NCBI GenBank assembly: GCA_965218585.1 | Contig: CBDCLE010000002.1 | Coordinates: forward strand, 288,001 to 352,000 | DNA length: 64,000 nucleotides | Direction of reading: 5' to 3' | Source: Terriglobia bacterium | GTDB taxonomy: Bacteria > Acidobacteriota > Terriglobia > 20CM-2-55-15 | In this document: positions 1 to 64,000 of the stretch, piece by piece | Layout of the letters: each line of letters opens with the position of its first letter | How positions within the stretch are numbered: the first letter of the stretch is position 1 | The notes under the pieces: model-generated | What the model was told of the DNA's origin: nothing | What the model saw: only the letters and a program-made list of their open reading frames with translations | Databases searched by the model: none | Translations under genes and position numbers: made by a program

Positions 1-1950
1 CGTGCCAAAGCCTTCGAAATCTTCGAGGCGGACGGCGGCGCCCAGGGTCCACGCGTCAGCGGGGGCATTCAACTCGATATCGCCGTAGACGGCGACGTTG
101 CCGCGGTTCCAGCTGCCGGAGTTCTCGGGACGGGTGCCGTTGTAGCCGTTCGACCCGGAACTGAACCCCTGCGATGCATAGGGGCCGATGGCCCACGAGT
201 CGGAATCGCCCGCGCCGAGATGGTACTGCTCCCTGCGCCACTCGGCGCCGCCGGCGACGTTGACCATGTCGCTGACGGCATAGGAGAGGTCCAGGTTCAG
301 GCCGACCTCGGTCTGCTGCAGAAGGTTGGGACTGAAGCGGGACGGGCTGTCCGGACCGAGCGACGCGTTGACCGTGTCGAAGATGAACGTGTCGACCGTG
401 TTCCGGCCCCAGCTCACGCTCGTGTCCCAGTTCAGGCCGTTTGCCATGAATCCGCGAAGCCCGGTGACCAGCGACACGTCCTCCACGTCACCGCCGAACT
501 GCGGCGTGAACCCGCCCGGCAGACCGTCTGGCGCTCCCTCGAAGGGCTGATGGAACGTGAAACAGTTCGGATCCGCAGTGACCTGGCCGAAGGCGACCGG
601 GTCCGGCGCATTGTCGATGATGGCGACCTCCGGGCAGTTGGCCGACCCCTGGCCGTTCGCGGCCAACACGTCGCCGACGAGCAACGTGGCTCCACCGTCG
701 CCGCTGAAGACCGAGCCACGCGTGTTCGGGTTCCGGAAATAGAAGCCGCCGGTTACCTTCTTGGTGGCGTAGTTGTTGTGGGCGTACCACTGCAATCCGT
801 TGTCGAACAGGTAACCGAAGTTGCCAAACATCTTGAGGTCGTCTTCGACCTTCGGTGCGCCCCAGACCTGGGCGGGGTTCCGCACGGCCGTGTTGCCGGC
901 GGCCCGCAGCCCCGCTGCATCGTTGCGCTGGATGGCGCGGTTCGTCGGCTCCGCATTACCGTACTCGAGACTGAAGTTCGCGAACCCGTTCTGGCCCAGC
1001 GGCAGTCCGGCATTGCCCGCAAAGGCGTACGCCTGGCCGTAGCCGTCGATGCCGTTGCAGGAGGTGCCGAGTATGCCGCACGTGTTGCCGTCGCCGGTGT
1101 TCTCATCGAAGTGCCGTCCCATCCGGAACTCCATGCTGCCGCCCGAGGCGGCGTCCTTGAGCTGGAAATTCATGACGCCGGCGATGGCGTCCGACCCGTA
1201 CTGTGCCGACGCGCCATCACGGAGCACCTCGACCTGCCGTAGTGCGATCGAAGGGATGACCGAGAGGTCCGGGCCCTGTGAACCGTCGGCGATGCCGTTG
1301 CCGAGCCATGCGATGACGGCGGCCCGGTGGCGGCGCTTGCCGTTCACCAGGACGAGCGTGTGGTCGGGCGCCAGATTACGCAGGTTGGCCGGCCGGATCA
1401 CGGAGGCCGCGTCGCTGATCGGCTGCGTGTTGACGTTGAACGAGGGTACGACAGCCCGCAACTGATTGGTGAAATCAGGGTCCCCCTGGGTGGCGAAGTC
1501 CGCGCTGGAAATGACGTCGACCGGCACGGCCGAACTGGTCACCGACCGGGGCTCGGCGCGGCTGCCGACGACGACCACTTCCTGCACCAGCCCCCCCACC
1601 AGCATCTCGACCTCAAGGGTCACGGTGGCCCCGGCGCTGATCGCCACAGCGTCGCGCGTCAACACGCTGAAGCCGGGGAGGCTGAACACCACATCGTAGG
1701 TGCCCGGCGGAAGCCCGCCGACAGTGTACATGCCAGCGCCATCGCTGACGGCAACGTTGAATGGCCCGTTGGGGGCCGTGCTGGTCACCTCCACGGTCAC
1801 GCCGGGCAACACGGCGCCTGTCACGTCAGTAACTGTTCCGCTAAGGGTTCCGGTCTGCTGGGCGTTGACGTTCGGCGCCAGCAGCAGTGCGGCGCATAAC
1901 CCAAGAATGCCCAGGATCGTTGTTTTCTTACTCAACTGAAAGGACGTCAT
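1..1950 (-). CDS. TonB-dependent receptor with N-terminal carboxypeptidase-regulatory-like domain (partial, runs off window)
   Basis: Manual translation from ATG 1950: MTSFQLSKKTTILGILGLCAALLLAPNVNAQQTGTLSGTVTDVTGAVLPGVTVEV...VVVVGSRAEPRSVTSSAVPVDVIS...LRNLAPDHTLVLVNGKRRH (plug). The same frame reads ...LGAAVRLEDFEGFGT at position 1. GGAG RBS at 1960-1963. Absent from the ORF track, consistent with no stop in the window. Confidence 0.92.
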   Translation of the reverse strand, partial: MTSFQLSKKTTILGILGLCAALLLAPNVNAQQTGTLSGTVTDVTGAVLPGVTVEVTSTAPNGPFNVAVSDGAGMYTVGGLPPGTYDVVFSLPGFSVLTRDAVAISAGATVTLEVEMLVGGLVQEVVVVGSRAEPRSVTSSAVPVDVISSADFATQGDPDFTNQLRAVVPSFNVNTQPISDAASVIRPANLRNLAPDHTLVLVNGKRRHRAAVIAWLGNGIADGSQGPDLSVIPSIALRQVEVLRDGASAQYGSDAIAGVMNFQLKDAASGGSMEFRMGRHFDENTGDGNTCGILGTSCNGIDGYGQAYAFAGNAGLPLGQNGFANFSLEYGNAEPTNRAIQRNDAAGLRAAGNTAVRNPAQVWGAPKVEDDLKMFGNFGYLFDNGLQWYAHNNYATKKVTGGFYFRNPNTRGSVFSGDGGATLLVGDVLAANGQGSANCPEVAIIDNAPDPVAFGQVTADPNCFTFHQPFEGAPDGLPGGFTPQFGGDVEDVSLVTGLRGFMANGLNWDTSVSWGRNTVDTFIFDTVNASLGPDSPSRFSPNLLQQTEVGLNLDLSYAVSDMVNVAGGAEWRREQYHLGAGDSDSWAIGPYASQGFSSGSNGYNGTRPENSGSWNRGNVAVYGDIELNAPADAWTLGAAVRLEDFEGFGT

Positions 1951-2005
1951 GATCGAAATCTCCGGTGATTATATACTTTACACAGAAATAATGCCGATGC
2001 TACAA

Positions 2006-2182
2006 TCATTTCATGGTTGTAGCATCCGTATTTTTATCAGCACTTTCCGGTTGCTCAATCAGCTTATCCAGCTCACGTTTCACGCGCTTTCCGAAGATTT
2101 TCTCAACGATCTCCACGTCGGTCTTCTCGGTGAGATTCTTCGGGAGTCTTCGCTTTCGCTTTCTCTTGGAGTTTTGAGTCAT
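2006..2182 (-). CDS. Small basic protein of the IS1595 element ([17 protein letters not shown]...)
   Basis: ATG shares the CATG palindrome with the transposase ATG; GAGG upstream; present in both copies. Confidence 0.5.
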   Translation of the reverse strand: MTQNSKRKRKRRLPKNLTEKTDVEIVEKIFGKRVKRELDKLIEQPESADKNTDATTMK

Positions 2183-3083
2183 GCCTGACACCGCCTCGTT
2201 GAATCTTGTACGTTTGATTGATCGCTTTCCGAACGAAGAAAAATGCAGGGAGTTTCTTGAAAACCTGCGGTGGCCGAACAGCGTTGGCTGTCCTCGCTGT
2301 GGCGACACATCGCTTTGTGAGATCGCAAGTCGCGACCAATGGGATTGTCTCTCATGCCGCTACCAGTTCAGCGTGACGGCGGGAACGATCATGCACGATT
2401 CCCACCTGCCGCTGAGGAAGTGGTTTCTGGCGATTTATCTCATTCTCGAAGGCAAGAAGGGGATTTCGGCCAACCAGTTGAAGCGCACCATCGGTGTCTC
2501 CTACAAGACAGCCTGGTATCTCTGTCACCGCATCCGCTCCGCGATGGGACATAGCGAACCGGACGGCCCGACGCTGTTTGGGGTGGTCGAGGTCGATGAA
2601 ACCCTGGTCGGCGGCAAGGCCAAAGGCAAGGGGAGCGGCTACAGAGGCAACAAGACTTGGGTGGCCGGCGCGATCCAGCGGGGCGGGAAGGTCCGCCTGG
2701 AGCGGGTTCCAAACATCCGGCGTCACACACTCCATGCTTTCATCCGGCGCAACATCAAGGATGAGGCCGCAGCGATCTATACCGACGAACTGAAGTCTTA
2801 CCTCGGGATCGAGGATCACGACACGCGCCATGAGACCGTCAACCACTCCGCTGAGGAATGGGTTGTCGGCGATGTCCACACCAACAGCATTGAGGGCGTG
2901 TGGAGCCTGTTCAAGCGGTCTATCGTCGGATCGTTCCATAAGATCAGTGCGAAACATCTGGACCGTTATCTTGAGGAACTGGAATGGCGCTTCAACAACC
3001 GCGACAACCCTTACATCTTCCGGGATGCCTTGCGTTTGATCGTCAACGCGGACATGCTCCCCTACAAGGATCTGGTGGCCTAG
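2181..3083 (+). CDS. IS1595 family transposase
   Basis: Zn ribbon CPRC..CLSC, HTH ([19 protein letters not shown]), [37 protein letters not shown] motifs. Confidence 0.96.
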   Translation: MPDTASLNLVRLIDRFPNEEKCREFLENLRWPNSVGCPRCGDTSLCEIASRDQWDCLSCRYQFSVTAGTIMHDSHLPLRKWFLAIYLILEGKKGISANQLKRTIGVSYKTAWYLCHRIRSAMGHSEPDGPTLFGVVEVDETLVGGKAKGKGSGYRGNKTWVAGAIQRGGKVRLERVPNIRRHTLHAFIRRNIKDEAAAIYTDELKSYLGIEDHDTRHETVNHSAEEWVVGDVHTNSIEGVWSLFKRSIVGSFHKISAKHLDRYLEELEWRFNNRDNPYIFRDALRLIVNADMLPYKDLVA

Positions 3084-3313
3084 TCCAGGTTTCTTTCGAG
3101 TTCTTCTTGTCCGTTCCATGTGAGATTGAGAATCTTCAGATTCTTCCCCGATTTCTGGATTTCCAGATAACCCGCTTGGTGACAAAGATCAATATGGTAA
3201 AGAACCTCTATCCGGCTGTATTCCTCATAGCGCGGCGCCGGTAGGGGCTTGCCAGTGGCATTCTCCTCTGCGTAACGCAGAATCATGAGAATCAATTTCT
3301 TATGGCGTTTCAA
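3080..3313 (-). CDS. DUF2513-like winged-helix passenger protein
   Basis: MKR..LI..IL...YHI.LC.QAGYL...LTWNGQEEL pattern typical of DUF2513. Confidence 0.7.
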   Translation of the reverse strand: MKRHKKLILMILRYAEENATGKPLPAPRYEEYSRIEVLYHIDLCHQAGYLEIQKSGKNLKILNLTWNGQEELERNLD

Positions 3314-3332
3314 TAGATCACTCCCTCTTTAC

Positions 3333-3362
3333 TTGACACAAACTTCCTTCCTGCCATAGCCT
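3333..3362 (+). promoter_or_regulatory. sigma70-like promoter inside the IS (TTGACA-18-TAGCCT)
   Basis: Perfect -35 at 3333-3338; TAnnnT -10 at 3357-3362; predicted TSS falls at the base of the long stem at 3368. Confidence 0.5.
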
Positions 3363-3367
3363 TCTTA

Positions 3368-3477
3368 TTGCCAAAACACGTTGCGTGTACGCCCATCGTC
3401 GGGCTGCTCGCTGAATACAACACCCTTCGGGGAAATAGGTGGGGCTCCGCACTACAACGCGCGGCGTGTTTTGGCAA
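3368..3477 (+). ncRNA. Candidate structured leader or small RNA
   Basis: 21-bp closing stem (3368-3388/3457-3477) that is fully paired only if 3 G.U pairs are allowed; encloses a cUUCGg hairpin and a GCCC/GGGC hairpin. Confidence 0.5.
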
Positions 3478-3536
3478 ACTGGCCCGGCGGCCAATGCCGG
3501 TCGCCCGCCAACCAAAGATATGAGAGGAGACACACT

Positions 3537-4052
3537 ATGAATCACAAGAAGCAGCTTACTTTGGTAGCCCTTGTCCTTCTCGCAACGACAGCGTGTTCTT
3601 CGCGGAGAGTGAGCGTGATCATTCCAGCTACACAGCCGTTGTCGGCTTTCTCCGTCTTGGAGGTTGCAGAGATCGACACCAACGTTCCGGACGTCGAGTT
3701 TCAAGTTCCGATCAACATGAGGCAAGAGCTCGTCCAGAAGATATCCGAAATAAGAAGGTTTCGATCCGTCACCCAACAGACCGATGAAACCGAGGGGGTA
3801 TTGCGCTTGGAGAGCACGATCCTCAGCTATGAGAAGGGTTCTCGGGCGAAGCGGTACCTCATCGGATTTGGAACTGGAAAGAGCTATATGACCATGCGCG
3901 GGATCATGATCAACAAGACCACAGGGGAGAAGGTGTTCGAAGGGGACTTCGAAGGAGAGATTTCTGGCGGCTTCCTTGGTGGAAGCTCCAGATCCACCGA
4001 GAACGCCGTGGTTGATGAAGTCCGGGACTACTTCAGGGAAAGATTTCCCTAG
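3537..4052 (+). CDS. DUF4410-like lipoprotein (IS passenger)
   Basis: Lipobox-like LATTAC; EKGSRAKRYLIGFGTGKS motif; GAGGAG RBS. Confidence 0.75.
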   Translation: MNHKKQLTLVALVLLATTACSSRRVSVIIPATQPLSAFSVLEVAEIDTNVPDVEFQVPINMRQELVQKISEIRRFRSVTQQTDETEGVLRLESTILSYEKGSRAKRYLIGFGTGKSYMTMRGIMINKTTGEKVFEGDFEGEISGGFLGGSSRSTENAVVDEVRDYFRERFP

Positions 4053-4184
4053 AAATAGCGACCGTGAAACGGGGGAGAGTTTCATTCTTCTCCCCCGTCA
4101 TGATTCGCCCGCTCGGTATCGCTGGACGGGGCAATTTTTTCAAATTCATACTTTCTTGCGAATTTGAGATCCCTTCCCATTGAT

Positions 4185-4613
4185 TTAGCAAGAAGGAGGG
4201 GGAGCCAAGTTGTACCACTGTTTTGTATCCAGAACAGGAGATGGCACACCCAATGCGTTGAGCCTATCCCTAAGTCTCAGCATTTTTACCTCTGTCTTAG
4301 CTGAGATGTAGTCTCTCCTTATCGAAACGTCGACGAGCAGAGCATCAAGAACTTCTTCAATATCCTCATGGAGAACGTAAAATCGTCCACTCGGAAGCAT
4401 TCTTCTAATCGCGCTCTGCATAGTGACCACGACCCAACCTATAGACAATATCGTCACGCTGATAGCAACAATGGGAAGGAAGGCTCCCACGATTGGAATG
4501 ACCTGCGTCATTTTCGTGGTAGCCCCCTGAAAATCGACCAGTAGGCCACATGAGCCACCCAAAGCAGCGACAGCTTTCCAAGGCGAGAGTTCGCTATTCT
4601 TCCAGCGCGACAT
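4185..4613 (-). CDS. Membrane-anchored passenger protein (possibly frameshifted near 4208)
   Basis: Hydrophobic segment IPIVGAFLPIVAISVTILSIGWVVV; intact here, IS256-interrupted in copy 2. Confidence 0.5.
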   Translation of the reverse strand: MSRWKNSELSPWKAVAALGGSCGLLVDFQGATTKMTQVIPIVGAFLPIVAISVTILSIGWVVVTMQSAIRRMLPSGRFYVLHEDIEEVLDALLVDVSIRRDYISAKTEVKMLRLRDRLNALGVPSPVLDTKQWYNLAPPPSC

Positions 4614-4697
4614 CGGGCCATGCTAACCCCCTGCGTTTTGTGTGTAAAGTATATAATCACCAGTTTTTCAGTCGTTACCAACCTTTCTTCAATCAAC

Positions 4698-6062
4698 GAG
4701 GTCATTACAAAAGGTGTGTAAAAGTCATCAGGCGGCGGCCTTCGATTTCATCACGACTCTGATGCCGTCAGCGAATTGCTGACCATCATAGACCTCTTGT
4801 AAGAGTTCGGATCCTTTTAAGTGTCGCCAAGCCTTCTCAGCGACACGTAGTAGCTTCCAGATCATTGCCGTTGCATTCTCGACACGCTTGAATCGGCGAG
4901 CGGCGTTGGTGCGGAGGCGAACCATGTCGAAGGGCGATTCGACGATGTTGGTTGTTCTCAGATGCACCCAGTGTTGTTTCGGGAACTCATAGAAAGTAAT
5001 CATCCGGTCCCAGTCCCGCAACAGCGTCTCACCCGCTTTGGGATAGTTCTTCTCATATCGGCGGACGAACTGATCCCGCTTTCGTTCGCAGGCCGCGCGG
5101 GAGTTCGCGAAGGCCATCCCATGAAGCAGCTGTCTGGCCGCGGGCTGCTCGGTCTTCGGCAGATGATCGACCACGTTGATCGACTTGTGGTTCCAGCAGC
5201 GTTGTTCCTGGCCCTGGGGCTGTTGCTCGGCCAGCGCGGACCAGATGCCCAGGTGACCGTCCGCGACAGTCAGCCGTCCCAGCTTCAGGCCCCGTCTCTG
5301 GAGATTGCGCAGAATGCGGCTCCAGGACTCCTTGCTTTCCCGCTGCCCGCTCTCACAGGCCAACAGCACTTTGCGCCCGTCTGACAAGGCTCCGATGATC
5401 ACCAGCAATGCCGCTCGCTCTTTCGCGATCCCCGCTTTCACGTACAAGCCGTCTGCCCACTGGTACACGACCTCGAGGCCGGACAGGTCCTGCTGGACCC
5501 ACTCGTCATACTCCAACTGCCAGGTCGATTTCAGTCGTTGGATCGATGCTCGCGACAACGGAGCGCCAGCGCCAAGCAGTCCGCGCATGGCCTGCTCGAA
5601 GTCCCCTGTGGCCAGACCGTGGAGGTAGAGATCGGGAAGTAGCTCGCCCAGCTGTTTCGATTTCCGTCGAAAATACGGCAGGATCTGACTCTCGAACCGC
5701 TCGGCGGTGTTTCAAACCCGAGGTCGTCGAACCTCCATCGTACCGTTCATCATTGCGAAGCGTCGCGGTTTCCCGTGACCGTTCCGGTATCCTCGTCGAT
5801 TCGGACTCCGCTCCAACTTTTCCCGACCCAGAAATTGAGTGACTTCGTCCTCGAGCAGCTCCTGTAGCCAGACTTGGACCCGGGATCGCGCCCAGTCCTC
5901 CAAACCTTCATACGCGTTCGTTGACGCCACTGATGCCGGTATGTTCTTCTTCTTCATGGGTGGTGTACCTTTCTCCCGATTGCTGCCGGGATTGCTTACG
6001 GTTTCGAATTCACCGAAAGCGTACACCGCCTTCTCTTTTTACACACCGATTGGAACGACCTC
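4698..6062 (-). mobile_element. IS256-family element, copy 1
   Basis: IRs GAGGTC(A/G)TT.CAA..GGTGTGTAAAA; 8-bp TSD CAATCAAC (4690-4697 / 6063-6070). Confidence 0.95.
4728..5957 (-). pseudogene. IS256 transposase with nonsense mutation
   Basis: CGA->TGA at 5712-5714 relative to the intact copy at 58207-59436. Confidence 0.9.
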
Positions 6063-6874
6063 CAATCAACGCACAAGCGACGCTGGATGGAACCCAGATG
6101 GGTCTCCAACGGACACTAGCCCGACTGACCTCGGGTCTCAGAATTAACGGAGCTGCAGATGATGCCGCGGGCCTCGCGGTTGCTAATCGGCACAAACTGG
6201 ACAACACCGGTTTGTCCATTGGTATCCGGAGCGCGAATGACGCCATCAGCAAGCTCCAGATCGAAGACGGCGCGCTGACCAACATCGCGTTATTGCTGGA
6301 TCGGGCTCTGACTCTGGCGAGCCAGACCGCTTCAGATACTTTCACCGGTTCCAGATCTACGCTGGATGCCGAGTTCCAGTCCGTGATTTCAGAAATCACG
6401 AAGAACGCGACAGCTGCCGGTGTCGAGACGGGCAACGCGAACCTGAATGCCCGCTCGGTTTTCGTCGGAAACACGACGACAAACACATCGGCCAGCGTCA
6501 CTTACGTTTCGTTCGCGCTGACCTCAGCGGTCGATGGTCAGGGACTTGGCATCAGCACCCAGAACATCACGTCGCAGGCCAATGCAGCCACGGCAATCTC
6601 CAACATTCAGGCTGCCGTTGGAACGCTCGGTACCGTTCAGGGCCGCGTGGGTGCTGCGATGAACCGGTTGAGCTTCGCGATCTCGCAGGCGCAGACAATG
6701 TCTGTCAGTGTGAAGGCGTCGGAGTCTCGAATCCGGGACGCCAATATCGCAGAGGAAGCCGCTGCACTGACGAAGTTTAATATCCTGACCCAGAGTGGTT
6801 TGGCTGCACTGTCGCAGGCGAACCAGTCATCTCAATCCGTCCTGACCCTACTCCGGTAGTCCGTCCTACCCCCA

Positions 6875-6913
6875 CGGGAGCGACCTTTCTCAAACGGCAA
6901 AGCGTCGCTCCCG
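6875..6913 (+). terminator. Hairpin downstream of flagellin
   Basis: CGGGAGCGAC...GTCGCTCCCG inverted repeat just after the stop codon; no U-tract. Confidence 0.4.
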
Positions 6914-6994
6914 ACCTCGGTTCCCTAAGACAATCCAATCTCCCAGCAGCTAAGGCACGAGGGCGGCAGTCACGAAGTCAGGGCTAGGGGTTCA

Positions 6995-7024
6995 TTGACA
7001 CTCCTTTGCCCGGGGACGGATAAT
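6995..7024 (+). promoter_or_regulatory. sigma70-like promoter of the metal efflux operon (TTGACA-18-GATAAT)
   Basis: Near-consensus hexamers upstream of GTG 7034. Confidence 0.55.
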
Positions 7025-7033
7025 GATCGTACT

Positions 7034-7426
7034 GTGCAACCCCCGACTTCCTTCGTAACCGCCGTTGTAGCGCTGGCCGTCCTGTTGTCGACGCTGGCCT
7101 ACGCGCCTTTTTCGCATGTGCATTCCGAAGGGGGATACCACGGCGCGGGAGAAGTACACGGGTTCCAGGTGCATTCCCATCTTCCCGAGGCTCCCGCAGA
7201 AGGGGAAACGCACGAACCGGTCATCGGTGCTTCATCCGACGAGGGCCGTAACGTTGATCTGTTTCTTTCGCTGGCCGGCAAGCCTTTTCCGTTAGCGGAA
7301 TCTGTCGAGTTCTACACGGATGTCAGGCCGCAGTTTGAGACCAAGCAGCGTCAGGGTACCTCCCGACCCGACCGGGCTCGAGATCCCCCTGTTGCGAACG
7401 TGTCCTCCAGAGCCCCCCCTGCCTAG
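7034..7426 (+). CDS. His-rich leader protein ending in RAPPA (DUF2946/CruR-like arrest-peptide candidate)
   Basis: N-terminal hydrophobic segment, HVHSEGGYHGAGEVHGFQVHSH, C-terminal RARDPP...SSRAPPA*; sits upstream of the metal RND operon. Confidence 0.65.
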   Translation: MQPPTSFVTAVVALAVLLSTLAYAPFSHVHSEGGYHGAGEVHGFQVHSHLPEAPAEGETHEPVIGASSDEGRNVDLFLSLAGKPFPLAESVEFYTDVRPQFETKQRQGTSRPDRARDPPVANVSSRAPPA

Positions 7427-7460
7427 ACCTGCCTGCGGCGCGACCGCGCCGATGTGTAGT

Positions 7461-7489
7461 TTCGTGCGTATTGGACGCACGGAGTTTTT
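7461..7489 (+). terminator. Intrinsic terminator/attenuator-like hairpin between the leader ORF and the efflux genes
   Basis: TTCGTGCGT-ATTGG-ACGCACGGA followed by GTTTTT. Confidence 0.55.
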
Positions 7490-7509
7490 CCCCGAACCGA
7501 CGAAGAAGG

Positions 7510-7935
7510 ATGATTGTGAAAATAGTTCCCGCACTGCTTGTTTTGTGCTTCGCGTTTCTAGCAAGCTGTACAACTCCCGTTCCGATCGAAGAAGAAGTTG
7601 AAGCTGAAGTGCTGTCTCGAACTGACTTTACCGACCGGATCGAGAATTTCTTCGAATATGATCCGCTGAGGTCGGGCCAGCCAAGTGCATTCTTGATTCA
7701 CCTGACCGATCTCCTCGACGGTTCTCCCGTGGGCGGGGCGCGCGTTCAATTGCTGGTCCGGTCCGAAGGCAGTCGAAATCAAGTTACGGAGACGACAGCG
7801 CTCGTCGGTCGGGTTACCGGTATTTACGTTGCGGAGTTGGCCGTGCCAAGCCCCGGAACCTATGACATTGAATTCCGGGTTCAGAACGATAGTATCGATG
7901 AGTCGATGACTCTTACCGGGTTTGAGGTCGAGTAA
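7510..7935 (+). CDS. YtkA/FixH-like Ig-fold lipoprotein
   Basis: Lipobox FLASC; FLIHLTDL.DGSPV.GARV and GIYVAEL.VPSPGTY motifs. Confidence 0.7.
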   Translation: MIVKIVPALLVLCFAFLASCTTPVPIEEEVEAEVLSRTDFTDRIENFFEYDPLRSGQPSAFLIHLTDLLDGSPVGGARVQLLVRSEGSRNQVTETTALVGRVTGIYVAELAVPSPGTYDIEFRVQNDSIDESMTLTGFEVE

Positions 7936-7940
7936 GACGC

Positions 7941-9239
7941 ATGAAAACTGGAGAAAGTAACGACATGACGGAATCCAATGTATCTCGTGGTCACTCCGGG
8001 CCTATATGGATCGCTCTTATGGGCGTCGTGATTCTGGCGCTGCTGGTGACGCTCTACAGGAATCAGGCCGTGGAACTCGCTGCGGAAGAAGATCCCATCG
8101 AAGCCGCGTCCAGCCCAACGGTGTCCTTCTTGATGGAGCAGCAGTGGCTCATCCAGATGAAACTGGCCCAGGCCCAGCGTCGGGAACTCTCACCCCAGGT
8201 TCGTGTGGTAGGCCGAGTCATACCTGCGGATAACTACACGGCGATCATTTCTTCCCCTGTGACCGGATTGATACAGGATGCGAACCTGCCCGTTCTCGGC
8301 CAGGAGCTTCGCTCAGGCCAAGACGTTCTCACTGTCGAACAGATGCCTGAGCTATCGGATGCAGCCCAGGCGGCGCAGCTTCGCCTCGAAGCCAGTCGCA
8401 CTGAATCGGAACGGCGGCGTCTGGAGCAGTCCAAGGCAGAGGCCCAGATTCGCCTGCGGCAAGCCGAACGGGAATGGACACGGGCGAGGCGCCTGCACGA
8501 AGAGGAGTTGATGGCTCTCCAGGAAGTGGAGGCTGCCGAAACCGAATACGATGCGGCCGGGGCCGTCGTTGCCTCATACGCCGAACAGCTGACGGCTCTT
8601 GCCGAGGCACCAAGTCTGGATACCGCCATGCGGACGACCGCACCGCGACAGGTTGTCTCTGCTCCCATTGCCGGTCGGGTCAACCAGATTTTCAAAGAGG
8701 TTGGAGAACTGGTTCAACCCGGCGAACCGGTACTCGATATCGTGAATCTGGATGTCGTATGGGTCGAAGCGCCGATATTCGAAAAGGACCTTGCCGCTGT
8801 AATGGGCACCGGTGAAGTGATCTTCGAGACCATCGCGTATCCGGGCGTCGAATTCGTAGGCGAAGTCGTTGATGTCGGCGCGCGCATCGATGAAGAGACA
8901 CGAACGGCAGATGTCATCTTTTCCATACCCAATCGGGATGGCCGGCTTCGTATTGGAATGCAAGCCAACATTCGACTGGCGACCGGACCTCCCGAGGGCG
9001 TCGTTGCGATTCCGTCCGAAGCGGTTCTGGAACACGAGGGGCGTGACATCGTTTATGTCCTCCTCTCTGGCGAAGAGTTCGAACGCCGTAACGTCATATT
9101 GGGAGACCGGTACGGCGATGAAGTGGCGATTTTGGCCGGTGTGGAGCCCGGTGAGCGTGTCGTGACACAGGGGGCCTATCAGCTCAAGCTGCAGGAGTTG
9201 CAGCCGGCAGATCCGGGCGAGCATTCGCACGAGGTCTAA
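7941..9239 (+). CDS. Efflux RND periplasmic adaptor (CzcB/CusB-like)
   Basis: N-terminal TM, lipoyl/coiled-coil, VWVEA, IDEETRT, VVTQGAYQL, His tail EHSHEV. Confidence 0.92.
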   Translation: MKTGESNDMTESNVSRGHSGPIWIALMGVVILALLVTLYRNQAVELAAEEDPIEAASSPTVSFLMEQQWLIQMKLAQAQRRELSPQVRVVGRVIPADNYTAIISSPVTGLIQDANLPVLGQELRSGQDVLTVEQMPELSDAAQAAQLRLEASRTESERRRLEQSKAEAQIRLRQAEREWTRARRLHEEELMALQEVEAAETEYDAAGAVVASYAEQLTALAEAPSLDTAMRTTAPRQVVSAPIAGRVNQIFKEVGELVQPGEPVLDIVNLDVVWVEAPIFEKDLAAVMGTGEVIFETIAYPGVEFVGEVVDVGARIDEETRTADVIFSIPNRDGRLRIGMQANIRLATGPPEGVVAIPSEAVLEHEGRDIVYVLLSGEEFERRNVILGDRYGDEVAILAGVEPGERVVTQGAYQLKLQELQPADPGEHSHEV

Positions 9240-9249
9240 GGGGAGTAAC

Positions 9250-12200
9250 GTGCTGGACAAAATCATCCAATGGTCTCTCGACAATCGACTTCTGGTTGTC
9301 GTCGGCGCGATCGGTCTTCTTGTCTATGGCGGCATCGTCGCCGCCCGTACGCCGGTCGACGTTTTTCCCGATCTGACGGCTCCCACGGTAACGGTCCTCA
9401 CAGAGGCCCACGGCCTGGCGCCTGAAGAGGTTGAAGCTGTCGTGACCGTGCCGCTCGAGGCTGTCTTGAACGGCACGTCGGGCGTGTTTCGGGTCCGTTC
9501 GAATTCAGCCGCCGGCCTCTCGCTGATCTTTGCCGAGTTCGAGATCGGAACAGATATTTATCGTGCGCGACAGTTGGTAACGGAGAAACTCGGGCAAGTG
9601 CAGTTGCCGATTGGAGTCGAGCCTCCGGTGCTGGGGCCGATCTCTTCGACCATGGGCGAGATCATGCTCGTTTCCATGCGTTCGGAGGGCGAAACCTCCA
9701 ACATGGATCTCCGTTCGCTGGCCGACTGGGTTGTGCGGCCCCGCCTGCTCGCGATTACAGGTGTGTCCCAGGTCATTGTTATTGGCGGCGACCTGAAGCA
9801 GTACCAGGTGATCGTGGATCCCGCCTTGCTCGTTGATTACGACCTGTCTCTTGAGGACGTCACTCATGCGGTTGCCGAGGCGAACGCAGTCAGCACCGGC
9901 GGTTTCATGGAGCGAACCAACGAAGAGTTCCTGATCCGTGGGCGCGGCCGTGTGAGTCAGGTTGAAGATCTTGCGGAGTCGGTCATAACGATCAGGGACG
10001 GCAGTCCAATTCTGATCGAGCACGTCGCCGAAGTTCGTCTGGGTGCTGCAATAAAGCGGGGCGACGGAAGCTTCAACATGGAATCCGCGATCGTCGTCAC
10101 GATCCAGAAGCAGCCGAACGCCAACACGCTCGAGCTGACCTCGGAAATCGAAACGACGCTCGCATCGCTCGAACGGACGCTGCCCGAGGACGTTTCGATC
10201 GATGCCGAGGCGTTTCAACAGGCCAACTTCATCGAGCTCGCGGTCGGCAATGTCCGTCGTGCGTTGGTGGAAGGCGGACTGATGGTAAGCATCGTCCTGT
10301 TCCTTTTTCTCTGGAACTTCAGGACGACCTTCATCAGTCTGACCGCCATTCCCCTTTCTTTGCTGACCGCTATTCTCGCGATGAGCTATTTTGGCATCAG
10401 CATCAACACGATGACGCTGGGAGGTCTGGCGATCGCCATCGGGGAACTGGTAGACGATGCGATTGTGGACGTCGAGAACGTTTTCCGACGGCTCAAACAG
10501 AACGTCGGGTTGGGAAATCCTCAGAAGATTTCCACCGTCGTCTTTAAAGCGTCCAGCGAGATCCGGAATTCCATTTTTTACGCGACAGCGATCATTATTC
10601 TTGTTTTCCTCCCCCTGTTCTCACTTGCGGGATTCGAAGGGCGGATGTTTGCGCCGCTCGCGTTCGCATACATTTTTTCGATAGCGGCTTCGCTTCTGGT
10701 GGCCCTGACGGTGACGCCGGTCCTCTGCTACTGGATGCTCGGACGGTTCACACGGACCCAGGACACGGGCGATTCGCAACTGGTCGCGTTTTCTAAGCGA
10801 CGATACAGCAAGGTTCTGGGGTGGGCGCTGGCCCGTCCGTTCGAAGTCATAGCCGTCTCGGTTCTCCTGCTCGTGACGTCGGTCGCGCTGCTTCCGCTCA
10901 CCGGACGCGAGTTTCTTCCTCTGTTCAACGAAGGTGCCGTGAACGTCAACGTTACCCTGCCTCCGGGAACTTCGCTGGAAGAGTCGAATCGCGTCGGCAA
11001 CGTAGTCGAAGGAGTGTTGCATCAGATTCCAGAAGTCGTCTCAACGACCCGGCGAACGGGACGTGCCGAACAGGACGAACACGCTGCGGGAGTCAACGCG
11101 AGCGAACTGGAAGTCGTCATGCTGGCGTCGGATCGATCGCAGTTCGCGATCATGGACGAGATTCGCGAGAGTCTGGCACCCATCCCGGGAGTCGGCTTGG
11201 AGGTCGGGCAGCCGATTTCGCACCGCATCGACCATCTGTTGAGCGGCACCCAGGCTCAGATTGCCATCAAGTTGTTCGGCCCCGACCTTCCGACTCTGAG
11301 AAACAAAGCGGAAGAGATTCGCGCTTCGATGGAAAACGTTCCAGGCATCGTGGACCTGTTGGTGGAGCCTCAGGTCGGCGTGCCCCAGGTACAGGTGAAT
11401 ATAGATCGCGCCAATGCAGCAGCCGTGGGTCTGTCTGCGGGCGATCTGGCCGAGGCTGTGGAAACCGCTTTTAACGGTCGTGTGGTCGGGCAGGTCCTGG
11501 AGCAACAGCGAAGCTACGATCTCATCGTTCGCCTGGAAGACGAAGCTCGCGAATCACTGGATTCGATCCGGAACACGTTGATTGAAACACCGACCGGTGC
11601 GAAGGTTCCCATCGCTCAGGTTGCGGATGTGCGTTCTGACCAGGGGCCGAATACGATCAACCGGGAGAACGGGCAACGCCGGATCATTGTTCAGTCCAAC
11701 GTCTCGGGACGTGACCTGGGCAGCGTGATCAATGATGTTCGAGCTTCGGTGGGAAGGGAAGTCGCCCTCCCCGAAGGTTATTTCGTCCAGTATGGAGGCC
11801 AGTTTGAAGCGCAGGAGCAGGCCTCGGAGAGGATCTTCTGGTTGTCGCTCGTCGCGATCGGCGGAATATTTCTGCTGTTGTTTATCGCGTTGAAATCCGT
11901 GCGGGCTTCACTCCTTGTGATGGCGAACCTGCCTCTGGCCCTGATCGGTGGGGTCCTCATCGTCTTTCTATCGGGAGGCACGCTTTCAGTGGCTTCTCTG
12001 GTGGGTTTCATCACGCTCTTCGGTATCGCGACGCGCAACGGCATCATGCTTGTGACCCACTACCGGCATCTGATCGAGGAGGGTGTGGCCTTCCGTCAGG
12101 CTGTGATCCAGGGATCGATGGAGCGGTTGAGTCCTATCCTGATGACGGCGCTTGTTACCGGCGTCGGGTTGATACCTCTGGCTCTGGGAGTCGGCACGCC

Positions 12201-12375
12201 TGGAAAGGAAATCCAGCAGCCCATGGCCGCTGTAATTCTCGGCGGAATGCTCACTTCGACCTTTCTGAACATGATCGTCATTCCGACGCTGTATTTGAGA
12301 TATGGACGCGGGGAAGAGGAAGTCTGGGAAGACGAATGGGCAGACGGCGCGGATCCTACCCCTGCAGGCGATTGA
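9250..12375 (+). CDS. CusA/CzcA family heavy-metal RND permease
   Basis: PVDVFPDLTAPTV, GLAIAIGELVDDAIVDVEN, ERLSPILMTAL; 1041 aa. Confidence 0.96.
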   Translation: MLDKIIQWSLDNRLLVVVGAIGLLVYGGIVAARTPVDVFPDLTAPTVTVLTEAHGLAPEEVEAVVTVPLEAVLNGTSGVFRVRSNSAAGLSLIFAEFEIGTDIYRARQLVTEKLGQVQLPIGVEPPVLGPISSTMGEIMLVSMRSEGETSNMDLRSLADWVVRPRLLAITGVSQVIVIGGDLKQYQVIVDPALLVDYDLSLEDVTHAVAEANAVSTGGFMERTNEEFLIRGRGRVSQVEDLAESVITIRDGSPILIEHVAEVRLGAAIKRGDGSFNMESAIVVTIQKQPNANTLELTSEIETTLASLERTLPEDVSIDAEAFQQANFIELAVGNVRRALVEGGLMVSIVLFLFLWNFRTTFISLTAIPLSLLTAILAMSYFGISINTMTLGGLAIAIGELVDDAIVDVENVFRRLKQNVGLGNPQKISTVVFKASSEIRNSIFYATAIIILVFLPLFSLAGFEGRMFAPLAFAYIFSIAASLLVALTVTPVLCYWMLGRFTRTQDTGDSQLVAFSKRRYSKVLGWALARPFEVIAVSVLLLVTSVALLPLTGREFLPLFNEGAVNVNVTLPPGTSLEESNRVGNVVEGVLHQIPEVVSTTRRTGRAEQDEHAAGVNASELEVVMLASDRSQFAIMDEIRESLAPIPGVGLEVGQPISHRIDHLLSGTQAQIAIKLFGPDLPTLRNKAEEIRASMENVPGIVDLLVEPQVGVPQVQVNIDRANAAAVGLSAGDLAEAVETAFNGRVVGQVLEQQRSYDLIVRLEDEARESLDSIRNTLIETPTGAKVPIAQVADVRSDQGPNTINRENGQRRIIVQSNVSGRDLGSVINDVRASVGREVALPEGYFVQYGGQFEAQEQASERIFWLSLVAIGGIFLLLFIALKSVRASLLVMANLPLALIGGVLIVFLSGGTLSVASLVGFITLFGIATRNGIMLVTHYRHLIEEGVAFRQAVIQGSMERLSPILMTALVTGVGLIPLALGVGTPGKEIQQPMAAVILGGMLTSTFLNMIVIPTLYLRYGRGEEEVWEDEWADGADPTPAGD

Positions 12376-12477
12376 AAAAGCAGGGACAGAGCACTCTTTT
12401 TGCAACCAGGTTCGTATGCAAAATTCGTATGCAAAAGATGATTCGCTGGCAAAAAGAGTGCTCTGTCCCTACTTTTT
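12375..12477. repeat. REP/REPIN-like palindrome, family A
   Basis: AAAAAG(C/T)AGGGACAGAGCACTCTTTTTGC ... reverse complement; internal tandem TTCGTATGCAAAA x2; relative at 19650-19728. Confidence 0.75.
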
Positions 12478-12485
12478 ACCGAAAC

Positions 12486-12510
12486 GTGCGGTCATAGACC
12501 GCACCTACAG
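12486..12510 (-). repeat. GTAG-type REP, family B (single unit)
   Basis: GTGCGGTCATAGACCGCACCTAC matches the units at 23701-23774. Confidence 0.7.
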
Positions 12511-12547
12511 TATGCTTTCTGCTTCTTCATATATTTGATCCGGGAGG

Positions 12548-13863
12548 ATGAGAACTGTGAGACGACTACTTACGTTTGTTTGCCTGGTCGCTGTTGGGAG
12601 CCTTGTTATTTCAGGGGACCTCGCCGCCCAGGATCTGGTAATCACCAATGCCCGCATCATTGATGGGAACGGCGGCGTCATTGCCGACGGCACCGTGGTC
12701 GTCGAGGACGGCCGGATTTCTCAAGTGAGCCCCAGCGCGGCGACCGGTCCCGATGGCGCACGTCAAATCGATGCCCAGGGGATGACGGTTATGCCGGGCT
12801 TTATCGATGGTCACCGTCACATCATTGGCGGACCTGGAGACCAATGGCTCGCCGAGCAGGCCTCAGACCGCATGCGCGAGTTTCTGGAAGCCGGGTTCAC
12901 GTCAGTTCAGTCCGGTGGCGGTGCGATCCCACCACAGGTCGAACTCCGGCGCCGCATTGATGAAGGAGAATTGGAAGGCCCCCGTATTATTGTTTCTGTT
13001 TTTTCGCAACTGGCGGCCCCTCCAGAGGGAGGAGGTGGAGGCCGAGACAGAGGTGACCCGGCCCGTGGCGATTCGGCGCGTCCGGGCTTTCGTCCCACTG
13101 AAGCTGCGAATGTAATACCCGAAGAGGATACTCGTCGGACAGTGAGAGATGCCGTTGCAGCCGGTGTCGACGCCATCAAGGCGGTTATTCTCGTCACGCC
13201 AGGTGGTCCGGAAGAGAACACCCTGTCGGTCATCGTCGATGAAAGCCACAGCCAGGGCGTTCGCAGCATCACGCACGCCACCAGCGTTCAGGATACGGTT
13301 GCCGCTGTTCGGGCCGGAACGGATGTGCTCATGCATACGCCGCACACGGACCTGCTGGACATCTCCACGGCTCAAATGATTGCCGACGCCGGAATTCCCA
13401 TGGTTTCAACGCTTGGCGTATTTACTCCAACATTTGCCGAAGATAACCAGGCCATCCGGGAGTCGACCGGCGCTGATAACGAAGCGCGCTTCAGGGATCT
13501 GGGCCTCTTCCCCGAGGGTGCAGAACCTTGGTACAGCGTGGGACAGGGACCGGTGAATGCGCGGCTGTTCTGGGATGCGGGAGGTGTCTACGCCTTTGGA
13601 ACAGACACGACGTACCTGCCGAAGGACACGCTCGAAAACGAACTGAAGCCGCTCAGGCTCGTCTTTTCCAGACAGGACATCATCCAGATGTTGACGAAGA
13701 ATGCCGCAGCGGCCATGGGCCGAGTGACGATCTGGGTACGCTGGAGACCGGCAAACTGGCCGACATCGTTATGATCGACGGCAACCCGTTGGCGGAAACT
13801 TCAGATCTGTTGAAGGTTGCTGTTGTGATTCGTGATGGACGGGTGGTGGTTGATAAGAGGTAA
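12548..13863 (+). pseudogene. Secreted amidohydrolase, paralog 1, frameshifted near the C-terminus
   Basis: MPGFIDGHRH metal motif; one C missing at 13722/13723 versus paralog 2 (GGCCG[C]AGTGAC); the tail DDLGTLETGKLADIV lies in another frame. Confidence 0.85.
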
Positions 13864-13897
13864 TTGAAGATGCACCCTTGGCCTCGGGGGTCGACTA

Positions 13898-13938
13898 TTC
13901 GGGGACGGAGACAGGAGAATCTGGTCTCCGTCCCCGAA
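13898..13938. repeat. Intergenic palindrome TTCGGGGACGGAGAC...GTCTCCGTCCCCGAA
   Basis: 15-bp perfect inverted repeat between the amidohydrolase paralogs; resembles the GGGACAG-type REPs. Confidence 0.6.
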
Positions 13939-13986
13939 CTCGTTTACGCTATGATGACTTACTTCCTATAAGCACAGTCCCGGAGG

Positions 13987-15306
13987 ATGAGAACCGTGAA
14001 ACGACTACTTACGTTTGTTTGCCTGGTCGCAGTTGGGAGTCTCGCTGTTTCTGGAGATCTCGAGGCTCAGGATCTGGTAATTACGAATGCCCGCATCATT
14101 GATGGAAACGGTGGCGTCATCTCCGACGGCACTGTTGTTGTAGAGGACGGGCGGATTTCTTCGGTCAGTGCCGGAGATGCGACCGGCCCCGACGGTGCGC
14201 GTCAAATCGACGCTCAGGGGATGACGGTGATGCCGGGCTTTATCGATGGTCACCGCCACATCATTGGCGGTCCTGCCGACCAGTGGCTGGCCGAGCAGGC
14301 TTCAGACCGCATGCGCGAGTTTCTGGAAGCCGGGTTCACCGCCGTTCAGTCCGCTGGCGGCGCCGTGCCACCCCAGCTCGAACTTCAACGACGCATCAAT
14401 GAGGGAGAACTGGACGGTCCCCGCATTGTCGTAACCGCCCGTGCCCAGGTCGCGGCTGCTGCTGGTCGAGGTGGCGCTGGTCGCGGAGGATTCAGTGATC
14501 CGGCCCGGGGTAACGGTGCGCGTCCGGGCTTCCGTCCCACCGAACCCGCTAACGCAATACCTGAAGCCGATACCCGTCAAGCGATCAGGGCGGCGGCTGC
14601 GGCCGGTGTCGAGGCGATCAAGACGGCTATCGTTGTCACGCCCGGCGGTCCGGAGGAGAACACCCTGTCCGTCATCGCCGAGGAAAGCGCCAGCCGGGGC
14701 ATGCGGAGTGTTACGCACGCGACTGCCACTGAGGACACGCTTGCGGCCATTCGAGCCGGGACGCATGTGCTCATGCACACGCCACACACGACGATGCTGA
14801 CTATCTCCGAGGCTCAGGAGATTGCGAACGCCGGAATCCCGATGGTCTCGACCCTTGGCGTATACGTTCCGACGTTTTCCGAAGACAACTCGGCGGCTCG
14901 GGCGGCGACCGGCTCTGACAACGAGCCCCGTTTCCGCGACCTGGGCCTCTATCCGGAAGGCGCGCTGCCCTGGTACAGCGTCGGGCAGGGTCCTGTCAAT
15001 GCGAGACTGTTCTGGGATGCGGGGGGTATCTACGCCTTTGGAACAGACACCTCGTATCTGCCGAAGGACACGCTGGAACACGAACTGAAGCCACTCAGGC
15101 TCGTCTTTTCCAGACAGGACATCATCCAGATCATGACGAAGAACGCGGCGGCGGCTATTGGCCGCAGTGACGATCTGGGAACGCTCGAGACCGGCAAGCT
15201 GGCCGACATCGTGATGATCGACGGGAACCCGCTGGCCGAAACGTCAGATCTCTTGAAGGTGGCTTTAGTCGTTCGTGATGGACGAGTCGTTGTGGATAAG
15301 AGATAA
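13987..15306 (+). CDS. Secreted amidohydrolase, paralog 2
   Basis: Signal peptide, DGHRH, FGTDT, GTLETGKLAD motifs. Confidence 0.92.
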   Translation: MRTVKRLLTFVCLVAVGSLAVSGDLEAQDLVITNARIIDGNGGVISDGTVVVEDGRISSVSAGDATGPDGARQIDAQGMTVMPGFIDGHRHIIGGPADQWLAEQASDRMREFLEAGFTAVQSAGGAVPPQLELQRRINEGELDGPRIVVTARAQVAAAAGRGGAGRGGFSDPARGNGARPGFRPTEPANAIPEADTRQAIRAAAAAGVEAIKTAIVVTPGGPEENTLSVIAEESASRGMRSVTHATATEDTLAAIRAGTHVLMHTPHTTMLTISEAQEIANAGIPMVSTLGVYVPTFSEDNSAARAATGSDNEPRFRDLGLYPEGALPWYSVGQGPVNARLFWDAGGIYAFGTDTSYLPKDTLEHELKPLRLVFSRQDIIQIMTKNAAAAIGRSDDLGTLETGKLADIVMIDGNPLAETSDLLKVALVVRDGRVVVDKR

Positions 15307-15324
15307 CCCGAAGTTGGATCTTAA

Positions 15325-15354
15325 GAAAGGCGGGTCGTAGGACCCGCCTTTTTT
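15325..15354. terminator. Bidirectional intrinsic terminator
   Basis: AAAGGCGGGTC-GTAG-GACCCGCCTTTTTT between convergent genes. Confidence 0.75.
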
Positions 15355-15377
15355 CGTTGCAAGGAATCGATCGCCAG

Positions 15378-15860
15378 CTACCCCACACACCGATCCGCGA
15401 CATCCACGTATCTGGCGTGACACTCGCTGCACGAGGCGGAGAGCCGTTCGGTGGTGGCTGTGATTGCGTCCTGACTCTCTGATTCGGCAGCCTCATAGGC
15501 TGCCTCCCCCGCTTCTCTCATGTCAACGACCCACCCCTGCCAGTCTGCGGCATCGACTGGAGCTGCGGTTCCGTTGGCGCACATGCGTCCGGGAATGGTC
15601 AGCAGGTTGGCTGATTCGGCCACGGCGATCGATGCGCTCCGAACCTTGATCCATCCGCCATAGAAGTCGAACGGGTTGTCGCCCGGAGCGTTCGGATCTG
15701 TGGACTGTGCTTCAAAGACGATGTTTGAACTCGGGAATATGATCCCGATCATCACATCGTTGACCGTTCCGGAGATCTCGGGCGCGGATGACTGTGCCGT
15801 GACGGCTACTGCCAGCAGCAGCGACATCGAAAATACTGATAATACTTTTAGGATTTGCAT
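15378..15860 (-). CDS. Cytochrome c'-like exported protein
   Basis: Signal peptide; C-terminal CSECH heme motif in helical-bundle position. Confidence 0.75.
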   Translation of the reverse strand: MQILKVLSVFSMSLLLAVAVTAQSSAPEISGTVNDVMIGIIFPSSNIVFEAQSTDPNAPGDNPFDFYGGWIKVRSASIAVAESANLLTIPGRMCANGTAAPVDAADWQGWVVDMREAGEAAYEAAESESQDAITATTERLSASCSECHARYVDVADRCVG

Positions 15861-16014
15861 CGTGGTTCCTTTCCGCTACGGTGTTTCTTAAGAGCCCGCA
15901 CCGGTCTTATTTAATATAAGGTCATATAACTACAGCCCGGAGTGAGGGTCAACGAAAGACGATGAAAGACAGAGAGAACGGGGTCGGGGGACCTGACCCG
16001 GAGGAGAATTCCTA

Positions 16015-16560
16015 ATGTTCAGATCCACGTTGGTTGCACTCATCCTCACGTGTGCGTTGATGCCGGCCATCATGGTCCAGGCTCAGAACATGCCCGACGC
16101 CGACCTTGCAGATGTGAGCTCCATCGATGCCATCGTTGCCGCACTTTACAGCGTCATCTCGGGACCCATCGGCGAAGTGCGGGATCGGGACCGATTCATG
16201 TCACTCTTTGTCGAGGGGGCGCGGCTCATTCCCGTCGGGTCCGATCCCGAGACCGGTGAGACTGGAGTGCGAATGCTGTCGCCCGAAGATTATTGGAACA
16301 GCAGCGCTGATGCGCTCGCCCGGATCGGTTTCACGGAAACCGAGATTGGTCGCACGACAGAGACATTCGGAGGCGTCACGCACGCCTTCAGTGCTTACGC
16401 GTCATATCGTTCAGACCGCGGGGACCCTCGGTCGCCGTTCAGTCGGGGAATCAACTCGATTCAACTCCTGAACGACGGCGCACGCTGGTGGATCGTATCT
16501 GTTTACTGGGATTCGGAGCGGCCGGGCATTGAGATACCGCCTCGGTACATCGCCCGCTGA
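16015..16560 (+). CDS. Exported NTF2-like protein
   Basis: SSIDAIVAALYSVISGP...RGINSIQLL.DG.RWWIVSVYWD. Confidence 0.75.
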   Translation: MFRSTLVALILTCALMPAIMVQAQNMPDADLADVSSIDAIVAALYSVISGPIGEVRDRDRFMSLFVEGARLIPVGSDPETGETGVRMLSPEDYWNSSADALARIGFTETEIGRTTETFGGVTHAFSAYASYRSDRGDPRSPFSRGINSIQLLNDGARWWIVSVYWDSERPGIEIPPRYIAR

Positions 16561-16665
16561 GCGACACGTCATTACTGGACACTATCCTTTCGGCTCGGTG
16601 GTTCTTTCCCCTGAGAGTTTCATTGCTTACAGATACCATCTGTAGTTGAATGCGATCACGATCCC

Positions 16666-17766
16666 ATGCATAGCGTTAAAAAACAGATCCGGTTGAAACT
16701 GGTTTCACGGGTGTTAGTGGCGGCCCTGTGCCTGATGCTCCTCGGACCGAACACGCCGGCCAGTGCTCAGGAAACCGTGCGGTTGACAGCTATCGGTGGC
16801 TATGCGCCGGCGGCGCTCTGGGTACGGGTGTTTCTGGACTACTACGTTTCCGAAGTGGATCGTCGTCTGGCTGAAACAGGGAACTACGAGGTGGACTGGA
16901 TCCATGCCTTCAGCGGTACCGTGGCAAAACCCGCCGGCGTGCTCGAAGCGCTGCAGTACGGACTGGCAGACATCGGCATCGTCACCACGCCGTTCCATCC
17001 CGACAAAGTTCCGTTTTACAACCTCAGCTTCGTCACACCTCTGGTGAGTTCGGACATGGGTCTGGTGGCCCGAACCGTGAGCGAACTGGCTGACCGCTAT
17101 CCCGAGATCAAACAGGACTGGTCCGACTACAACCAGGTCTATCTCACAACAGCGGGCTCGATAGACACGTATCAATTACTGATGTCCGAACCGCCTGCAT
17201 CTCTGGAGGACTATCGCGGGCGGAGAATCGGTGGCGTCGGGTTGAACCTGCGCTACCTGGAAGGCCTCGGTGCTGCCGGAGTGACGAGCAACCTGGGGGA
17301 TTTCTACAACAACATCGCCACAGGCCTTATGGATGGTGTCATCGGGTGGGCGGAATCCGCTGTTGCCTACAAGCTTTATGAAGTGGCCCCCTATATGGTG
17401 GACGTTCGGTTTGGAGCCGTGACTTCCAAGGTGCTTACCGTAAACCAACGCACGTGGGGCAAGCTACCCGAAGAGGTTCAGGCAGTGTTAATGGAAACCG
17501 CCAGTGATTATAGAGATGAGCTGGCCCGAGTCTCCATGCAAGTCGCCGCCGAGAGCATGGAAACCTATCAGCGCATGGGTGGAACCGTCTTGGCTCTGAC
17601 CGCGGAGGAGCGTCAGGAATTCGCCGCCACCATGCCCAACATCGCCCAGGTATGGGTGGCTGATCTGGAACAAAGAGGCCTGCCTGGAAAACAGATCCTG
17701 GAAGATTACATGGATATCATGCGCGCCAACGATCAGCCGATCGTACGTCATTGGGATCGCGAGTAG
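16666..17766 (+). CDS. dctP: TRAP transporter substrate-binding protein
   Basis: Signal peptide; GLADIG and W.KLPEEVQ motifs; operon with small and large permeases. Confidence 0.9.
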   Translation: MHSVKKQIRLKLVSRVLVAALCLMLLGPNTPASAQETVRLTAIGGYAPAALWVRVFLDYYVSEVDRRLAETGNYEVDWIHAFSGTVAKPAGVLEALQYGLADIGIVTTPFHPDKVPFYNLSFVTPLVSSDMGLVARTVSELADRYPEIKQDWSDYNQVYLTTAGSIDTYQLLMSEPPASLEDYRGRRIGGVGLNLRYLEGLGAAGVTSNLGDFYNNIATGLMDGVIGWAESAVAYKLYEVAPYMVDVRFGAVTSKVLTVNQRTWGKLPEEVQAVLMETASDYRDELARVSMQVAAESMETYQRMGGTVLALTAEERQEFAATMPNIAQVWVADLEQRGLPGKQILEDYMDIMRANDQPIVRHWDRE

Positions 17767-17775
17767 GCGACTTCA

Positions 17776-18288
17776 GTGAGCCCTCCTCAGACCGGACCAC
17801 ACACCAGAGACATTCCTTTTCCGGCAAAGGCCTTTGCCGGAATGCTCACCGGCCTCAGCAGTCTGGGGACGCTGTGGATCCTGGGTTTGATGGTTCTGAT
17901 CAATCTGGATGTTGGGGCCCGGTATCTGTTTAACGCGCCCATCAATGGCGTGACCGAACTGGTGGAACTCTCCATCGTCGGCATCGTGTTCCTGCAACTC
18001 GGCGCCGCTGTCAGGGCCAACAGAATCACCCGTTCTGACGGTTTGTATTCGAGGCTGCTGATGCGCCGCCCCGCGCTGGGCCACGCCCTGGGACTGGCAT
18101 TCGATTTGTCGGGCGCCCTTTTCGTAGGACTCATTCTTTATGGCGGCGTCCCCCGTTTGATCGAAGCCTACCAGCATGGCTATTTCGCGGGTAACGAAGG
18201 GTTGTTCGTTTTCCCGCTGTGGCCGGTCCGCTTGATATTGGTCGTGGGTTGTTTCGTGGTCGCCGTGCAGTTCCTGATATTCGTCTGA
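17776..18288 (+). CDS. dctQ: TRAP small permease (stop possibly premature; frame continues to 18330)
   Basis: DVGARYLFNAPINGVTELVE; 4 TM segments. Confidence 0.88.
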   Translation: MSPPQTGPHTRDIPFPAKAFAGMLTGLSSLGTLWILGLMVLINLDVGARYLFNAPINGVTELVELSIVGIVFLQLGAAVRANRITRSDGLYSRLLMRRPALGHALGLAFDLSGALFVGLILYGGVPRLIEAYQHGYFAGNEGLFVFPLWPVRLILVVGCFVVAVQFLIFV

Positions 18289-18326
18289 CAGCACGCTGTA
18301 GCTCTCGGTAGCAGAGAAGCGCCCGA

Positions 18327-19646
18327 GTGAGCGGATTGGAAGTCGGCATTCTCTCGGTAGTGGCGATCCTTGTGCTGATCTATTCGGGCCTGTACGTACC
18401 GGTGGCCCTGGGCCTGGTCTCCTTCATCAGCGTGTGGTTGCTGCGCGGCACACTGGAGGCTCCTGTTTATCTGCTCACCCTCTCCGCTTCCAACAGCATC
18501 GAGGACTACATCTTCGGTGTGATCCCGCTATTCGTATTGATGGGGTTGCTGGTCAGTGAGTGCGGACTGGGCCAGGACATTTACGACGTTGCCAACGTCG
18601 CCCTTCGTAGGCTGCGAGGTGGGCTGGGGGTCGCGACAGTTGCAGCTAACGCTGTCTTCGCCGCTATCACCGGTGTCAGTATTGCCTCGGCAGCCGTGTT
18701 CACAAGGTTGTCGGTACCCGAGATGATCCGTTTTGGCTACCGGCCGCGCTTCGCCGTCGGTGTCGTTGCCGGAAGTTCGGTGCTGGGGATGCTGATCCCG
18801 CCCAGCGTCATGCTGATCATATACGCGCTCATCGCCGAACAGTCTGTTCGAGACATGTTTACCGCCGGTATCGTCCCCGGAGTGCTGCTCTCCCTCGCCT
18901 ACTCAGTGGCTATTATCCTCATGGCGTATCTGTTCCCGGACTACGTGGGTGGCCCGGACTCGGAAACCCGGGAGGAATTGATGCGGAAGACCATAGGCAT
19001 GCTGGAGGTGATAAGGAAACTGTCGCCGCTGGTCGTACTCGTCGTCCTGGTACTCGGCGGGATCTACGGTGGCCTGTTCACGCCGACCGAAGCGGGCGCT
19101 GTGGGTGGTTTGGGCGCGCTGGTCATTGCGCTCGTCAAACGTAAACTGGATCGGGGAAAATTTTGGGCGATCGCGGTGGAGACCGGGCACATCACGGCAT
19201 CGATCCTTTTTCTCATCGTCGCCGCGACCATGTACAGCCGCATGCTGGCCTTGTCGGGGCTGCCCAATGATCTGAGTGCGTTGATCGAGCAGTCGGCCCT
19301 TGGGCTCTATGGCATCCTGGCGATCTACGTTTTGTTGCTCATTGTCATGGGCACAATACTCGACACGACGTCGATCATCCTGGTCATGGTTCCCCTGTTT
19401 ATTCCCATCCTTTCCCAGTTCGGGATCAACCTGGTCTGGTTTGGCATCGTCACCATCGTGGGTGCCGAAATTGGCCTGCTGACCCCGCCCCTGGGAATCG
19501 CCTGCTACGTCATCAAGGCCACCCTTGCCGATGACGATATCAGCCTCTACGACATCTTTGCCGGGGCGCTACCCTTCGCGGCGATAATGCTGTTGGTGTT
19601 GATCCTGCTCATCGCTTTCCCGTCGTTGAGTCTCGTCCTCGTGTGA
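18327..19646 (+). CDS. dctM: TRAP large permease
   Basis: GMLIPPS, GGIYGGLFTPTEAGA, GLLTPPLG. Confidence 0.95.
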   Translation: MSGLEVGILSVVAILVLIYSGLYVPVALGLVSFISVWLLRGTLEAPVYLLTLSASNSIEDYIFGVIPLFVLMGLLVSECGLGQDIYDVANVALRRLRGGLGVATVAANAVFAAITGVSIASAAVFTRLSVPEMIRFGYRPRFAVGVVAGSSVLGMLIPPSVMLIIYALIAEQSVRDMFTAGIVPGVLLSLAYSVAIILMAYLFPDYVGGPDSETREELMRKTIGMLEVIRKLSPLVVLVVLVLGGIYGGLFTPTEAGAVGGLGALVIALVKRKLDRGKFWAIAVETGHITASILFLIVAATMYSRMLALSGLPNDLSALIEQSALGLYGILAIYVLLLIVMGTILDTTSIILVMVPLFIPILSQFGINLVWFGIVTIVGAEIGLLTPPLGIACYVIKATLADDDISLYDIFAGALPFAAIMLLVLILLIAFPSLSLVLV

Positions 19647-19649
19647 ACA

Positions 19650-19728
19650 AAAAAGTAGGGACAGGTCACTCTTTTTGCCAAGACGTAAGTCTTCAAGCAA
19701 CAAAAAGAGTGACCTGTCCCTACTTTTT
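19650..19728. repeat. REP/REPIN-like palindrome, family A
   Basis: AAAAAGTAGGGACAGGTCACTCTTTTTG ... CAAAAAGAGTGACCTGTCCCTACTTTTT. Confidence 0.75.
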
Positions 19729-19745
19729 CAGTGTCTGTCTCTTTC

Positions 19746-21029
19746 TTACCGTTCCGTGCCTTGCGGCCGGTTCCGAAAGATCTCGTACAACTCCGTATGC
19801 TTGCTGTCCAGGCCGACAGGCGCGCCCTCGATGAACAGGTGTTCGACGCGCGTCGTAACTTCCAGGGGATTCCCGTCCATCAGGACGATGTTCGCAAGCT
19901 TGCCCTCGGCAAGGCTACCCACACGGTCGTCGATGCCCAGAATTTCGGCAGCGTTGATCGTTACGGCCTTGAGCGCCTCCTCTTCGGGCAGTCCGAACGC
20001 GACGGCCATTCCGGCCTGGAACGGAAGGTCACGGACATGGGCTGAACTCCGGGTCGAGAACGCGAACTTCACACCGGCCTCGTGAAGCCGGGTCGCCATC
20101 GAGAAGACTGCGTCGTAGGGATCTTCGTCATATTCCGGTAGGTCCGTAACCGATCCCAGGATGACAGAAGCACCACTCTCGGCGATCAGGTTCACAACCC
20201 CCCGTGCGTATGAGCAACCGCTGAGAACGGTCTGGAGGCCAAACTCTTCGGCGATCTCCAGTGCTTCCCGGACCTCGGCATCAGTGTTGACGTTGAAGAT
20301 GACCGGCATCTCACCATTCACTACAGGTACGAGCGAAGCCAGGACAAAATTCTCGGGATCGGCGACGCCACCGTCGACCAGTTTTGCGAAAGCCTGCGCT
20401 TCAACCAGAGTGGACCGCAGCAAGTCTATCGATTCCTCCCGCTCTTCTTCACGTTCTCTTTGCCGGTCCGCCGGTGTTTCCGCAGAGAAGACCAGCTCTC
20501 TCGGAAAGTTCACAAACATAGCGGCGGTGTCTTCGACAAGTATGTCGCCGAGGACCCATCCATCCAGGTTGATGACCGCACCCTGGCCGCTGAACAGCCC
20601 TCCTGCCGGTGCAGACATGACCGTCGTGATTCCGTTCACCCGCGTTACAGCCACGTGTTCGCTCAGAGGATTGATCGCTCCCGAAGCCTTCATGTGTGGG
20701 TTGAGATCTCCCAACTCGACCGTATCGATCGTCGCTCGTATCGAATTGATCTCCTGCATTCCGACAGTTGTGTGTGGGTCGATCATTCCCGGGTATGCGG
20801 TGAGGCCTTGACCGTCGACCGTTTCCGCATCCCCCGGTACGTTCACGTTTTCCCCCATTGCGGCGATGCGCCCATCCTGCATCACGATGTTCCCTTCGGC
20901 AATGATCTCACCGGTCCCCGTAACAATCCGCACGTCTCGTATGGCGTGGGTCTGTGCCAGGCCTGCAATCGGAATCACGATGCACGCGACAACTGCGAAC
21001 AATACGACTCCGTTTGCCGTTCTACTCAT
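19746..21029 (-). CDS. Amidohydrolase family protein
   Basis: YPGMIDPHT, GSLAEGKLAN; signal peptide. Confidence 0.9.
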   Translation of the reverse strand: MSRTANGVVLFAVVACIVIPIAGLAQTHAIRDVRIVTGTGEIIAEGNIVMQDGRIAAMGENVNVPGDAETVDGQGLTAYPGMIDPHTTVGMQEINSIRATIDTVELGDLNPHMKASGAINPLSEHVAVTRVNGITTVMSAPAGGLFSGQGAVINLDGWVLGDILVEDTAAMFVNFPRELVFSAETPADRQREREEEREESIDLLRSTLVEAQAFAKLVDGGVADPENFVLASLVPVVNGEMPVIFNVNTDAEVREALEIAEEFGLQTVLSGCSYARGVVNLIAESGASVILGSVTDLPEYDEDPYDAVFSMATRLHEAGVKFAFSTRSSAHVRDLPFQAGMAVAFGLPEEEALKAVTINAAEILGIDDRVGSLAEGKLANIVLMDGNPLEVTTRVEHLFIEGAPVGLDSKHTELYEIFRNRPQGTER

Positions 21030-23640
21030 CGGTCACCTCCACCGCGCGGTTAGCGAGATCCTGTTCCCGGTCAAAATACACCTGACCGTCGATCAAGGTC
21101 ATGTCAACCCGCGCGAAGTTGCTGAGCGGGTGCGCATTGAATATCGCCAGATCACCGTCCTTTCCGACTGCGATACTTCCGACCTGGCCGTCGATACCAA
21201 GCTGCAAAGCCGGGTTGATCGTGATCATCCTTAGGGCTTCGTTCTCGGGGACGTCACCATAGCGGACCACCTTCGAGGCCTCCTGGTAGAGGCGCCTCAC
21301 GGTTTCGTTGCTGTCGGAGTTGATCGATACGTTCACTCCGTACTGTTGCATGATGGCTGCGTTGTAGGGAATGGCGTCAAAAGCTTCGACTTTGTAACTC
21401 CAGAAGTCGGCGAACGTCGAAGCTCCGGCGCCATGAGCGGCAATCTCCTGAGCTACCTTGTAACCTTCGAGAACATGTTGCAGTGTCCGGATCTTGAAAC
21501 CAAATTCATCAGCCACGTTCATCAGCATCACGATCTCATCAGCGCGATAGGAATGCGCGTGAACCATGATGTTGCCGCGAAGGATTTCAGCCAGTGTTTC
21601 CAGCTTCAGGTCGCGGCGCGGCGCCAGGGGATCTTCCCCCCTATCGACTGCTGCCTCGTATCTGTCCCATGCTCGTTGATACTCTCTGGCCAGAGTGAAC
21701 GATTCCCTAAGAGCCTGTTGAATACCCATCCGCGTTCCCGGAAAACGGCGCTCTTCCGTAGACTGTGTAGAGTTGGCTCGTGTCGGGTTTTCGCCCAGAG
21801 CGAATTTGATTCCAGCAGGTGCCCCGAAGAACAGGTCCTCAGCCGGTTTGCCCCACCGGAGCTTGATCACGGCGTTCGTTCCACCGATGACGTTGGCGCT
21901 TCCGTGAAGAATGTTGACTATCGTCGTCCCTCCGGCCAGAGCCCTGTAGATCGCGATGTCGTCTTCGCGAATCACGTCCGCGATACGGACGTTCGGCGTG
22001 ATCGGCGACGATCCCTCATTGCCTCCACCTTCAATGGCCATATGCGAGTGCGCATCGATGATCCCGGGCATGACAAAACGACCCGTTGCGTCGATCACAC
22101 GGGCGCTTTCCGGCACATCCAGATTCTGCCCGACATCCACGATCTCGCCGTCGCGGATCAGGACATCGCCGTTTTCGATCGTCCCGTCTGTGATCGTCAG
22201 GATAGTCCCGTTCTGGACCAACGTTTCGGCCGGTCCCTCGGTGATGTAGTTTCCGGGCTTAATGATGGGCGAGAGTCCACCGGGATTCTCTTCTGCGGAT
22301 TCAGCGATTTCGGTGGTTTCGGTTCCCACCGCACTATCTCCTGAGTCCTGTTCGGGCACGTTGTAAGGCCGGCCGTCCACGAAGACCCGTTCGAGCACCG
22401 TGTCCGCTCCAAACGGATCACCGTTCGCGACGACAAGGTTTGCGATCTTGCCTGCTTCCAGACTTCCCAATGCGTCGTCGATGCCCAGGATTTCTGCGGC
22501 TGACAGGGTCGTCGCCCGCAATGCGTCTTCGGTCGACAGGCCGTTGTCGATCGTTGTCCGGACGTTTTCGATGAAATCAGCGGGTTCGGTAGCGAAGCCT
22601 GACTGTAAGGCGAAACGAACGCCCGCTCCAGCCAGCATGGCCGCGTTCCGGTTGAAGAGGTCGACTTCTTCCGCGCTGTACTCCACGTCTCCAGGCCCAC
22701 GGCCGAAACTCGGCTTCTGTTTCCGCCTCTCGTAGTTCACGCTGACCAGAACCGGGATGTCTCTTTCTGCGATGAGATCCGCCACGGCCGCCGCTTCCAT
22801 GCCGCCTGCAATTATCGGATTCAGTTCGAGTTCTTCAGTCAGAGCGAGTGCACGTATGATCTCGCTGGTCCAGTCCGCATGGATTACGGCCGGGATCGTA
22901 CCCTCGGTGATCGGAACGACAGCAGCAAGAACTGGATCGAATGCGGGCCGTTCGACGCCTCTCGGGCTGGCGTCGAACCGTTCCCAGGCGTTCTGGTACC
23001 ATTCCGCATCCGCGACTGTCTGCCGGATCAGGGCCATGGCCCCCATCAGGGTCGTCGGATATCCCCGGTCGGCCCTTTCGATGTTGAAATGTAGCGCGAC
23101 CGGTGTCTTGACGACGAGGTTTTCCTCGCCCGTGTTGATCAGCGCGCTTTGCCCGGTCAGGATTCCTTCACGGGAGACGACCAATGCGCTCGTAATCCCC
23201 ACGTTTCGGGCTTCGGCAACGTTCTTCCCTTCGGCATCGACCTCTGTCGCCAGCTCTCGGTCGGGATGCAATGCCTCCGTTTGCTGGAAGATAGCCTCTC
23301 GTGTCGTCCGGGGAGGCGGTAGCGCTTCGTCCTCGTCGGAGGTGTCTCGATCGACCAGACCGATATCGCTGAAGCTATCGATCAGTCCAGGAAAAACCGT
23401 CAGTCCGTCGCCTTCGATTACCGTAGCCTCCACGGGGATCGCGACGTTCTCTCCGACAGCTTCGATCAGACCGTTTCGGATGACGATCGTCCCGTTTTCG
23501 ATCATGGGACCGGATACGGGGTAGATGCGTGCGTTTGAGATCGCGTAGACGCTGCGGCTCTGTGCGGCCACAACCGGAATATTGCTCACGACCAGCATCG
23601 AGACAATCGTCACGACAATCGCGAGATGACGATTTCGCAT
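21022..23640 (-). CDS. Two-domain amidohydrolase
   Basis: FPGLIDSFS (degenerate) and MPGIIDAHSH domains; GIKFALGENP. Confidence 0.9.
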   Translation of the reverse strand: MRNRHLAIVVTIVSMLVVSNIPVVAAQSRSVYAISNARIYPVSGPMIENGTIVIRNGLIEAVGENVAIPVEATVIEGDGLTVFPGLIDSFSDIGLVDRDTSDEDEALPPPRTTREAIFQQTEALHPDRELATEVDAEGKNVAEARNVGITSALVVSREGILTGQSALINTGEENLVVKTPVALHFNIERADRGYPTTLMGAMALIRQTVADAEWYQNAWERFDASPRGVERPAFDPVLAAVVPITEGTIPAVIHADWTSEIIRALALTEELELNPIIAGGMEAAAVADLIAERDIPVLVSVNYERRKQKPSFGRGPGDVEYSAEEVDLFNRNAAMLAGAGVRFALQSGFATEPADFIENVRTTIDNGLSTEDALRATTLSAAEILGIDDALGSLEAGKIANLVVANGDPFGADTVLERVFVDGRPYNVPEQDSGDSAVGTETTEIAESAEENPGGLSPIIKPGNYITEGPAETLVQNGTILTITDGTIENGDVLIRDGEIVDVGQNLDVPESARVIDATGRFVMPGIIDAHSHMAIEGGGNEGSSPITPNVRIADVIREDDIAIYRALAGGTTIVNILHGSANVIGGTNAVIKLRWGKPAEDLFFGAPAGIKFALGENPTRANSTQSTEERRFPGTRMGIQQALRESFTLAREYQRAWDRYEAAVDRGEDPLAPRRDLKLETLAEILRGNIMVHAHSYRADEIVMLMNVADEFGFKIRTLQHVLEGYKVAQEIAAHGAGASTFADFWSYKVEAFDAIPYNAAIMQQYGVNVSINSDSNETVRRLYQEASKVVRYGDVPENEALRMITINPALQLGIDGQVGSIAVGKDGDLAIFNAHPLSNFARVDMTLIDGQVYFDREQDLANRAVEVTDE

Positions 23641-23700
23641 AAGAATCCTCCTTCGGTGGGAACCAGGTCAGGTCAGACTAGCACAGCAGGTGGGGCGATA

Positions 23701-23774
23701 TCTTCTGTAGGTGCGGTCTGTGAGCGCACAGGGCGATTCTTTGACGTGCGGTCACAGACCGCACCTACAGAAGA
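23701..23774. repeat. GTAG-type REP doublet (REPIN), family B
   Basis: CTGTAGGTGCGGTCTGTGAGCGCAC ... GTGCGGTCACAGACCGCACCTACAG inverted pair. Confidence 0.75.
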
Positions 23775-23792
23775 GGGTCGATTGATTCTACA

Positions 23793-24191
23793 TCACGGTT
23801 CGTCCAACCGTTCAACAGCCAACGTAAGTCGATCCCTCACACCGACAACTTCTACCCTGGTGCCTTTCTGCACAGGTTCTGTAGTGGCTCGTGCGCGCCA
23901 CAGTTCGCCGCGCACGCGGATGTATCCTTCCGGCCGAAGGTCCGCGGTGACGATTCCGCGAAGGCCCACCATGAGTTGGGCGCCGGACCGGGGATTTTCT
24001 TCGTATGCCTGTCGGAGGAAGGGATAGAGAGCCAGGTCTTTGACAACCCAGAAACCCAACAGCATAACTCCCACCCAGTCTGGCATCTTCACTCTTGGCC
24101 TGAGGAAAAGCAACAGGAACAAAAGGAAGAACCAGCCCGGAACCTGAATGAGCATGTATTTCCGAAAGGTTCGATCCGATAGCCAGTTCAT
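23793..24191 (-). CDS. NfeD-like membrane protein
   Basis: TM segments followed by LRPEGYIRVRGELWRARA OB-fold. Confidence 0.8.
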   Translation of the reverse strand: MNWLSDRTFRKYMLIQVPGWFFLLFLLLFLRPRVKMPDWVGVMLLGFWVVKDLALYPFLRQAYEENPRSGAQLMVGLRGIVTADLRPEGYIRVRGELWRARATTEPVQKGTRVEVVGVRDRLTLAVERLDEP

Positions 24192-24315
24192 GAGGTCACC
24201 GTTTAGAGCGCTTTCGAAGGATACGAAAGGGAAGCGGCCCAGGCAACAGGCCTTGACGCCGAGTCGGGATCGTGCGGACAATTAGCCCTCGACGATCAAC
24301 GAAAGGGAGACCCCA

Positions 24316-25191
24316 ATGAAACTCGGTATTCACGTTGTCAGCCTCACATGGCCGGATAGTCCGCAAAGCCTCGCGCCCACGCTCCGCCGGATCGCGGAGA
24401 CCGCCGAAGAGATCGGTTGCTCCTCGGTTTCTGTCATGGATCACTATTTTCAGATGGAAGTCTTTTTCCCGGCCGAGCATGAAATGCTCGAAGGCTACAC
24501 AACGCTGGGGTTTCTGGCTGCCTGCACCGAACGCGTCCAATTGAGGCTTCTCGTGACCGGCGTTACATATCGGCATCCGGGCCTGTTGGCCAAGATTGTA
24601 ACAACGACGGATGTCCTCTCAGGCGGACGAGCGGAACTGGGAATCGGGGCAGCCTGGTACGATCGCGAGCATGTGGGTCTGGGCGTTCCGTTTCCGCCTA
24701 TTTCAGCGCGTTTCGAACGTCTGGAAGAGACGATCCAGATCTGTAAACAGATGTGGAGCGACAACAATGGTCCTTTCGAAGGCAAGCACTATCAGCTGGC
24801 GGAAACCCTCTGTTCACCCCAACCCATCGCCAAACCCCATCCGCCGATCATGATCGGGGGTATGGGAGAGAAGAAAACCTTGAAGTTCGTTGCCCGGTAT
24901 GCTACCGCCTGCAACCTCATTACGGGGGATCTGGACGAGGCGAAGCACAAACTCGATGTACTTCGAGAGCACTGCGCAAACGAAGGCACTGACTATGACG
25001 CGATAAAGAAGGCGGCCCTCTATAGAGGACAGGCGTTAGGCGGGGGTGATGTTGCAGCGTTTGTCAACGAAATGAAGGACTATAGTGCCGCCGGCTTTAC
25101 CGAGGTATACATCGTGCCCATGGGCCCCGACCCCGTCGCTTTCGTCGAGCAGATGCGAGGGCAGCCCATGGAAGATCTTGCCGGCTTTTAG
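24316..25191 (+). CDS. LLM class F420-dependent oxidoreductase
   Basis: SVMDHYFQ, VTGVTYRHPGLLAK, PPIMIGGMGEKKTL. Confidence 0.92.
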   Translation: MKLGIHVVSLTWPDSPQSLAPTLRRIAETAEEIGCSSVSVMDHYFQMEVFFPAEHEMLEGYTTLGFLAACTERVQLRLLVTGVTYRHPGLLAKIVTTTDVLSGGRAELGIGAAWYDREHVGLGVPFPPISARFERLEETIQICKQMWSDNNGPFEGKHYQLAETLCSPQPIAKPHPPIMIGGMGEKKTLKFVARYATACNLITGDLDEAKHKLDVLREHCANEGTDYDAIKKAALYRGQALGGGDVAAFVNEMKDYSAAGFTEVYIVPMGPDPVAFVEQMRGQPMEDLAGF

Positions 25192-25280
25192 TAGAGGCGA
25201 TCCGTCTATTTTCGTTAGTCAGTGGGCTCGAAAACCTAGCGCTTCCCCGGTCCGATCAAGAAAGACTCCCAGTCCTTCAC

Positions 25281-25565
25281 TCAAGCACCGTTCTCAGCGC
25301 CCGTAAACAGAAACAGAACCCCAAGGATGATAAATAGGACGCCGGCCCCCTGCCTGAGAAGGACGGGCGAAATAATTCGACCTACACCCTCTCCGATGAT
25401 CACAGCGATCGCTGAGGTCACTACAAGGGCGAGTGAGGCCCCTAGGAACACCATCCATCGGGATGAAGCCGACGCGGCGAACGAGAACGTCGCCAGTTGC
25501 GTCTTGTCACCCAGTTCAGCCGCGAAAATCGTAACGAAAGTCGTCAGCAGCAGTCTCCAGTCCAT
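25281..25565 (-). CDS. TMEM165/GDT1 (UPF0016) family protein
   Basis: AELGDKTQLAT signature. Confidence 0.9.
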   Translation of the reverse strand: MDWRLLLTTFVTIFAAELGDKTQLATFSFAASASSRWMVFLGASLALVVTSAIAVIIGEGVGRIISPVLLRQGAGVLFIILGVLFLFTGAENGA

Positions 25566-25682
25566 TCTGTTGGCCTCCTGAAACGGAATGATGGCTTTGA
25601 TTGGCGACGTGTGGCAAGCTGATCCGACGATCGAACGAGCCTTGAAGTTTCTGGCTCGAGCATCAGGCTGGGAGGTGGACAG

Positions 25683-26626
25683 ATGCGGATTGTTCTGAGA
25701 GTTGTAGTTTTGTGCCTAGTCTTACTGGCCCTCGCACATCCCGCGTGGGCGCTTCAGAACGGTTGTAATGAGACGGCCCTTACGCTGCAGGTGCTCGGTC
25801 TGGCGGTCCTTTTTCCCGCGACGCCCGCGCTTCCTCGAGCTACCTGGTCTGGGTCGATGGACGTGCCCGGATCATGGTCGATGCTGGTGGCGGGGCTTTT
25901 GCACGATTCGGAGAGGCTGGAGCCCGGATCGAAGATCTGAGCCTCCTCGCGATCAGCCATTTCCATCCCGATCACGTATCGGACGTGCCCGCCTTACTGT
26001 GGACGAGCAACAACTTCAGAACTGCGACCCTTCCCTTTGTCGGTCCGTCGGGAAACGATGTGATACCCGATGCCGCCACTTTCTTGAATCGCTTGTTCAG
26101 TGACGAGGCCGGGGCGTTTCCTCCTTTGTCCGGGACCGTTGGTGGGAGGAACCGAAGCGTTCGGTTGGACGTCACTACGGTTGACACGGACGAACCTGAT
26201 CCCACCATGGTATTCGAATCCGACGGTCTGAGTGTCAGTTCGATCGGAGTGCCGCACGGCATACCGGCGCTTGCGTATCGGGTCGAGGCGGGGGACGTCA
26301 GCATTGTCTTCAGCAGCGACCAGAACGGCAGCGACCCCCGTTTCGTCGAATTTGCCCGCGACGCCACCGTTCTCGTGATGCACTTCGCCGTTTCAGAAGC
26401 TTCCCGATCCGGTATCCACGCGCGGCCAAGCGTGGTGGGTCAGGTCGCGCGCGACGCCAACGTCGAAAAACTTGTCCTCAGCCATCTGATCGGTATCGAA
26501 CCGGAAGATCAGCGGTTTTCTAACTTCAGTGCCGGCGACCTCGAGGCAAACGTAGGAGTGGTCCGCGAGTCATATTCGGGCGAACTCGTCGTCGCGGAAG
26601 ATCTGCTCTGCATCGACGTCGAATAG
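25683..26626 (+). pseudogene. Exported MBL-fold (RNase Z/arylsulfatase-like) hydrolase, frameshifted
   Basis: LQVLG|SGGP..RASSSYLVW..MVDAGGG is restored by adding 1 nt at ~25799; SHFHPDH motif. Confidence 0.8.
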
Positions 26627-26686
26627 GCTGCGGAATACACTAAGGTCCGCCTACGAAGCCCCCTCAAGATCGGGCCGCGCGATTCC

Positions 26687-27547
26687 CTATCTCAGCTCTG
26701 TCATGAATCCCGGCAGACTCCACTGCGTCTGCAGGCTGGTGGGTGTGTATGCGGGGTACTCCATGCCCAGTATTGCGCCGATCTCTTCCTGACTTCGGCC
26801 TTCCCGTATCAGGCCTGTTACGCGGTCCCGAAGAACCACGACGTTGTCCCGATACGTCCTAAGACCGGCGACGTCGGTGACCGTACCGTGACCTGGAATC
26901 ACGGTTTCGAAGTCGAACTCTTCCATCATTGCGTCCACACTGGTTGTCCAGTCGACGATGCTGCCGCCGCCGTTGTAATCGATCAGCGGCGTCGTTCCAG
27001 CCAGCATGTCGCCCATGTGGACCGTTCGCAGCTCGGGAAAGTAGATGATCGCGTCAGTGCCCGTGTGACCACGGCCAAAATGTCGGGCGCGCACTTCCTG
27101 ACCACCGAGGAAAATCGAGAGCTCTTCAGTGAACACAAGACGTGCGGGCACCATACCCGGGGCAGCGTTGGACTGTTTGCCTTCCAGGATGTTGGTCCGG
27201 GCATTAGTCGTCGAAATCACTTCGGCAACCTCCAGGAATCTGGAATTTCCGCCGGCGTGGTCACTGTGATAGTGCGTGTTGATGACGTAGCGGATCGGTT
27301 GGTTCGTCACGCTGCTGACATTCCTGACGATTTCATCGTAGTTTTGCTCGAACTTGTCGTCGATCAGGATCACGCCTTCGTCGGTTACCAGGACACCCAC
27401 GTTTCCACCGCTGCCGATGACGATGTAGAGATTGTCGGTCACCTCTTCGATCGTCAGTGTCGGGGCTTGCTGTCTGGCTACCGTCACTGCCGCGACGCCG
27501 GCTCCGAGAACTGCCGCCAGAGCGATGATCAGGATTCTTGTACGCAT
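26687..27547 (-). CDS. MBL-fold (cyclase-like) hydrolase
   Basis: NTHYHSDHAGGN, GHTGTD, VIPGHG; signal peptide. Confidence 0.88.
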   Translation of the reverse strand: MRTRILIIALAAVLGAGVAAVTVARQQAPTLTIEEVTDNLYIVIGSGGNVGVLVTDEGVILIDDKFEQNYDEIVRNVSSVTNQPIRYVINTHYHSDHAGGNSRFLEVAEVISTTNARTNILEGKQSNAAPGMVPARLVFTEELSIFLGGQEVRARHFGRGHTGTDAIIYFPELRTVHMGDMLAGTTPLIDYNGGGSIVDWTTSVDAMMEEFDFETVIPGHGTVTDVAGLRTYRDNVVVLRDRVTGLIREGRSQEEIGAILGMEYPAYTPTSLQTQWSLPGFMTELR

Positions 27548-27825
27548 ATCGTCCTCCTTCGAGAAGATCTTCCGGGGATTGACTCGGGATTCTACAGCGA
27601 TTGTCTCCGCGAATCCAAGGGTCGTTGGGATTGACCTGTGTTCGCCTAAGCCGGCAAGTAGCAGGAATTCATCACATGAACCGGACTCGAAACTTTCCTT
27701 GCTTACAAATTCCACCTGTAGTTAGATTTACCCGTATTCTTACAGTTCAGTTCTGTCGAAGGTGAAACGGCCTCGGCTTGGCCGCCCCACGCTCGCTACT
27801 CGAGCTCTCACCGGGAGGAGGAACG

Positions 27826-29742
27826 ATGAAGTTCTTTCGACTGGCGTTGATCGCGTCTTTTGCGGTCTCTCTGTCAGCCCAAAACAACAATGCGGAAGAA
27901 TCCTTGTTCCAGGCGATCCAAAGCGGTGATACCGCCGCGGTGGCGCGACTGATTGACGACGGAGTCAGCGCCAACATCACAGACGAAGAGGGCATTCCGG
28001 TACTGATGCTGGCCACTCTTTTCGCGGATGCCGAATGTGTCGAGGTGCTGTTGGAGGGTGGAGCGGATCCCAACCAGGCCGATGCTGTGGGTGCGACGGC
28101 ATTGATGTGGGCTGTTCCTGACCTCGAAAAGGTTCGGCTGCTGATCGACCACGGTGCGGACGTCAACGCGCGATCCGATGGGCTCGGTCGGACCGCACTA
28201 CTGATTGCGGCTGGATATCCGGGGACCAGTAGCGTCCTCGAGTTGCTCCTGGACCACGGAGCCGACCAGAGGGCCACAGATCCCAATGGCTTTACCGCGC
28301 TGGCGATGGCTATGCGGTCCTCCGATGTAGGGGTGTTGAGGTTCCTGGTTGACAGAGGTATGGATCCCGGCGAAGAGGTCCCTGCTGCGGCGTTGCGAGC
28401 TGTTTACGTCCGGGACCGGCCAGAGACGATCGATTACCTGATGTCCCGGGGGCTCCGCATTACCGAAGGCGCCTTGATCGATGCGTCCAACAGACGGAGC
28501 CCCGAGTTGATCGAGCAATGGATCGAGCAGGGAGCAAACGCCAATGCCGAGGGCCGCCCTTACGGCAAGACGCCGTTGCTGACGGCGGCATCTTCGGAAC
28601 TGGCGGGCCCGGAGACGTTACGGCTCCTGATCGAAAGTGGCGCCGACCCAAACGCGGAGACCACTGAAGGCGAGAGACCGCTTGATTGGGCAATCTACAG
28701 AGCGGATCAAGCAAGAATAGCCGTGCTTCGGGAGCTTGGAGCGACACGGGGCGACGGTCCGCGACAGGAAGTTTTTGCTGCGCCCCGGCCGGGGGGGATT
28801 GCCGATCCTCGACTCTCCGTAAGGCGAGGTGTTCGGCTACTGCTCGAGTCCGCTCCACCGGTGTTCGATTCGCGCGCATGTATCAGTTGTCACCACAACA
28901 CGGTACCGGCGGCCGCCGCGACTCTGGCCCGGCGTAAGGGTATCCCCCTGGATGAGGATCTGGTTTCGGAGAACATTGACGACATTCTTACCGTATCCGC
29001 GTTGGCCCGAAACCCGATGATGCAGGGAGTCGCGGCCGTTCCGGGAGGGCACGCCCTGACGCTCGGGTCCAGCCAGATGGCGCTTCACGGGGAGGGTTAT
29101 CCACTGGACAAGGTGACGGCGTCGATGACGCATTGGATCCTGGCCTCGCAGATGCCCAACGGAAGCTGGCTCGGGAACGGCGTCAACCGGCCTCCGATCG
29201 AATACAGTACCGTCACCCACACGGCGATGGGGGTCCGGGGCCTGACTCTCTATCCGACTCCGGGAGGTGCGGCTCGGATCGAGGAGGCTCTGGAGAAGGC
29301 TCGGGGCTGGCTGCTGTCTGCGGAAACCAACTCGGCCGAAGAGCGTGCCATGCGGCTCGTGGGCCTGGTCTGGGCTGACGCGCCCGTGTCCGCCTGGGAA
29401 CCAGCGATTCAGGAGATACTCCGGCAACAGACAGCGACGGGAGGTTGGTCACAACTGCCACAGTTGGATCCGGACGCTTATGCGACGGGGATATCCCTTT
29501 TTGCGCTGCATGAGGCCGGTATTCGGGTGGCCGACGAGGCATACCGGAAAGGCGTGGAGTTTCTACTGAGCACGCAATACCAGGACGGATCGTGGTTGGT
29601 CAAGAGTCGGGCTTTTCCGTTGCAGCCGTACTTTGAAAGCGGCTTTCCGTTCGGCCGGCATCAGTGGGTTTCAGCGGCCGGTACGGCCTGGGCCGCACTC
29701 GCCATCGCCCACACGTTACCGGATACCGAAAGCGTGGACTGA
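27826..29742 (+). CDS. Exported ankyrin-repeat + prenyltransferase/squalene-cyclase-like barrel protein with CxxCH
   Basis: Signal peptide, several GADPN/GxTAL ankyrin repeats, CISCHH, Q..GSW/GGW repeats, YFESGFPFGRHQWVSAAGT. Confidence 0.85.
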   Translation: MKFFRLALIASFAVSLSAQNNNAEESLFQAIQSGDTAAVARLIDDGVSANITDEEGIPVLMLATLFADAECVEVLLEGGADPNQADAVGATALMWAVPDLEKVRLLIDHGADVNARSDGLGRTALLIAAGYPGTSSVLELLLDHGADQRATDPNGFTALAMAMRSSDVGVLRFLVDRGMDPGEEVPAAALRAVYVRDRPETIDYLMSRGLRITEGALIDASNRRSPELIEQWIEQGANANAEGRPYGKTPLLTAASSELAGPETLRLLIESGADPNAETTEGERPLDWAIYRADQARIAVLRELGATRGDGPRQEVFAAPRPGGIADPRLSVRRGVRLLLESAPPVFDSRACISCHHNTVPAAAATLARRKGIPLDEDLVSENIDDILTVSALARNPMMQGVAAVPGGHALTLGSSQMALHGEGYPLDKVTASMTHWILASQMPNGSWLGNGVNRPPIEYSTVTHTAMGVRGLTLYPTPGGAARIEEALEKARGWLLSAETNSAEERAMRLVGLVWADAPVSAWEPAIQEILRQQTATGGWSQLPQLDPDAYATGISLFALHEAGIRVADEAYRKGVEFLLSTQYQDGSWLVKSRAFPLQPYFESGFPFGRHQWVSAAGTAWAALAIAHTLPDTESVD

Positions 29743-29867
29743 TCACGCGCCTGACCCCAAACCCTCGGTTCAAACTTTGAGCACAGCACTCGCCTGGGGA
29801 TCAAAAGACTCCCTCTCCGGTTCGCGTCCGCTTTCCTGTTGCCACGTATTCGTGTAAAAAAGAACAT

Positions 29868-30000
29868 ATGGCAGACACCGAAGTCCTACTGGAACCGGCG
29901 ATACAGCCGATGCGCCGGCTCCTTTCATACCTGACGCCCATGCGGCGCCGACTCTCCACTTCCGTTGGTTATTCAGTTGCGAACAAGATACTCGACCTAG
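29868..30000 (+). pseudogene. 5' stub of an ABC transporter (TMD-ATPase type), truncated by IS1380
   Basis: QPMRRLLSYLTP...SVANKILDLA ends exactly at the IS1380 IR. Confidence 0.6.
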
Positions 30001-31737
30001 CCCGCATGTTTCACCAGTCCGGCGATCAGGGGGATTTGGGCAGTAAGAATCGGATTCGGGAGGATCTGGGTTCGAATTGGGCATGTGTGGCGTGACTCGG
30101 CGGTGTCGACAAGCGGGAGTTGCTGCGTTTTCGGGTTCAGAAGAGGGTGACGAAACGCACTGAGACAAACCTCGGCGGAGCCGAAAAGAGCGAGTCGATT
30201 TTGGCGCAGGGGATCGGGTCGGTTCTCAGCAGCGCAGAGGAAGCGCCTGCAGGTTTCGATGGACGAGGGCAAAGACCTCGGCGTAGGGATAGGCTTCCGA
30301 CATGGAGATCCAGATGTTGCGAACCGTCAGACGGACTTGAGCTCCGATCTTGAGGAGCTTCAAGCGGATCGTCTGGCACTGAGCGCGGGCCAGATCGGTA
30401 TTCTTCAGTCCCAGACGGCGTAACGCGTGCAGGAGCATGTAGGCGGCCGAGGACAGATAGAGCCGGAGTTGATTGGCGCGCATGGTTGCCGCGCTGGTCC
30501 GGTCGGCGAATAGATCCAACTGCTGTTCCTTGATGCGATTTTCCATGTCGCCCCGCGCACAGTAAAAGTCTTCATAGAGGGCGCGGGCGTCCAGGCGTTC
30601 CGGCGACAGTGAGGTCACAACGAATCGAGGATTGGCGCCTTTCTCCAGGAACTCGGCCTTGCCGATGACGCGTCGGGTGCAGGTCCAGCTCTTCCGAGTG
30701 CGATACCGGAAATCGTTAAACACCCGCGCCGGTTTCCCGGTGTCGTTAAACTCGGCTTCGGCCTGACTCATCGATTCAGCGATCTCGCGCTTGAGCCGAT
30801 CGTTCTTGGCCAGACCCACCACGTAATCGACCTGGTGGGCCTCGCACCAACTCAGCAATTCATCCCGGCAAAAGCCCGAGTCGGCCCGGATGATAATCGA
30901 CACCTCCGGCCAGCTCTGCCGGATCTGGCCGATGATGCGGTTCAATTCCTCGACGGCGCCGTCCGCACCGTCGACATTGGAGCACCGCAACCGGGCGCAT
31001 AGCAGATGCTCTCCCGAAAAGATGTAGAGCGGCAGATAACAGTAGTTGCCGTAGTAGCCGTGAAAGAACCGTCCTTCCTGATGGCCATGGATCGGATCAT
31101 CGGTCGCATCCAGGTCCAGAACAATCTCCTCGGGCGCCGATCCGTGAGCCGCCACAAATGCATCCACCATCCAGCGGTCGATCTTGTCCGGGTCCATGGC
31201 CATCTTCTTGTACCGCTCCTTCCCATCGACTTGCTCCCCGGTCAGTTCCAACCGGTTCAGCGTACACTTGCCCGCCAACGCTTTTCCCCGGTCTCGGGCC
31301 TGCCGCCGCTTCTCCCCCAGTGGATCGGCCTTATCCACCGCCACGGCCAGCATCGGATCGGTCCGCAGTTGGTCATGATCGTTCAGATCCTCGTAGCCCA
31401 GACAGAGTCCGTAGACGCGCTGCCCCAATAACTCGCTCACCGTGTGTTCGATCAACCTCGCGTCCCGGTAATCCCTGAAACACTCGGCCAGTCCGGCGAT
31501 CAGACCCGTTCGCTTTTCCACTTCCCTCAACAGCAGAACCCCAGCGTCGGAGGTGATCTTTCCGCCGTCAAAACGCGCCTTCACTTTTCGTTGAAGAAGT
31601 CCGTGAAATTCGAACGTCGTTTGGTTACACTCTGTTCTCATAAGGGCCGTCTCCGTTTGGCTTGTTAAACGTTTATTTCAAAACGCTTTATGCCAGACAG
31701 GGCGGCCTTTTCTGGTCCTATCGGTGAAATATGCGGG
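30001..31737 (-). mobile_element. IS1380-family element
   Basis: IRs CCCGCAT(G/A)TTTCACC; CTAG on both flanks. Confidence 0.92.
30226..31641 (-). CDS. IS1380 family transposase
   Basis: FDGGKITSDAG, LDLDATDDPIHG, RADSGF, YCARGDMENRIKEQQ. Confidence 0.96.
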   Translation of the reverse strand: MRTECNQTTFEFHGLLQRKVKARFDGGKITSDAGVLLLREVEKRTGLIAGLAECFRDYRDARLIEHTVSELLGQRVYGLCLGYEDLNDHDQLRTDPMLAVAVDKADPLGEKRRQARDRGKALAGKCTLNRLELTGEQVDGKERYKKMAMDPDKIDRWMVDAFVAAHGSAPEEIVLDLDATDDPIHGHQEGRFFHGYYGNYCYLPLYIFSGEHLLCARLRCSNVDGADGAVEELNRIIGQIRQSWPEVSIIIRADSGFCRDELLSWCEAHQVDYVVGLAKNDRLKREIAESMSQAEAEFNDTGKPARVFNDFRYRTRKSWTCTRRVIGKAEFLEKGANPRFVVTSLSPERLDARALYEDFYCARGDMENRIKEQQLDLFADRTSAATMRANQLRLYLSSAAYMLLHALRRLGLKNTDLARAQCQTIRLKLLKIGAQVRLTVRNIWISMSEAYPYAEVFALVHRNLQALPLRC

Positions 31738-31979
31738 CTAGAAATACAGCTATAAAAAGCCGAATAAGAAGCGAAAAAAGTTGGGGGAATGTTTTCGCCC
31801 AAACGGCACTTTCTGTAACGCATTCCTTTTAAAAGACTTCGATGCCACTCTTGCTGGCCGGGTCGGCTCTTTCCACCGATCCGTAATTTCATAGTCTGTT
31901 GATCACGTTGAAGTTACCGGAACCCCACTTGTCGTTTTTCGCGCTTTAATCGCCCAAATCGCCCAGCTAGGCTCGGGTC

Positions 31980-32273
31980 GTGATGAACGAAATCCTCGAC
32001 TCGGGTCTCAGTCAGCCGCCCCGCATTCTGAGGCTGCCGGCCGGCCGGGCCCGCAGGGGACTGGCGCGCAGCACCATCTCCCTGCGCATTGCCCAGGGCC
32101 GTTTTCCAAGGCCCATTTCTCTGGGCGAGTGGGCCGTCGGCTGGATCGACGTGGAGATGGATGCCGGGTTGCGGCAGCAGATCGAGGCCAGCCGCCGGGA
32201 GCCGGAGCCGCTGATCAGGCCATTTGGCGAGTTCGGCAACCTTTCAACGGAAGCTGAATTTCACGAGGCGTGA
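31980..32273 (+). pseudogene. Degenerate AlpA-family regulator
   Basis: LRLP...GLARSTI..RIAQGRFPRPISLGEWAVGW. Confidence 0.7.
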
Positions 32274-32390
32274 AACGGGGGATCGCGGTCGAAGTGTCGT
32301 GGGAACTCCGAGAGCAGATCGGTTTGACGGCGGCACCGTGGAAGCGGTCAACGCGGCCGGGACCGGCACGAACAGGAATGGAGGCGCGCG

Positions 32391-32726
32391 ATGGCGGAGA
32401 AATTCTTTTCCCAGCGCGGGGAAGACGACACGGAGAAGGTTTCCGGCGAGCTCATCGAACAGGCTCACGATGAAGAACGCGACAGAGCCGAGGCGGAAAA
32501 CCTTGCCCGGCCCCCGGCAGGGGCGGCCGTCTCTCAGAGTGAACGCGATTGGGCGTGGTGCCGGGAGGCGCTTCGGCGCGGGCTGGACCCGGCCATTGTC
32601 CGGGCTCGCCTGGAAGACCGGCGGGCCGAGGATCAACCCAACCCAGAACACTACGCACGGCGCACCCTCGAGCGCGCTGAGGCTTCGCTTCGGCGGGAGA
32701 TACCGGCCCCGGAGATCGAACGCTGA
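32391..32726 (+). pseudogene. Remnant of a RepB'-type primase C-terminal helical domain
   Basis: SQSERDWAWCREALRRG...YARRTLERA resembles the RepB' C-domain; the catalytic part is absent. Confidence 0.5.
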
Positions 32727-33234
32727 TGGGTGATGCGCTGACACGAGACGAACTCCGAAAGATCGTCGTTGACGAGATCCAAGAGTATTTGTCGACCTAT
32801 CGCGGAGCGGGTACCGCGGAGCGGTCCAAGGTCGGAACCGAACTATCGAGCGCAATGACACGGATTACAGCCGATTTATTGAAAAAGCGGGAAGGGCTTG
32901 TTGCCGCGTTTGCCGTGCCCGGCCAGGTCGATCACGTCATCCGTACCTGGGGACGGGCTATTTTCACCGGCACGCTGATGCTCGCGGGAGTCCTCGGCGC
33001 GGCCTGGCTCGGCATCGCCGCGACCGAACAACGATTTCGGTGGCAGGTGGCAAAGAACGCGGAGATCGCCGAACAGATTGCCGCGCAGGAACGCATCCTG
33101 GATCAACTCAACCGGAGGACGGGCGCGCTTACTCTGGAGGACGTTGCTTCGTGCTTTTTCCCGCTGACGCCGATGTAGCGGCTGTGTATCGGCTCAACAA
33201 TCGGCCGGCCGTCGAGGTTGAATGCCATGAGTGA
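32726..33234 (+). pseudogene. MobB/MbeB-like membrane protein, probable frameshift at ~33135
   Basis: TM + coiled coil; a C-terminal GGRCFVLFP tail in another frame ends overlapping the next gene. Confidence 0.4.
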
Positions 33235-34036
33235 ACGGGATGCCAATGAGAAACGGAAGATCCCGGTAGGCAAACTCGCCAGCCTGGTCCATTCAGCTGT
33301 TAACAAGAACACGGTCCCTCAACAGGCCGACGCTTCCGAGGAAGGCCAGGGACCGAAGGAGCCGGAGCGGGGCAAGGACCCCGAGAGCAAGCGTGTCAGG
33401 GAATTGGTCAAACTACTCACGGCCGCGATTGATTCCAATGATGCGAAGACCGACGAAAAGATCATCGCACTTGCCCGCAATCTCTCCGAACGAAAACGGA
33501 GTCTGATCCAGATCGCGGCGGTGAAGATCAAACAGACCGAAGAACGGACCGAAGTGGCCCTCGATCAATTTACAGACCGGATCGTGACGTTTCATGACGT
33601 GCTCACCAAAACACTGAAGGAAGGCAATGCGCAGAAAGCTCTCGAGAGAGCGCAAAAGACGCTGGATGACATCCACATGAGTTATTGGGATCGCTTCGTC
33701 AAGGGTGTCAATGACACGTATCAGAACAAACTCGATGACGCGAAGCAGCAGATACAGGGCGTTCTTGACAAGGCGACCGACAACTTTTCCAAGCAAATCG
33801 CCGCACTATTGGACAAGTCCATACGCGAGGTTCAATCGCCCGTCGGGTCGCTCAAGCTCCGGGCCTTCCGGGAGAGGCGATTGCTTATCGGGGCGCTGGT
33901 CCTGGGGCTGATGCTGGGATCTGTCCTTGGAATCATGCGCCACACACTCTGGAACAGCGCCGAGGTGGCCAGCCGTCAGGCGCTCCGCGTGTTCGGTCCT
34001 TTCGTCCTGCCACTCTCAGGTCGGAGTGAACAATGA
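33227..34036 (+). CDS. Coiled-coil protein with C-terminal TM (mobilization-accessory-like)
   Basis: ORF track; long helical region followed by LLIGALVLGLMLGSVLGIM. Confidence 0.55.
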   Translation: MSERDANEKRKIPVGKLASLVHSAVNKNTVPQQADASEEGQGPKEPERGKDPESKRVRELVKLLTAAIDSNDAKTDEKIIALARNLSERKRSLIQIAAVKIKQTEERTEVALDQFTDRIVTFHDVLTKTLKEGNAQKALERAQKTLDDIHMSYWDRFVKGVNDTYQNKLDDAKQQIQGVLDKATDNFSKQIAALLDKSIREVQSPVGSLKLRAFRERRLLIGALVLGLMLGSVLGIMRHTLWNSAEVASRQALRVFGPFVLPLSGRSEQ

Positions 34037-34056
34037 CCCCACATCGGGAGGTGAGC

Positions 34057-34242
34057 ATGCCACGACAGATCCGTGTTGCAACGACGCCGGAGGAATTTAA
34101 CGCCTGTTGGGCCAGTGGCGAGGCGTTCGAGGCGTCGGAAGAGTTGGCCGCCCGGATGGGATTTTTCCCGACCACCGAGGACGTCATCAGCGACGAGGAA
34201 TTTTTTGCCGCGCCCGATCCGAACCAGCCGGAGGCGGATTAA
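34057..34242 (+). CDS. Small acidic protein (IncP TraD-like)
   Basis: GGAGG RBS; AARMGFF..EDVISDEE resembles, from memory, the IncP TraD motif; directly precedes the ArdC-domain gene. Confidence 0.45.
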   Translation: MPRQIRVATTPEEFNACWASGEAFEASEELAARMGFFPTTEDVISDEEFFAAPDPNQPEAD

Positions 34243-36306
34243 ATGAGCCGGAGAAAAGACTTCATTGATTCTCTCCTCGATGGCGCGTCTCGATTGCATC
34301 GCGCCGCCGGGGGTCACACCCATCACCAGGTCGGCGACCTTCTCGAACGTGGCGCGGATCCAAACATCCGCAATTGGCGGGGCGAGACACCCCTGCATCG
34401 GGCCGCCATCCGGAATCCCGACCTGGATGTATCCCGCACCTTGATTAACGCCCGGGCCGACGTAAACGCCCGGGACGAGACAGGCGCGACGCCATTGCAC
34501 CGGGCCGCGCACAACCCAACCACGGGTCGCGCCCATCTCTTGATAGAGGCGGGGGCGGATGTCGGTGCCCGCGATCACGAGGGACGAACCCCTCTGCATC
34601 ATGCCGCGGAGTCGGGGCGCGAGGAAATGATCGTCTGTTTCATCGAAGCCGGGGCCGACCCGAACGTGCGCGATAACGCGGGCGAGACGCCCCTGCATCG
34701 GGCCCTCGACAAGGGTTGGGGTGAGGGCACCGAGACTCTTCTCAATCATGGGGCCGATCCGAGGGTTCGCGACAACGCGGGGCGGATTCCAATGCACCTG
34801 GCCTATGCCGCCGACCGGCAGGACCTGGTGAATCGGCTCGGCGAAGCCGGGACCCACCTGGAGGCGCGGGATGATACGGGCCGTGTGCCTGTCCAATACG
34901 TTCGCTCCGGAGACGTGCGGACAAGCCCGGAATCGAAGGCGCGGATTCAAGACACTGTCAATCCGGCCGATTCAGAAGGACGCACTCCCTTGCATCGTGC
35001 CGCTGAAAAAGCCTCCTATATCGGCACGCACCGATTGCTTCAACAGGGAGCGGATCCGAACGTTCGCGACAACGAGGGACGGACCCCTCTGGAATTGGCG
35101 ACCGCCAGGCGCGCGCGGCTCGATCACGATGCGCTTCCCATGGGCGATGAAACGGTGCGGCACTTCGAGAAGGTCGCCACGCCCCAACCAGAACACAAAC
35201 CCCACACCGATACCCATCCCGGCAGGGGGCGGCCCACGCGCGGAAAGACAAGCACCGAAGAGTATTACAGGCAGTTTGCCGACGACATCATCTCCCAGAT
35301 CGAGCGTGGCACCGCGCCGTGGCAGAAGCACTGGAAGCCCGGCGAAAACCGATTGCCCGAAAACTTCTCTACGGGCGCGCGCCATCAAGGCGGGAATGCG
35401 TTGCAACTGATGGTCAAGCGCACCGGGCGCGCCTGGAACGATCACCGCTGGGGCACCTACAACCAGATCAAAGAGGCCGGGGGGCAGGTGCGGAAAGGCG
35501 AACGGGGCACCACGATCCTCGTCTACAAGCCGCCGATGCGGGCCGACGGGAAGGAAGCCACCCCGGGCGAGCTGGCCGAAGACGGCCGCAAGAATCCCGA
35601 TGCTCGGAAGACAACGCGGCCCATGTGGAAACGCTACACCGTGTTCAACGTCGAGCAAGCCGACGGGTTGAAACTCCCCAACCGGGCCGCGCCGACTCCC
35701 GAATGGGAGGCGCAGCAGAACGTCGAGAAAGTCATCGAGGCGAATGGTGTGCCGATCCGCGAAGTCAACGGCGACCGGGCCTACTACAACATGCCGCGCG
35801 ACGAGATCGTCCTGCCCGACCGGTCGCAATTCAAGAACGCGGAAGGCTATTACCAGACCGCGCTCCATGAAGTCGGCCACAGCACCGGACACGAGAGCCG
35901 CATGAACCGGGAGAGTCTTCAACAGGGCATCAAGGACGGCTTCGGGTCGGAGGCTTACGCGCGGGAAGAACTGCGGGCGGAAATCAGCGCCATGATGTCC
36001 TCCGATCGCCTGGGCGTGGCCTACGAACCGCAACACGGAACCGCCTACGTCAAGGGATGGGTCGAGGTGCTCCAGGACGACCCGAAGGAAATCCACAAGG
36101 CGGCGGCCGAGGCCGGACGCATTTCCGACTATGTCTGCGAAGCGCCCGAGCGCAACCGAGCCAAGACCATGGGCGAGACCAGGGATCGACCCACCGTAAC
36201 GGGCGAGGTGCCGGGACGCGGGCGGGCGATGCCCACTCCGGTGGTCGCGCATCAACCGCAACCGGCGGTCCCGACGAGGGCACCTGAAATCGAGTTGAGC
36301 CGCTAA
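34243..36306 (+). CDS. Ankyrin-repeat / ArdC (ssDNA-binding + zincin metallopeptidase) fusion
   Basis: ~7-8 GxTPLH/GADPN repeats (aa ~10-290), then GTAPWQKHW, RWGTYNQI..GGQVRKGERG, YTVFNVEQ, LHEVGHSTGH, YAREELRAE. Confidence 0.92.
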   Translation: MSRRKDFIDSLLDGASRLHRAAGGHTHHQVGDLLERGADPNIRNWRGETPLHRAAIRNPDLDVSRTLINARADVNARDETGATPLHRAAHNPTTGRAHLLIEAGADVGARDHEGRTPLHHAAESGREEMIVCFIEAGADPNVRDNAGETPLHRALDKGWGEGTETLLNHGADPRVRDNAGRIPMHLAYAADRQDLVNRLGEAGTHLEARDDTGRVPVQYVRSGDVRTSPESKARIQDTVNPADSEGRTPLHRAAEKASYIGTHRLLQQGADPNVRDNEGRTPLELATARRARLDHDALPMGDETVRHFEKVATPQPEHKPHTDTHPGRGRPTRGKTSTEEYYRQFADDIISQIERGTAPWQKHWKPGENRLPENFSTGARHQGGNALQLMVKRTGRAWNDHRWGTYNQIKEAGGQVRKGERGTTILVYKPPMRADGKEATPGELAEDGRKNPDARKTTRPMWKRYTVFNVEQADGLKLPNRAAPTPEWEAQQNVEKVIEANGVPIREVNGDRAYYNMPRDEIVLPDRSQFKNAEGYYQTALHEVGHSTGHESRMNRESLQQGIKDGFGSEAYAREELRAEISAMMSSDRLGVAYEPQHGTAYVKGWVEVLQDDPKEIHKAAAEAGRISDYVCEAPERNRAKTMGETRDRPTVTGEVPGRGRAMPTPVVAHQPQPAVPTRAPEIELSR

Positions 36307-36324
36307 CAGAAGGAGGGGCCCGGA

Positions 36325-36594
36325 ATGACGGACACGAAACCGGCCGATGAGATCCGCTTCGGCCGTGTCAAGGGGACAATCTGGATGAATCCCACCGAGG
36401 ACGGACAGGCCCGCTACAGCGTCGTCTTTTCACGCGTCTACCGCGCCGGTGAGCAGTGGAAGAGTACGCACAGCTTCGGCCGCAATGACCTCTTGCTCCT
36501 GGCCAAGGTCGCCGACATCGCACACACCCGGATCTGGGCGCTTCGACAGGATGAAGCAGCCGCGGCCGAGCCGGCGCCCGAGACAGAGGCATAG
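36325..36594 (+). CDS. Small putative ssDNA-binding (PC4/SpoVG-like) protein
   Basis: IRFGRVKGTIWMN...YSVVFSRVYR.GEQWKSTHSFGRNDLL; strong RBS. Confidence 0.65.
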   Translation: MTDTKPADEIRFGRVKGTIWMNPTEDGQARYSVVFSRVYRAGEQWKSTHSFGRNDLLLLAKVADIAHTRIWALRQDEAAAAEPAPETEA

Positions 36595-36598
36595 CCGC

Positions 36599-37510
36599 GT
36601 GGCGCGCTTTGACATCCGGGAGACGACAACGCGTGACCGGCAACCGGAGCCTGGACCCGAGCGCCGGCCCGACCGGGGGGCGGAGCGCCCCGGACATCGG
36701 CGCACCTACGATCCGCGCCGGGAGTGCCAGGACATCAAAGAGCGAATGCGTGCCGCTGTGGCAGACGTCGGTCATTACCGGGTCCTCGCCCTGGCCGATC
36801 TTGTCCGAGAGCGGTTCGGGGGGAACCCGTTTGCGGCGCGCAAGGCCGTCAACCGAATGAAGGCCGATGGACTGGTCACCGAACGCACCCTTCATGGGCC
36901 CAAGGGCGGGACCTACCGTGTGTTGACTCCCACGGAACAGGGAGCCCGCCGCGCCCTCGAGCAAGGCAGTCAATGGGGCCTGGACCCCGAACAACGAATA
37001 TGGGGGAGCCCACTACCGAAAGCTCACGACGCGAGCCACGATGTGGCCATCTACCGGGCGGCACGGGCCGAACAGGCCCGCTTCCAACAACGCGGGGCAA
37101 CGCTTCGGCGCATCCGCATCGACGCGGAACTGAAAGGTGAGATCAATAGCCGATCCGAGACCGCGCGCATCCGTGGCGGCCAGGAGGCAGCCAACCGGGA
37201 GCGCGAGAAAGCCGCCCGAGAACTCCATCTGCCCGTCCAGGACGGCCGGGTGCAGTATCCCGACGCGCAGCTGGAATTTCTCGAATCCGACGGCCTCACC
37301 CGAGGCCACGTCAACATCGAAGTCGTCTCCGGCAACTACCGGGCCGCCGACATCGCGGCCAAGGCCGCGGCGGGATTCCAGATGCACGGCAACGGCAGCC
37401 CGCGCGCCCAATCGCTCATCGCCAGTGCAGCACAACTCGCCCGGTCGGCGAGTCAGGGCGGTGGCGGTGGCGGTGGTGGCGAACGTGGCAAGGGAGTCAT
37501 CGAACTATGA
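36599..37510 (+). CDS. Replication-relaxation (MOB_C-like) relaxase candidate
   Basis: wHTH-like N-terminus, HDVAIY, PDAQLEF...VNIEVVSGNY (PD-(D/E)xK-like core). Confidence 0.6.
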   Translation: MARFDIRETTTRDRQPEPGPERRPDRGAERPGHRRTYDPRRECQDIKERMRAAVADVGHYRVLALADLVRERFGGNPFAARKAVNRMKADGLVTERTLHGPKGGTYRVLTPTEQGARRALEQGSQWGLDPEQRIWGSPLPKAHDASHDVAIYRAARAEQARFQQRGATLRRIRIDAELKGEINSRSETARIRGGQEAANREREKAARELHLPVQDGRVQYPDAQLEFLESDGLTRGHVNIEVVSGNYRAADIAAKAAAGFQMHGNGSPRAQSLIASAAQLARSASQGGGGGGGGERGKGVIEL

Positions 37511-37824
37511 AACCGATCTTCTTTGGCATCGGCATCACGGCGGTGTGGGCCGGGACGGCTGTTCTTTTGGTCGGGTCGCAACTCGATTTCCTATCGCCCT
37601 GGTGGGGCGCGATCCTTCGCACCTATTGGCTCACGCTTACTCTTCACGCGGCGGCGGCGTGCGTCACGAGCATCGTGGTGTTCTACGAGCTGGCACGTGT
37701 GCTGGGGCTGGCCGATCTGGGGCGGCGGGTTGAATTGGTAGAGCGCGGCATTCGCCGTGGCTCCGGGGATCGGGACCTTCAACAGGCTCTCGAACGGGGC
37801 GATGACGGTCTGTATCCCGATTAA
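37507..37824 (+). CDS. Small two-TM conjugation-region protein
   Basis: Overlaps the previous stop (ATGA); two hydrophobic helices. Confidence 0.6.
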   Translation: MKPIFFGIGITAVWAGTAVLLVGSQLDFLSPWWGAILRTYWLTLTLHAAAACVTSIVVFYELARVLGLADLGRRVELVERGIRRGSGDRDLQQALERGDDGLYPD

Positions 37825-37846
37825 CAAACGAACAGGGAGGGCAACG

Positions 37847-38140
37847 ATGACTCTGGTTACAAACAACACATGGTGGCACCGCGGCCTGGGGGTCGTGGCG
37901 ATTCTGCTATGCGCTCCGGTCGCGGTATGGGCGCAGAGCCCCTGGCTCCAGGCCATCACCGTCCTGGAGGCCGCATTTACCGGGCCGATCGCGCGCGGGC
38001 TGGCCCTGATCAGCATCGTCTGTGGCGGCCTGATGTTCGCCTTCGGCGAGGGCGGCAGCAAGAAGGCCATGGCCGGGATCATCTTCGGGGTGGGCATGGC
38101 CGTGGGTGCGGTCAATTTCCTCGGCTGGCTGTTTCCCTGA
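37847..38140 (+). CDS. virB2: TrbC/VirB2 pilin
   Basis: Signal AWAQ-like cleavage, FTGPIARGLALISIVCGGLMFAFGEG. Confidence 0.88.
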   Translation: MTLVTNNTWWHRGLGVVAILLCAPVAVWAQSPWLQAITVLEAAFTGPIARGLALISIVCGGLMFAFGEGGSKKAMAGIIFGVGMAVGAVNFLGWLFP

Positions 38141-38451
38141 TGGCGCGGCAAGGCAAGCGGCTCTGGCCCTGCTACCCCAGTCTCAGCCGCCCGCTCACCA
38201 TCATGGGGGTCGAACGCACGTGGTTCATCCTGAGCGCCACGCTGGCGCTCGCCCTCTGGAATGCCCTGAACGCCATCGTCACGGCAGCCGTGGTTTTTGT
38301 TGTGTTGTGGGGCGCGGGCTACCTCGCCTGGAAACAGGATCCCAACATGCTGGCGATCCTCAAGGCGTCGACCCGTTTCAAACCGCGTTACGACCCCGGC
38401 AAGTGGATTGCCGAGCCGTGGCGCGTGATCCTCGAAGGACGGCATCCATGA
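38140..38451 (+). CDS. virB3: VirB3/TrbD
   Basis: SLSRPLTIMGVER, two TM, KQDP; coupled to virB2 and virB4. Confidence 0.85.
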   Translation: MARQGKRLWPCYPSLSRPLTIMGVERTWFILSATLALALWNALNAIVTAAVVFVVLWGAGYLAWKQDPNMLAILKASTRFKPRYDPGKWIAEPWRVILEGRHP

Positions 38452-40880
38452 ATCTTGCCGGTGAACGCAGGGAATACGATGCGGCCGGCGCGCTGGCCGA
38501 GGAGTTGCCCTGGTGGGGTTATCTCAATGACGACCGGACCTGCCTGACCCGGGATGGTCAGTTGCTATGCGTCGGCCGCATCACCTCGAGCACGCTCGAT
38601 GGCCGAACGGGCGAGGCGCTCGATACGGTGCTGGAACGCTGGACCCGGCTGCTCTCCAATGTCGAGCCCGGCGGCCGGCTCCATTTCTATCTGCTCCGGC
38701 GGCCGGTTGACCTTCCCGCAGACGCATCCGATGACGGCGATAGCGTCTCGGCACTTGCGCGGCGGCGCCGCAAGGCATTCCTTACCGAACGATTGCAGGA
38801 CGTTCAGGCGTATCTGGTCTGGTGTCACGATCCGGGATTGCAACAGGCCACCACGATGCATGGACGGGGGCCGTGGTGGTTCAACTACTGTCGCGCCTGG
38901 TTTGCCCGGAACCGGGCGCCGCATGAGGCCGTCTACATTTACGACGAGATCGAGACCGCGGCCTCGCGTTTCCGGCAGGTTGTGGATGCCGCCTCGAAGC
39001 TCGTCTCCGACCTGACCCCGATCGAATTGTTGAACGGCCGGGACGGGGGCCGTTTCTTCAGTGAGTTGGTCAACCGGCCGGGGTTGCCCTGGGATGGCTC
39101 GGTCAGCTCTGGATTGAACTGGAGCCTCGCCGTTTCCGAGTTGGATGCCGAGCGGCGCTTCCTGCGCCTCGACGGGGAACCCGTCATCCTCTATTCCCTG
39201 CTCTCGCCACCGGGCGCGGCCCGCGCCAACATGCTCAACGACCTGTATCGGCTCGACGCCCGCATGACGGTGTCGCTGGAATGGCGCCCCTACACGACCG
39301 AGGCGGGCCGGAAGAAGATCAACTCCGCGCGCAAGCACTACTTCTCGCAGCGGTACTCGATGATGGCGCACGTTCAGGAAACCGAAGGCAGTGCCGTGGC
39401 TATGGAGGACAGCGTGGCCAGCGCGGAGTCGGATCGGTTGTCCAAAGCCCTGGTGGAACTCGAAACCGATGGCATTGCCTATGGCGACGTGAGTTTGTCC
39501 ATCGCCTTGCATGGCGAGCTGGCCGACATCGAGCGCCTGGATGGCGACGTGCGGCGCATCTTCGCCACCCACGACGCGAAGCTGATCCGGGAGGGCTATG
39601 GGCAACTCGCGCAGTGGTTCAATCGGATGCCCGGCCAGCCCCGCTCCCGGCAACTGCGCAAGGTCCTGGTGTCCGCCGGTGCCGCTGCCTCGCTCGCGCC
39701 CCTGTTCGGCCCGCCGCGCGGCACGGAGCGGAGCGCCCATCTTGGTGCGCCGGCACTCACAACACTCGAAACCCATTGGCAAACGCCATTCTTCTATGAC
39801 CTCTTTGCCGATGTCGGGCACACGCTGATCCTGGGAGCGACCGGGGCCGGCAAGAGCTTCACGCTGAATTTCCTGCTCGTTCAGGCGTTGCAGTACCGGC
39901 CGCGCGTCCTGATTCTCGACCTCGGGGGAAGCTATCGCTGGCTCACACGCTTCCTTGGCGGGGGCTACCTGGAACTCTCGCCCGATGACAGCCGATCGGA
40001 GGATGCCTTCCGGTTGCAGCCGTTCAGTCTCCCGCCCGGTGAGCGCACGTTTCAGTTCCTCACCGGCTGGGTCACGCGACTCCTCCGGCTCGGGGGCATG
40101 GAAACCAGCGGCGACGATCCCACCGAGATCCGCAACCGCATCGAAGACCTTTATGCCTTTCCCCCGGCACGGCGCGACCTCAGTTCCCTGGTCCGGTCCT
40201 TGCCCAGGCGCATGTGGGCGGCGATGGGACGCTGGCACGGCGCGGGCACCTGGGCCCGGTATTTCGACAACCCGGCCGACGGCGCCGACCTGGAATTTGC
40301 CGACTGGCAAGTGATCGATCTGGCCGGGGCGGCCGAGCATGAAGACCTGTGCGAAGCCGCCATGTTCTACCTGCTCGAACGCCTGCGGCTTGCGCTGGAA
40401 GACCCCGCCGGCATTGCCCGGGTCAAGCTCATGGTGGTGGACGAGGCGTGGCGCTACCTCAAGGACCCGGCCGTGCTGTCCTATCTCGCCGAGGCCGCCA
40501 AGACCTGGCGGAAGAAGAACGCCGCCCTCATCATGGCGACACAGAGCGCGGTCGATGTGACCGGTACGACCGGCGCATCCGGGCTGCTCGAATCCATGCC
40601 CACCAAGGTGTTCCTGGCGAACCCGAATCTCCCCGAAAAGGTCGGGGAGATCTTCCGGCTCAATCCCAGCGAAATGGAGACGATCCGATCTCTCGTTCCC
40701 AAGATGGAACTCTACCTCCGGCGCGCCGGAGAGGCCGCGATCCTCCGGCTCGAAGTCGATCCGGCGAGCTACTGGCTCTATACCTCCAACCCCCGTGATT
40801 CCGAACGGCGCGCCCGGATGATCGAGGAACACGGACTGCAACGCGCCCTGGAAATCCTGGGCGCAGGGAGTGAACAGTGA
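38448..40880 (+). CDS. virB4: VirB4/TrbE ATPase
   Basis: GHTLILGATGAGKS Walker A, VVDEAW Walker B, RKKNAALIMATQS. Confidence 0.95.
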   Translation: MNLAGERREYDAAGALAEELPWWGYLNDDRTCLTRDGQLLCVGRITSSTLDGRTGEALDTVLERWTRLLSNVEPGGRLHFYLLRRPVDLPADASDDGDSVSALARRRRKAFLTERLQDVQAYLVWCHDPGLQQATTMHGRGPWWFNYCRAWFARNRAPHEAVYIYDEIETAASRFRQVVDAASKLVSDLTPIELLNGRDGGRFFSELVNRPGLPWDGSVSSGLNWSLAVSELDAERRFLRLDGEPVILYSLLSPPGAARANMLNDLYRLDARMTVSLEWRPYTTEAGRKKINSARKHYFSQRYSMMAHVQETEGSAVAMEDSVASAESDRLSKALVELETDGIAYGDVSLSIALHGELADIERLDGDVRRIFATHDAKLIREGYGQLAQWFNRMPGQPRSRQLRKVLVSAGAAASLAPLFGPPRGTERSAHLGAPALTTLETHWQTPFFYDLFADVGHTLILGATGAGKSFTLNFLLVQALQYRPRVLILDLGGSYRWLTRFLGGGYLELSPDDSRSEDAFRLQPFSLPPGERTFQFLTGWVTRLLRLGGMETSGDDPTEIRNRIEDLYAFPPARRDLSSLVRSLPRRMWAAMGRWHGAGTWARYFDNPADGADLEFADWQVIDLAGAAEHEDLCEAAMFYLLERLRLALEDPAGIARVKLMVVDEAWRYLKDPAVLSYLAEAAKTWRKKNAALIMATQSAVDVTGTTGASGLLESMPTKVFLANPNLPEKVGEIFRLNPSEMETIRSLVPKMELYLRRAGEAAILRLEVDPASYWLYTSNPRDSERRARMIEEHGLQRALEILGAGSEQ

Positions 40881-41749
40881 TGACTCATCGACCTTTTACG
40901 CGGCGGGTCGCGCGGACGGCGCTCGCTCTCGCCGGCACCGCGCTTCTCTGGCTGGGACAGCCTCCGTCGAGTACCGCCCAGGACGCCGGCCCCATGCTGC
41001 GCATCGAGGCGATCCCCGGTGTCGATCAACTTGTCGATATCGAGACCCGGGTGCGCCATACCACCGTCATCGTCCTGCCGGAGAACGAGAACATCCTCGA
41101 TTTCGTGGTCGGGGATTCCGAGTACTGGCATCTGACCGGCGCGGCGAATGTGGCCTTCCTGAAGCCGATCGCAACGGGTGTGGAAACCAACGTCGCCCTG
41201 ATTTGCGAGTCCGGACGGATCTATTCCTTCCTCGCATCCGAAGGCGGGGAGCCTCACCTGGTCGTCCGGATCGAGCCGCCGCCCGAGGACGACACTCTCA
41301 TATCGGCAGAACCGCACACGCCCGCCTTCATTGCCCGTTCCGAAGTCACCGCCTATCAGGTCATGGCGCAACAGGCCCGGGAGACCGCGCGCAACGCCCA
41401 GGTGGCGGCCGACACGGTGGCCGCCGAAGCGCGCGCCGCGGCCGCTGCGGCGGTCGAGGAGTTTCGGGCGGACTATCCCACGCGGCTGCATTTTGTTTAC
41501 AGCCTGTCGGATCGAGCTCTCGATCCCCCCTTCAATGTCGAAGCCATGTGGCACGACGGCCAGTTCACCTATCTCCGCTCCCACGCCCAGGAATCGCCGG
41601 CCCTGTATGAAGCCGTCGACGGCGACCCGTCGCTGGCCGCCTACGACCTCACCGAAGACGGCCTGTTCATTGTGCGGCGCATCCTCGATTCCGGCTGGCT
41701 GCAGATTGGAGAGCGCCGGGCGATCTGGCGCTACGAACCGGAGCGTTAG
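40877..41749 (+). CDS. virB9: VirB9/TrbG
   Basis: HTTVIVLP.NE.I..FVVGD, MWHDGQFTYL, PALY. Confidence 0.88.
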   Translation: MMTHRPFTRRVARTALALAGTALLWLGQPPSSTAQDAGPMLRIEAIPGVDQLVDIETRVRHTTVIVLPENENILDFVVGDSEYWHLTGAANVAFLKPIATGVETNVALICESGRIYSFLASEGGEPHLVVRIEPPPEDDTLISAEPHTPAFIARSEVTAYQVMAQQARETARNAQVAADTVAAEARAAAAAAVEEFRADYPTRLHFVYSLSDRALDPPFNVEAMWHDGQFTYLRSHAQESPALYEAVDGDPSLAAYDLTEDGLFIVRRILDSGWLQIGERRAIWRYEPER

Positions 41750-41751
41750 TC

Positions 41752-43125
41752 ATGAGTCTATGGAAAAAGATTCCCATCGCGCCGGGGGGCGTCATGCCCG
41801 AGGGCCTGGTCACCAAGATCGGGGTCGCGGCCATATCCCTGCTCCTGGCCGCCATGCTCCTGACCTACAGTTTCACCGGCGGCGGGCCCGAAGCCGAGAT
41901 CGACGTTCCCGAAGCCGCCGGCTTCGATCTTCAGCAGAGGGCCGCCGCCGCAATCGAAGCCGAAGCCCGCCGGCAAGCCGAGCAGCTCCAACAACAGGCC
42001 GTAGCGGCCGAGCGCCAGTTGGCCCAACTCCAGAACGAACAGGAATCGAATGCGGCCATATTGGGAGCGGGCATCGTGCCCCTCCCCGCTCAAGACCCCG
42101 CGACAGGCTTCCCGCCTGACGATCAACCCGTCCCCTTCGAAGGCAACGCCCCACGTAGCGAGGCCGAGGCCGTCCTGCTCGAAACGCTGCGGCTCGAGGA
42201 AATGGAGCGCCGTCGGCGTTCCCTGCGCACCGAGCCGCTCGTGCTGTCCTACCGGAACCCCGACCCGGACCCCGCCGCGGCTAACGATGCGGGGACGGGC
42301 GCCGAAGCCCTGGCGCAACTGCCGGGCATATTTTCGGACCGCGTTCAGGCCGCCCAGGCTACCCGGGCCGGCGTCACGGCCGAAGACTCCATTGCCACGG
42401 CCGGGGAATTTCTCCAATTGCTCAACGAACTCAACGACCGGGAACTGGCCGCGACCGCACAGCCCGCACCGGGGGCGGGAGCCGCGGCCCCTGTTTCACT
42501 CACACAACCATCGATGGAAACGCCCGTGGCCGGCCAGCCGGCGGATCCGGACGGTTGGGATCGCATCTATGAAGGATCGTTTTTAGAGGCCGTTCTCGTC
42601 ACGCAGCTCAGTGGCGATTTCCCCGGTCCGGTCCTCGCCAACGTATCGGTTCCCTTTTATTCGACCGACCGCCAACGCGTCCTGATCCCGCGTGGCGCGC
42701 GGGTCGTCGGTACCGTCGAGGCGGTTGCGGGAGTCGATCAAGAGCGCCTGGCCGTGGCCTTCCACCGCATCATCTGGCCCGACGGCCGGAGCGTCTCGCT
42801 CGAATTCAACGGCCTCAACCAGATTGGGGAAGGCGCGCTCAAGGACGAAGTCGATCGGCATTATTTCTCGATGTTCGCCGCGGCCGGGGCCGTCGGCGTC
42901 CTTTCCGGCCTGACCGCCATCGGATCCAACCCCTATGCCGGAGGCCGGGCCGGTTTCCAGGCCGGAGCCAGTCAAGGGCTCGGGCAAGGCGCGGTACGGA
43001 TTCTCGAACGCTTCCTCAATCGCTTTCCCACCATCACGATTCGCGCGGGCCACCGCTTGCGAATCTGGTTCACCGGCGATGTCCTCGTGCCGCGGCAACC
43101 GCCGCCGACTGGGAGAATCCAATGA
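41752..43125 (+). CDS. virB10: VirB10/TrbI
   Basis: TM, Pro-rich linker, LIPRGARVVG, ERL.VAFHRIIWPDG, PTITIRAG. Confidence 0.92.
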   Translation: MSLWKKIPIAPGGVMPEGLVTKIGVAAISLLLAAMLLTYSFTGGGPEAEIDVPEAAGFDLQQRAAAAIEAEARRQAEQLQQQAVAAERQLAQLQNEQESNAAILGAGIVPLPAQDPATGFPPDDQPVPFEGNAPRSEAEAVLLETLRLEEMERRRRSLRTEPLVLSYRNPDPDPAAANDAGTGAEALAQLPGIFSDRVQAAQATRAGVTAEDSIATAGEFLQLLNELNDRELAATAQPAPGAGAAAPVSLTQPSMETPVAGQPADPDGWDRIYEGSFLEAVLVTQLSGDFPGPVLANVSVPFYSTDRQRVLIPRGARVVGTVEAVAGVDQERLAVAFHRIIWPDGRSVSLEFNGLNQIGEGALKDEVDRHYFSMFAAAGAVGVLSGLTAIGSNPYAGGRAGFQAGASQGLGQGAVRILERFLNRFPTITIRAGHRLRIWFTGDVLVPRQPPPTGRIQ

Positions 43126-43988
43126 AATCACGCGTCATCGCTTTGTCTTTTTCTCTCTCCCTGACTGGGGTCTTGGCCATGTCACCGGGCGCGAGCGCGC
43201 AGTTCAACCTGGACTTGCAGGCGACCGAGATTGCGAATCAGGTTCAGGAGATCGCCAATCGGATCACGCGCTACACGACATTGCTCACTCAATTCACCAG
43301 CCTGGACTGTTCGGCGCAGGGCATGGCGGCGGGCGCCGAAGCAACCCCCGTCGACGAGGCCGCCGTTGCCTGCAACACCCTCAACATGATCGGCGCGTTC
43401 AAGGATTCCTACCAACAGTTGCTCACCGCGCCCCTCGTTCTGCTCAACACCCCCGTGCCGCTTCCGAACTGGCGCGACGTGTTGCAACAAGCGGACACCG
43501 TCACCGAGGCCGACATCCGGAACGTCTACCAGAGCGGCCCCAATGCTGCCGATACGGCGGCGGCCACCTTCCGGCGGCAACGCGACTACGCGGATCGCAG
43601 CGTTGTCCTCGCACATGCCCAGGCCGATGCCGCCGCTGCGCTCACCGCAACACTCGATGAGGCCGAACGTGTTGTTGCGGATCTTGAGTCCCGCAACAGC
43701 GTCACCCGCACGGGCCTTCGACAAACCCGGGCGGCCGCTACGCTCACACGCGCGCGCCTTATCGCGGCGCTGGCCCAGCTCCGTGCCTATCAAACATCCG
43801 CCGAGGCGGCCGATGCTTACAACGCCGAAGTCGTGCGGCGAGAGATTGAAACCCGCAGGTTAGCCGAACGTGCGGCCCTTGAAGCCTTGTGGGCTGCCGA
43901 AGAGGCCACACGGGCCTTCGGCGCCGACGAACGCATCGAGGCCATGTATGGCGGCTATCGCCTGCATCCATTCTTTTCCGGGAACTAA
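43122..43988 (+). CDS. Exported helical protein, VirB5/TrbJ-like paralog 1
   Basis: Signal peptide; helical; located between virB10 and virB6; C-terminus MYGGYRLHPFFSGN. Confidence 0.6.
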   Translation: MKSRVIALSFSLSLTGVLAMSPGASAQFNLDLQATEIANQVQEIANRITRYTTLLTQFTSLDCSAQGMAAGAEATPVDEAAVACNTLNMIGAFKDSYQQLLTAPLVLLNTPVPLPNWRDVLQQADTVTEADIRNVYQSGPNAADTAAATFRRQRDYADRSVVLAHAQADAAAALTATLDEAERVVADLESRNSVTRTGLRQTRAAATLTRARLIAALAQLRAYQTSAEAADAYNAEVVRREIETRRLAERAALEALWAAEEATRAFGADERIEAMYGGYRLHPFFSGN

Positions 43989-44019
43989 GGACCGTTCGCA
44001 AACTAAGAGGAGCATCCCC

Positions 44020-44913
44020 ATGAGAAAAATATTTATCGTCCTCATCGCCATCGGAGCTTTCTGTCTTCCGGGTGTTGTGCGGCGCGGGAGGGCTCAGGAC
44101 AGCCTTCACTATCTCGTGATGATCGCCAACCAGGGCACGCAGATTTCCAATCAGGTTCAAGCCCTCGCGCGCATGGACAGCCACATCGCGCAGCTCACCG
44201 GCCAGTTCGAGCACTTGAAGGAATCCGCACTCGGCCAGATCGGCGCGATTGCCGACCCGATTACGGATCTCATCGCCACCCCCACCGACCTGCTCCACAC
44301 CGCGCGCGACTGGCATTCGGATTTCACCGGGCCGGTGGCCGGCATGGTTACCGCTGTGACGGAGTTGTCCAACGGCACGTCGTTCAGTGAAAGCTGGCGC
44401 GCGATGTTGCAACAGGCCAACACCGTTTCTGCGGCCGACATCCGGAACATCTACCAGATCGGCCCTAATGCCGCCGACTCGGCGGCGGCCACCTTCGCCC
44501 GGCAACGCGACTACGCGGATCGCAGTGTTGTCCTGGCCCATGCACGCGCCGATGCCGCGGCCTCTCTTGCGGCGACCGCGGCTGAAGCCCAGGACAAGAT
44601 CGACACCGTAGCGGCACAAAACAATGTTTCCGAGACGGCGCTGCAGCAAGCGATCCTTGCCGGCAATCTCTCCCAGGGACAACTTCTGGCCGCAATGGCT
44701 CAAATGGAAGCATGGGACGCTTCGGCCGCCGCGGCCGAAGCCTACAACGCCGAAGTCGTGCGGCGGGAGCTTGAAGCCCGGCGCTTGGCCGAACGTGCGG
44801 CCCTTGAAACCGTGTGGGCTCAAGAAGAGACCGCACGGGCGCTGGGCGCCAACGAACGCATCGCGGCCATGTATGGCGGCTATCGCTTGCATCCCGTCTT
44901 TTCCGGGAACTAA
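44020..44913 (+). CDS. VirB5/TrbJ-like paralog 2
   Basis: IANQGTQISNQV; C-terminal half highly similar to paralog 1. Confidence 0.6.
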   Translation: MRKIFIVLIAIGAFCLPGVVRRGRAQDSLHYLVMIANQGTQISNQVQALARMDSHIAQLTGQFEHLKESALGQIGAIADPITDLIATPTDLLHTARDWHSDFTGPVAGMVTAVTELSNGTSFSESWRAMLQQANTVSAADIRNIYQIGPNAADSAAATFARQRDYADRSVVLAHARADAAASLAATAAEAQDKIDTVAAQNNVSETALQQAILAGNLSQGQLLAAMAQMEAWDASAAAAEAYNAEVVRRELEARRLAERAALETVWAQEETARALGANERIAAMYGGYRLHPVFSGN

Positions 44914-44915
44914 AG

Positions 44916-45435
44916 ATGCTGATGAAAAAACGGGTCGTTACATGGACGCTCCTGGTCGCACTCGCCGCGGCCGTCCCGGCCTTCGGCATCTTCGGCATTC
45001 CCAGCCCGGACGAACTCCTGATCTGGTTGGTTTTGCGGCCGATGATGCACGGCAACCAGCGGACGATGGTTGCCAACCAGGTTCAGGAGCTTCAAAAGCT
45101 CGTGGAACAGTTGCAAACCGCTCAGAGCCAACTCACCCAGGTCCGTGACGCGGCGCAGGGTTTGGTGGGCGCACTCACAGAGCCGATGGCCGAACTGGCC
45201 GCAACGCCCACCGATTTGCTCCACACCGCGCGCGACTGGCACACGGATTTCACCGGGCCGGCCGGGGATATGGTTACCGCTGTTGCTGAGCTTTCCAACG
45301 GCACGCCGTTCAGTCGGAGCTGGCGCGACGTGTTGCAACAGGCCGACACCGTTTCTGTGGCCGACATCCGGAACGTCTACCGGAGCGATCCCAATGCCGC
45401 CGACTCGGCGATGGCGACCTTCGTCCGGCAGCGGG
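44916..45435 (+). pseudogene. VirB5/TrbJ-like paralog 3, truncated by deletion
   Basis: Similarity to paralog 2 stops abruptly at ATFVRQRD. Confidence 0.7.
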
Positions 45436-45981
45436 ATGCTGGACATTGTCCTCAATGGCTTCACGAACCTGTCCTACCTGTTCATGGCCTTTCTCCACAC
45501 CATCATCTTCGAGCTTTTTCTTCTGCTCATTCTCGTGTGTCTCATCGTGATCTATGCCGTTTCAATGGGGCAGGTGATCTGGGCACAGCTCGCCCTCGGC
45601 GTGCTCCTGATCCTCGGCCCGCTCTTCATTCCCTTTCTCCTGGTCGAGCCCCTCGCGTTCCTGTTCTGGGGATGGTTCAAGGGCATGTTCACCTACACCC
45701 TCTACGGCGCGATCGCGGCGGCGCTCATGCGGGTGTTCCTGGCGGCCAGCATGGGCTGGATCGAGGCCATTATCAACGGTCCGCCGCCCGGTAACAGCTT
45801 CTGGTGGCACAGCACGGCCTGGTTCCTCAGCATTGTTCCCCTGGTGGCCGCGGGGCTTTTGTCCTCGCTGATGATCGGCACGCTTGCCTCACAACTCGTC
45901 TCGGGGAGCGGAGGTGGGGGTGGAATCATGGGCCTCGTCGGCCAGGCCGCCAGCGGGGTTTCCAAATTCAAGGGAGCATAA
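45436..45981 (+). pseudogene. virB6: VirB6/TrbL C-terminal half
   Basis: LALGVLLILGPLFIPFLLVEPLAFLFWGWFK; N-terminal half missing. Confidence 0.8.
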
Positions 45982-45986
45982 ACGTC

Positions 45987-46667
45987 GTGGCAAAACCCAA
46001 AGACAAAGAATCCGACGCCGGCCGGGAATACGCCGAGATATGGGGCGAGACGATCCACTCGAACCGTCACTTTCGCGTGTTCTCCATCGTCCTCGGCGTC
46101 CTGCTTCTATGCGTCACCATCGCCGTGGTTCGCCTGTCATCGGTCGAGCCGCCCAGGCCGATTGTCGTTCGGGTGGACGAGGTCGGCCGGGCCGAAGCCC
46201 TGGCCTATGAAACGGTCGAGGCCCAGGCCGACCCCCGCGACCCGACCACCAAGTACTTCCTCAACCGCTTCCTCCATGACCACTTCGACCGACGCCAGGC
46301 GACGGCCCAGGAGTACTGGCCCCGCAGCCTCCGGTTTCTCAGTACCGATCTGGCCAACGCCGCTTTCACCGCCAGCAACGAGGAAATCGCCATGCTGGCC
46401 GCCGGGATCACCCCCGAAGAACTCCGGGTCGAGAATGTCGTGCTCCGGATTCAGGCCAATCCCACCGAGCCCCACGGGGCGGTGGCCGACTTCGTCTTGA
46501 TCCGCACACGGCAGGAGCGGGAGGTATCGAGAGAGGCATGGACCGCCACGATGCAGTTTGTTTTCATGCCGGTCATACCGGCCGACCTGGTCATCTTCAA
46601 TCCAATGGGCATCCAGATCACATATCTCGAAACCGATAGAACCCTCATCACGAGCGAGACGCCATGA
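45987..46667 (+). CDS. virB8: VirB8/TrbF
   Basis: TM then PIVVRVDEVGRA; FNPMGIQIT motif. Confidence 0.88.
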   Translation: MAKPKDKESDAGREYAEIWGETIHSNRHFRVFSIVLGVLLLCVTIAVVRLSSVEPPRPIVVRVDEVGRAEALAYETVEAQADPRDPTTKYFLNRFLHDHFDRRQATAQEYWPRSLRFLSTDLANAAFTASNEEIAMLAAGITPEELRVENVVLRIQANPTEPHGAVADFVLIRTRQEREVSREAWTATMQFVFMPVIPADLVIFNPMGIQITYLETDRTLITSETP

Positions 46668-47644
46668 TTGCGCACTTGCGAGAACGGGAAAAAGCGCTCG
46701 AACGGTTCGGGTGGAACCCGCAAGACGCCGAGTGGGTTGCCATGGTCTGTCTCCACAGCGGCGTCTTCACCCGTGCCCAATACACCGCTTATTTCCATGC
46801 CCATCATAGCCGGGCACAGCGTTTCGTTCAGAACCTCGTGGACTTCAAGCTTGCCGTCGAAGAGCCCATTCCCGTCATTCGCCGCATGGATCGAACCGAG
46901 GCCTGCCGGATCACCCACAAGGGCATCTACCGGGAGCTGGGAGTTCCCAACATCCGGCACTGCAGATTTGCCGATCCGGGGGCCTATCTCCGGCGGCTCC
47001 TGTCCCTGGATTACGTCATCGAACACGCGGAACTCGAATGGCTCCCGACCGAAGAGGAAAAGGTTTTTTACTGCACGGGAGTCGGCGTCCCGAAGAACCA
47101 GCTGCCCAGACGGATTTATGGCGGATCGGCCGGGAGCGTCTCCCGGCATTTCCATCTGAAGCTCCCCATTGCCGGCGGGCCGACGACCGCGTTTGTCTAT
47201 GTCGATCCCGGCAACAACACCTCCACGGAACTCCGGCATTGGGGCCGGGCGCACCAGAATGTTTGGCGTGTCATGCGGAGCCGCGGGATCACGATTCATG
47301 TGGCCGCAATCGGAATCAACCCGGACGCCGACAACCGCGCGCGGGCCGTCCTGGAGGGATGGGCGCGCGAGGGCACATCAGGCAACGGCGGGAGTAACGG
47401 CCGGAGCCCCCGGGCGGCAGTGTTGCAGAAGGAAGTGGACGAACTTTCCAGGGCGCTCGATACCTTCGACTCCAAGGTTCTCCGACGATACGGAGGGTTC
47501 ACCCGGGCCGGAGCGCGCTACCGGTCATTGAGGGGCATGTTGGCGAATCCCACGACGGACGCCATCCGGATTGACACCTTCGAGGTATGGCGATCCTGGC
47601 GTATTTATCCCGGCGGCGTGCAGCTCTACGAGGCTCCGGAATGA
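46664..47644 (+). CDS. Second wHTH/Replic_Relax-like protein next to the putative oriT
   Basis: LERFGW...VCLHSGVFTRAQY, RRLLSLDYVI, FVYVD; coupled to virB8. Confidence 0.5.
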   Translation: MIAHLREREKALERFGWNPQDAEWVAMVCLHSGVFTRAQYTAYFHAHHSRAQRFVQNLVDFKLAVEEPIPVIRRMDRTEACRITHKGIYRELGVPNIRHCRFADPGAYLRRLLSLDYVIEHAELEWLPTEEEKVFYCTGVGVPKNQLPRRIYGGSAGSVSRHFHLKLPIAGGPTTAFVYVDPGNNTSTELRHWGRAHQNVWRVMRSRGITIHVAAIGINPDADNRARAVLEGWAREGTSGNGGSNGRSPRAAVLQKEVDELSRALDTFDSKVLRRYGGFTRAGARYRSLRGMLANPTTDAIRIDTFEVWRSWRIYPGGVQLYEAPE

Positions 47645-47782
47645 GATCGAGCTTTGCGCGTTGTCCAAGAAGGTGTGGGCCTCGATCCGGCCCCAAAAAC
47701 CCGGTCACAGCCCCTCGAAAATCGGGCACCCATTGCGCAGCCGAAAAGCCGCACCAGCGTGCGCCAAACAGAACGGGTACTG

Positions 47783-47854
47783 TTGCGCACGCCCTTTGCG
47801 CACGCCCTTTGCGCAGGACCTTTGCGCAGGACCTTTGCGCACGAGCCTTGCGCA
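47783..47854. repeat. Six 13-bp-period tandem repeats with TTGCGCA core
   Basis: Units at 47783, 47796, 47809, 47822, 47835, 47848 (TTGCGCACGCCCT x2, TTGCGCAGGACCT x2, ...). Confidence 0.9.
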
Positions 47855-47913
47855 TCTTCTCTCTCCCATATCGCCGTGATCCACTTGGGGTTAGGCTATT
47901 GTGCACGGTCCTA

Positions 47914-48075
47914 TCCAGTGCAGCACCAGAGAGGGTGTCCGGTGCAGCACCAGAGGGGGTCAAAATGGCGGGAGCGACCCCCCCGTTTGCGCACTTCGTG
48001 CGGCTCTGACCCCCGGATGCAATGCGCATCACCTGGGCCAGTGCCGCCCTCCCTGCCGGGGGTCGCTCCCGCCAT
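47914..48075. promoter_or_regulatory. Putative oriT: direct-repeat pair plus long-range inverted repeat
   Basis: TCC(A/G)GTGCAGCACCAGAG(A/G)GGGT x2; ATGGCGGGAGCGACCCCC (47965) pairs with GGGGGTCGCTCCCGCCAT (to 48075). Confidence 0.5.
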
Positions 48076-48120
48076 AGTGATCCCTGCGGGAAGGCTCGGA
48101 TTCCGGAGGGCTGAGCCGGC

Positions 48121-50142
48121 ATGAAATGGAGTCACGTTTTTCTATTTGTCCTGGCGGTTGCCGCCTCAACGGGCCGGTATGTGTGGAGCCCGTTTCCGGC
48201 CGGATCGGAAAACCCCGTCGTGGCACTGATGGCCCTCGATGCACCCATGCTTTTGTGGCTGCTGCACGGCTGGTACGCCGTCATGCCCGGTACCGTTGTC
48301 TTTATCGGTGGCACGCTCGTTTTGGGTGTGTGGCGCGTATGGTTTGAGCCCGCGCCACGGAAGCGACGCAGCCGCGGCGGCCTTCCCCCATGGCCGCTTT
48401 CGCCCTCGGACGAGAAACCGGCCATCGTCGTCGTCGAGACGCATCACCCGATTGAGGCCCGCGAGGTTCCCAACCCGGACTGGCTCGTCATCCCGGAGCG
48501 GGGCCTCTATACCGGAGTCGCCATCTTCGGGGCGGTCGGGTCCGGGAAGACCTCGGCCTGCATGCACCCGTTTGCCCGGCAACTGCTCGGCTGGCAAGCC
48601 ACCAATCCAAAGCGGCGGGCCGCCGCCCTGGTCCTCGAAGTCAAGGGGGATTTCTGCGACGGCATCCGGGAGATTCTCGAAAAGGCGGGCCGGGAAAACG
48701 ATTACATGGAGCTTGGCATGAGCGGGAAATGGCAGTGGAATCCCCTGGCCGCGCACTGGCTCGATTCCTACTCCCTCGCCTATACGGTGTCGTCTCTCCT
48801 GAATCAGTTGTTCGGCAAGGGGAAAGACCCGTTCTGGCAACAGGCCTACACGAACCTGGTGAAGTGGATCATCGAGCTGTACCGGATCTTTCCCGACCGT
48901 TGGGTGACCTTGCAGGATGTCTACCGATGCGCGATTGACCCCGACCTGTTCCAGCAAAAAATCGATGAGGCCGGAGTCGTTGTATACATCCAGTTGCATG
49001 GGGAGGTCGTGATTTCGGATAAGGATTGGGCGGTGCGCAAGGAAGAGCTGCTCGCCTTTGGAAATTGGAATGAACTTGAAGATGGGGAGTGTAAAGCCAG
49101 CAAGACACCCGCGTTGGAGGAATGGTTGCAAACGGAGGGGATCCCATACCGCGTCACAGTGCCCCGGGGTCACACCAAACCGGAACGTTTGCTCGCGCGC
49201 TGGCAAAGTGTGAAGACCTGGTACGACCACGACTGGATGAAGCTGGACCCGAAACTGCGGACCTCGTGTGTCGAGGGTATTTCCAGTTTCCTCTCTCTCT
49301 TTGACATGGAGGACGTCGCCTCCATTTTCTGTCCCCAGGCGCCGCCGGTGGAAGACGAGGAGGAGAGGCCGAAGTGGGAGCCGACAGAAACCGGTGGAAT
49401 CTGGAAACATCTTCCGCCCCTGGACGAGCTGATCGAGAGCGGAAAAGTCCTCGCCCTCAACATGCCCGCCGGATCGAATCCGGCCCTGGCCCGCGCCGTG
49501 GGTGTGTTCCTGAAGAACGCCTGGCTCCAGGCCCTGCTCCGGCGGCCGGCACAGATGAAAGCGGACCGCAAGCGTTACTTCCGGCCCGCCGTTTTCATCT
49601 GCGACGAGTACCAGTCGTTCGCCTCAGTTGGCGAGGACGACCCCAGCGGAGACGAGAAGGCGTTTGCCCTCACCCGGCAGTGCCGTGTCATTCCCATCGT
49701 CGCAACCCAATCCATATCCTCGCTCCGATCCGTGCTGGGCACATCCGAGGCCTGGCGCGCTCTCTTGCAGACGCTCCGCACCCGGATCTTCCTCTCCCTC
49801 AGCGACGACGCCAGCGCCGAGATCGCCTCGAAGCTCTGCGGGCAGGTGGCCAGGATCAAGCCAAGCTGGATCGTCACCGAATCGACACGGAGAGCCGAAG
49901 TGTCGCTCCTGTCCGGCAAAGCCGGGGGCGGCCAGGGGTCGGTTGGAACCAGCAAGTCCTTCCGGGAACAGCGCGAGGCTTTGTTTCAGCCGAGAGAGTT
50001 TGCCTTGCTTCCCAATTGCCAGGCCATTTGCTTGCCCTATGACGGAACCAACGCGGCCAGCGCCGTCCGCGTCTATCTCAAGCCCTACTACCTTCCGGTC
50101 GCCACACCCTACTGGCGCGCGGTCGAGAAGGGGAAGATATGA
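48121..50142 (+). CDS. virD4: Type IV coupling protein (VirD4/TraD/TraM-recognition domain)
   Basis: N-terminal TMs, GAVGSGKT, DPFWQQA, FICDEYQ, VATQSISSL. Confidence 0.9.
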   Translation: MKWSHVFLFVLAVAASTGRYVWSPFPAGSENPVVALMALDAPMLLWLLHGWYAVMPGTVVFIGGTLVLGVWRVWFEPAPRKRRSRGGLPPWPLSPSDEKPAIVVVETHHPIEAREVPNPDWLVIPERGLYTGVAIFGAVGSGKTSACMHPFARQLLGWQATNPKRRAAALVLEVKGDFCDGIREILEKAGRENDYMELGMSGKWQWNPLAAHWLDSYSLAYTVSSLLNQLFGKGKDPFWQQAYTNLVKWIIELYRIFPDRWVTLQDVYRCAIDPDLFQQKIDEAGVVVYIQLHGEVVISDKDWAVRKEELLAFGNWNELEDGECKASKTPALEEWLQTEGIPYRVTVPRGHTKPERLLARWQSVKTWYDHDWMKLDPKLRTSCVEGISSFLSLFDMEDVASIFCPQAPPVEDEEERPKWEPTETGGIWKHLPPLDELIESGKVLALNMPAGSNPALARAVGVFLKNAWLQALLRRPAQMKADRKRYFRPAVFICDEYQSFASVGEDDPSGDEKAFALTRQCRVIPIVATQSISSLRSVLGTSEAWRALLQTLRTRIFLSLSDDASAEIASKLCGQVARIKPSWIVTESTRRAEVSLLSGKAGGGQGSVGTSKSFREQREALFQPREFALLPNCQAICLPYDGTNAASAVRVYLKPYYLPVATPYWRAVEKGKI

Positions 50143-51122
50143 GCGCCACCCGCGGCATGGACTACCTGCGCCCGTTCCTGCCTGGCCTGGAATCGGTCCT
50201 TGAAGATGAGGATGTCAGCGAGATCATGATTAATGGATCCGGCAACGTCTGGGTTGAAAGCCGCGGTGAAATCCGGCCCCATCCCGCGCCCGGCCTTGAT
50301 GGGGCTGCGCTGGATCGGGCGGCCATTCAGATCGCGCGGCCTCTCGGCCTCGACCCGGCCACCGCGCCGATCCTCGATGCGCGCCTGGACGACGGCTCCC
50401 GCGTGGCTATCTGTGTTCCCCCGGCCGCGCCACACGTCGCCATCACCATCCGGCGCTTCGGCAAGCGGAGCTATTCGCCCGACGATCTTGTGCGCTTCGG
50501 CTCACTGCCCATCGAAGTCCTGGACGATGCGCGCGCCGCACTCCTCGGACGGCGGAATATCCTGGTGTCGGGCGGCACGGGATCGGGTAAGACCACGCTG
50601 CTCAATGCCCTGGTCGAGTTGCTCCCCGCCGACGACCGCATTGTTTCCATTGAGGACACGCTGGAGCTCCGGATCGACCGGAAAAACTGTGTCCGCTTCG
50701 AGGCCCGCGGTATTGACGGCGAATCGGTGACGATCCGCGACCTCGTCAAGCATGCGCTCCGGCACCGGCCCGACCACATTGTGGTTGGCGAAGTCCGGGG
50801 CGGGGAGGCCGCCGATCTGTTGCAGGCGCTCAACACCGGGCACGGCGGATCCCTGACCACAATCCACGCCAACAACGCCGAGTCCGCCCTGTCCCGGCTG
50901 GCAACTTGCGCCATGCAAGGCGAGACGGACTTGCCGTGGGAAGTCACGTGCCGGGGCGTGGTGGACGGGATCTCCATGGTGATTCACATGACGCGGCGCG
51001 AGGGGAAGCGCTACGTCGAAGAAGCCCTCCACGTGGGCGATTACGACGCCGCAAAGCGGCGCTGGCACTACAGGCCCGTGGCGTTCGCCGACCCCCAACT
51101 CGCACTGAAGCAGGTGCGGTGA
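50139..51122 (+). CDS. virB11: VirB11/TrbB/CpaF ATPase
   Basis: SGGTGSGKTT, IEDTLEL, LRHRPDHIVVGEVRG, NTGHGGSLTTIHAN. Confidence 0.93.
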   Translation: MSATRGMDYLRPFLPGLESVLEDEDVSEIMINGSGNVWVESRGEIRPHPAPGLDGAALDRAAIQIARPLGLDPATAPILDARLDDGSRVAICVPPAAPHVAITIRRFGKRSYSPDDLVRFGSLPIEVLDDARAALLGRRNILVSGGTGSGKTTLLNALVELLPADDRIVSIEDTLELRIDRKNCVRFEARGIDGESVTIRDLVKHALRHRPDHIVVGEVRGGEAADLLQALNTGHGGSLTTIHANNAESALSRLATCAMQGETDLPWEVTCRGVVDGISMVIHMTRREGKRYVEEALHVGDYDAAKRRWHYRPVAFADPQLALKQVR

Positions 51123-51283
51123 TGCTGGGCAACGCTGCCAGGAGGATCAGACAGGGGCGAGCCTGGATTGTCAGGGGCGATGTTTCTTTACTGGTTCGCG
51201 CATACAACGCGGCAAAGAATCTCTGGTTAACAGCCCCGATCTGGCCGGTAAAACATGATAAGGATATGGAGGCTTGCGAGGAT

Positions 51284-51701
51284 ATGAACGATAAATCAAA
51301 ATCTGCGCTCTCGCTGGTGACCCCCCAAGCGCGGCACCACTTCACCCGCCTGGATCAGGTGGACCGACTCATAGGGGCTGGGGAGTCGGACTCAGACATT
51401 GGTTACATGGGGCGGCTGTTGGCGCTGTGCAGCTTGCCACGCACCAACCCTGGAAACCGCCATCAGTACGAACGTGTCAATGGACCGTACAAACTCGCCA
51501 TGCTTGCAGGTGTGGACAGCAAACTCCCGTTCGGTCACATACCCCGCCTATTGCTCGCATGGGTCTGCACTGAAGCGGTACGGACACAAAGCAGGGACTT
51601 GTTTTTAGGGAAATCTCTTTCCGTCTTTATGCGGCGATTAGGCATCGATCCGGCTGGGGCATCTTATGCCCGAGTCCGCAATCAGATGAAACGATTATTT
51701 A
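51284..51701 (+). pseudogene. repA: Plasmid replication protein RepA (RepA_C type), truncated by IS5
   Basis: LCSLPRTNPG, LPFGHIPRLLLAWVCTEAVRT, LGKSLS.FMRRLG, RNQMKRLF, then IS end. Confidence 0.85.
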
Positions 51702-52493
51702 GGGCGTGTTAACACTAATGAGCATGAATGTTTTATAATCAGGCATGGAGATCACACAGGAGCAGTATTGTCGCATCGAGCCGGAACTGCCGCGTCAGCG
51801 GGGCAACGTCAGTCTTTCGAACCTGACGGTCTTGAACGCCATTTTGTATGTGGCTGAGCAGGGCTGCAAGTGGCGCGGTCTGCCCAAGCGCTTTGGCAAC
51901 TGGCACACCATCTACACCCGGATGAACCGCTGGTCCAAGAACGGGGTGCTCGACGCCGTCTTCGAAAAACTCCAGCGCGAGCAACTGGTGCGCATCCGGG
52001 TGGAAGCCGTTTCGATGGACTCGACCATTGTGAAGGTGCATCCCGACGGCACGGGAGCGTTAAAAAAAACGGTCCGCAAGCGATCGGCAAATCCCGCGGT
52101 GGATGGACCACCAAGATTCATCTGGTTGCCGCGAATGCTCGAACGGCGATAACGTTTGCGCTCTCGCCCGGCCAAGCGCACGACGCCCCGCAGGGCCGCG
52201 ATCTGCTCGCCGGCCTGGGGCCGTTGCCCGCGCCGCTGCCGCTGCTGATGGACCGTGCCTACCAGGACGACCAGACCCGCCAATTGGCTCTGGATTTTGG
52301 GTGGATTCCCGTCGTGCCGCCCAAGCGCAACCGCCTGGAGCCGTGGGAATACGACCGCGTGCTCTACCGCCGCAGGAACGAAGTCGAGAGGCTCTTCCGC
52401 CGACTCAAGGGTTTTCGGCGTATCTTCTCCCGTTTCGATAAACTCGACGTCATGTTCCTCGCCTTCCTTCACTTCGCACTCATCGTCGACCCT
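51702..52493 (+). mobile_element. IS5 family (IS427 group) element with damaged right end
   Basis: Left end GGGCGTGTTAACACTA; no matching right IR, sequence passes GTCGA-CCC-TAG directly into the ferredoxin stop. Confidence 0.85.
51745..52490 (+). CDS. IS5 transposase, two ORFs joined by a -1 frameshift at an A8 run
   Basis: GCKWRGLPKRFGNWHT / IGKSRGGWTTKIH, MDRAY, RNEVERLFRRLK; TTAAAAAAAAC at ~52060-52070. Confidence 0.88.
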
Positions 52494-52902
52494 AGTGAGC
52501 TTCTCGGGCCGCGTTTCTATTCCAATCCGGAATATAAACGATGAGGTTGCGGGTGCCGTTTCCCACACTCTGACACGACAGTCGGCTTTCAGGGGTCAGT
52601 CCCGGGGCAAACGAGAGTTGATCCTCCTCTCCGTCGCTCATTTCCGATAACGTCTCCCCGCCTTCCTGAACAATGGAGTGGCACGTCGCGCAGGCACACA
52701 CACCGCCGCACGCATGGTCGATTTCGATTCCATGGGCTAACGCTACATCGAGAATACTGCCGGGCAGGCCTGTGTCGCCGTAAGGGATCCGATCCGGATC
52801 CACTTCCACAGTCACATTCATCGGGAGAAAAGTAACTGTGAATTTTCCGGTCGGTTGTTCAACCGCGGCCAGTTCGTCGAAATACGGATTGCGCCCACCC
52901 AT
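52492..52902 (-). CDS. fdx: 2Fe-2S ferredoxin (ISC/adrenodoxin type)
   Basis: HACGGVCACATCH, SRLSCQ. Confidence 0.9.
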   Translation of the reverse strand: MGGRNPYFDELAAVEQPTGKFTVTFLPMNVTVEVDPDRIPYGDTGLPGSILDVALAHGIEIDHACGGVCACATCHSIVQEGGETLSEMSDGEEDQLSFAPGLTPESRLSCQSVGNGTRNLIVYIPDWNRNAAREAH

Positions 52903-52969
52903 CTTGATCTCGATGTTAGCACGTGGGGCAGGCATGCGTGGGGACAGAGGAATCTGTCCCCACAGATGG

Positions 52970-53485
52970 CTACTGCAAGGATCGCAGTTCGTTCATTATG
53001 ATGCCCATCGGCGCTCTTTCCGAGGCAGTCATACCCACAAAATCCCAGCGGATCTGGCCTTCGCGATCGATGATGAAGGCAGCAGGACGGGAAATCCCTT
53101 CCTGTGGATGGAGTACGTCATAGGCATTGATGAAAGTTCTGAAGTTATCCGACAGAACGGGAAACCTCAGACCCAGATCCAGAACTGTCTGACGCGCAGT
53201 CACGGGAGGATCTGCACTCAGGGCTATGAGCTCTGCATCGAGCCCTTGAATCTCTTCGTAATATGTTTGCAACTCACCGAGCTGCGCTTGGCAGAACGGT
53301 CACGTGTGCATCCGGTAAAACACGACCAGGACGTTCTTGTCACCTTTGAAGTAGTCCAGATTGACAGAAACACCCTGAACGGCCATACCGCTGATGTTCG
53401 GGGCCTCTCCCTGTACCTGTGCCGCAGATGGAATCGCGGCCAGGACGAAAAGGCAAGTAATCAACAGGTATCGAGTTATCTTCAT
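52970..53485 (-). CDS. Selenocysteine-containing AhpC/TSA (peroxiredoxin-like) protein with signal peptide
   Basis: Two ORF-track ORFs are one frame across TGA 53300-53302: VVFYRMHT-U-PFCQAQLGELQ; SECIS-like hairpin downstream. Confidence 0.88.
53269..53285 (-). promoter_or_regulatory. Bacterial SECIS element
   Basis: GCAGCUC-GGU-GAGUUGC; G-led loop 21 nt after UGA. Confidence 0.75.
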
Positions 53486-53487
53486 AT

Positions 53488-54153
53488 CTATCGTTCGGCC
53501 TCCTCTCTAGAGGTACTTGAAGTCATCGGTACAAATCGTACCGGAATGCGCTCTCGGATGTCTATCCCGAAGCCTTCCCGGCGGGTGACAACAGATAGAA
53601 CCTGCTCACCACCCTCACGCTCGAGCGGCAGCACCATTATGCCGCCGGGCGACAACTGCTCGACCAACCTTGGGGGGACACGCGGTGCGCAGGCTGTCAC
53701 AATGATGCGATCGAACGGCGCAAATCCGGACCAGCCGTCCCAACCGTCCGCATAACGAAATCGAACGTTGGAATATCCGAGCCGGTCCAGGCATCGACGC
53801 GCACCGTCCAGCAGGCCCTCCCGAACCTCAACCGTAAGGACTTCAGCAACAATCTCGGCAAGAACAGCGGTCTGATATCCCGAACCCGTCCCGATCTCCA
53901 GAACCCGAAAATCCGGCCGAAGATCCAGCATCTCGGTCATCAGCCCTACGATGTAGGGTTGGGAAATCGTCTGTTCTTCCCCGATGAGCAGCGGCGAGTC
54001 GGCATAGGCTTCGTCTACGTGATCGGGGGGAACGAACTCCTGCCTTGGAACACCGCGCATGGCGTCGAGTACCCGCGAGTCATGAATGCCGCGGGCCACC
54101 ATCTGCTCGGAGACCATTCTCTCACGTGCGCTTTCAAACCGGTCCGTTTTCAA
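53488..54153 (-). CDS. pcm: Protein-L-isoaspartate O-methyltransferase
   Basis: QTISQPYIV, VLEIGTGSGYQTA, APFDRIIVTA, VRFVPM. Confidence 0.95.
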   Translation of the reverse strand: MKTDRFESARERMVSEQMVARGIHDSRVLDAMRGVPRQEFVPPDHVDEAYADSPLLIGEEQTISQPYIVGLMTEMLDLRPDFRVLEIGTGSGYQTAVLAEIVAEVLTVEVREGLLDGARRCLDRLGYSNVRFRYADGWDGWSGFAPFDRIIVTACAPRVPPRLVEQLSPGGIMVLPLEREGGEQVLSVVTRREGFGIDIRERIPVRFVPMTSSTSREEAER

Positions 54154-54896
54154 GGTTCGATACCAATGACGGCAAACATCCTTCCGGCACCATCACCGTC
54201 ACGCCTGTAGGAATGGAAGAGGTCTCCCCGGCAGCGTGTACACAGTTTTGAGACGGAGACCCCCTCGGAAGGAACTCCCGCCTCGAGAAGCTGTTTGCGA
54301 TTGGCTTCGCCGAGATTGAGATGCGGCTTCCGACGCCCCGGTTTTCTTTCGAAAATCGTGGGGTCTCGAAACCACTCGTAGACTTCCTCGCCGACCTCCA
54401 TGCAACAAACTCCGATGTGGGGCCCCAACGCAACCACGAGTTCTGACGCAGGGATCGAGAACCTTGAAACGACGGAGTCGACAACCTGCCGCACGACACC
54501 TTCGGACGTGCCCCGCCACCCTGCATGCGCGGTGGCAACCGCCTGGCCGTCCCGGGACGCAATCAGGACAGGAACGCAGTCGGCTGTTCGGATCTCAAGT
54601 CCCATCCCAGCCAGCCCGGTGTAGGGTGCATCGCCCTCGGGTGTCTCGTTGGCAAACTCGTTGTCATCTACGTGGTGCGTGATATTGGAATGGATCTGTT
54701 TCAAACGTCCGACCGGCCAACCCGCAAGGCCAACGGCTGCGATAAACCCATCCCTCTCATCCGAACCGGACACATCCCGTTCTCCGATGCCGGTGCCGAC
54801 TCGACGTGTCGAGAATCCATGAACCACGCCGGAAACTCCATCGAGAATCGGTGCCTTGAGAAAAGTAACGTTCGAGTTGCGATGGGCTTGTAACAT
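54150..54896 (-). CDS. pgeF: PgeF/YfiH family protein
   Basis: HGFSTR, QIHS, TADCVPVL, HAGWRG, SYRR. Confidence 0.92.
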   Translation of the reverse strand: MLQAHRNSNVTFLKAPILDGVSGVVHGFSTRRVGTGIGERDVSGSDERDGFIAAVGLAGWPVGRLKQIHSNITHHVDDNEFANETPEGDAPYTGLAGMGLEIRTADCVPVLIASRDGQAVATAHAGWRGTSEGVVRQVVDSVVSRFSIPASELVVALGPHIGVCCMEVGEEVYEWFRDPTIFERKPGRRKPHLNLGEANRKQLLEAGVPSEGVSVSKLCTRCRGDLFHSYRRDGDGAGRMFAVIGIEP

Positions 54897-54969
54897 AGAG
54901 CGGTTTCAGCGAGCTGCCCAGAGTTCGAACCTGCGGCTGATGGCGGGCTCGATTCGAAGGAGAGATGAC

Positions 54970-55347
54970 TTGATCGTAGGCATCGGCATTGACGTCATAG
55001 AGAACAAGAGAATCGCTCGCTCCCTGGAGCGGTTTCCCAACCGCTTTGTCTCGCGCATCTACACGGAACGCGAATCTGAATACTGCCAGAGCTGTGTCGC
55101 GCCTGCAATCCACTATGCCGCACGATTCGCAGCCAAAGAAGCCGCATTCAAAGCCCTCGGAACCGGATGGGCCAAGGGCGTTAAATGGAAAGACGTTGAA
55201 GTCGAACGCCTGCGATCAGGACAACCTATACTGCATCTCTACGGTGCTGCACTGGAGCGGGCGAAATCAATGGGGGCGACGAACTTCCTCGTCTCACTGA
55301 CGCATGATCAGACGATCTCGGCCGCCGTCGTCGTCATGGAGACCTGA
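54970..55347 (+). CDS. acpS: Holo-ACP synthase
   Basis: GIGIDVIE, AARFAAKEA.FKALGTG, VSLTH. Confidence 0.95.
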   Translation: MIVGIGIDVIENKRIARSLERFPNRFVSRIYTERESEYCQSCVAPAIHYAARFAAKEAAFKALGTGWAKGVKWKDVEVERLRSGQPILHLYGAALERAKSMGATNFLVSLTHDQTISAAVVVMET

Positions 55348-55444
55348 TAACAAAGGTTTTGTAGCGACAGCGACGGAAACCATTTTCCTTTCGGGTAACA
55401 CAGGGGTAACAAAACATCCGCCTAACCCCATTTTGTCCTTCAAC

Positions 55445-57193
55445 TCAAGTCTGATCAGCGACAATCAAAACTCCCGGCCGTATTGCCTCATTTAAAAATG
55501 TTACCGAACTGAGGGTTGTTGCCTCATTAGAAATGTTACCGAACGACCGGTCAAACGGGAGAGTTCTTCCCGCCGTCGAGGCTGTGGGGCGACCGCCTTT
55601 TCCACAGCCCCCGTCGCCCGCAGATGCTGAAGCCGGGCGGACCCGATCCAGTTCGAGCCACTCGCCATCGAAAGTCTCCAGAATCTGACGCCGCCATTCG
55701 CGCACGCGCCGCTGCAGGGTCCGTAACTGACCGTTGGGGTAACGTCCCGGGTGCCGCTGCTGAAGCTCAAGCAACAGCGACTTTGATGTTCGCCCGGGAT
55801 CGGATTCAAGCCATGACCGCATCTCCTCCCAGACGCCGTCGAACGGGTCCGGGCGAGTACGCCAGGTGTGGGGCACAGGTTGTTTCCGTGTTTTGCGATA
55901 CCGACGCGTGATTCGTTGCTCGAAGCCGGGATCGGGGAGTTCCGCCTCAATCGGGGCTCGGTCTGCATCTGCGCCGCAATTCGGGGACACAAGGGCGGCG
56001 CGCACGATGTCGTCCGTTAGCGTGGGAGAGGCCAGTTCCTTCGCATGTCTCCAGAATGCATCCTGGAGTTTCTCAAGCTGTCGTAGGAGATCGACCGGAT
56101 CCGAACGTTCATAACTCGCAGCAAGGCGAACGCGAACCTCCGGGTCGAGCGCATCCGAATTCGAGAGCCGTTGATAGGGCGTTTGCGCGATATCGTAGCG
56201 TTTCGTCACCCGGGATCCATCGCGAGTCTTCGTCGTGAGCTTCATGGACGGCTGGAAGAAGTTCACGTAGAACCGGACGACCCGATAGAGTTCGGCAAGC
56301 TGTCTGTAGGCCAATGAGCCTTCGTAGCGGTCGTAGCCGACCAATTGGCGGACGATCGAGCCGTTCTTCTGTTCGACGAAGCACTGGTCGTTCTTCCGGC
56401 GCGCCCGGCCTCGGGTGAATTGAATCGTTTCACGCTCGCAGTAGGCGAGGAGTCCGTAGTTCATGAACTCGGAACCGTTATCCGTGTCCAGGCCGACAAG
56501 CTGAAACGGAAGGATCTGCCGTGCCGTCGTGAGCGCCTGCAGAATGTCCGCCTCCGTACGCCGTAGCAACGCCAGACATTCGGTCCAGCCGGTCGCCACG
56601 TCGGTCAATACCAGGGTGTGGAGGAAAGGGCCTTCCGAGTTCCCGCCGCAGTGTGCAACCAAGTCCGCTTCCATGAATCCCGGCCGCGTGTCCGCCCAGT
56701 CGGCGAATGTGCGAATCGGAACGCGGTGTTTGAGTAACTGTCCGGACTTGGTGGTGGTCTTGCCGTGCGGTCGATGATCGAATCGGAATTGACGGAAGAT
56801 CCGATCAGCCGTGGCGGCGCTCAGCTCAAGCAGGTCCGCCCGCGTTTTATCGGACAAAGACAGATGCCCGTGACGCTCCATGGTCGGGATCAGCTCCGGC
56901 AGAAACGGAACGAGCCGTTTGCCACACACGTAATTGACTGTGCGCCAGGCCGCGATCAGGGCGGCCTGCACCGCGGGGCCGTATCGACGGACCCGGCCGC
57001 GCCGCTCCTGTCGGGGCCGTTCGCCCCTCAGAATGTCGTTCAGAAGCCGTGTCGCGTGCTTCCGATGGAACCCGGTCGATTCAAGGAACTCATCCAGGAT
57101 TCGCTTCTTCTCCGGTCGCGCCGCATTCTTGTAGCGAACCGCCGTTCGTAGAGCTAATTCTCGCCTTGCCGCAACAGTCATGTGTGTCCTCAC
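55445..57193 (-). CDS. DDE integrase-core transposase
   Basis: KKRILDEF..TGFHRKHA, EADLVAHCG, DTDNGSEF, NDQCFVEQKN; the ORF runs through the IR. Confidence 0.9.
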   Translation of the reverse strand: MRTHMTVAARRELALRTAVRYKNAARPEKKRILDEFLESTGFHRKHATRLLNDILRGERPRQERRGRVRRYGPAVQAALIAAWRTVNYVCGKRLVPFLPELIPTMERHGHLSLSDKTRADLLELSAATADRIFRQFRFDHRPHGKTTTKSGQLLKHRVPIRTFADWADTRPGFMEADLVAHCGGNSEGPFLHTLVLTDVATGWTECLALLRRTEADILQALTTARQILPFQLVGLDTDNGSEFMNYGLLAYCERETIQFTRGRARRKNDQCFVEQKNGSIVRQLVGYDRYEGSLAYRQLAELYRVVRFYVNFFQPSMKLTTKTRDGSRVTKRYDIAQTPYQRLSNSDALDPEVRVRLAASYERSDPVDLLRQLEKLQDAFWRHAKELASPTLTDDIVRAALVSPNCGADADRAPIEAELPDPGFEQRITRRYRKTRKQPVPHTWRTRPDPFDGVWEEMRSWLESDPGRTSKSLLLELQQRHPGRYPNGQLRTLQRRVREWRRQILETFDGEWLELDRVRPASASAGDGGCGKGGRPTASTAGRTLPFDRSFGNISNEATTLSSVTFLNEAIRPGVLIVADQT

Positions 57194-57307
57194 TTCCCAC
57201 CTCCGTTCTCATAGAGTTGGGTAACATTTCTAATGAGGCAACAACCCTCAGTTCGGTAACATTTTCAATGAGTCAATGCGAGAAGGAATTCTGATTGACG
57301 TTGGACA
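55452..57307 (-). mobile_element. ISNCY-like element with ~90-bp TG..CA imperfect IRs containing repeated binding sites
   Basis: TGATCAGCGACAATCAAAACTCC... vs reverse complement TGTCCAACGTCAATCAGAATTCC...; each end has 2x TTG(C/A)CTCATT..AAATGTTACC; no clear TSD. Confidence 0.85.
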
Positions 57308-57670
57308 AGCCCTGGCAGTTCGAAGTCGATGCTGAAGATGGGTTCGCCTCTTACAAGCGCTCCATTGTCGACTCCGGGATGTGGTCGGCCTATGATCGTG
57401 AAATCACCCGGATCCTTTAAAGGAACGGCTTCCATGTCCGGCGGGTCGAGCGTGGACGCGAGCCCGGCAAGCTCACCATAGGTCATACTCCGATCGGTGG
57501 CTTCGTGAGTGACAACTCCGGTAGAAGTCGAGCATTCCTCTGCCAGAACGTCCCAGGTCTGGGCGCTGCGCTGAGCAACATCTGACGGGCTGCGGCCCCG
57601 ACCAGGCGCAATGGTTCCCAGTTGACCGGGGTCGCTGTACTTCCTCCAGCCAGCTGCAGACCAAATAGTC
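57308..57670 (-). pseudogene. IorB-type molybdopterin oxidoreductase beta subunit, middle fragment
   Basis: [30 protein letters not shown]..(1-nt frameshift ~57563)..TYGELA...LKDP.DFTIIG...FSIDFELPGL, cut by the IS. Confidence 0.85.
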
Positions 57671-58101
57671 GGTGATTATATACTTTACACACAAAACGCA
57701 GGGGGTTAGCATGGCCCGATGTCGCGCTGGAAGAATAGCGAACTCTCGCCTTGGAAAGCTGTCGCTGCTTTGGGTGGCTCATGTGGCCTACTGGTCGATT
57801 TTCAGGGGGCTACCACGAAAATGACGCAGGTCATTCCAATCGTGGGAGCCTTCCTTCCCATTGTTGCTATCAGCGTGACGATATTGTCTATAGGTTGGGT
57901 CGTGGTCACTATGCAGAGCGCGATTAGAAGAATGCTTCCGAGTGGACGATTTTACGTTCTCCATGAGGATATTGAAGAAGTTCTTGATGCTCTGCTCGTC
58001 GACGTTTCGATAAGGAGAGACTACATCTCAGCTAAGACAGAGGTAAAAATGCTGAGACTTAGGGATAGGCTCAACGCATTGGGTGTGCCATCTCCTGTTC
58101 T

Positions 58102-59466
58102 GAGGTCGTTCCAATCGGTGTGTAAAAAGAGAAGGCGGTGTACGCTTTCGGTGAATTCGAAACCGTAAGCAATCCCGGCAGCAATCGGGAGAAAGGTACA
58201 CCACCCATGAAGAAGAAGAACATACCGGCATCAGTGGCGTCAACGAACGCGTATGAAGGTTTGGAGGACTGGGCGCGATCCCGGGTCCAAGTCTGGCTAC
58301 AGGAGCTGCTCGAGGACGAAGTCACTCAATTTCTGGGTCGGGAAAAGTCGGAGCGGAGTCCGAATCGACGAGGATACCGGAACGGTCACGGGAAACCGCG
58401 ACGCTTCGCAATGATGAACGGTACGATGGAGGTTCGACGACCTCGGGTTCGAAACACCGCCGAGCGGTTCGAGAGTCAGATCCTGCCGTATTTTCGACGG
58501 AAATCGAAACAGCTGGGCGAGCTACTTCCCGATCTCTACCTCCACGGCCTGGCCACAGGGGACTTCGAGCAGGCCATGCGCGGACTGCTTGGCGCTGGCG
58601 CTCCGTTGTCGCGAGCATCGATCCAACGACTGAAATCGATCTGGCAGTTGGAGTATGACGAGTGGGTCCAGCAGGACCTGTCCGGCCTCGAGGTCGTGTA
58701 CCAGTGGGCAGACGGCTTGTACGTGAAAGCGGGGATCGCGAAAGAGCGAGCGGCATTGCTGGTGATCATCGGAGCCTTGTCAGACGGGCGCAAAGTGCTG
58801 TTGGCCTGTGAGAGCGGGCAGCGGGAAAGCAAGGAGTCCTGGAGCCGCATTCTGCGCAATCTCCAGAGACGGGGCCTGAAGCTGGGACGGCTGACTGTCG
58901 CGGACGGTCACCTGGGCATCTGGTCCGCGCTGGCCGAGCAACAGCCCCAGGGCCAGGAACAACGCTGCTGGAACCACAAGTCGATCAACGTGGTCGATCA
59001 TCTGCCGAAGACCGAGCAGCCCGCGGCCAGACAGCTGCTTCATGGGATGGCCTTCGCGAACTCCCGCGCGGCCTGCGAACGAAAGCGGGATCAGTTCGTC
59101 CGCCGATATGAGAAGAACTATCCCAAAGCGGGTGAGACGCTGTTGCGGGACTGGGACCGGATGATTACTTTCTATGAGTTCCCGAAACAACACTGGGTGC
59201 ATCTGAGAACAACCAACATCGTCGAATCGCCCTTCGACATGGTTCGCCTCCGCACCAACGCCGCTCGCCGATTCAAGCGTGTCGAGAATGCAACGGCAAT
59301 GATCTGGAAGCTACTACGTGTCGCTGAGAAGGCTTGGCGACACTTAAAAGGATCCGAACTCTTACAAGAGGTCTATGATGGTCAGCAATTCGCTGACGGC
59401 ATCAGAGTCGTGATGAAATCGAAGGCCGCCGCCTGATGACTTTTACACACCTTTTGTAATGACCTC
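58102..59466 (+). mobile_element. IS256-family element, copy 2
   Basis: Same IRs as copy 1; TSD CCTGTTCT (58094-58101 / 59467-59474). Confidence 0.95.
58207..59436 (+). CDS. IS256 family transposase (intact)
   Basis: YRNGHG, WADGLY, VADGHLGIW, QRCWNHK, LRTTNIVESPF. Confidence 0.95.
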   Translation: MKKKNIPASVASTNAYEGLEDWARSRVQVWLQELLEDEVTQFLGREKSERSPNRRGYRNGHGKPRRFAMMNGTMEVRRPRVRNTAERFESQILPYFRRKSKQLGELLPDLYLHGLATGDFEQAMRGLLGAGAPLSRASIQRLKSIWQLEYDEWVQQDLSGLEVVYQWADGLYVKAGIAKERAALLVIIGALSDGRKVLLACESGQRESKESWSRILRNLQRRGLKLGRLTVADGHLGIWSALAEQQPQGQEQRCWNHKSINVVDHLPKTEQPAARQLLHGMAFANSRAACERKRDQFVRRYEKNYPKAGETLLRDWDRMITFYEFPKQHWVHLRTTNIVESPFDMVRLRTNAARRFKRVENATAMIWKLLRVAEKAWRHLKGSELLQEVYDGQQFADGIRVVMKSKAAA

Positions 59467-59652
59467 CCTGTTCTGGATACAAAACAGTGGTACAACTTGG
59501 CTCCCCCTCCTTCTTGCTAAATCAATGGGAAGGGATCTCAAATTCGCAAGAAAGTATGAATTTGAAAAAATTGCCCCGTCCAGCGATACCGAGCGGGCGA
59601 ATCATGACGGGGGAGAAGAATGAAACTCTCCCCCGTTTCACGGTCGCTATTT

Positions 59653-60168
59653 CTAGGGAAATCTTTCCCTGAAGTAGTCCCGGACTTCATCAACCACGGC
59701 GTTCTCGGTGGATCTGGAGCTTCCACCAAGGAAGCCGCCAGAAATCTCTCCTTCGAAGTCCCCTTCGAACACCTTCTCCCCTGTGGTCTTGTTGATCATG
59801 ATCCCGCGCATGGTCATATAGCTCTTTCCAGTTCCAAATCCGATGAGGTACCGCTTCGCCCGAGAACCCTTCTCATAGCTGAGGATCGTGCTCTCCAAGC
59901 GCAATACCCCCTCGGTTTCATCGGTCTGTTGGGTGACGGATCGAAACCTTCTTATTTCGGATATCTTCTGGACGAGCTCTTGCCTCATGTTGATCGGAAC
60001 TTGAAACTCGACGTCCGGAACGTTGGTGTCGATCTCTGCAACCTCCAAGACGGAGAAAGCCGACAACGGCTGTGTAGCTGGAATGATCACGCTCACTCTC
60101 CGCGAAGAACACGCTGTCGTTGCGAGAAGGACAAGGGCTACCAAAGTAAGCTGCTTCTTGTGATTCAT
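59653..60168 (-). CDS. DUF4410-like lipoprotein (copy 2)
   Basis: Same translation as 3537-4052. Confidence 0.75.
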   Translation of the reverse strand: MNHKKQLTLVALVLLATTACSSRRVSVIIPATQPLSAFSVLEVAEIDTNVPDVEFQVPINMRQELVQKISEIRRFRSVTQQTDETEGVLRLESTILSYEKGSRAKRYLIGFGTGKSYMTMRGIMINKTTGEKVFEGDFEGEISGGFLGGSSRSTENAVVDEVRDYFRERFP

Positions 60169-60227
60169 AGTGTGTCTCCTCTCATATCTTTGGTTGGCGG
60201 GCGACCGGCATTGGCCGCCGGGCCAGT

Positions 60228-60337
60228 TTGCCAAAACACGCCGCGCGTTGTAGTGCGGAGCCCCACCTATTTCCCCGAAGGGTGTTGTATTCAGCGAGCA
60301 GCCCGACGATGGGCGTACACGCAACGTGTTTTGGCAA
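60228..60337 (-). ncRNA. Candidate structured RNA (copy 2)
   Basis: Mirror of 3368-3477. Confidence 0.5.
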
Positions 60338-60391
60338 TAAGAAGGCTATGGCAGGAAGGAAGTTTGTGTCAAGTAAAGAGGGAGTGATCTA

Positions 60392-60625
60392 TTGAAACGC
60401 CATAAGAAATTGATTCTCATGATTCTGCGTTACGCAGAGGAGAATGCCACTGGCAAGCCCCTACCGGCGCCGCGCTATGAGGAATACAGCCGGATAGAGG
60501 TTCTTTACCATATTGATCTTTGTCACCAAGCGGGTTATCTGGAAATCCAGAAATCGGGGAAGAATCTGAAGATTCTCAATCTCACATGGAACGGACAAGA
60601 AGAACTCGAAAGAAACCTGGACTAG
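60392..60625 (+). CDS. DUF2513-like protein (copy 2)
   Basis: Same translation as 3080-3313. Confidence 0.7.
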   Translation: MKRHKKLILMILRYAEENATGKPLPAPRYEEYSRIEVLYHIDLCHQAGYLEIQKSGKNLKILNLTWNGQEELERNLD

Positions 60626-61524
60626 GCCACCAGATCCTTGTAGGGGAGCATGTCCGCGTTGACGATCAAACGCAAGGCATCCCGGAAGATGTAAGGGTTG
60701 TCGCGGTTGTTGAAGCGCCATTCCAGTTCCTCAAGATAACGGTCCAGATGTTTCGCACTGATCTTATGGAACGATCCGACGATAGACCGCTTGAACAGGC
60801 TCCACACGCCCTCAATGCTGTTGGTGTGGACATCGCCGACAACCCATTCCTCAGCGGAGTGGTTGACGGTCTCATGGCGCGTGTCGTGATCCTCGATCCC
60901 GAGGTAAGACTTCAGTTCGTCGGTATAGATCGCTGCGGCCTCATCCTTGATGTTGCGCCGGATGAAAGCATGGAGTGTGTGACGCCGGATGTTTGGAACC
61001 CGCTCCAGGCGGACCTTCCCGCCCCGCTGGATCGCGCCGGCCACCCAAGTCTTGTTGCCTCTGTAGCCGCTCCCCTTGCCTTTGGCCTTGCCGCCGACCA
61101 GGGTTTCATCGACCTCGACCACCCCAAACAGCGTCGGGCCGTCCGGTTCGCTATGTCCCATCGCGGAGCGGATGCGGTGACAGAGATACCAGGCTGTCTT
61201 GTAGGAGACACCGATGGTGCGCTTCAACTGGTTGGCCGAAATCCCCTTCTTGCCTTCGAGAATGAGATAAATCGCCAGAAACCACTTCCTCAGCGGCAGG
61301 TGGGAATCGTGCATGATCGTTCCCGCCGTCACGCTGAACTGGTAGCGGCATGAGAGACAATCCCATTGGTCGCGACTTGCGATCTCACAAAGCGATGTGT
61401 CGCCACAGCGAGGACAGCCAACGCTGTTCGGCCACCGCAGGTTTTCAAGAAACTCCCTGCATTTTTCTTCGTTCGGAAAGCGATCAATCAAACGTACAAG
61501 ATTCAACGAGGCGGTGTCAGGCAT
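60622..61524 (-). CDS. IS1595 family transposase (copy 2)
   Basis: Same translation as 2181-3083. Confidence 0.96.
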
Positions 61525-61699
61525 GACTCAAAACTCCAAGAGAAAGCGAAAGCGAAGACTCCCGAAGAATCTCACCGAGAAGACCGACGTGGAGATCGTT
61601 GAGAAAATCTTCGGAAAGCGCGTGAAACGTGAGCTGGATAAGCTGATTGAGCAACCGGAAAGTGCTGATAAAAATACGGATGCTACAACCATGAAATGA
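61523..61699 (+). CDS. Small basic IS1595 protein (copy 2)
   Basis: Mirror of 2006-2182. Confidence 0.5.
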
Positions 61700-61741
61700 T
61701 TGTAGCATCGGCATTATTTCTGTGTAAAGTATATAATCACC

Positions 61742-62044
61742 GAATAGTCCGGGATCGAAATCGGCCTGTTCAACGGTGACGTCACTCCAATCCACGTCAA
61801 GTTCATCGGCAATGATCATCGGGAGGGAATTCTTGATTCCCTGCCCGATTTCGGGATTTTTTGACATGATCGTCACCGCGCCATCGGGGCCAATACGAAT
61901 GAATGCCTCAGGAAGCAGGGGGGTGGTCTGCTGAAGCTGACCGGCAACCGCCCCGCGGTGGACGTACAGTCCGAGAAACATGCCGCCTCCAGCGAGTGCG
62001 GTCACACGAAGGAAAGAACGTCGATTGAGACGCTTGGCTTTCAC
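61742..62044 (-). pseudogene. IorB-type beta subunit, 5' fragment with Tat signal
   Basis: LNRRSFL Tat motif, [25 protein letters not shown]...ADFDPGLF, then the IS. Confidence 0.9.
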
Positions 62045-62053
62045 GGTTTCTCC

Positions 62054-62545
62054 TTACGCCTTCTCGGGCCCGGTTTGCACCGACATCGCCTGATCGATCT
62101 CGGAGGCTGCATGAATGGCCTCCCTTATCCTCAGATAAGTACCGCAGCGGCATAGGTTCGTGTTCATTGCGGAATCAATATCACCGTCACTGGGAGCAGA
62201 ATTCTGGGCCAACAGGGCAGCTGCAGTCATGATCTGGCCTGCCTGGCAATAGCCACATTGAGGTACGTCCACCTGTTCCCAAGCCCGCTGTAGGGGATGA
62301 GAACCGTCTGGGGACAACCCTTCGAGCGTCGTGATCGGCCGATCACCCACAGTAGCCACACGCGTGATACACGACCGGAGGGCTCGGCCTGCCAGATGAA
62401 TTGTGCAGGCGCCGCACTGACCGATTCCGCAACCAAACTTTGTGCCTTTCAACTTGAGAACTTCGCGGATGACCCAAAGGAGCGGGGTATCCTCAGGCAC
62501 GTCCACGGTCGTGGACTCTCCGTTTACGGTCAGGGTGTAAAGCAT
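62054..62545 (-). CDS. IorA-type (2Fe-2S)-binding small subunit
   Basis: [30 protein letters not shown]. Confidence 0.93.
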
Positions 62546-62821
62546 GGCTTCAACTCCCTAAAAGAGTGTCGGCGGCTGGCCAAGCAGTCCGTAACTGATC
62601 CGGATCCAGCCGGTAATCTGAGGATCTTTCTGACAAGGTCAGCTCCAAAATACCCCCGGCGAGCAAAAACGGTCAACCTCCGGGCGTGCATGTCCGTCTA
62701 ACATGAATGTATTGCCCGGCCCGGAAACGAAACCGATGCAACGAGCAATACGTTAAAAATAGTTAATTGTTGCCCTGAATTCTGTTAAATTTGCGACATC
62801 GAGTTGGAGGATTACAAAGCC

Positions 62822-63331
62822 ATGAAGATAAAGTGCGTCCTTGGTTGTTTCGTCCTGCTATTGGCCCTGGCTGCGAACGCCTCGGCTCAGCTCATCGCGG
62901 GAACCCCAGAGGACAGGCTGTACCAGCAAATCACAGGAGCGGCTGATCTGGATCAGAAGATCGAGCTGTGCCTGCAGTTTGAGAGCGAGTTCCCTGACTC
63001 TAACGTGTTGGTTGACATATACACGATGCTGATGGACGCCCACAGTCAGCGGAACGAATCCGCGCAGGTGATCGAATACGGGGAAAAGGCTATAGCGCAA
63101 GACGGCGAAAATGTAACCGCCCTGATGACAGTAGCCCGGTCCCTTGCGGTCGCTCGCCAGCAACTCCCCAAAGCGGTCGAGTACGCGGAACGCGCTGTAA
63201 ACACGATCGAGCAAATGAAGGCTGGAGATGTGCCGCAGCAGTTCACTCCCGAAACGTGGGAGCAGTACATCGCGAGTCTGGAAGCTCCCGCTCGAGATAT
63301 CCTGAGCTACGCCAGAACTGTCAGCCCGTAA
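62822..63331 (+). CDS. Exported TPR-like protein
   Basis: Signal peptide ANASAQ; helical repeats (YGEKAI, YAERAV). Confidence 0.7.
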   Translation: MKIKCVLGCFVLLLALAANASAQLIAGTPEDRLYQQITGAADLDQKIELCLQFESEFPDSNVLVDIYTMLMDAHSQRNESAQVIEYGEKAIAQDGENVTALMTVARSLAVARQQLPKAVEYAERAVNTIEQMKAGDVPQQFTPETWEQYIASLEAPARDILSYARTVSP

Positions 63332-63503
63332 ACGAGCTTCGCCTAGCCATATACGATCCGCGAACGGGAGTGTCCCCGACGCTCCCAATTCGAGTCTTCA
63401 CCAGCTACCCGTCTACGATTCGAACAGATTTTCACGGTCGGAATCCGAATTGTCAGTTTTCAGATTCCTCATCAATATGTGACGGATCATCTGGATTCGC
63501 CTC

Positions 63504-64000
63504 CTATCTGAACTCCTGCGCGCTGGAGGTATCCCGAACCTCGATCCCGGCAAGCTCTTCAAAGAACTTAACGATTGCGGAATGGTCGTCATCGCCATAT
63601 GAGCGGGTCTGCATGACTCTCAGGAATTGTTGAACCAGAGCGGTCGTAGGAATCGGGACTCTCAGGGCAGCCGCGGCCGCCTGTACCAAGCCCAGATCCT
63701 TCTGGTGGAAATCAATCTTGAAGCCCGGAGTGAAGTCACCGGCGAGGATCTTTTCGCCCTTCTGATCCAGACAGCGACTGCCAGCCATCCCGCCCGAGAG
63801 CGCCTGAATCATTTTCCGTGGGTCGATACCTGACCGGGCACCGAAGACCAACGCCTCGCCCATCGCGGTGAGGTTGATCGCAACGATTATCTGGTTGGCC
63901 AACTTCGTAAATCCACCGCTTCCCAAGGGTCCCATGTGGGTAACCGTCCGTCCCATAATTTCAAACAGTGGCAAGGCGCGGTCAAAGTCGGCAGGCTCCC
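63504..64000 (-). CDS. 2-hydroxy-3-oxopropionate reductase / 3-hydroxyisobutyrate dehydrogenase family (partial)
   Basis: GSGGFTKLANQIIVA, FTPGFKIDFHQKDL, DHSAI. Confidence 0.88.
   Translation of the reverse strand, partial: EPADFDRALPLFEIMGRTVTHMGPLGSGGFTKLANQIIVAINLTAMGEALVFGARSGIDPRKMIQALSGGMAGSRCLDQKGEKILAGDFTPGFKIDFHQKDLGLVQAAAAALRVPIPTTALVQQFLRVMQTRSYGDDDHSAIVKFFEELAGIEVRDTSSAQEFR

Follow-up and report, generated by a model that had tools for sequence, protein, structure and literature searches.

What does the small His-rich open reading frame ahead of a heavy-metal efflux operon do, and in which direction would it act, in the 64,000-nt stretch of Terriglobia bacterium DNA analysed here (the window)? 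The sequence-only reading of the locus had described a promoter, a 130-aa ORF with a hydrophobic N-terminus, a His cluster and a C-terminal RAPPA, two hairpins, and genes for a lipoprotein, a periplasmic adaptor (MFP) and a CusA/CzcA pump, and all of these are found in the sequence. The interpretation favoured here is that of a cis-acting arrest leader which would turn on an operon for RND export of divalent metals (Ni/Co/Zn), and to this chain as a whole a probability of about 0.5 is given. The elements of the promoter and leader are the following:

6995..7024, forward strand: sigma-70-type promoter, -35 TTGACA / 18 nt / -10 GATAAT, 11/12 consensus matches
7034..7426, forward strand: leader ORF, GTG 7034 to TAG 7426, 130 aa, C-terminal RAPPA
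7046..7105, forward strand: hydrophobic helix over residues 5-24, either a Sec signal or an uncleaved anchor, with a near-invariant Pro25 after it
7115..7180, forward strand: two HxH motifs (H28, H30, H47, H49), predicted beta-strand pair, candidate divalent-metal site
7253..7264, forward strand: V-D-L-F motif, residues 74-77, at a fixed distance to the arrest Arg, in a position like that of the CruR CxxC
7379..7390, forward strand: upstream arrest-like motif RDPP, residues 116-119, family form [RH]xP[PA]
7409..7420, forward strand: RAPP arrest motif, residues 126-129, codons C-rich and G-poor, candidate Rho-loading tract

The promoter is the sole sigma-70 site found by a promoter scan within 6300-8300 (shuffle mean 0.6), and the -35 and -10 hexamers of the closest ortholog, locus L001, are the same. 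Since the promoter ends 9 nt before the start codon, the leader mRNA is probably leaderless or nearly so. A longer leader starting at TTG 6995 was rejected, as such an ORF would run across the -35 box and the "protein" conserved at that place is the promoter. The leader contains seven His (residues 28, 30, 36, 42, 47, 49 and 60) and zero Cys, and matches no family in Pfam or NCBIfam. Also, an Rfam search of positions 5500-9500 at E up to 1 returned no RNA family match, which rules out a known riboswitch at the leader. AlphaFold models of the window leader predict a helix over residues 5-23 (pLDDT 87-95 over residues 1-20) and, with moderate confidence in two runs, His-bearing strands at residues 27-31 and 44-48; beyond the helix and these two strands no structure is predicted, the pLDDT being below 50 for residues 69-92.

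A single-sequence search with the leader recovered 10 homologs from 45 candidates, and the C-termini of these first 10 and of the window leader read RAPP in 8/11 and RPPP in 3/11, while a leader profile search yielded 37 representatives. Occurrence was also surveyed independently of the leader, using the downstream lipoprotein as bait; 111 genome matches were confirmed and the best 80 of them analysed. These best 80 loci are mostly labelled Acidobacteriota, and the nearest lipoprotein match (72%) is from a Terriglobia genome. A homologous leader is located directly upstream of the lipoprotein in 16 of the 80, and a pair of genes encoding a repressor and a membrane peptidase stands in the leader's slot in 57. 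The two never occur together (0/80), and 7/80 have neither: a second type of small ORF, His-rich and Pro-tailed, is carried by four of these, in two the sequence extends only about 300 nt upstream, and one has unrelated genes. The leader and the BlaI-type pair are mutually exclusive, and the leader thus fills the slot of a regulator. On a quick tree of 62 pumps (the window and the 61 of the 80 loci with enough sequence), the regulator types need three changes, which equals the minimum, and the swap between leader and BlaI pair should therefore be counted as a few independent events and not as 80 observations.

Conservation of the C-terminal motif was assessed with a profile of the first 85 positions only, built without the locus sequences. 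At E<1e-9 this profile selects 16 of 12122 frames, which are exactly the 16 locus leaders, and all 16 end in R[AGSP]PP, against a background of 3 in 2713 other long frames. RAPP conservation in orthologous leaders, on which the sequence-only reading had staked its case, is borne out in this permissive form. R-x-P-P is retained in the 16 locus leaders and in the window despite varied synonymous codons. In addition, a promoter of the form TTGAC[AT]-17/18-xAxAAT that ends 6-9 nt before the start codon is present at 14 of the 17 leader loci, and from this conserved spacing the leader mRNA looks leaderless. In all 16 loci and the window the leader comes first in its operon, with a gap of 38-94 nt to the next gene (89 nt in the window, from leader stop to lipoprotein start). 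Judged by these comparisons of sequence, the window leader is a conserved gene and a real regulatory leader.

The anatomy of the family was derived from 62 sequences (the window leader, 16 locus frames and 45 proteins), mostly gathered with profiles that include the C-terminus; P0158 (460 aa, 6 stretches) was excluded ahead of the counts. H28, H30, H47 and H49 are each invariant (62/62), P25 is found in 59/62, CxxC in 0/62, and Cys is absent after the first HxH in 42/62. The earlier description of a Cys-free, His-based RAPP leader at the head of a heavy-metal RND operon is upheld by these counts and by the 16 loci and the window. The C-terminal motif is RAPP in 42 sequences, RSPP in 14, RPPP in 4, RGPP in 1 and lacking in 1, so that R-A-P-P or a permissive RxPP lies near the C-terminus of 61/62. 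Another [RH]xPP motif, in most cases HDPP (23) or RDPP (12), ends 6-7 residues before the arrest Arg in 60/61. RDPP, RSPP and RPPP are reported as partly arrest-permissive and HGPP as a motif selected for arrest (PMC12992588), so that two arrest sites may be present in the family. Counted without alignment gaps from the arrest Arg in 48 non-redundant sequences, the D-L-F pattern [VILFR][DENS][LVIFT][FLM] starts 52-53 residues upstream in 39/48, 54-55 in 3 and elsewhere in 2; in the window leader D75 is 51 residues from the Arg. The spacing from H47 to the Arg is looser, at 78-88 residues over the 62 sequences. The comparative analysis makes it highly probable that the leader is a ribosome-arrest leader, and its His residues are likely to sense metal.

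The region between leader and pump, and the operon itself, comprise:

7429..7459, forward strand: hairpin 1, 6-bp GC core at 7436-7451, its L001 counterpart being a 5-bp stem
7461..7489, forward strand: hairpin 2 and five U, a weak terminator-like site, not conserved
7516..7935, forward strand: lipoprotein with Ig/YtkA-like domain, GTG start 6 nt downstream of an AAGGA, both conserved in L001
7941..9239, forward strand: RND periplasmic adaptor (MFP), TIGR01730 above cut-off
9250..12375, forward strand: CusA/CzcA-family heavy-metal RND pump, NieA/HME5-like, TIGR00914 855.9 bits (cut-off 701.45)

A lipoprotein start at TTG 7471 was discarded, the GTG 7516 start and its ribosome site being conserved in L001. 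The YtkA-like match of the lipoprotein is weak and below cut-off. A Hymenobacter protein encoded between TolC and the adaptor (L083:3254-3865) matches the lipoprotein profile at E 1e-7 in a six-sequence test, indicating that the accessory domain of the lipoprotein occurs beyond Acidobacteriota. No gene for an outer-membrane factor lies between leader and pump in the window. Such a gene follows the lipoprotein in three relatives checked and is absent from the window, L001 and L004, and across the lipoprotein-bait loci an OEP gene often intervenes between lipoprotein and MFP.

The best solved match of the pump is ZneA, followed by CusA. The three copper-site methionines of CusA, which we take to be M573, M623 and M672, align with Thr, Ser and His in the window pump. 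HAAGVN and HRIDH are present in the window pump and in nearly all full-length relatives, and a TM4 pattern is common to the window pump and the Cupriavidus and Variovorax pumps. Cupriavidus NieA, which has been proposed, not shown, to export nickel, has the motifs HAEGVH and HRLDH (PMC7060636). By sequence, the window pump resembles the HME5/NieA-like type, and a divalent-metal substrate is likely.

Metal-sensing arrest leaders are already known in principle, and such leaders have already been catalogued computationally. CutF of Rhodobacter capsulatus resembles the window leader in being a small exported product with a metal motif and a C-terminal Pro motif, encoded by the first gene of its operon, and its metal-induced stalling is described as switching on a detoxification gene (PMC9973294; bioRxiv 10.1101/2025.02.05.636593). 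The "opposite logic to CruR" proposed by the sequence-only reading is therefore not new, being the published CutF mechanism. Features of CutF's own are a CxxxC, a PPP motif, EF-P sensitivity and the melting of a stem over the cutO ribosome site, whereas the window family combines RAPP with a second [RH]xPP and four His, and the predicted access to the ribosome site changes little (median 0.4 kcal/mol). Ozturk et al. 2023 divide their CutF-like set into 29 clusters, with OEP, ACR_tran and HlyD_D23 among the neighbours; clusters 14 and 17 are His-only and adjoin HupE/UreJ, not RND pumps (PMC9973294). The family shows the broad CutF-like features given in that source, namely a signal, a Cys/His motif, PP in the last 15 residues and a same-strand neighbour within 1000 nt.

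Similarly, CruR of Bordetella, a DUF2946 protein, shares with the family a C-terminal RAPP, an export-like N-terminus, a fixed spacing between motif and RAPP, a C-rich 3' end and a long gap (PMC9426467). In CruR the CxxC is at 90-93 and RAPP at 139-142, so that the CxxC lies 46-49 residues before the Arg, and this spacing matters (PMC9426467); its RAPP arrests in vitro (PMC12992588). The D-L-F at 52-53 residues matches the CruR CxxC spacing by analogy only. CxxC, a 45-nt 5' leader, control of copper import and release by metal are CruR's own (PMC9426467). The DUF2946 Pfam model, on the assumption that it is present in the Pfam copy used, matches 0/61 family sequences at E 0.1. In its working the family is like CutF or CruR, but it is not a DUF2946 member.

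Leaders before RND genes are also not new as such. In the source data of Fujiwara et al. (EMBO J 2025, PMC12992588), RAPP versus AAPP uORFs number 620/148 before RND adaptors, 530/380 before TolC and 50/7 before CusA/CzcA, the last given as a 28-fold enrichment, and many of the listed RAPP uORFs are His-rich. Two entries, MBZ5575594.1 and MCH8266643.1, both before TolC, show by eye the motifs of the window family. The novelty that had been claimed for leaders before RND efflux genes accordingly falls away for the most part, given these RAPP uORFs and the published His-only CutF-like clusters. The main text of PMC12992588 contains no "czc", "efflux", "leaderless" or "tandem", and the passages covered report no test of an efflux leader. 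A family with four His, a D-L-F ruler, a double motif, a leaderless layout and the BlaI swap was not found described in the literature, although the published uORF or CutF-like lists may already contain it; a search combining leaderless, Acidobacteria, leader peptide, metal efflux and stalling found nothing that unites at least four of these. According to the portions of these sources that were covered, CruR and CutF are the arrest leaders with a tested metal response, both copper- and Cys-based and of opposite sign. With its lack of Cys, its four invariant His, its fixed ruler and its strong RAPP, the family would offer a clean test of non-copper control by stalling and of what sets the sign. 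If the proposed reading is true, it would be a sensor of metals other than copper that acts through arrest of translation.

Beside the observed conservation, position, spacing and exclusivity with another regulator, the arrest, periplasmic location, metal, sign and output are conjectured as follows. Transcription from the sigma-70 promoter would, to judge from its conserved spacing, produce a leaderless mRNA starting at the leader. The N-terminal helix would target the growing chain to Sec, and the strand pair with its four His would emerge in the periplasm. By comparison with ApdA, ApdP and CruR, the ribosome would pause at the upstream [RH]xPP and arrest at RAPP, with D75-L-F some 50 residues out, close to the exit of the translocon. 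Without metal, pulling would free the arrest and the ribosome would depart, pump-gene expression then being stopped within the 89-nt gap; with metal bound, arrest would persist and the pump genes would be expressed, as for CutF. As for CruR, Rho at the C-rich RAPP codons would be a more probable cause of the cut-off than an intrinsic terminator. RAPP alone is reported to be insufficient, the adjacent region also being needed for arrest (PMC12992588). Against the model, the His strands predicted by AlphaFold do not include D-L-F, and a third strand carrying it is absent from both runs, which are low-confidence models. A more detailed version can be imagined, in which the leaderless mRNA couples ribosome to RNA polymerase from the first base, and a four-His site outside the membrane, closed by the Asp that lies some 51 residues away from the peptidyl-transferase centre, locks two successive arrest sites ([RH]xPP, then RxPP), making a distinct trans-membrane Ni/Co/Zn sensor that turns on an export pump; as a package this is possible, though on the doubtful side.

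The sign of the response is deduced from the export function of the pump, and metal turning the pump on is somewhat the better bet. With the sign of CruR, metal would instead fold the His strands together with D-L-F, the pull would release the arrest, metal would turn the operon down and the pump would be made under metal shortage. RAPP arrest is strong by default (PMC12992588), in CruR, the sole RAPP metal leader tested, metal releases the arrest, and the position of D75, 51 residues before the Arg, is close to that of C90 in CruR, 49 before; also, HupE/UreJ genes occur in two related operons. These two operons belong to the second leader type, and because of them simple detoxification is not certain. 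This inverted sign is nevertheless unlikely, as the pump belongs to the CusA/CzcA family of exporters and its Cupriavidus look-alike NieA is, by proposal, a nickel exporter (PMC7060636).

The same sensor could act through the intrinsic terminator at 7461-7489, as the sequence-only reading had it. Hairpin 2 has a 9-bp stem (7461-7483) followed by G, five T (7485-7489) and CCCC, and the intergenic region alone folds better than shuffles, with z -2.1. Over 17 leader gaps, with downstream starts chosen by hand, a hairpin of -7 kcal/mol or better is found in 13. However, only 5/17 have at least 5 T in the 8 nt after the hairpin and 2/17 at least 6, and in L001 the U-run is broken, leaving 4 T, and the stem is weakened. 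Family gap folds barely beat shuffles (median z -0.3; below -1.5 in 3/17), the stem starts about 45 nt beyond the P site of the stalled ribosome, and no antiterminator was found. In the window, a terminator scan makes no call at the U-tract and positions 7380-7520 fold no better than shuffles (z -0.92); the U-run could alternatively pair with the Shine-Dalgarno of the next gene, as in three related loci. An intrinsic terminator as a conserved feature of the family is not supported; as the switch of an otherwise identical sensor it is improbable.

Other outputs for the arrest leader were weighed. In a simulation of the stalled ribosome, the cost of opening the next ribosome site changes by 0.2 kcal/mol in the window, and in 7 of the 17 leader gaps the opening energy drops by more than 1 kcal/mol. 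In 17/17 leaders the RxPP codons coincide with a C>G peak that reaches at least the 95th percentile and is partly forced by the Pro codons; the pattern is similar to the C-rich rut site of CruR (PMC9426467). G at these codons is below that of synonymous recoding (121 vs 169 +/- 6 expected), with a mid-leader control at 709 vs 711 +/- 12, and the depletion persists when near-copies are removed and 11 of 17 leaders are kept (75 vs 105.5 +/- 5 expected). Of two gene-end controls, the M56-like genes (57 of them, last 12 codons) are G-depleted too (368 vs 441) and the lipoprotein gene ends are not (218 vs 197), for which reason Rho is the leading guess and not a result. Rho acting on the C-rich RAPP codons is accordingly a tentative choice, a little short of even odds, masking of the ribosome site is rather doubtful, and an intrinsic terminator and some other output are each unlikely.

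As in CzcI, the exported leader could itself be the active product, binding metal in the periplasm as a quencher or chaperone of the pump, while RAPP would only pace its synthesis. CzcI, NieI and DUF6769 are, like the family members, small exported ORFs rich in His that stand at the head of heavy-metal RND operons. A quenching of CzcCBA by CzcI is reported (PMC10127602), and in 3 of 6 regions examined (on Cupriavidus, Variovorax and Magnetospirillum plasmids) related pumps are headed by His-rich, Pro-tailed small exported ORFs. The nearest named ESM Atlas clusters are DUF6769 (0.96) and CzcI (0.94), a resemblance in language-model features only. However, the two annotated CzcI-like ORFs from the plasmids score about 0 bits with the family profile, DUF6769 of Pfam matches 0/61 family sequences, and CzcI is described without a C-terminal proline motif (PMC9973294) and as a pump quencher (PMC10127602). 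Moreover, the mature chain is mostly predicted to be unstructured, RAPP is selected against in ordinary proteins (PMC12992588) and the fixed distances to the Arg fit an action on the ribosome. Such a role is about as improbable as the terminator switch. A secretion or envelope monitor of the SecM/ApdP kind, whose arrest senses export capacity and whose His are no metal sensor, is least probable of all, for although the RAPP peptides that carry export signals first came to light as Sec monitors and all downstream products are exported or membrane proteins, the four invariant His and the constant link to a metal pump argue against it.

The alternative occupant of the leader's slot is a BlaI-type repressor with an M48/M56-like peptidase, which heads the lipoprotein-(OEP)-MFP-CusA operon at L002:5357-6920 and 56 other loci (57/80, among the best 80 of 111), mostly in Blastocatellia. 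In the one pair checked, the repressor is Penicillinase_R (BlaI-type), and its partner scores above cut-off for Peptidase_M48 and below it for M56. The pair may be a metal-responsive BlaI/BlaR-like system; if the reading of the leader is true, its exchange with such a pair before the same pump would imply that the pair senses metal. A literature search on BlaI, M56, CzcA and heavy metal found nothing on this pair by title or abstract start. The second His-rich leader, ending PP..[HI]PPK, replaces the BlaI pair in one clade (L029:6425-6820, L060:6416-6826, L066:6341-6832 and L076:1371-1769). A profile comparison of these four sequences with the window family gives a probability of 16.7, i.e. 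they are not homologous at this depth. One pump in Acidobacteriota would then be regulated in three interchangeable ways. The L060 and L066 operons contain HupE/UreJ genes, and L060 also has a superoxide dismutase-like gene. Among L033, L034, L043, L047, L051, L062 and L079, some are titled Clostridia, Heliobacteriaceae, Actinomycetota or Enterobacteriaceae and are nested among acidobacterial-type loci, these titles reflecting either mislabelled bins or transfer.

Several other features of the window were recorded. The leader region is bracketed by an inverted duplication of about 4.1 kb (1963-6062 and 57671-61742) in three blocks (100%, 100% and 99.7%), with transposase-like genes inside, presumably IS1595-like and IS256-like; the left IS256-like copy is interrupted and the right one intact. 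The duplication is either a real inversion or an assembly artefact. A short flagellin gene (6062-6859, ~265 aa), with a hairpin after its stop, lies right at the edge of the insertion sequence, and the listed ORFs of the window include no other that was recognised as flagellar. At 33218-51712 there is a cluster that reads like a type IV secretion system or an integrative conjugative element, its genes being, as we take them, VirB4-, VirB9-, VirB10-, VirB11- and VirD4-like together with an ankyrin/ArdC-like fusion. Finally, tandem amidohydrolase paralogs, 80% identical, follow the pump at 12539-13863 and 13978-15306, the first having a frame break near its 3' end.
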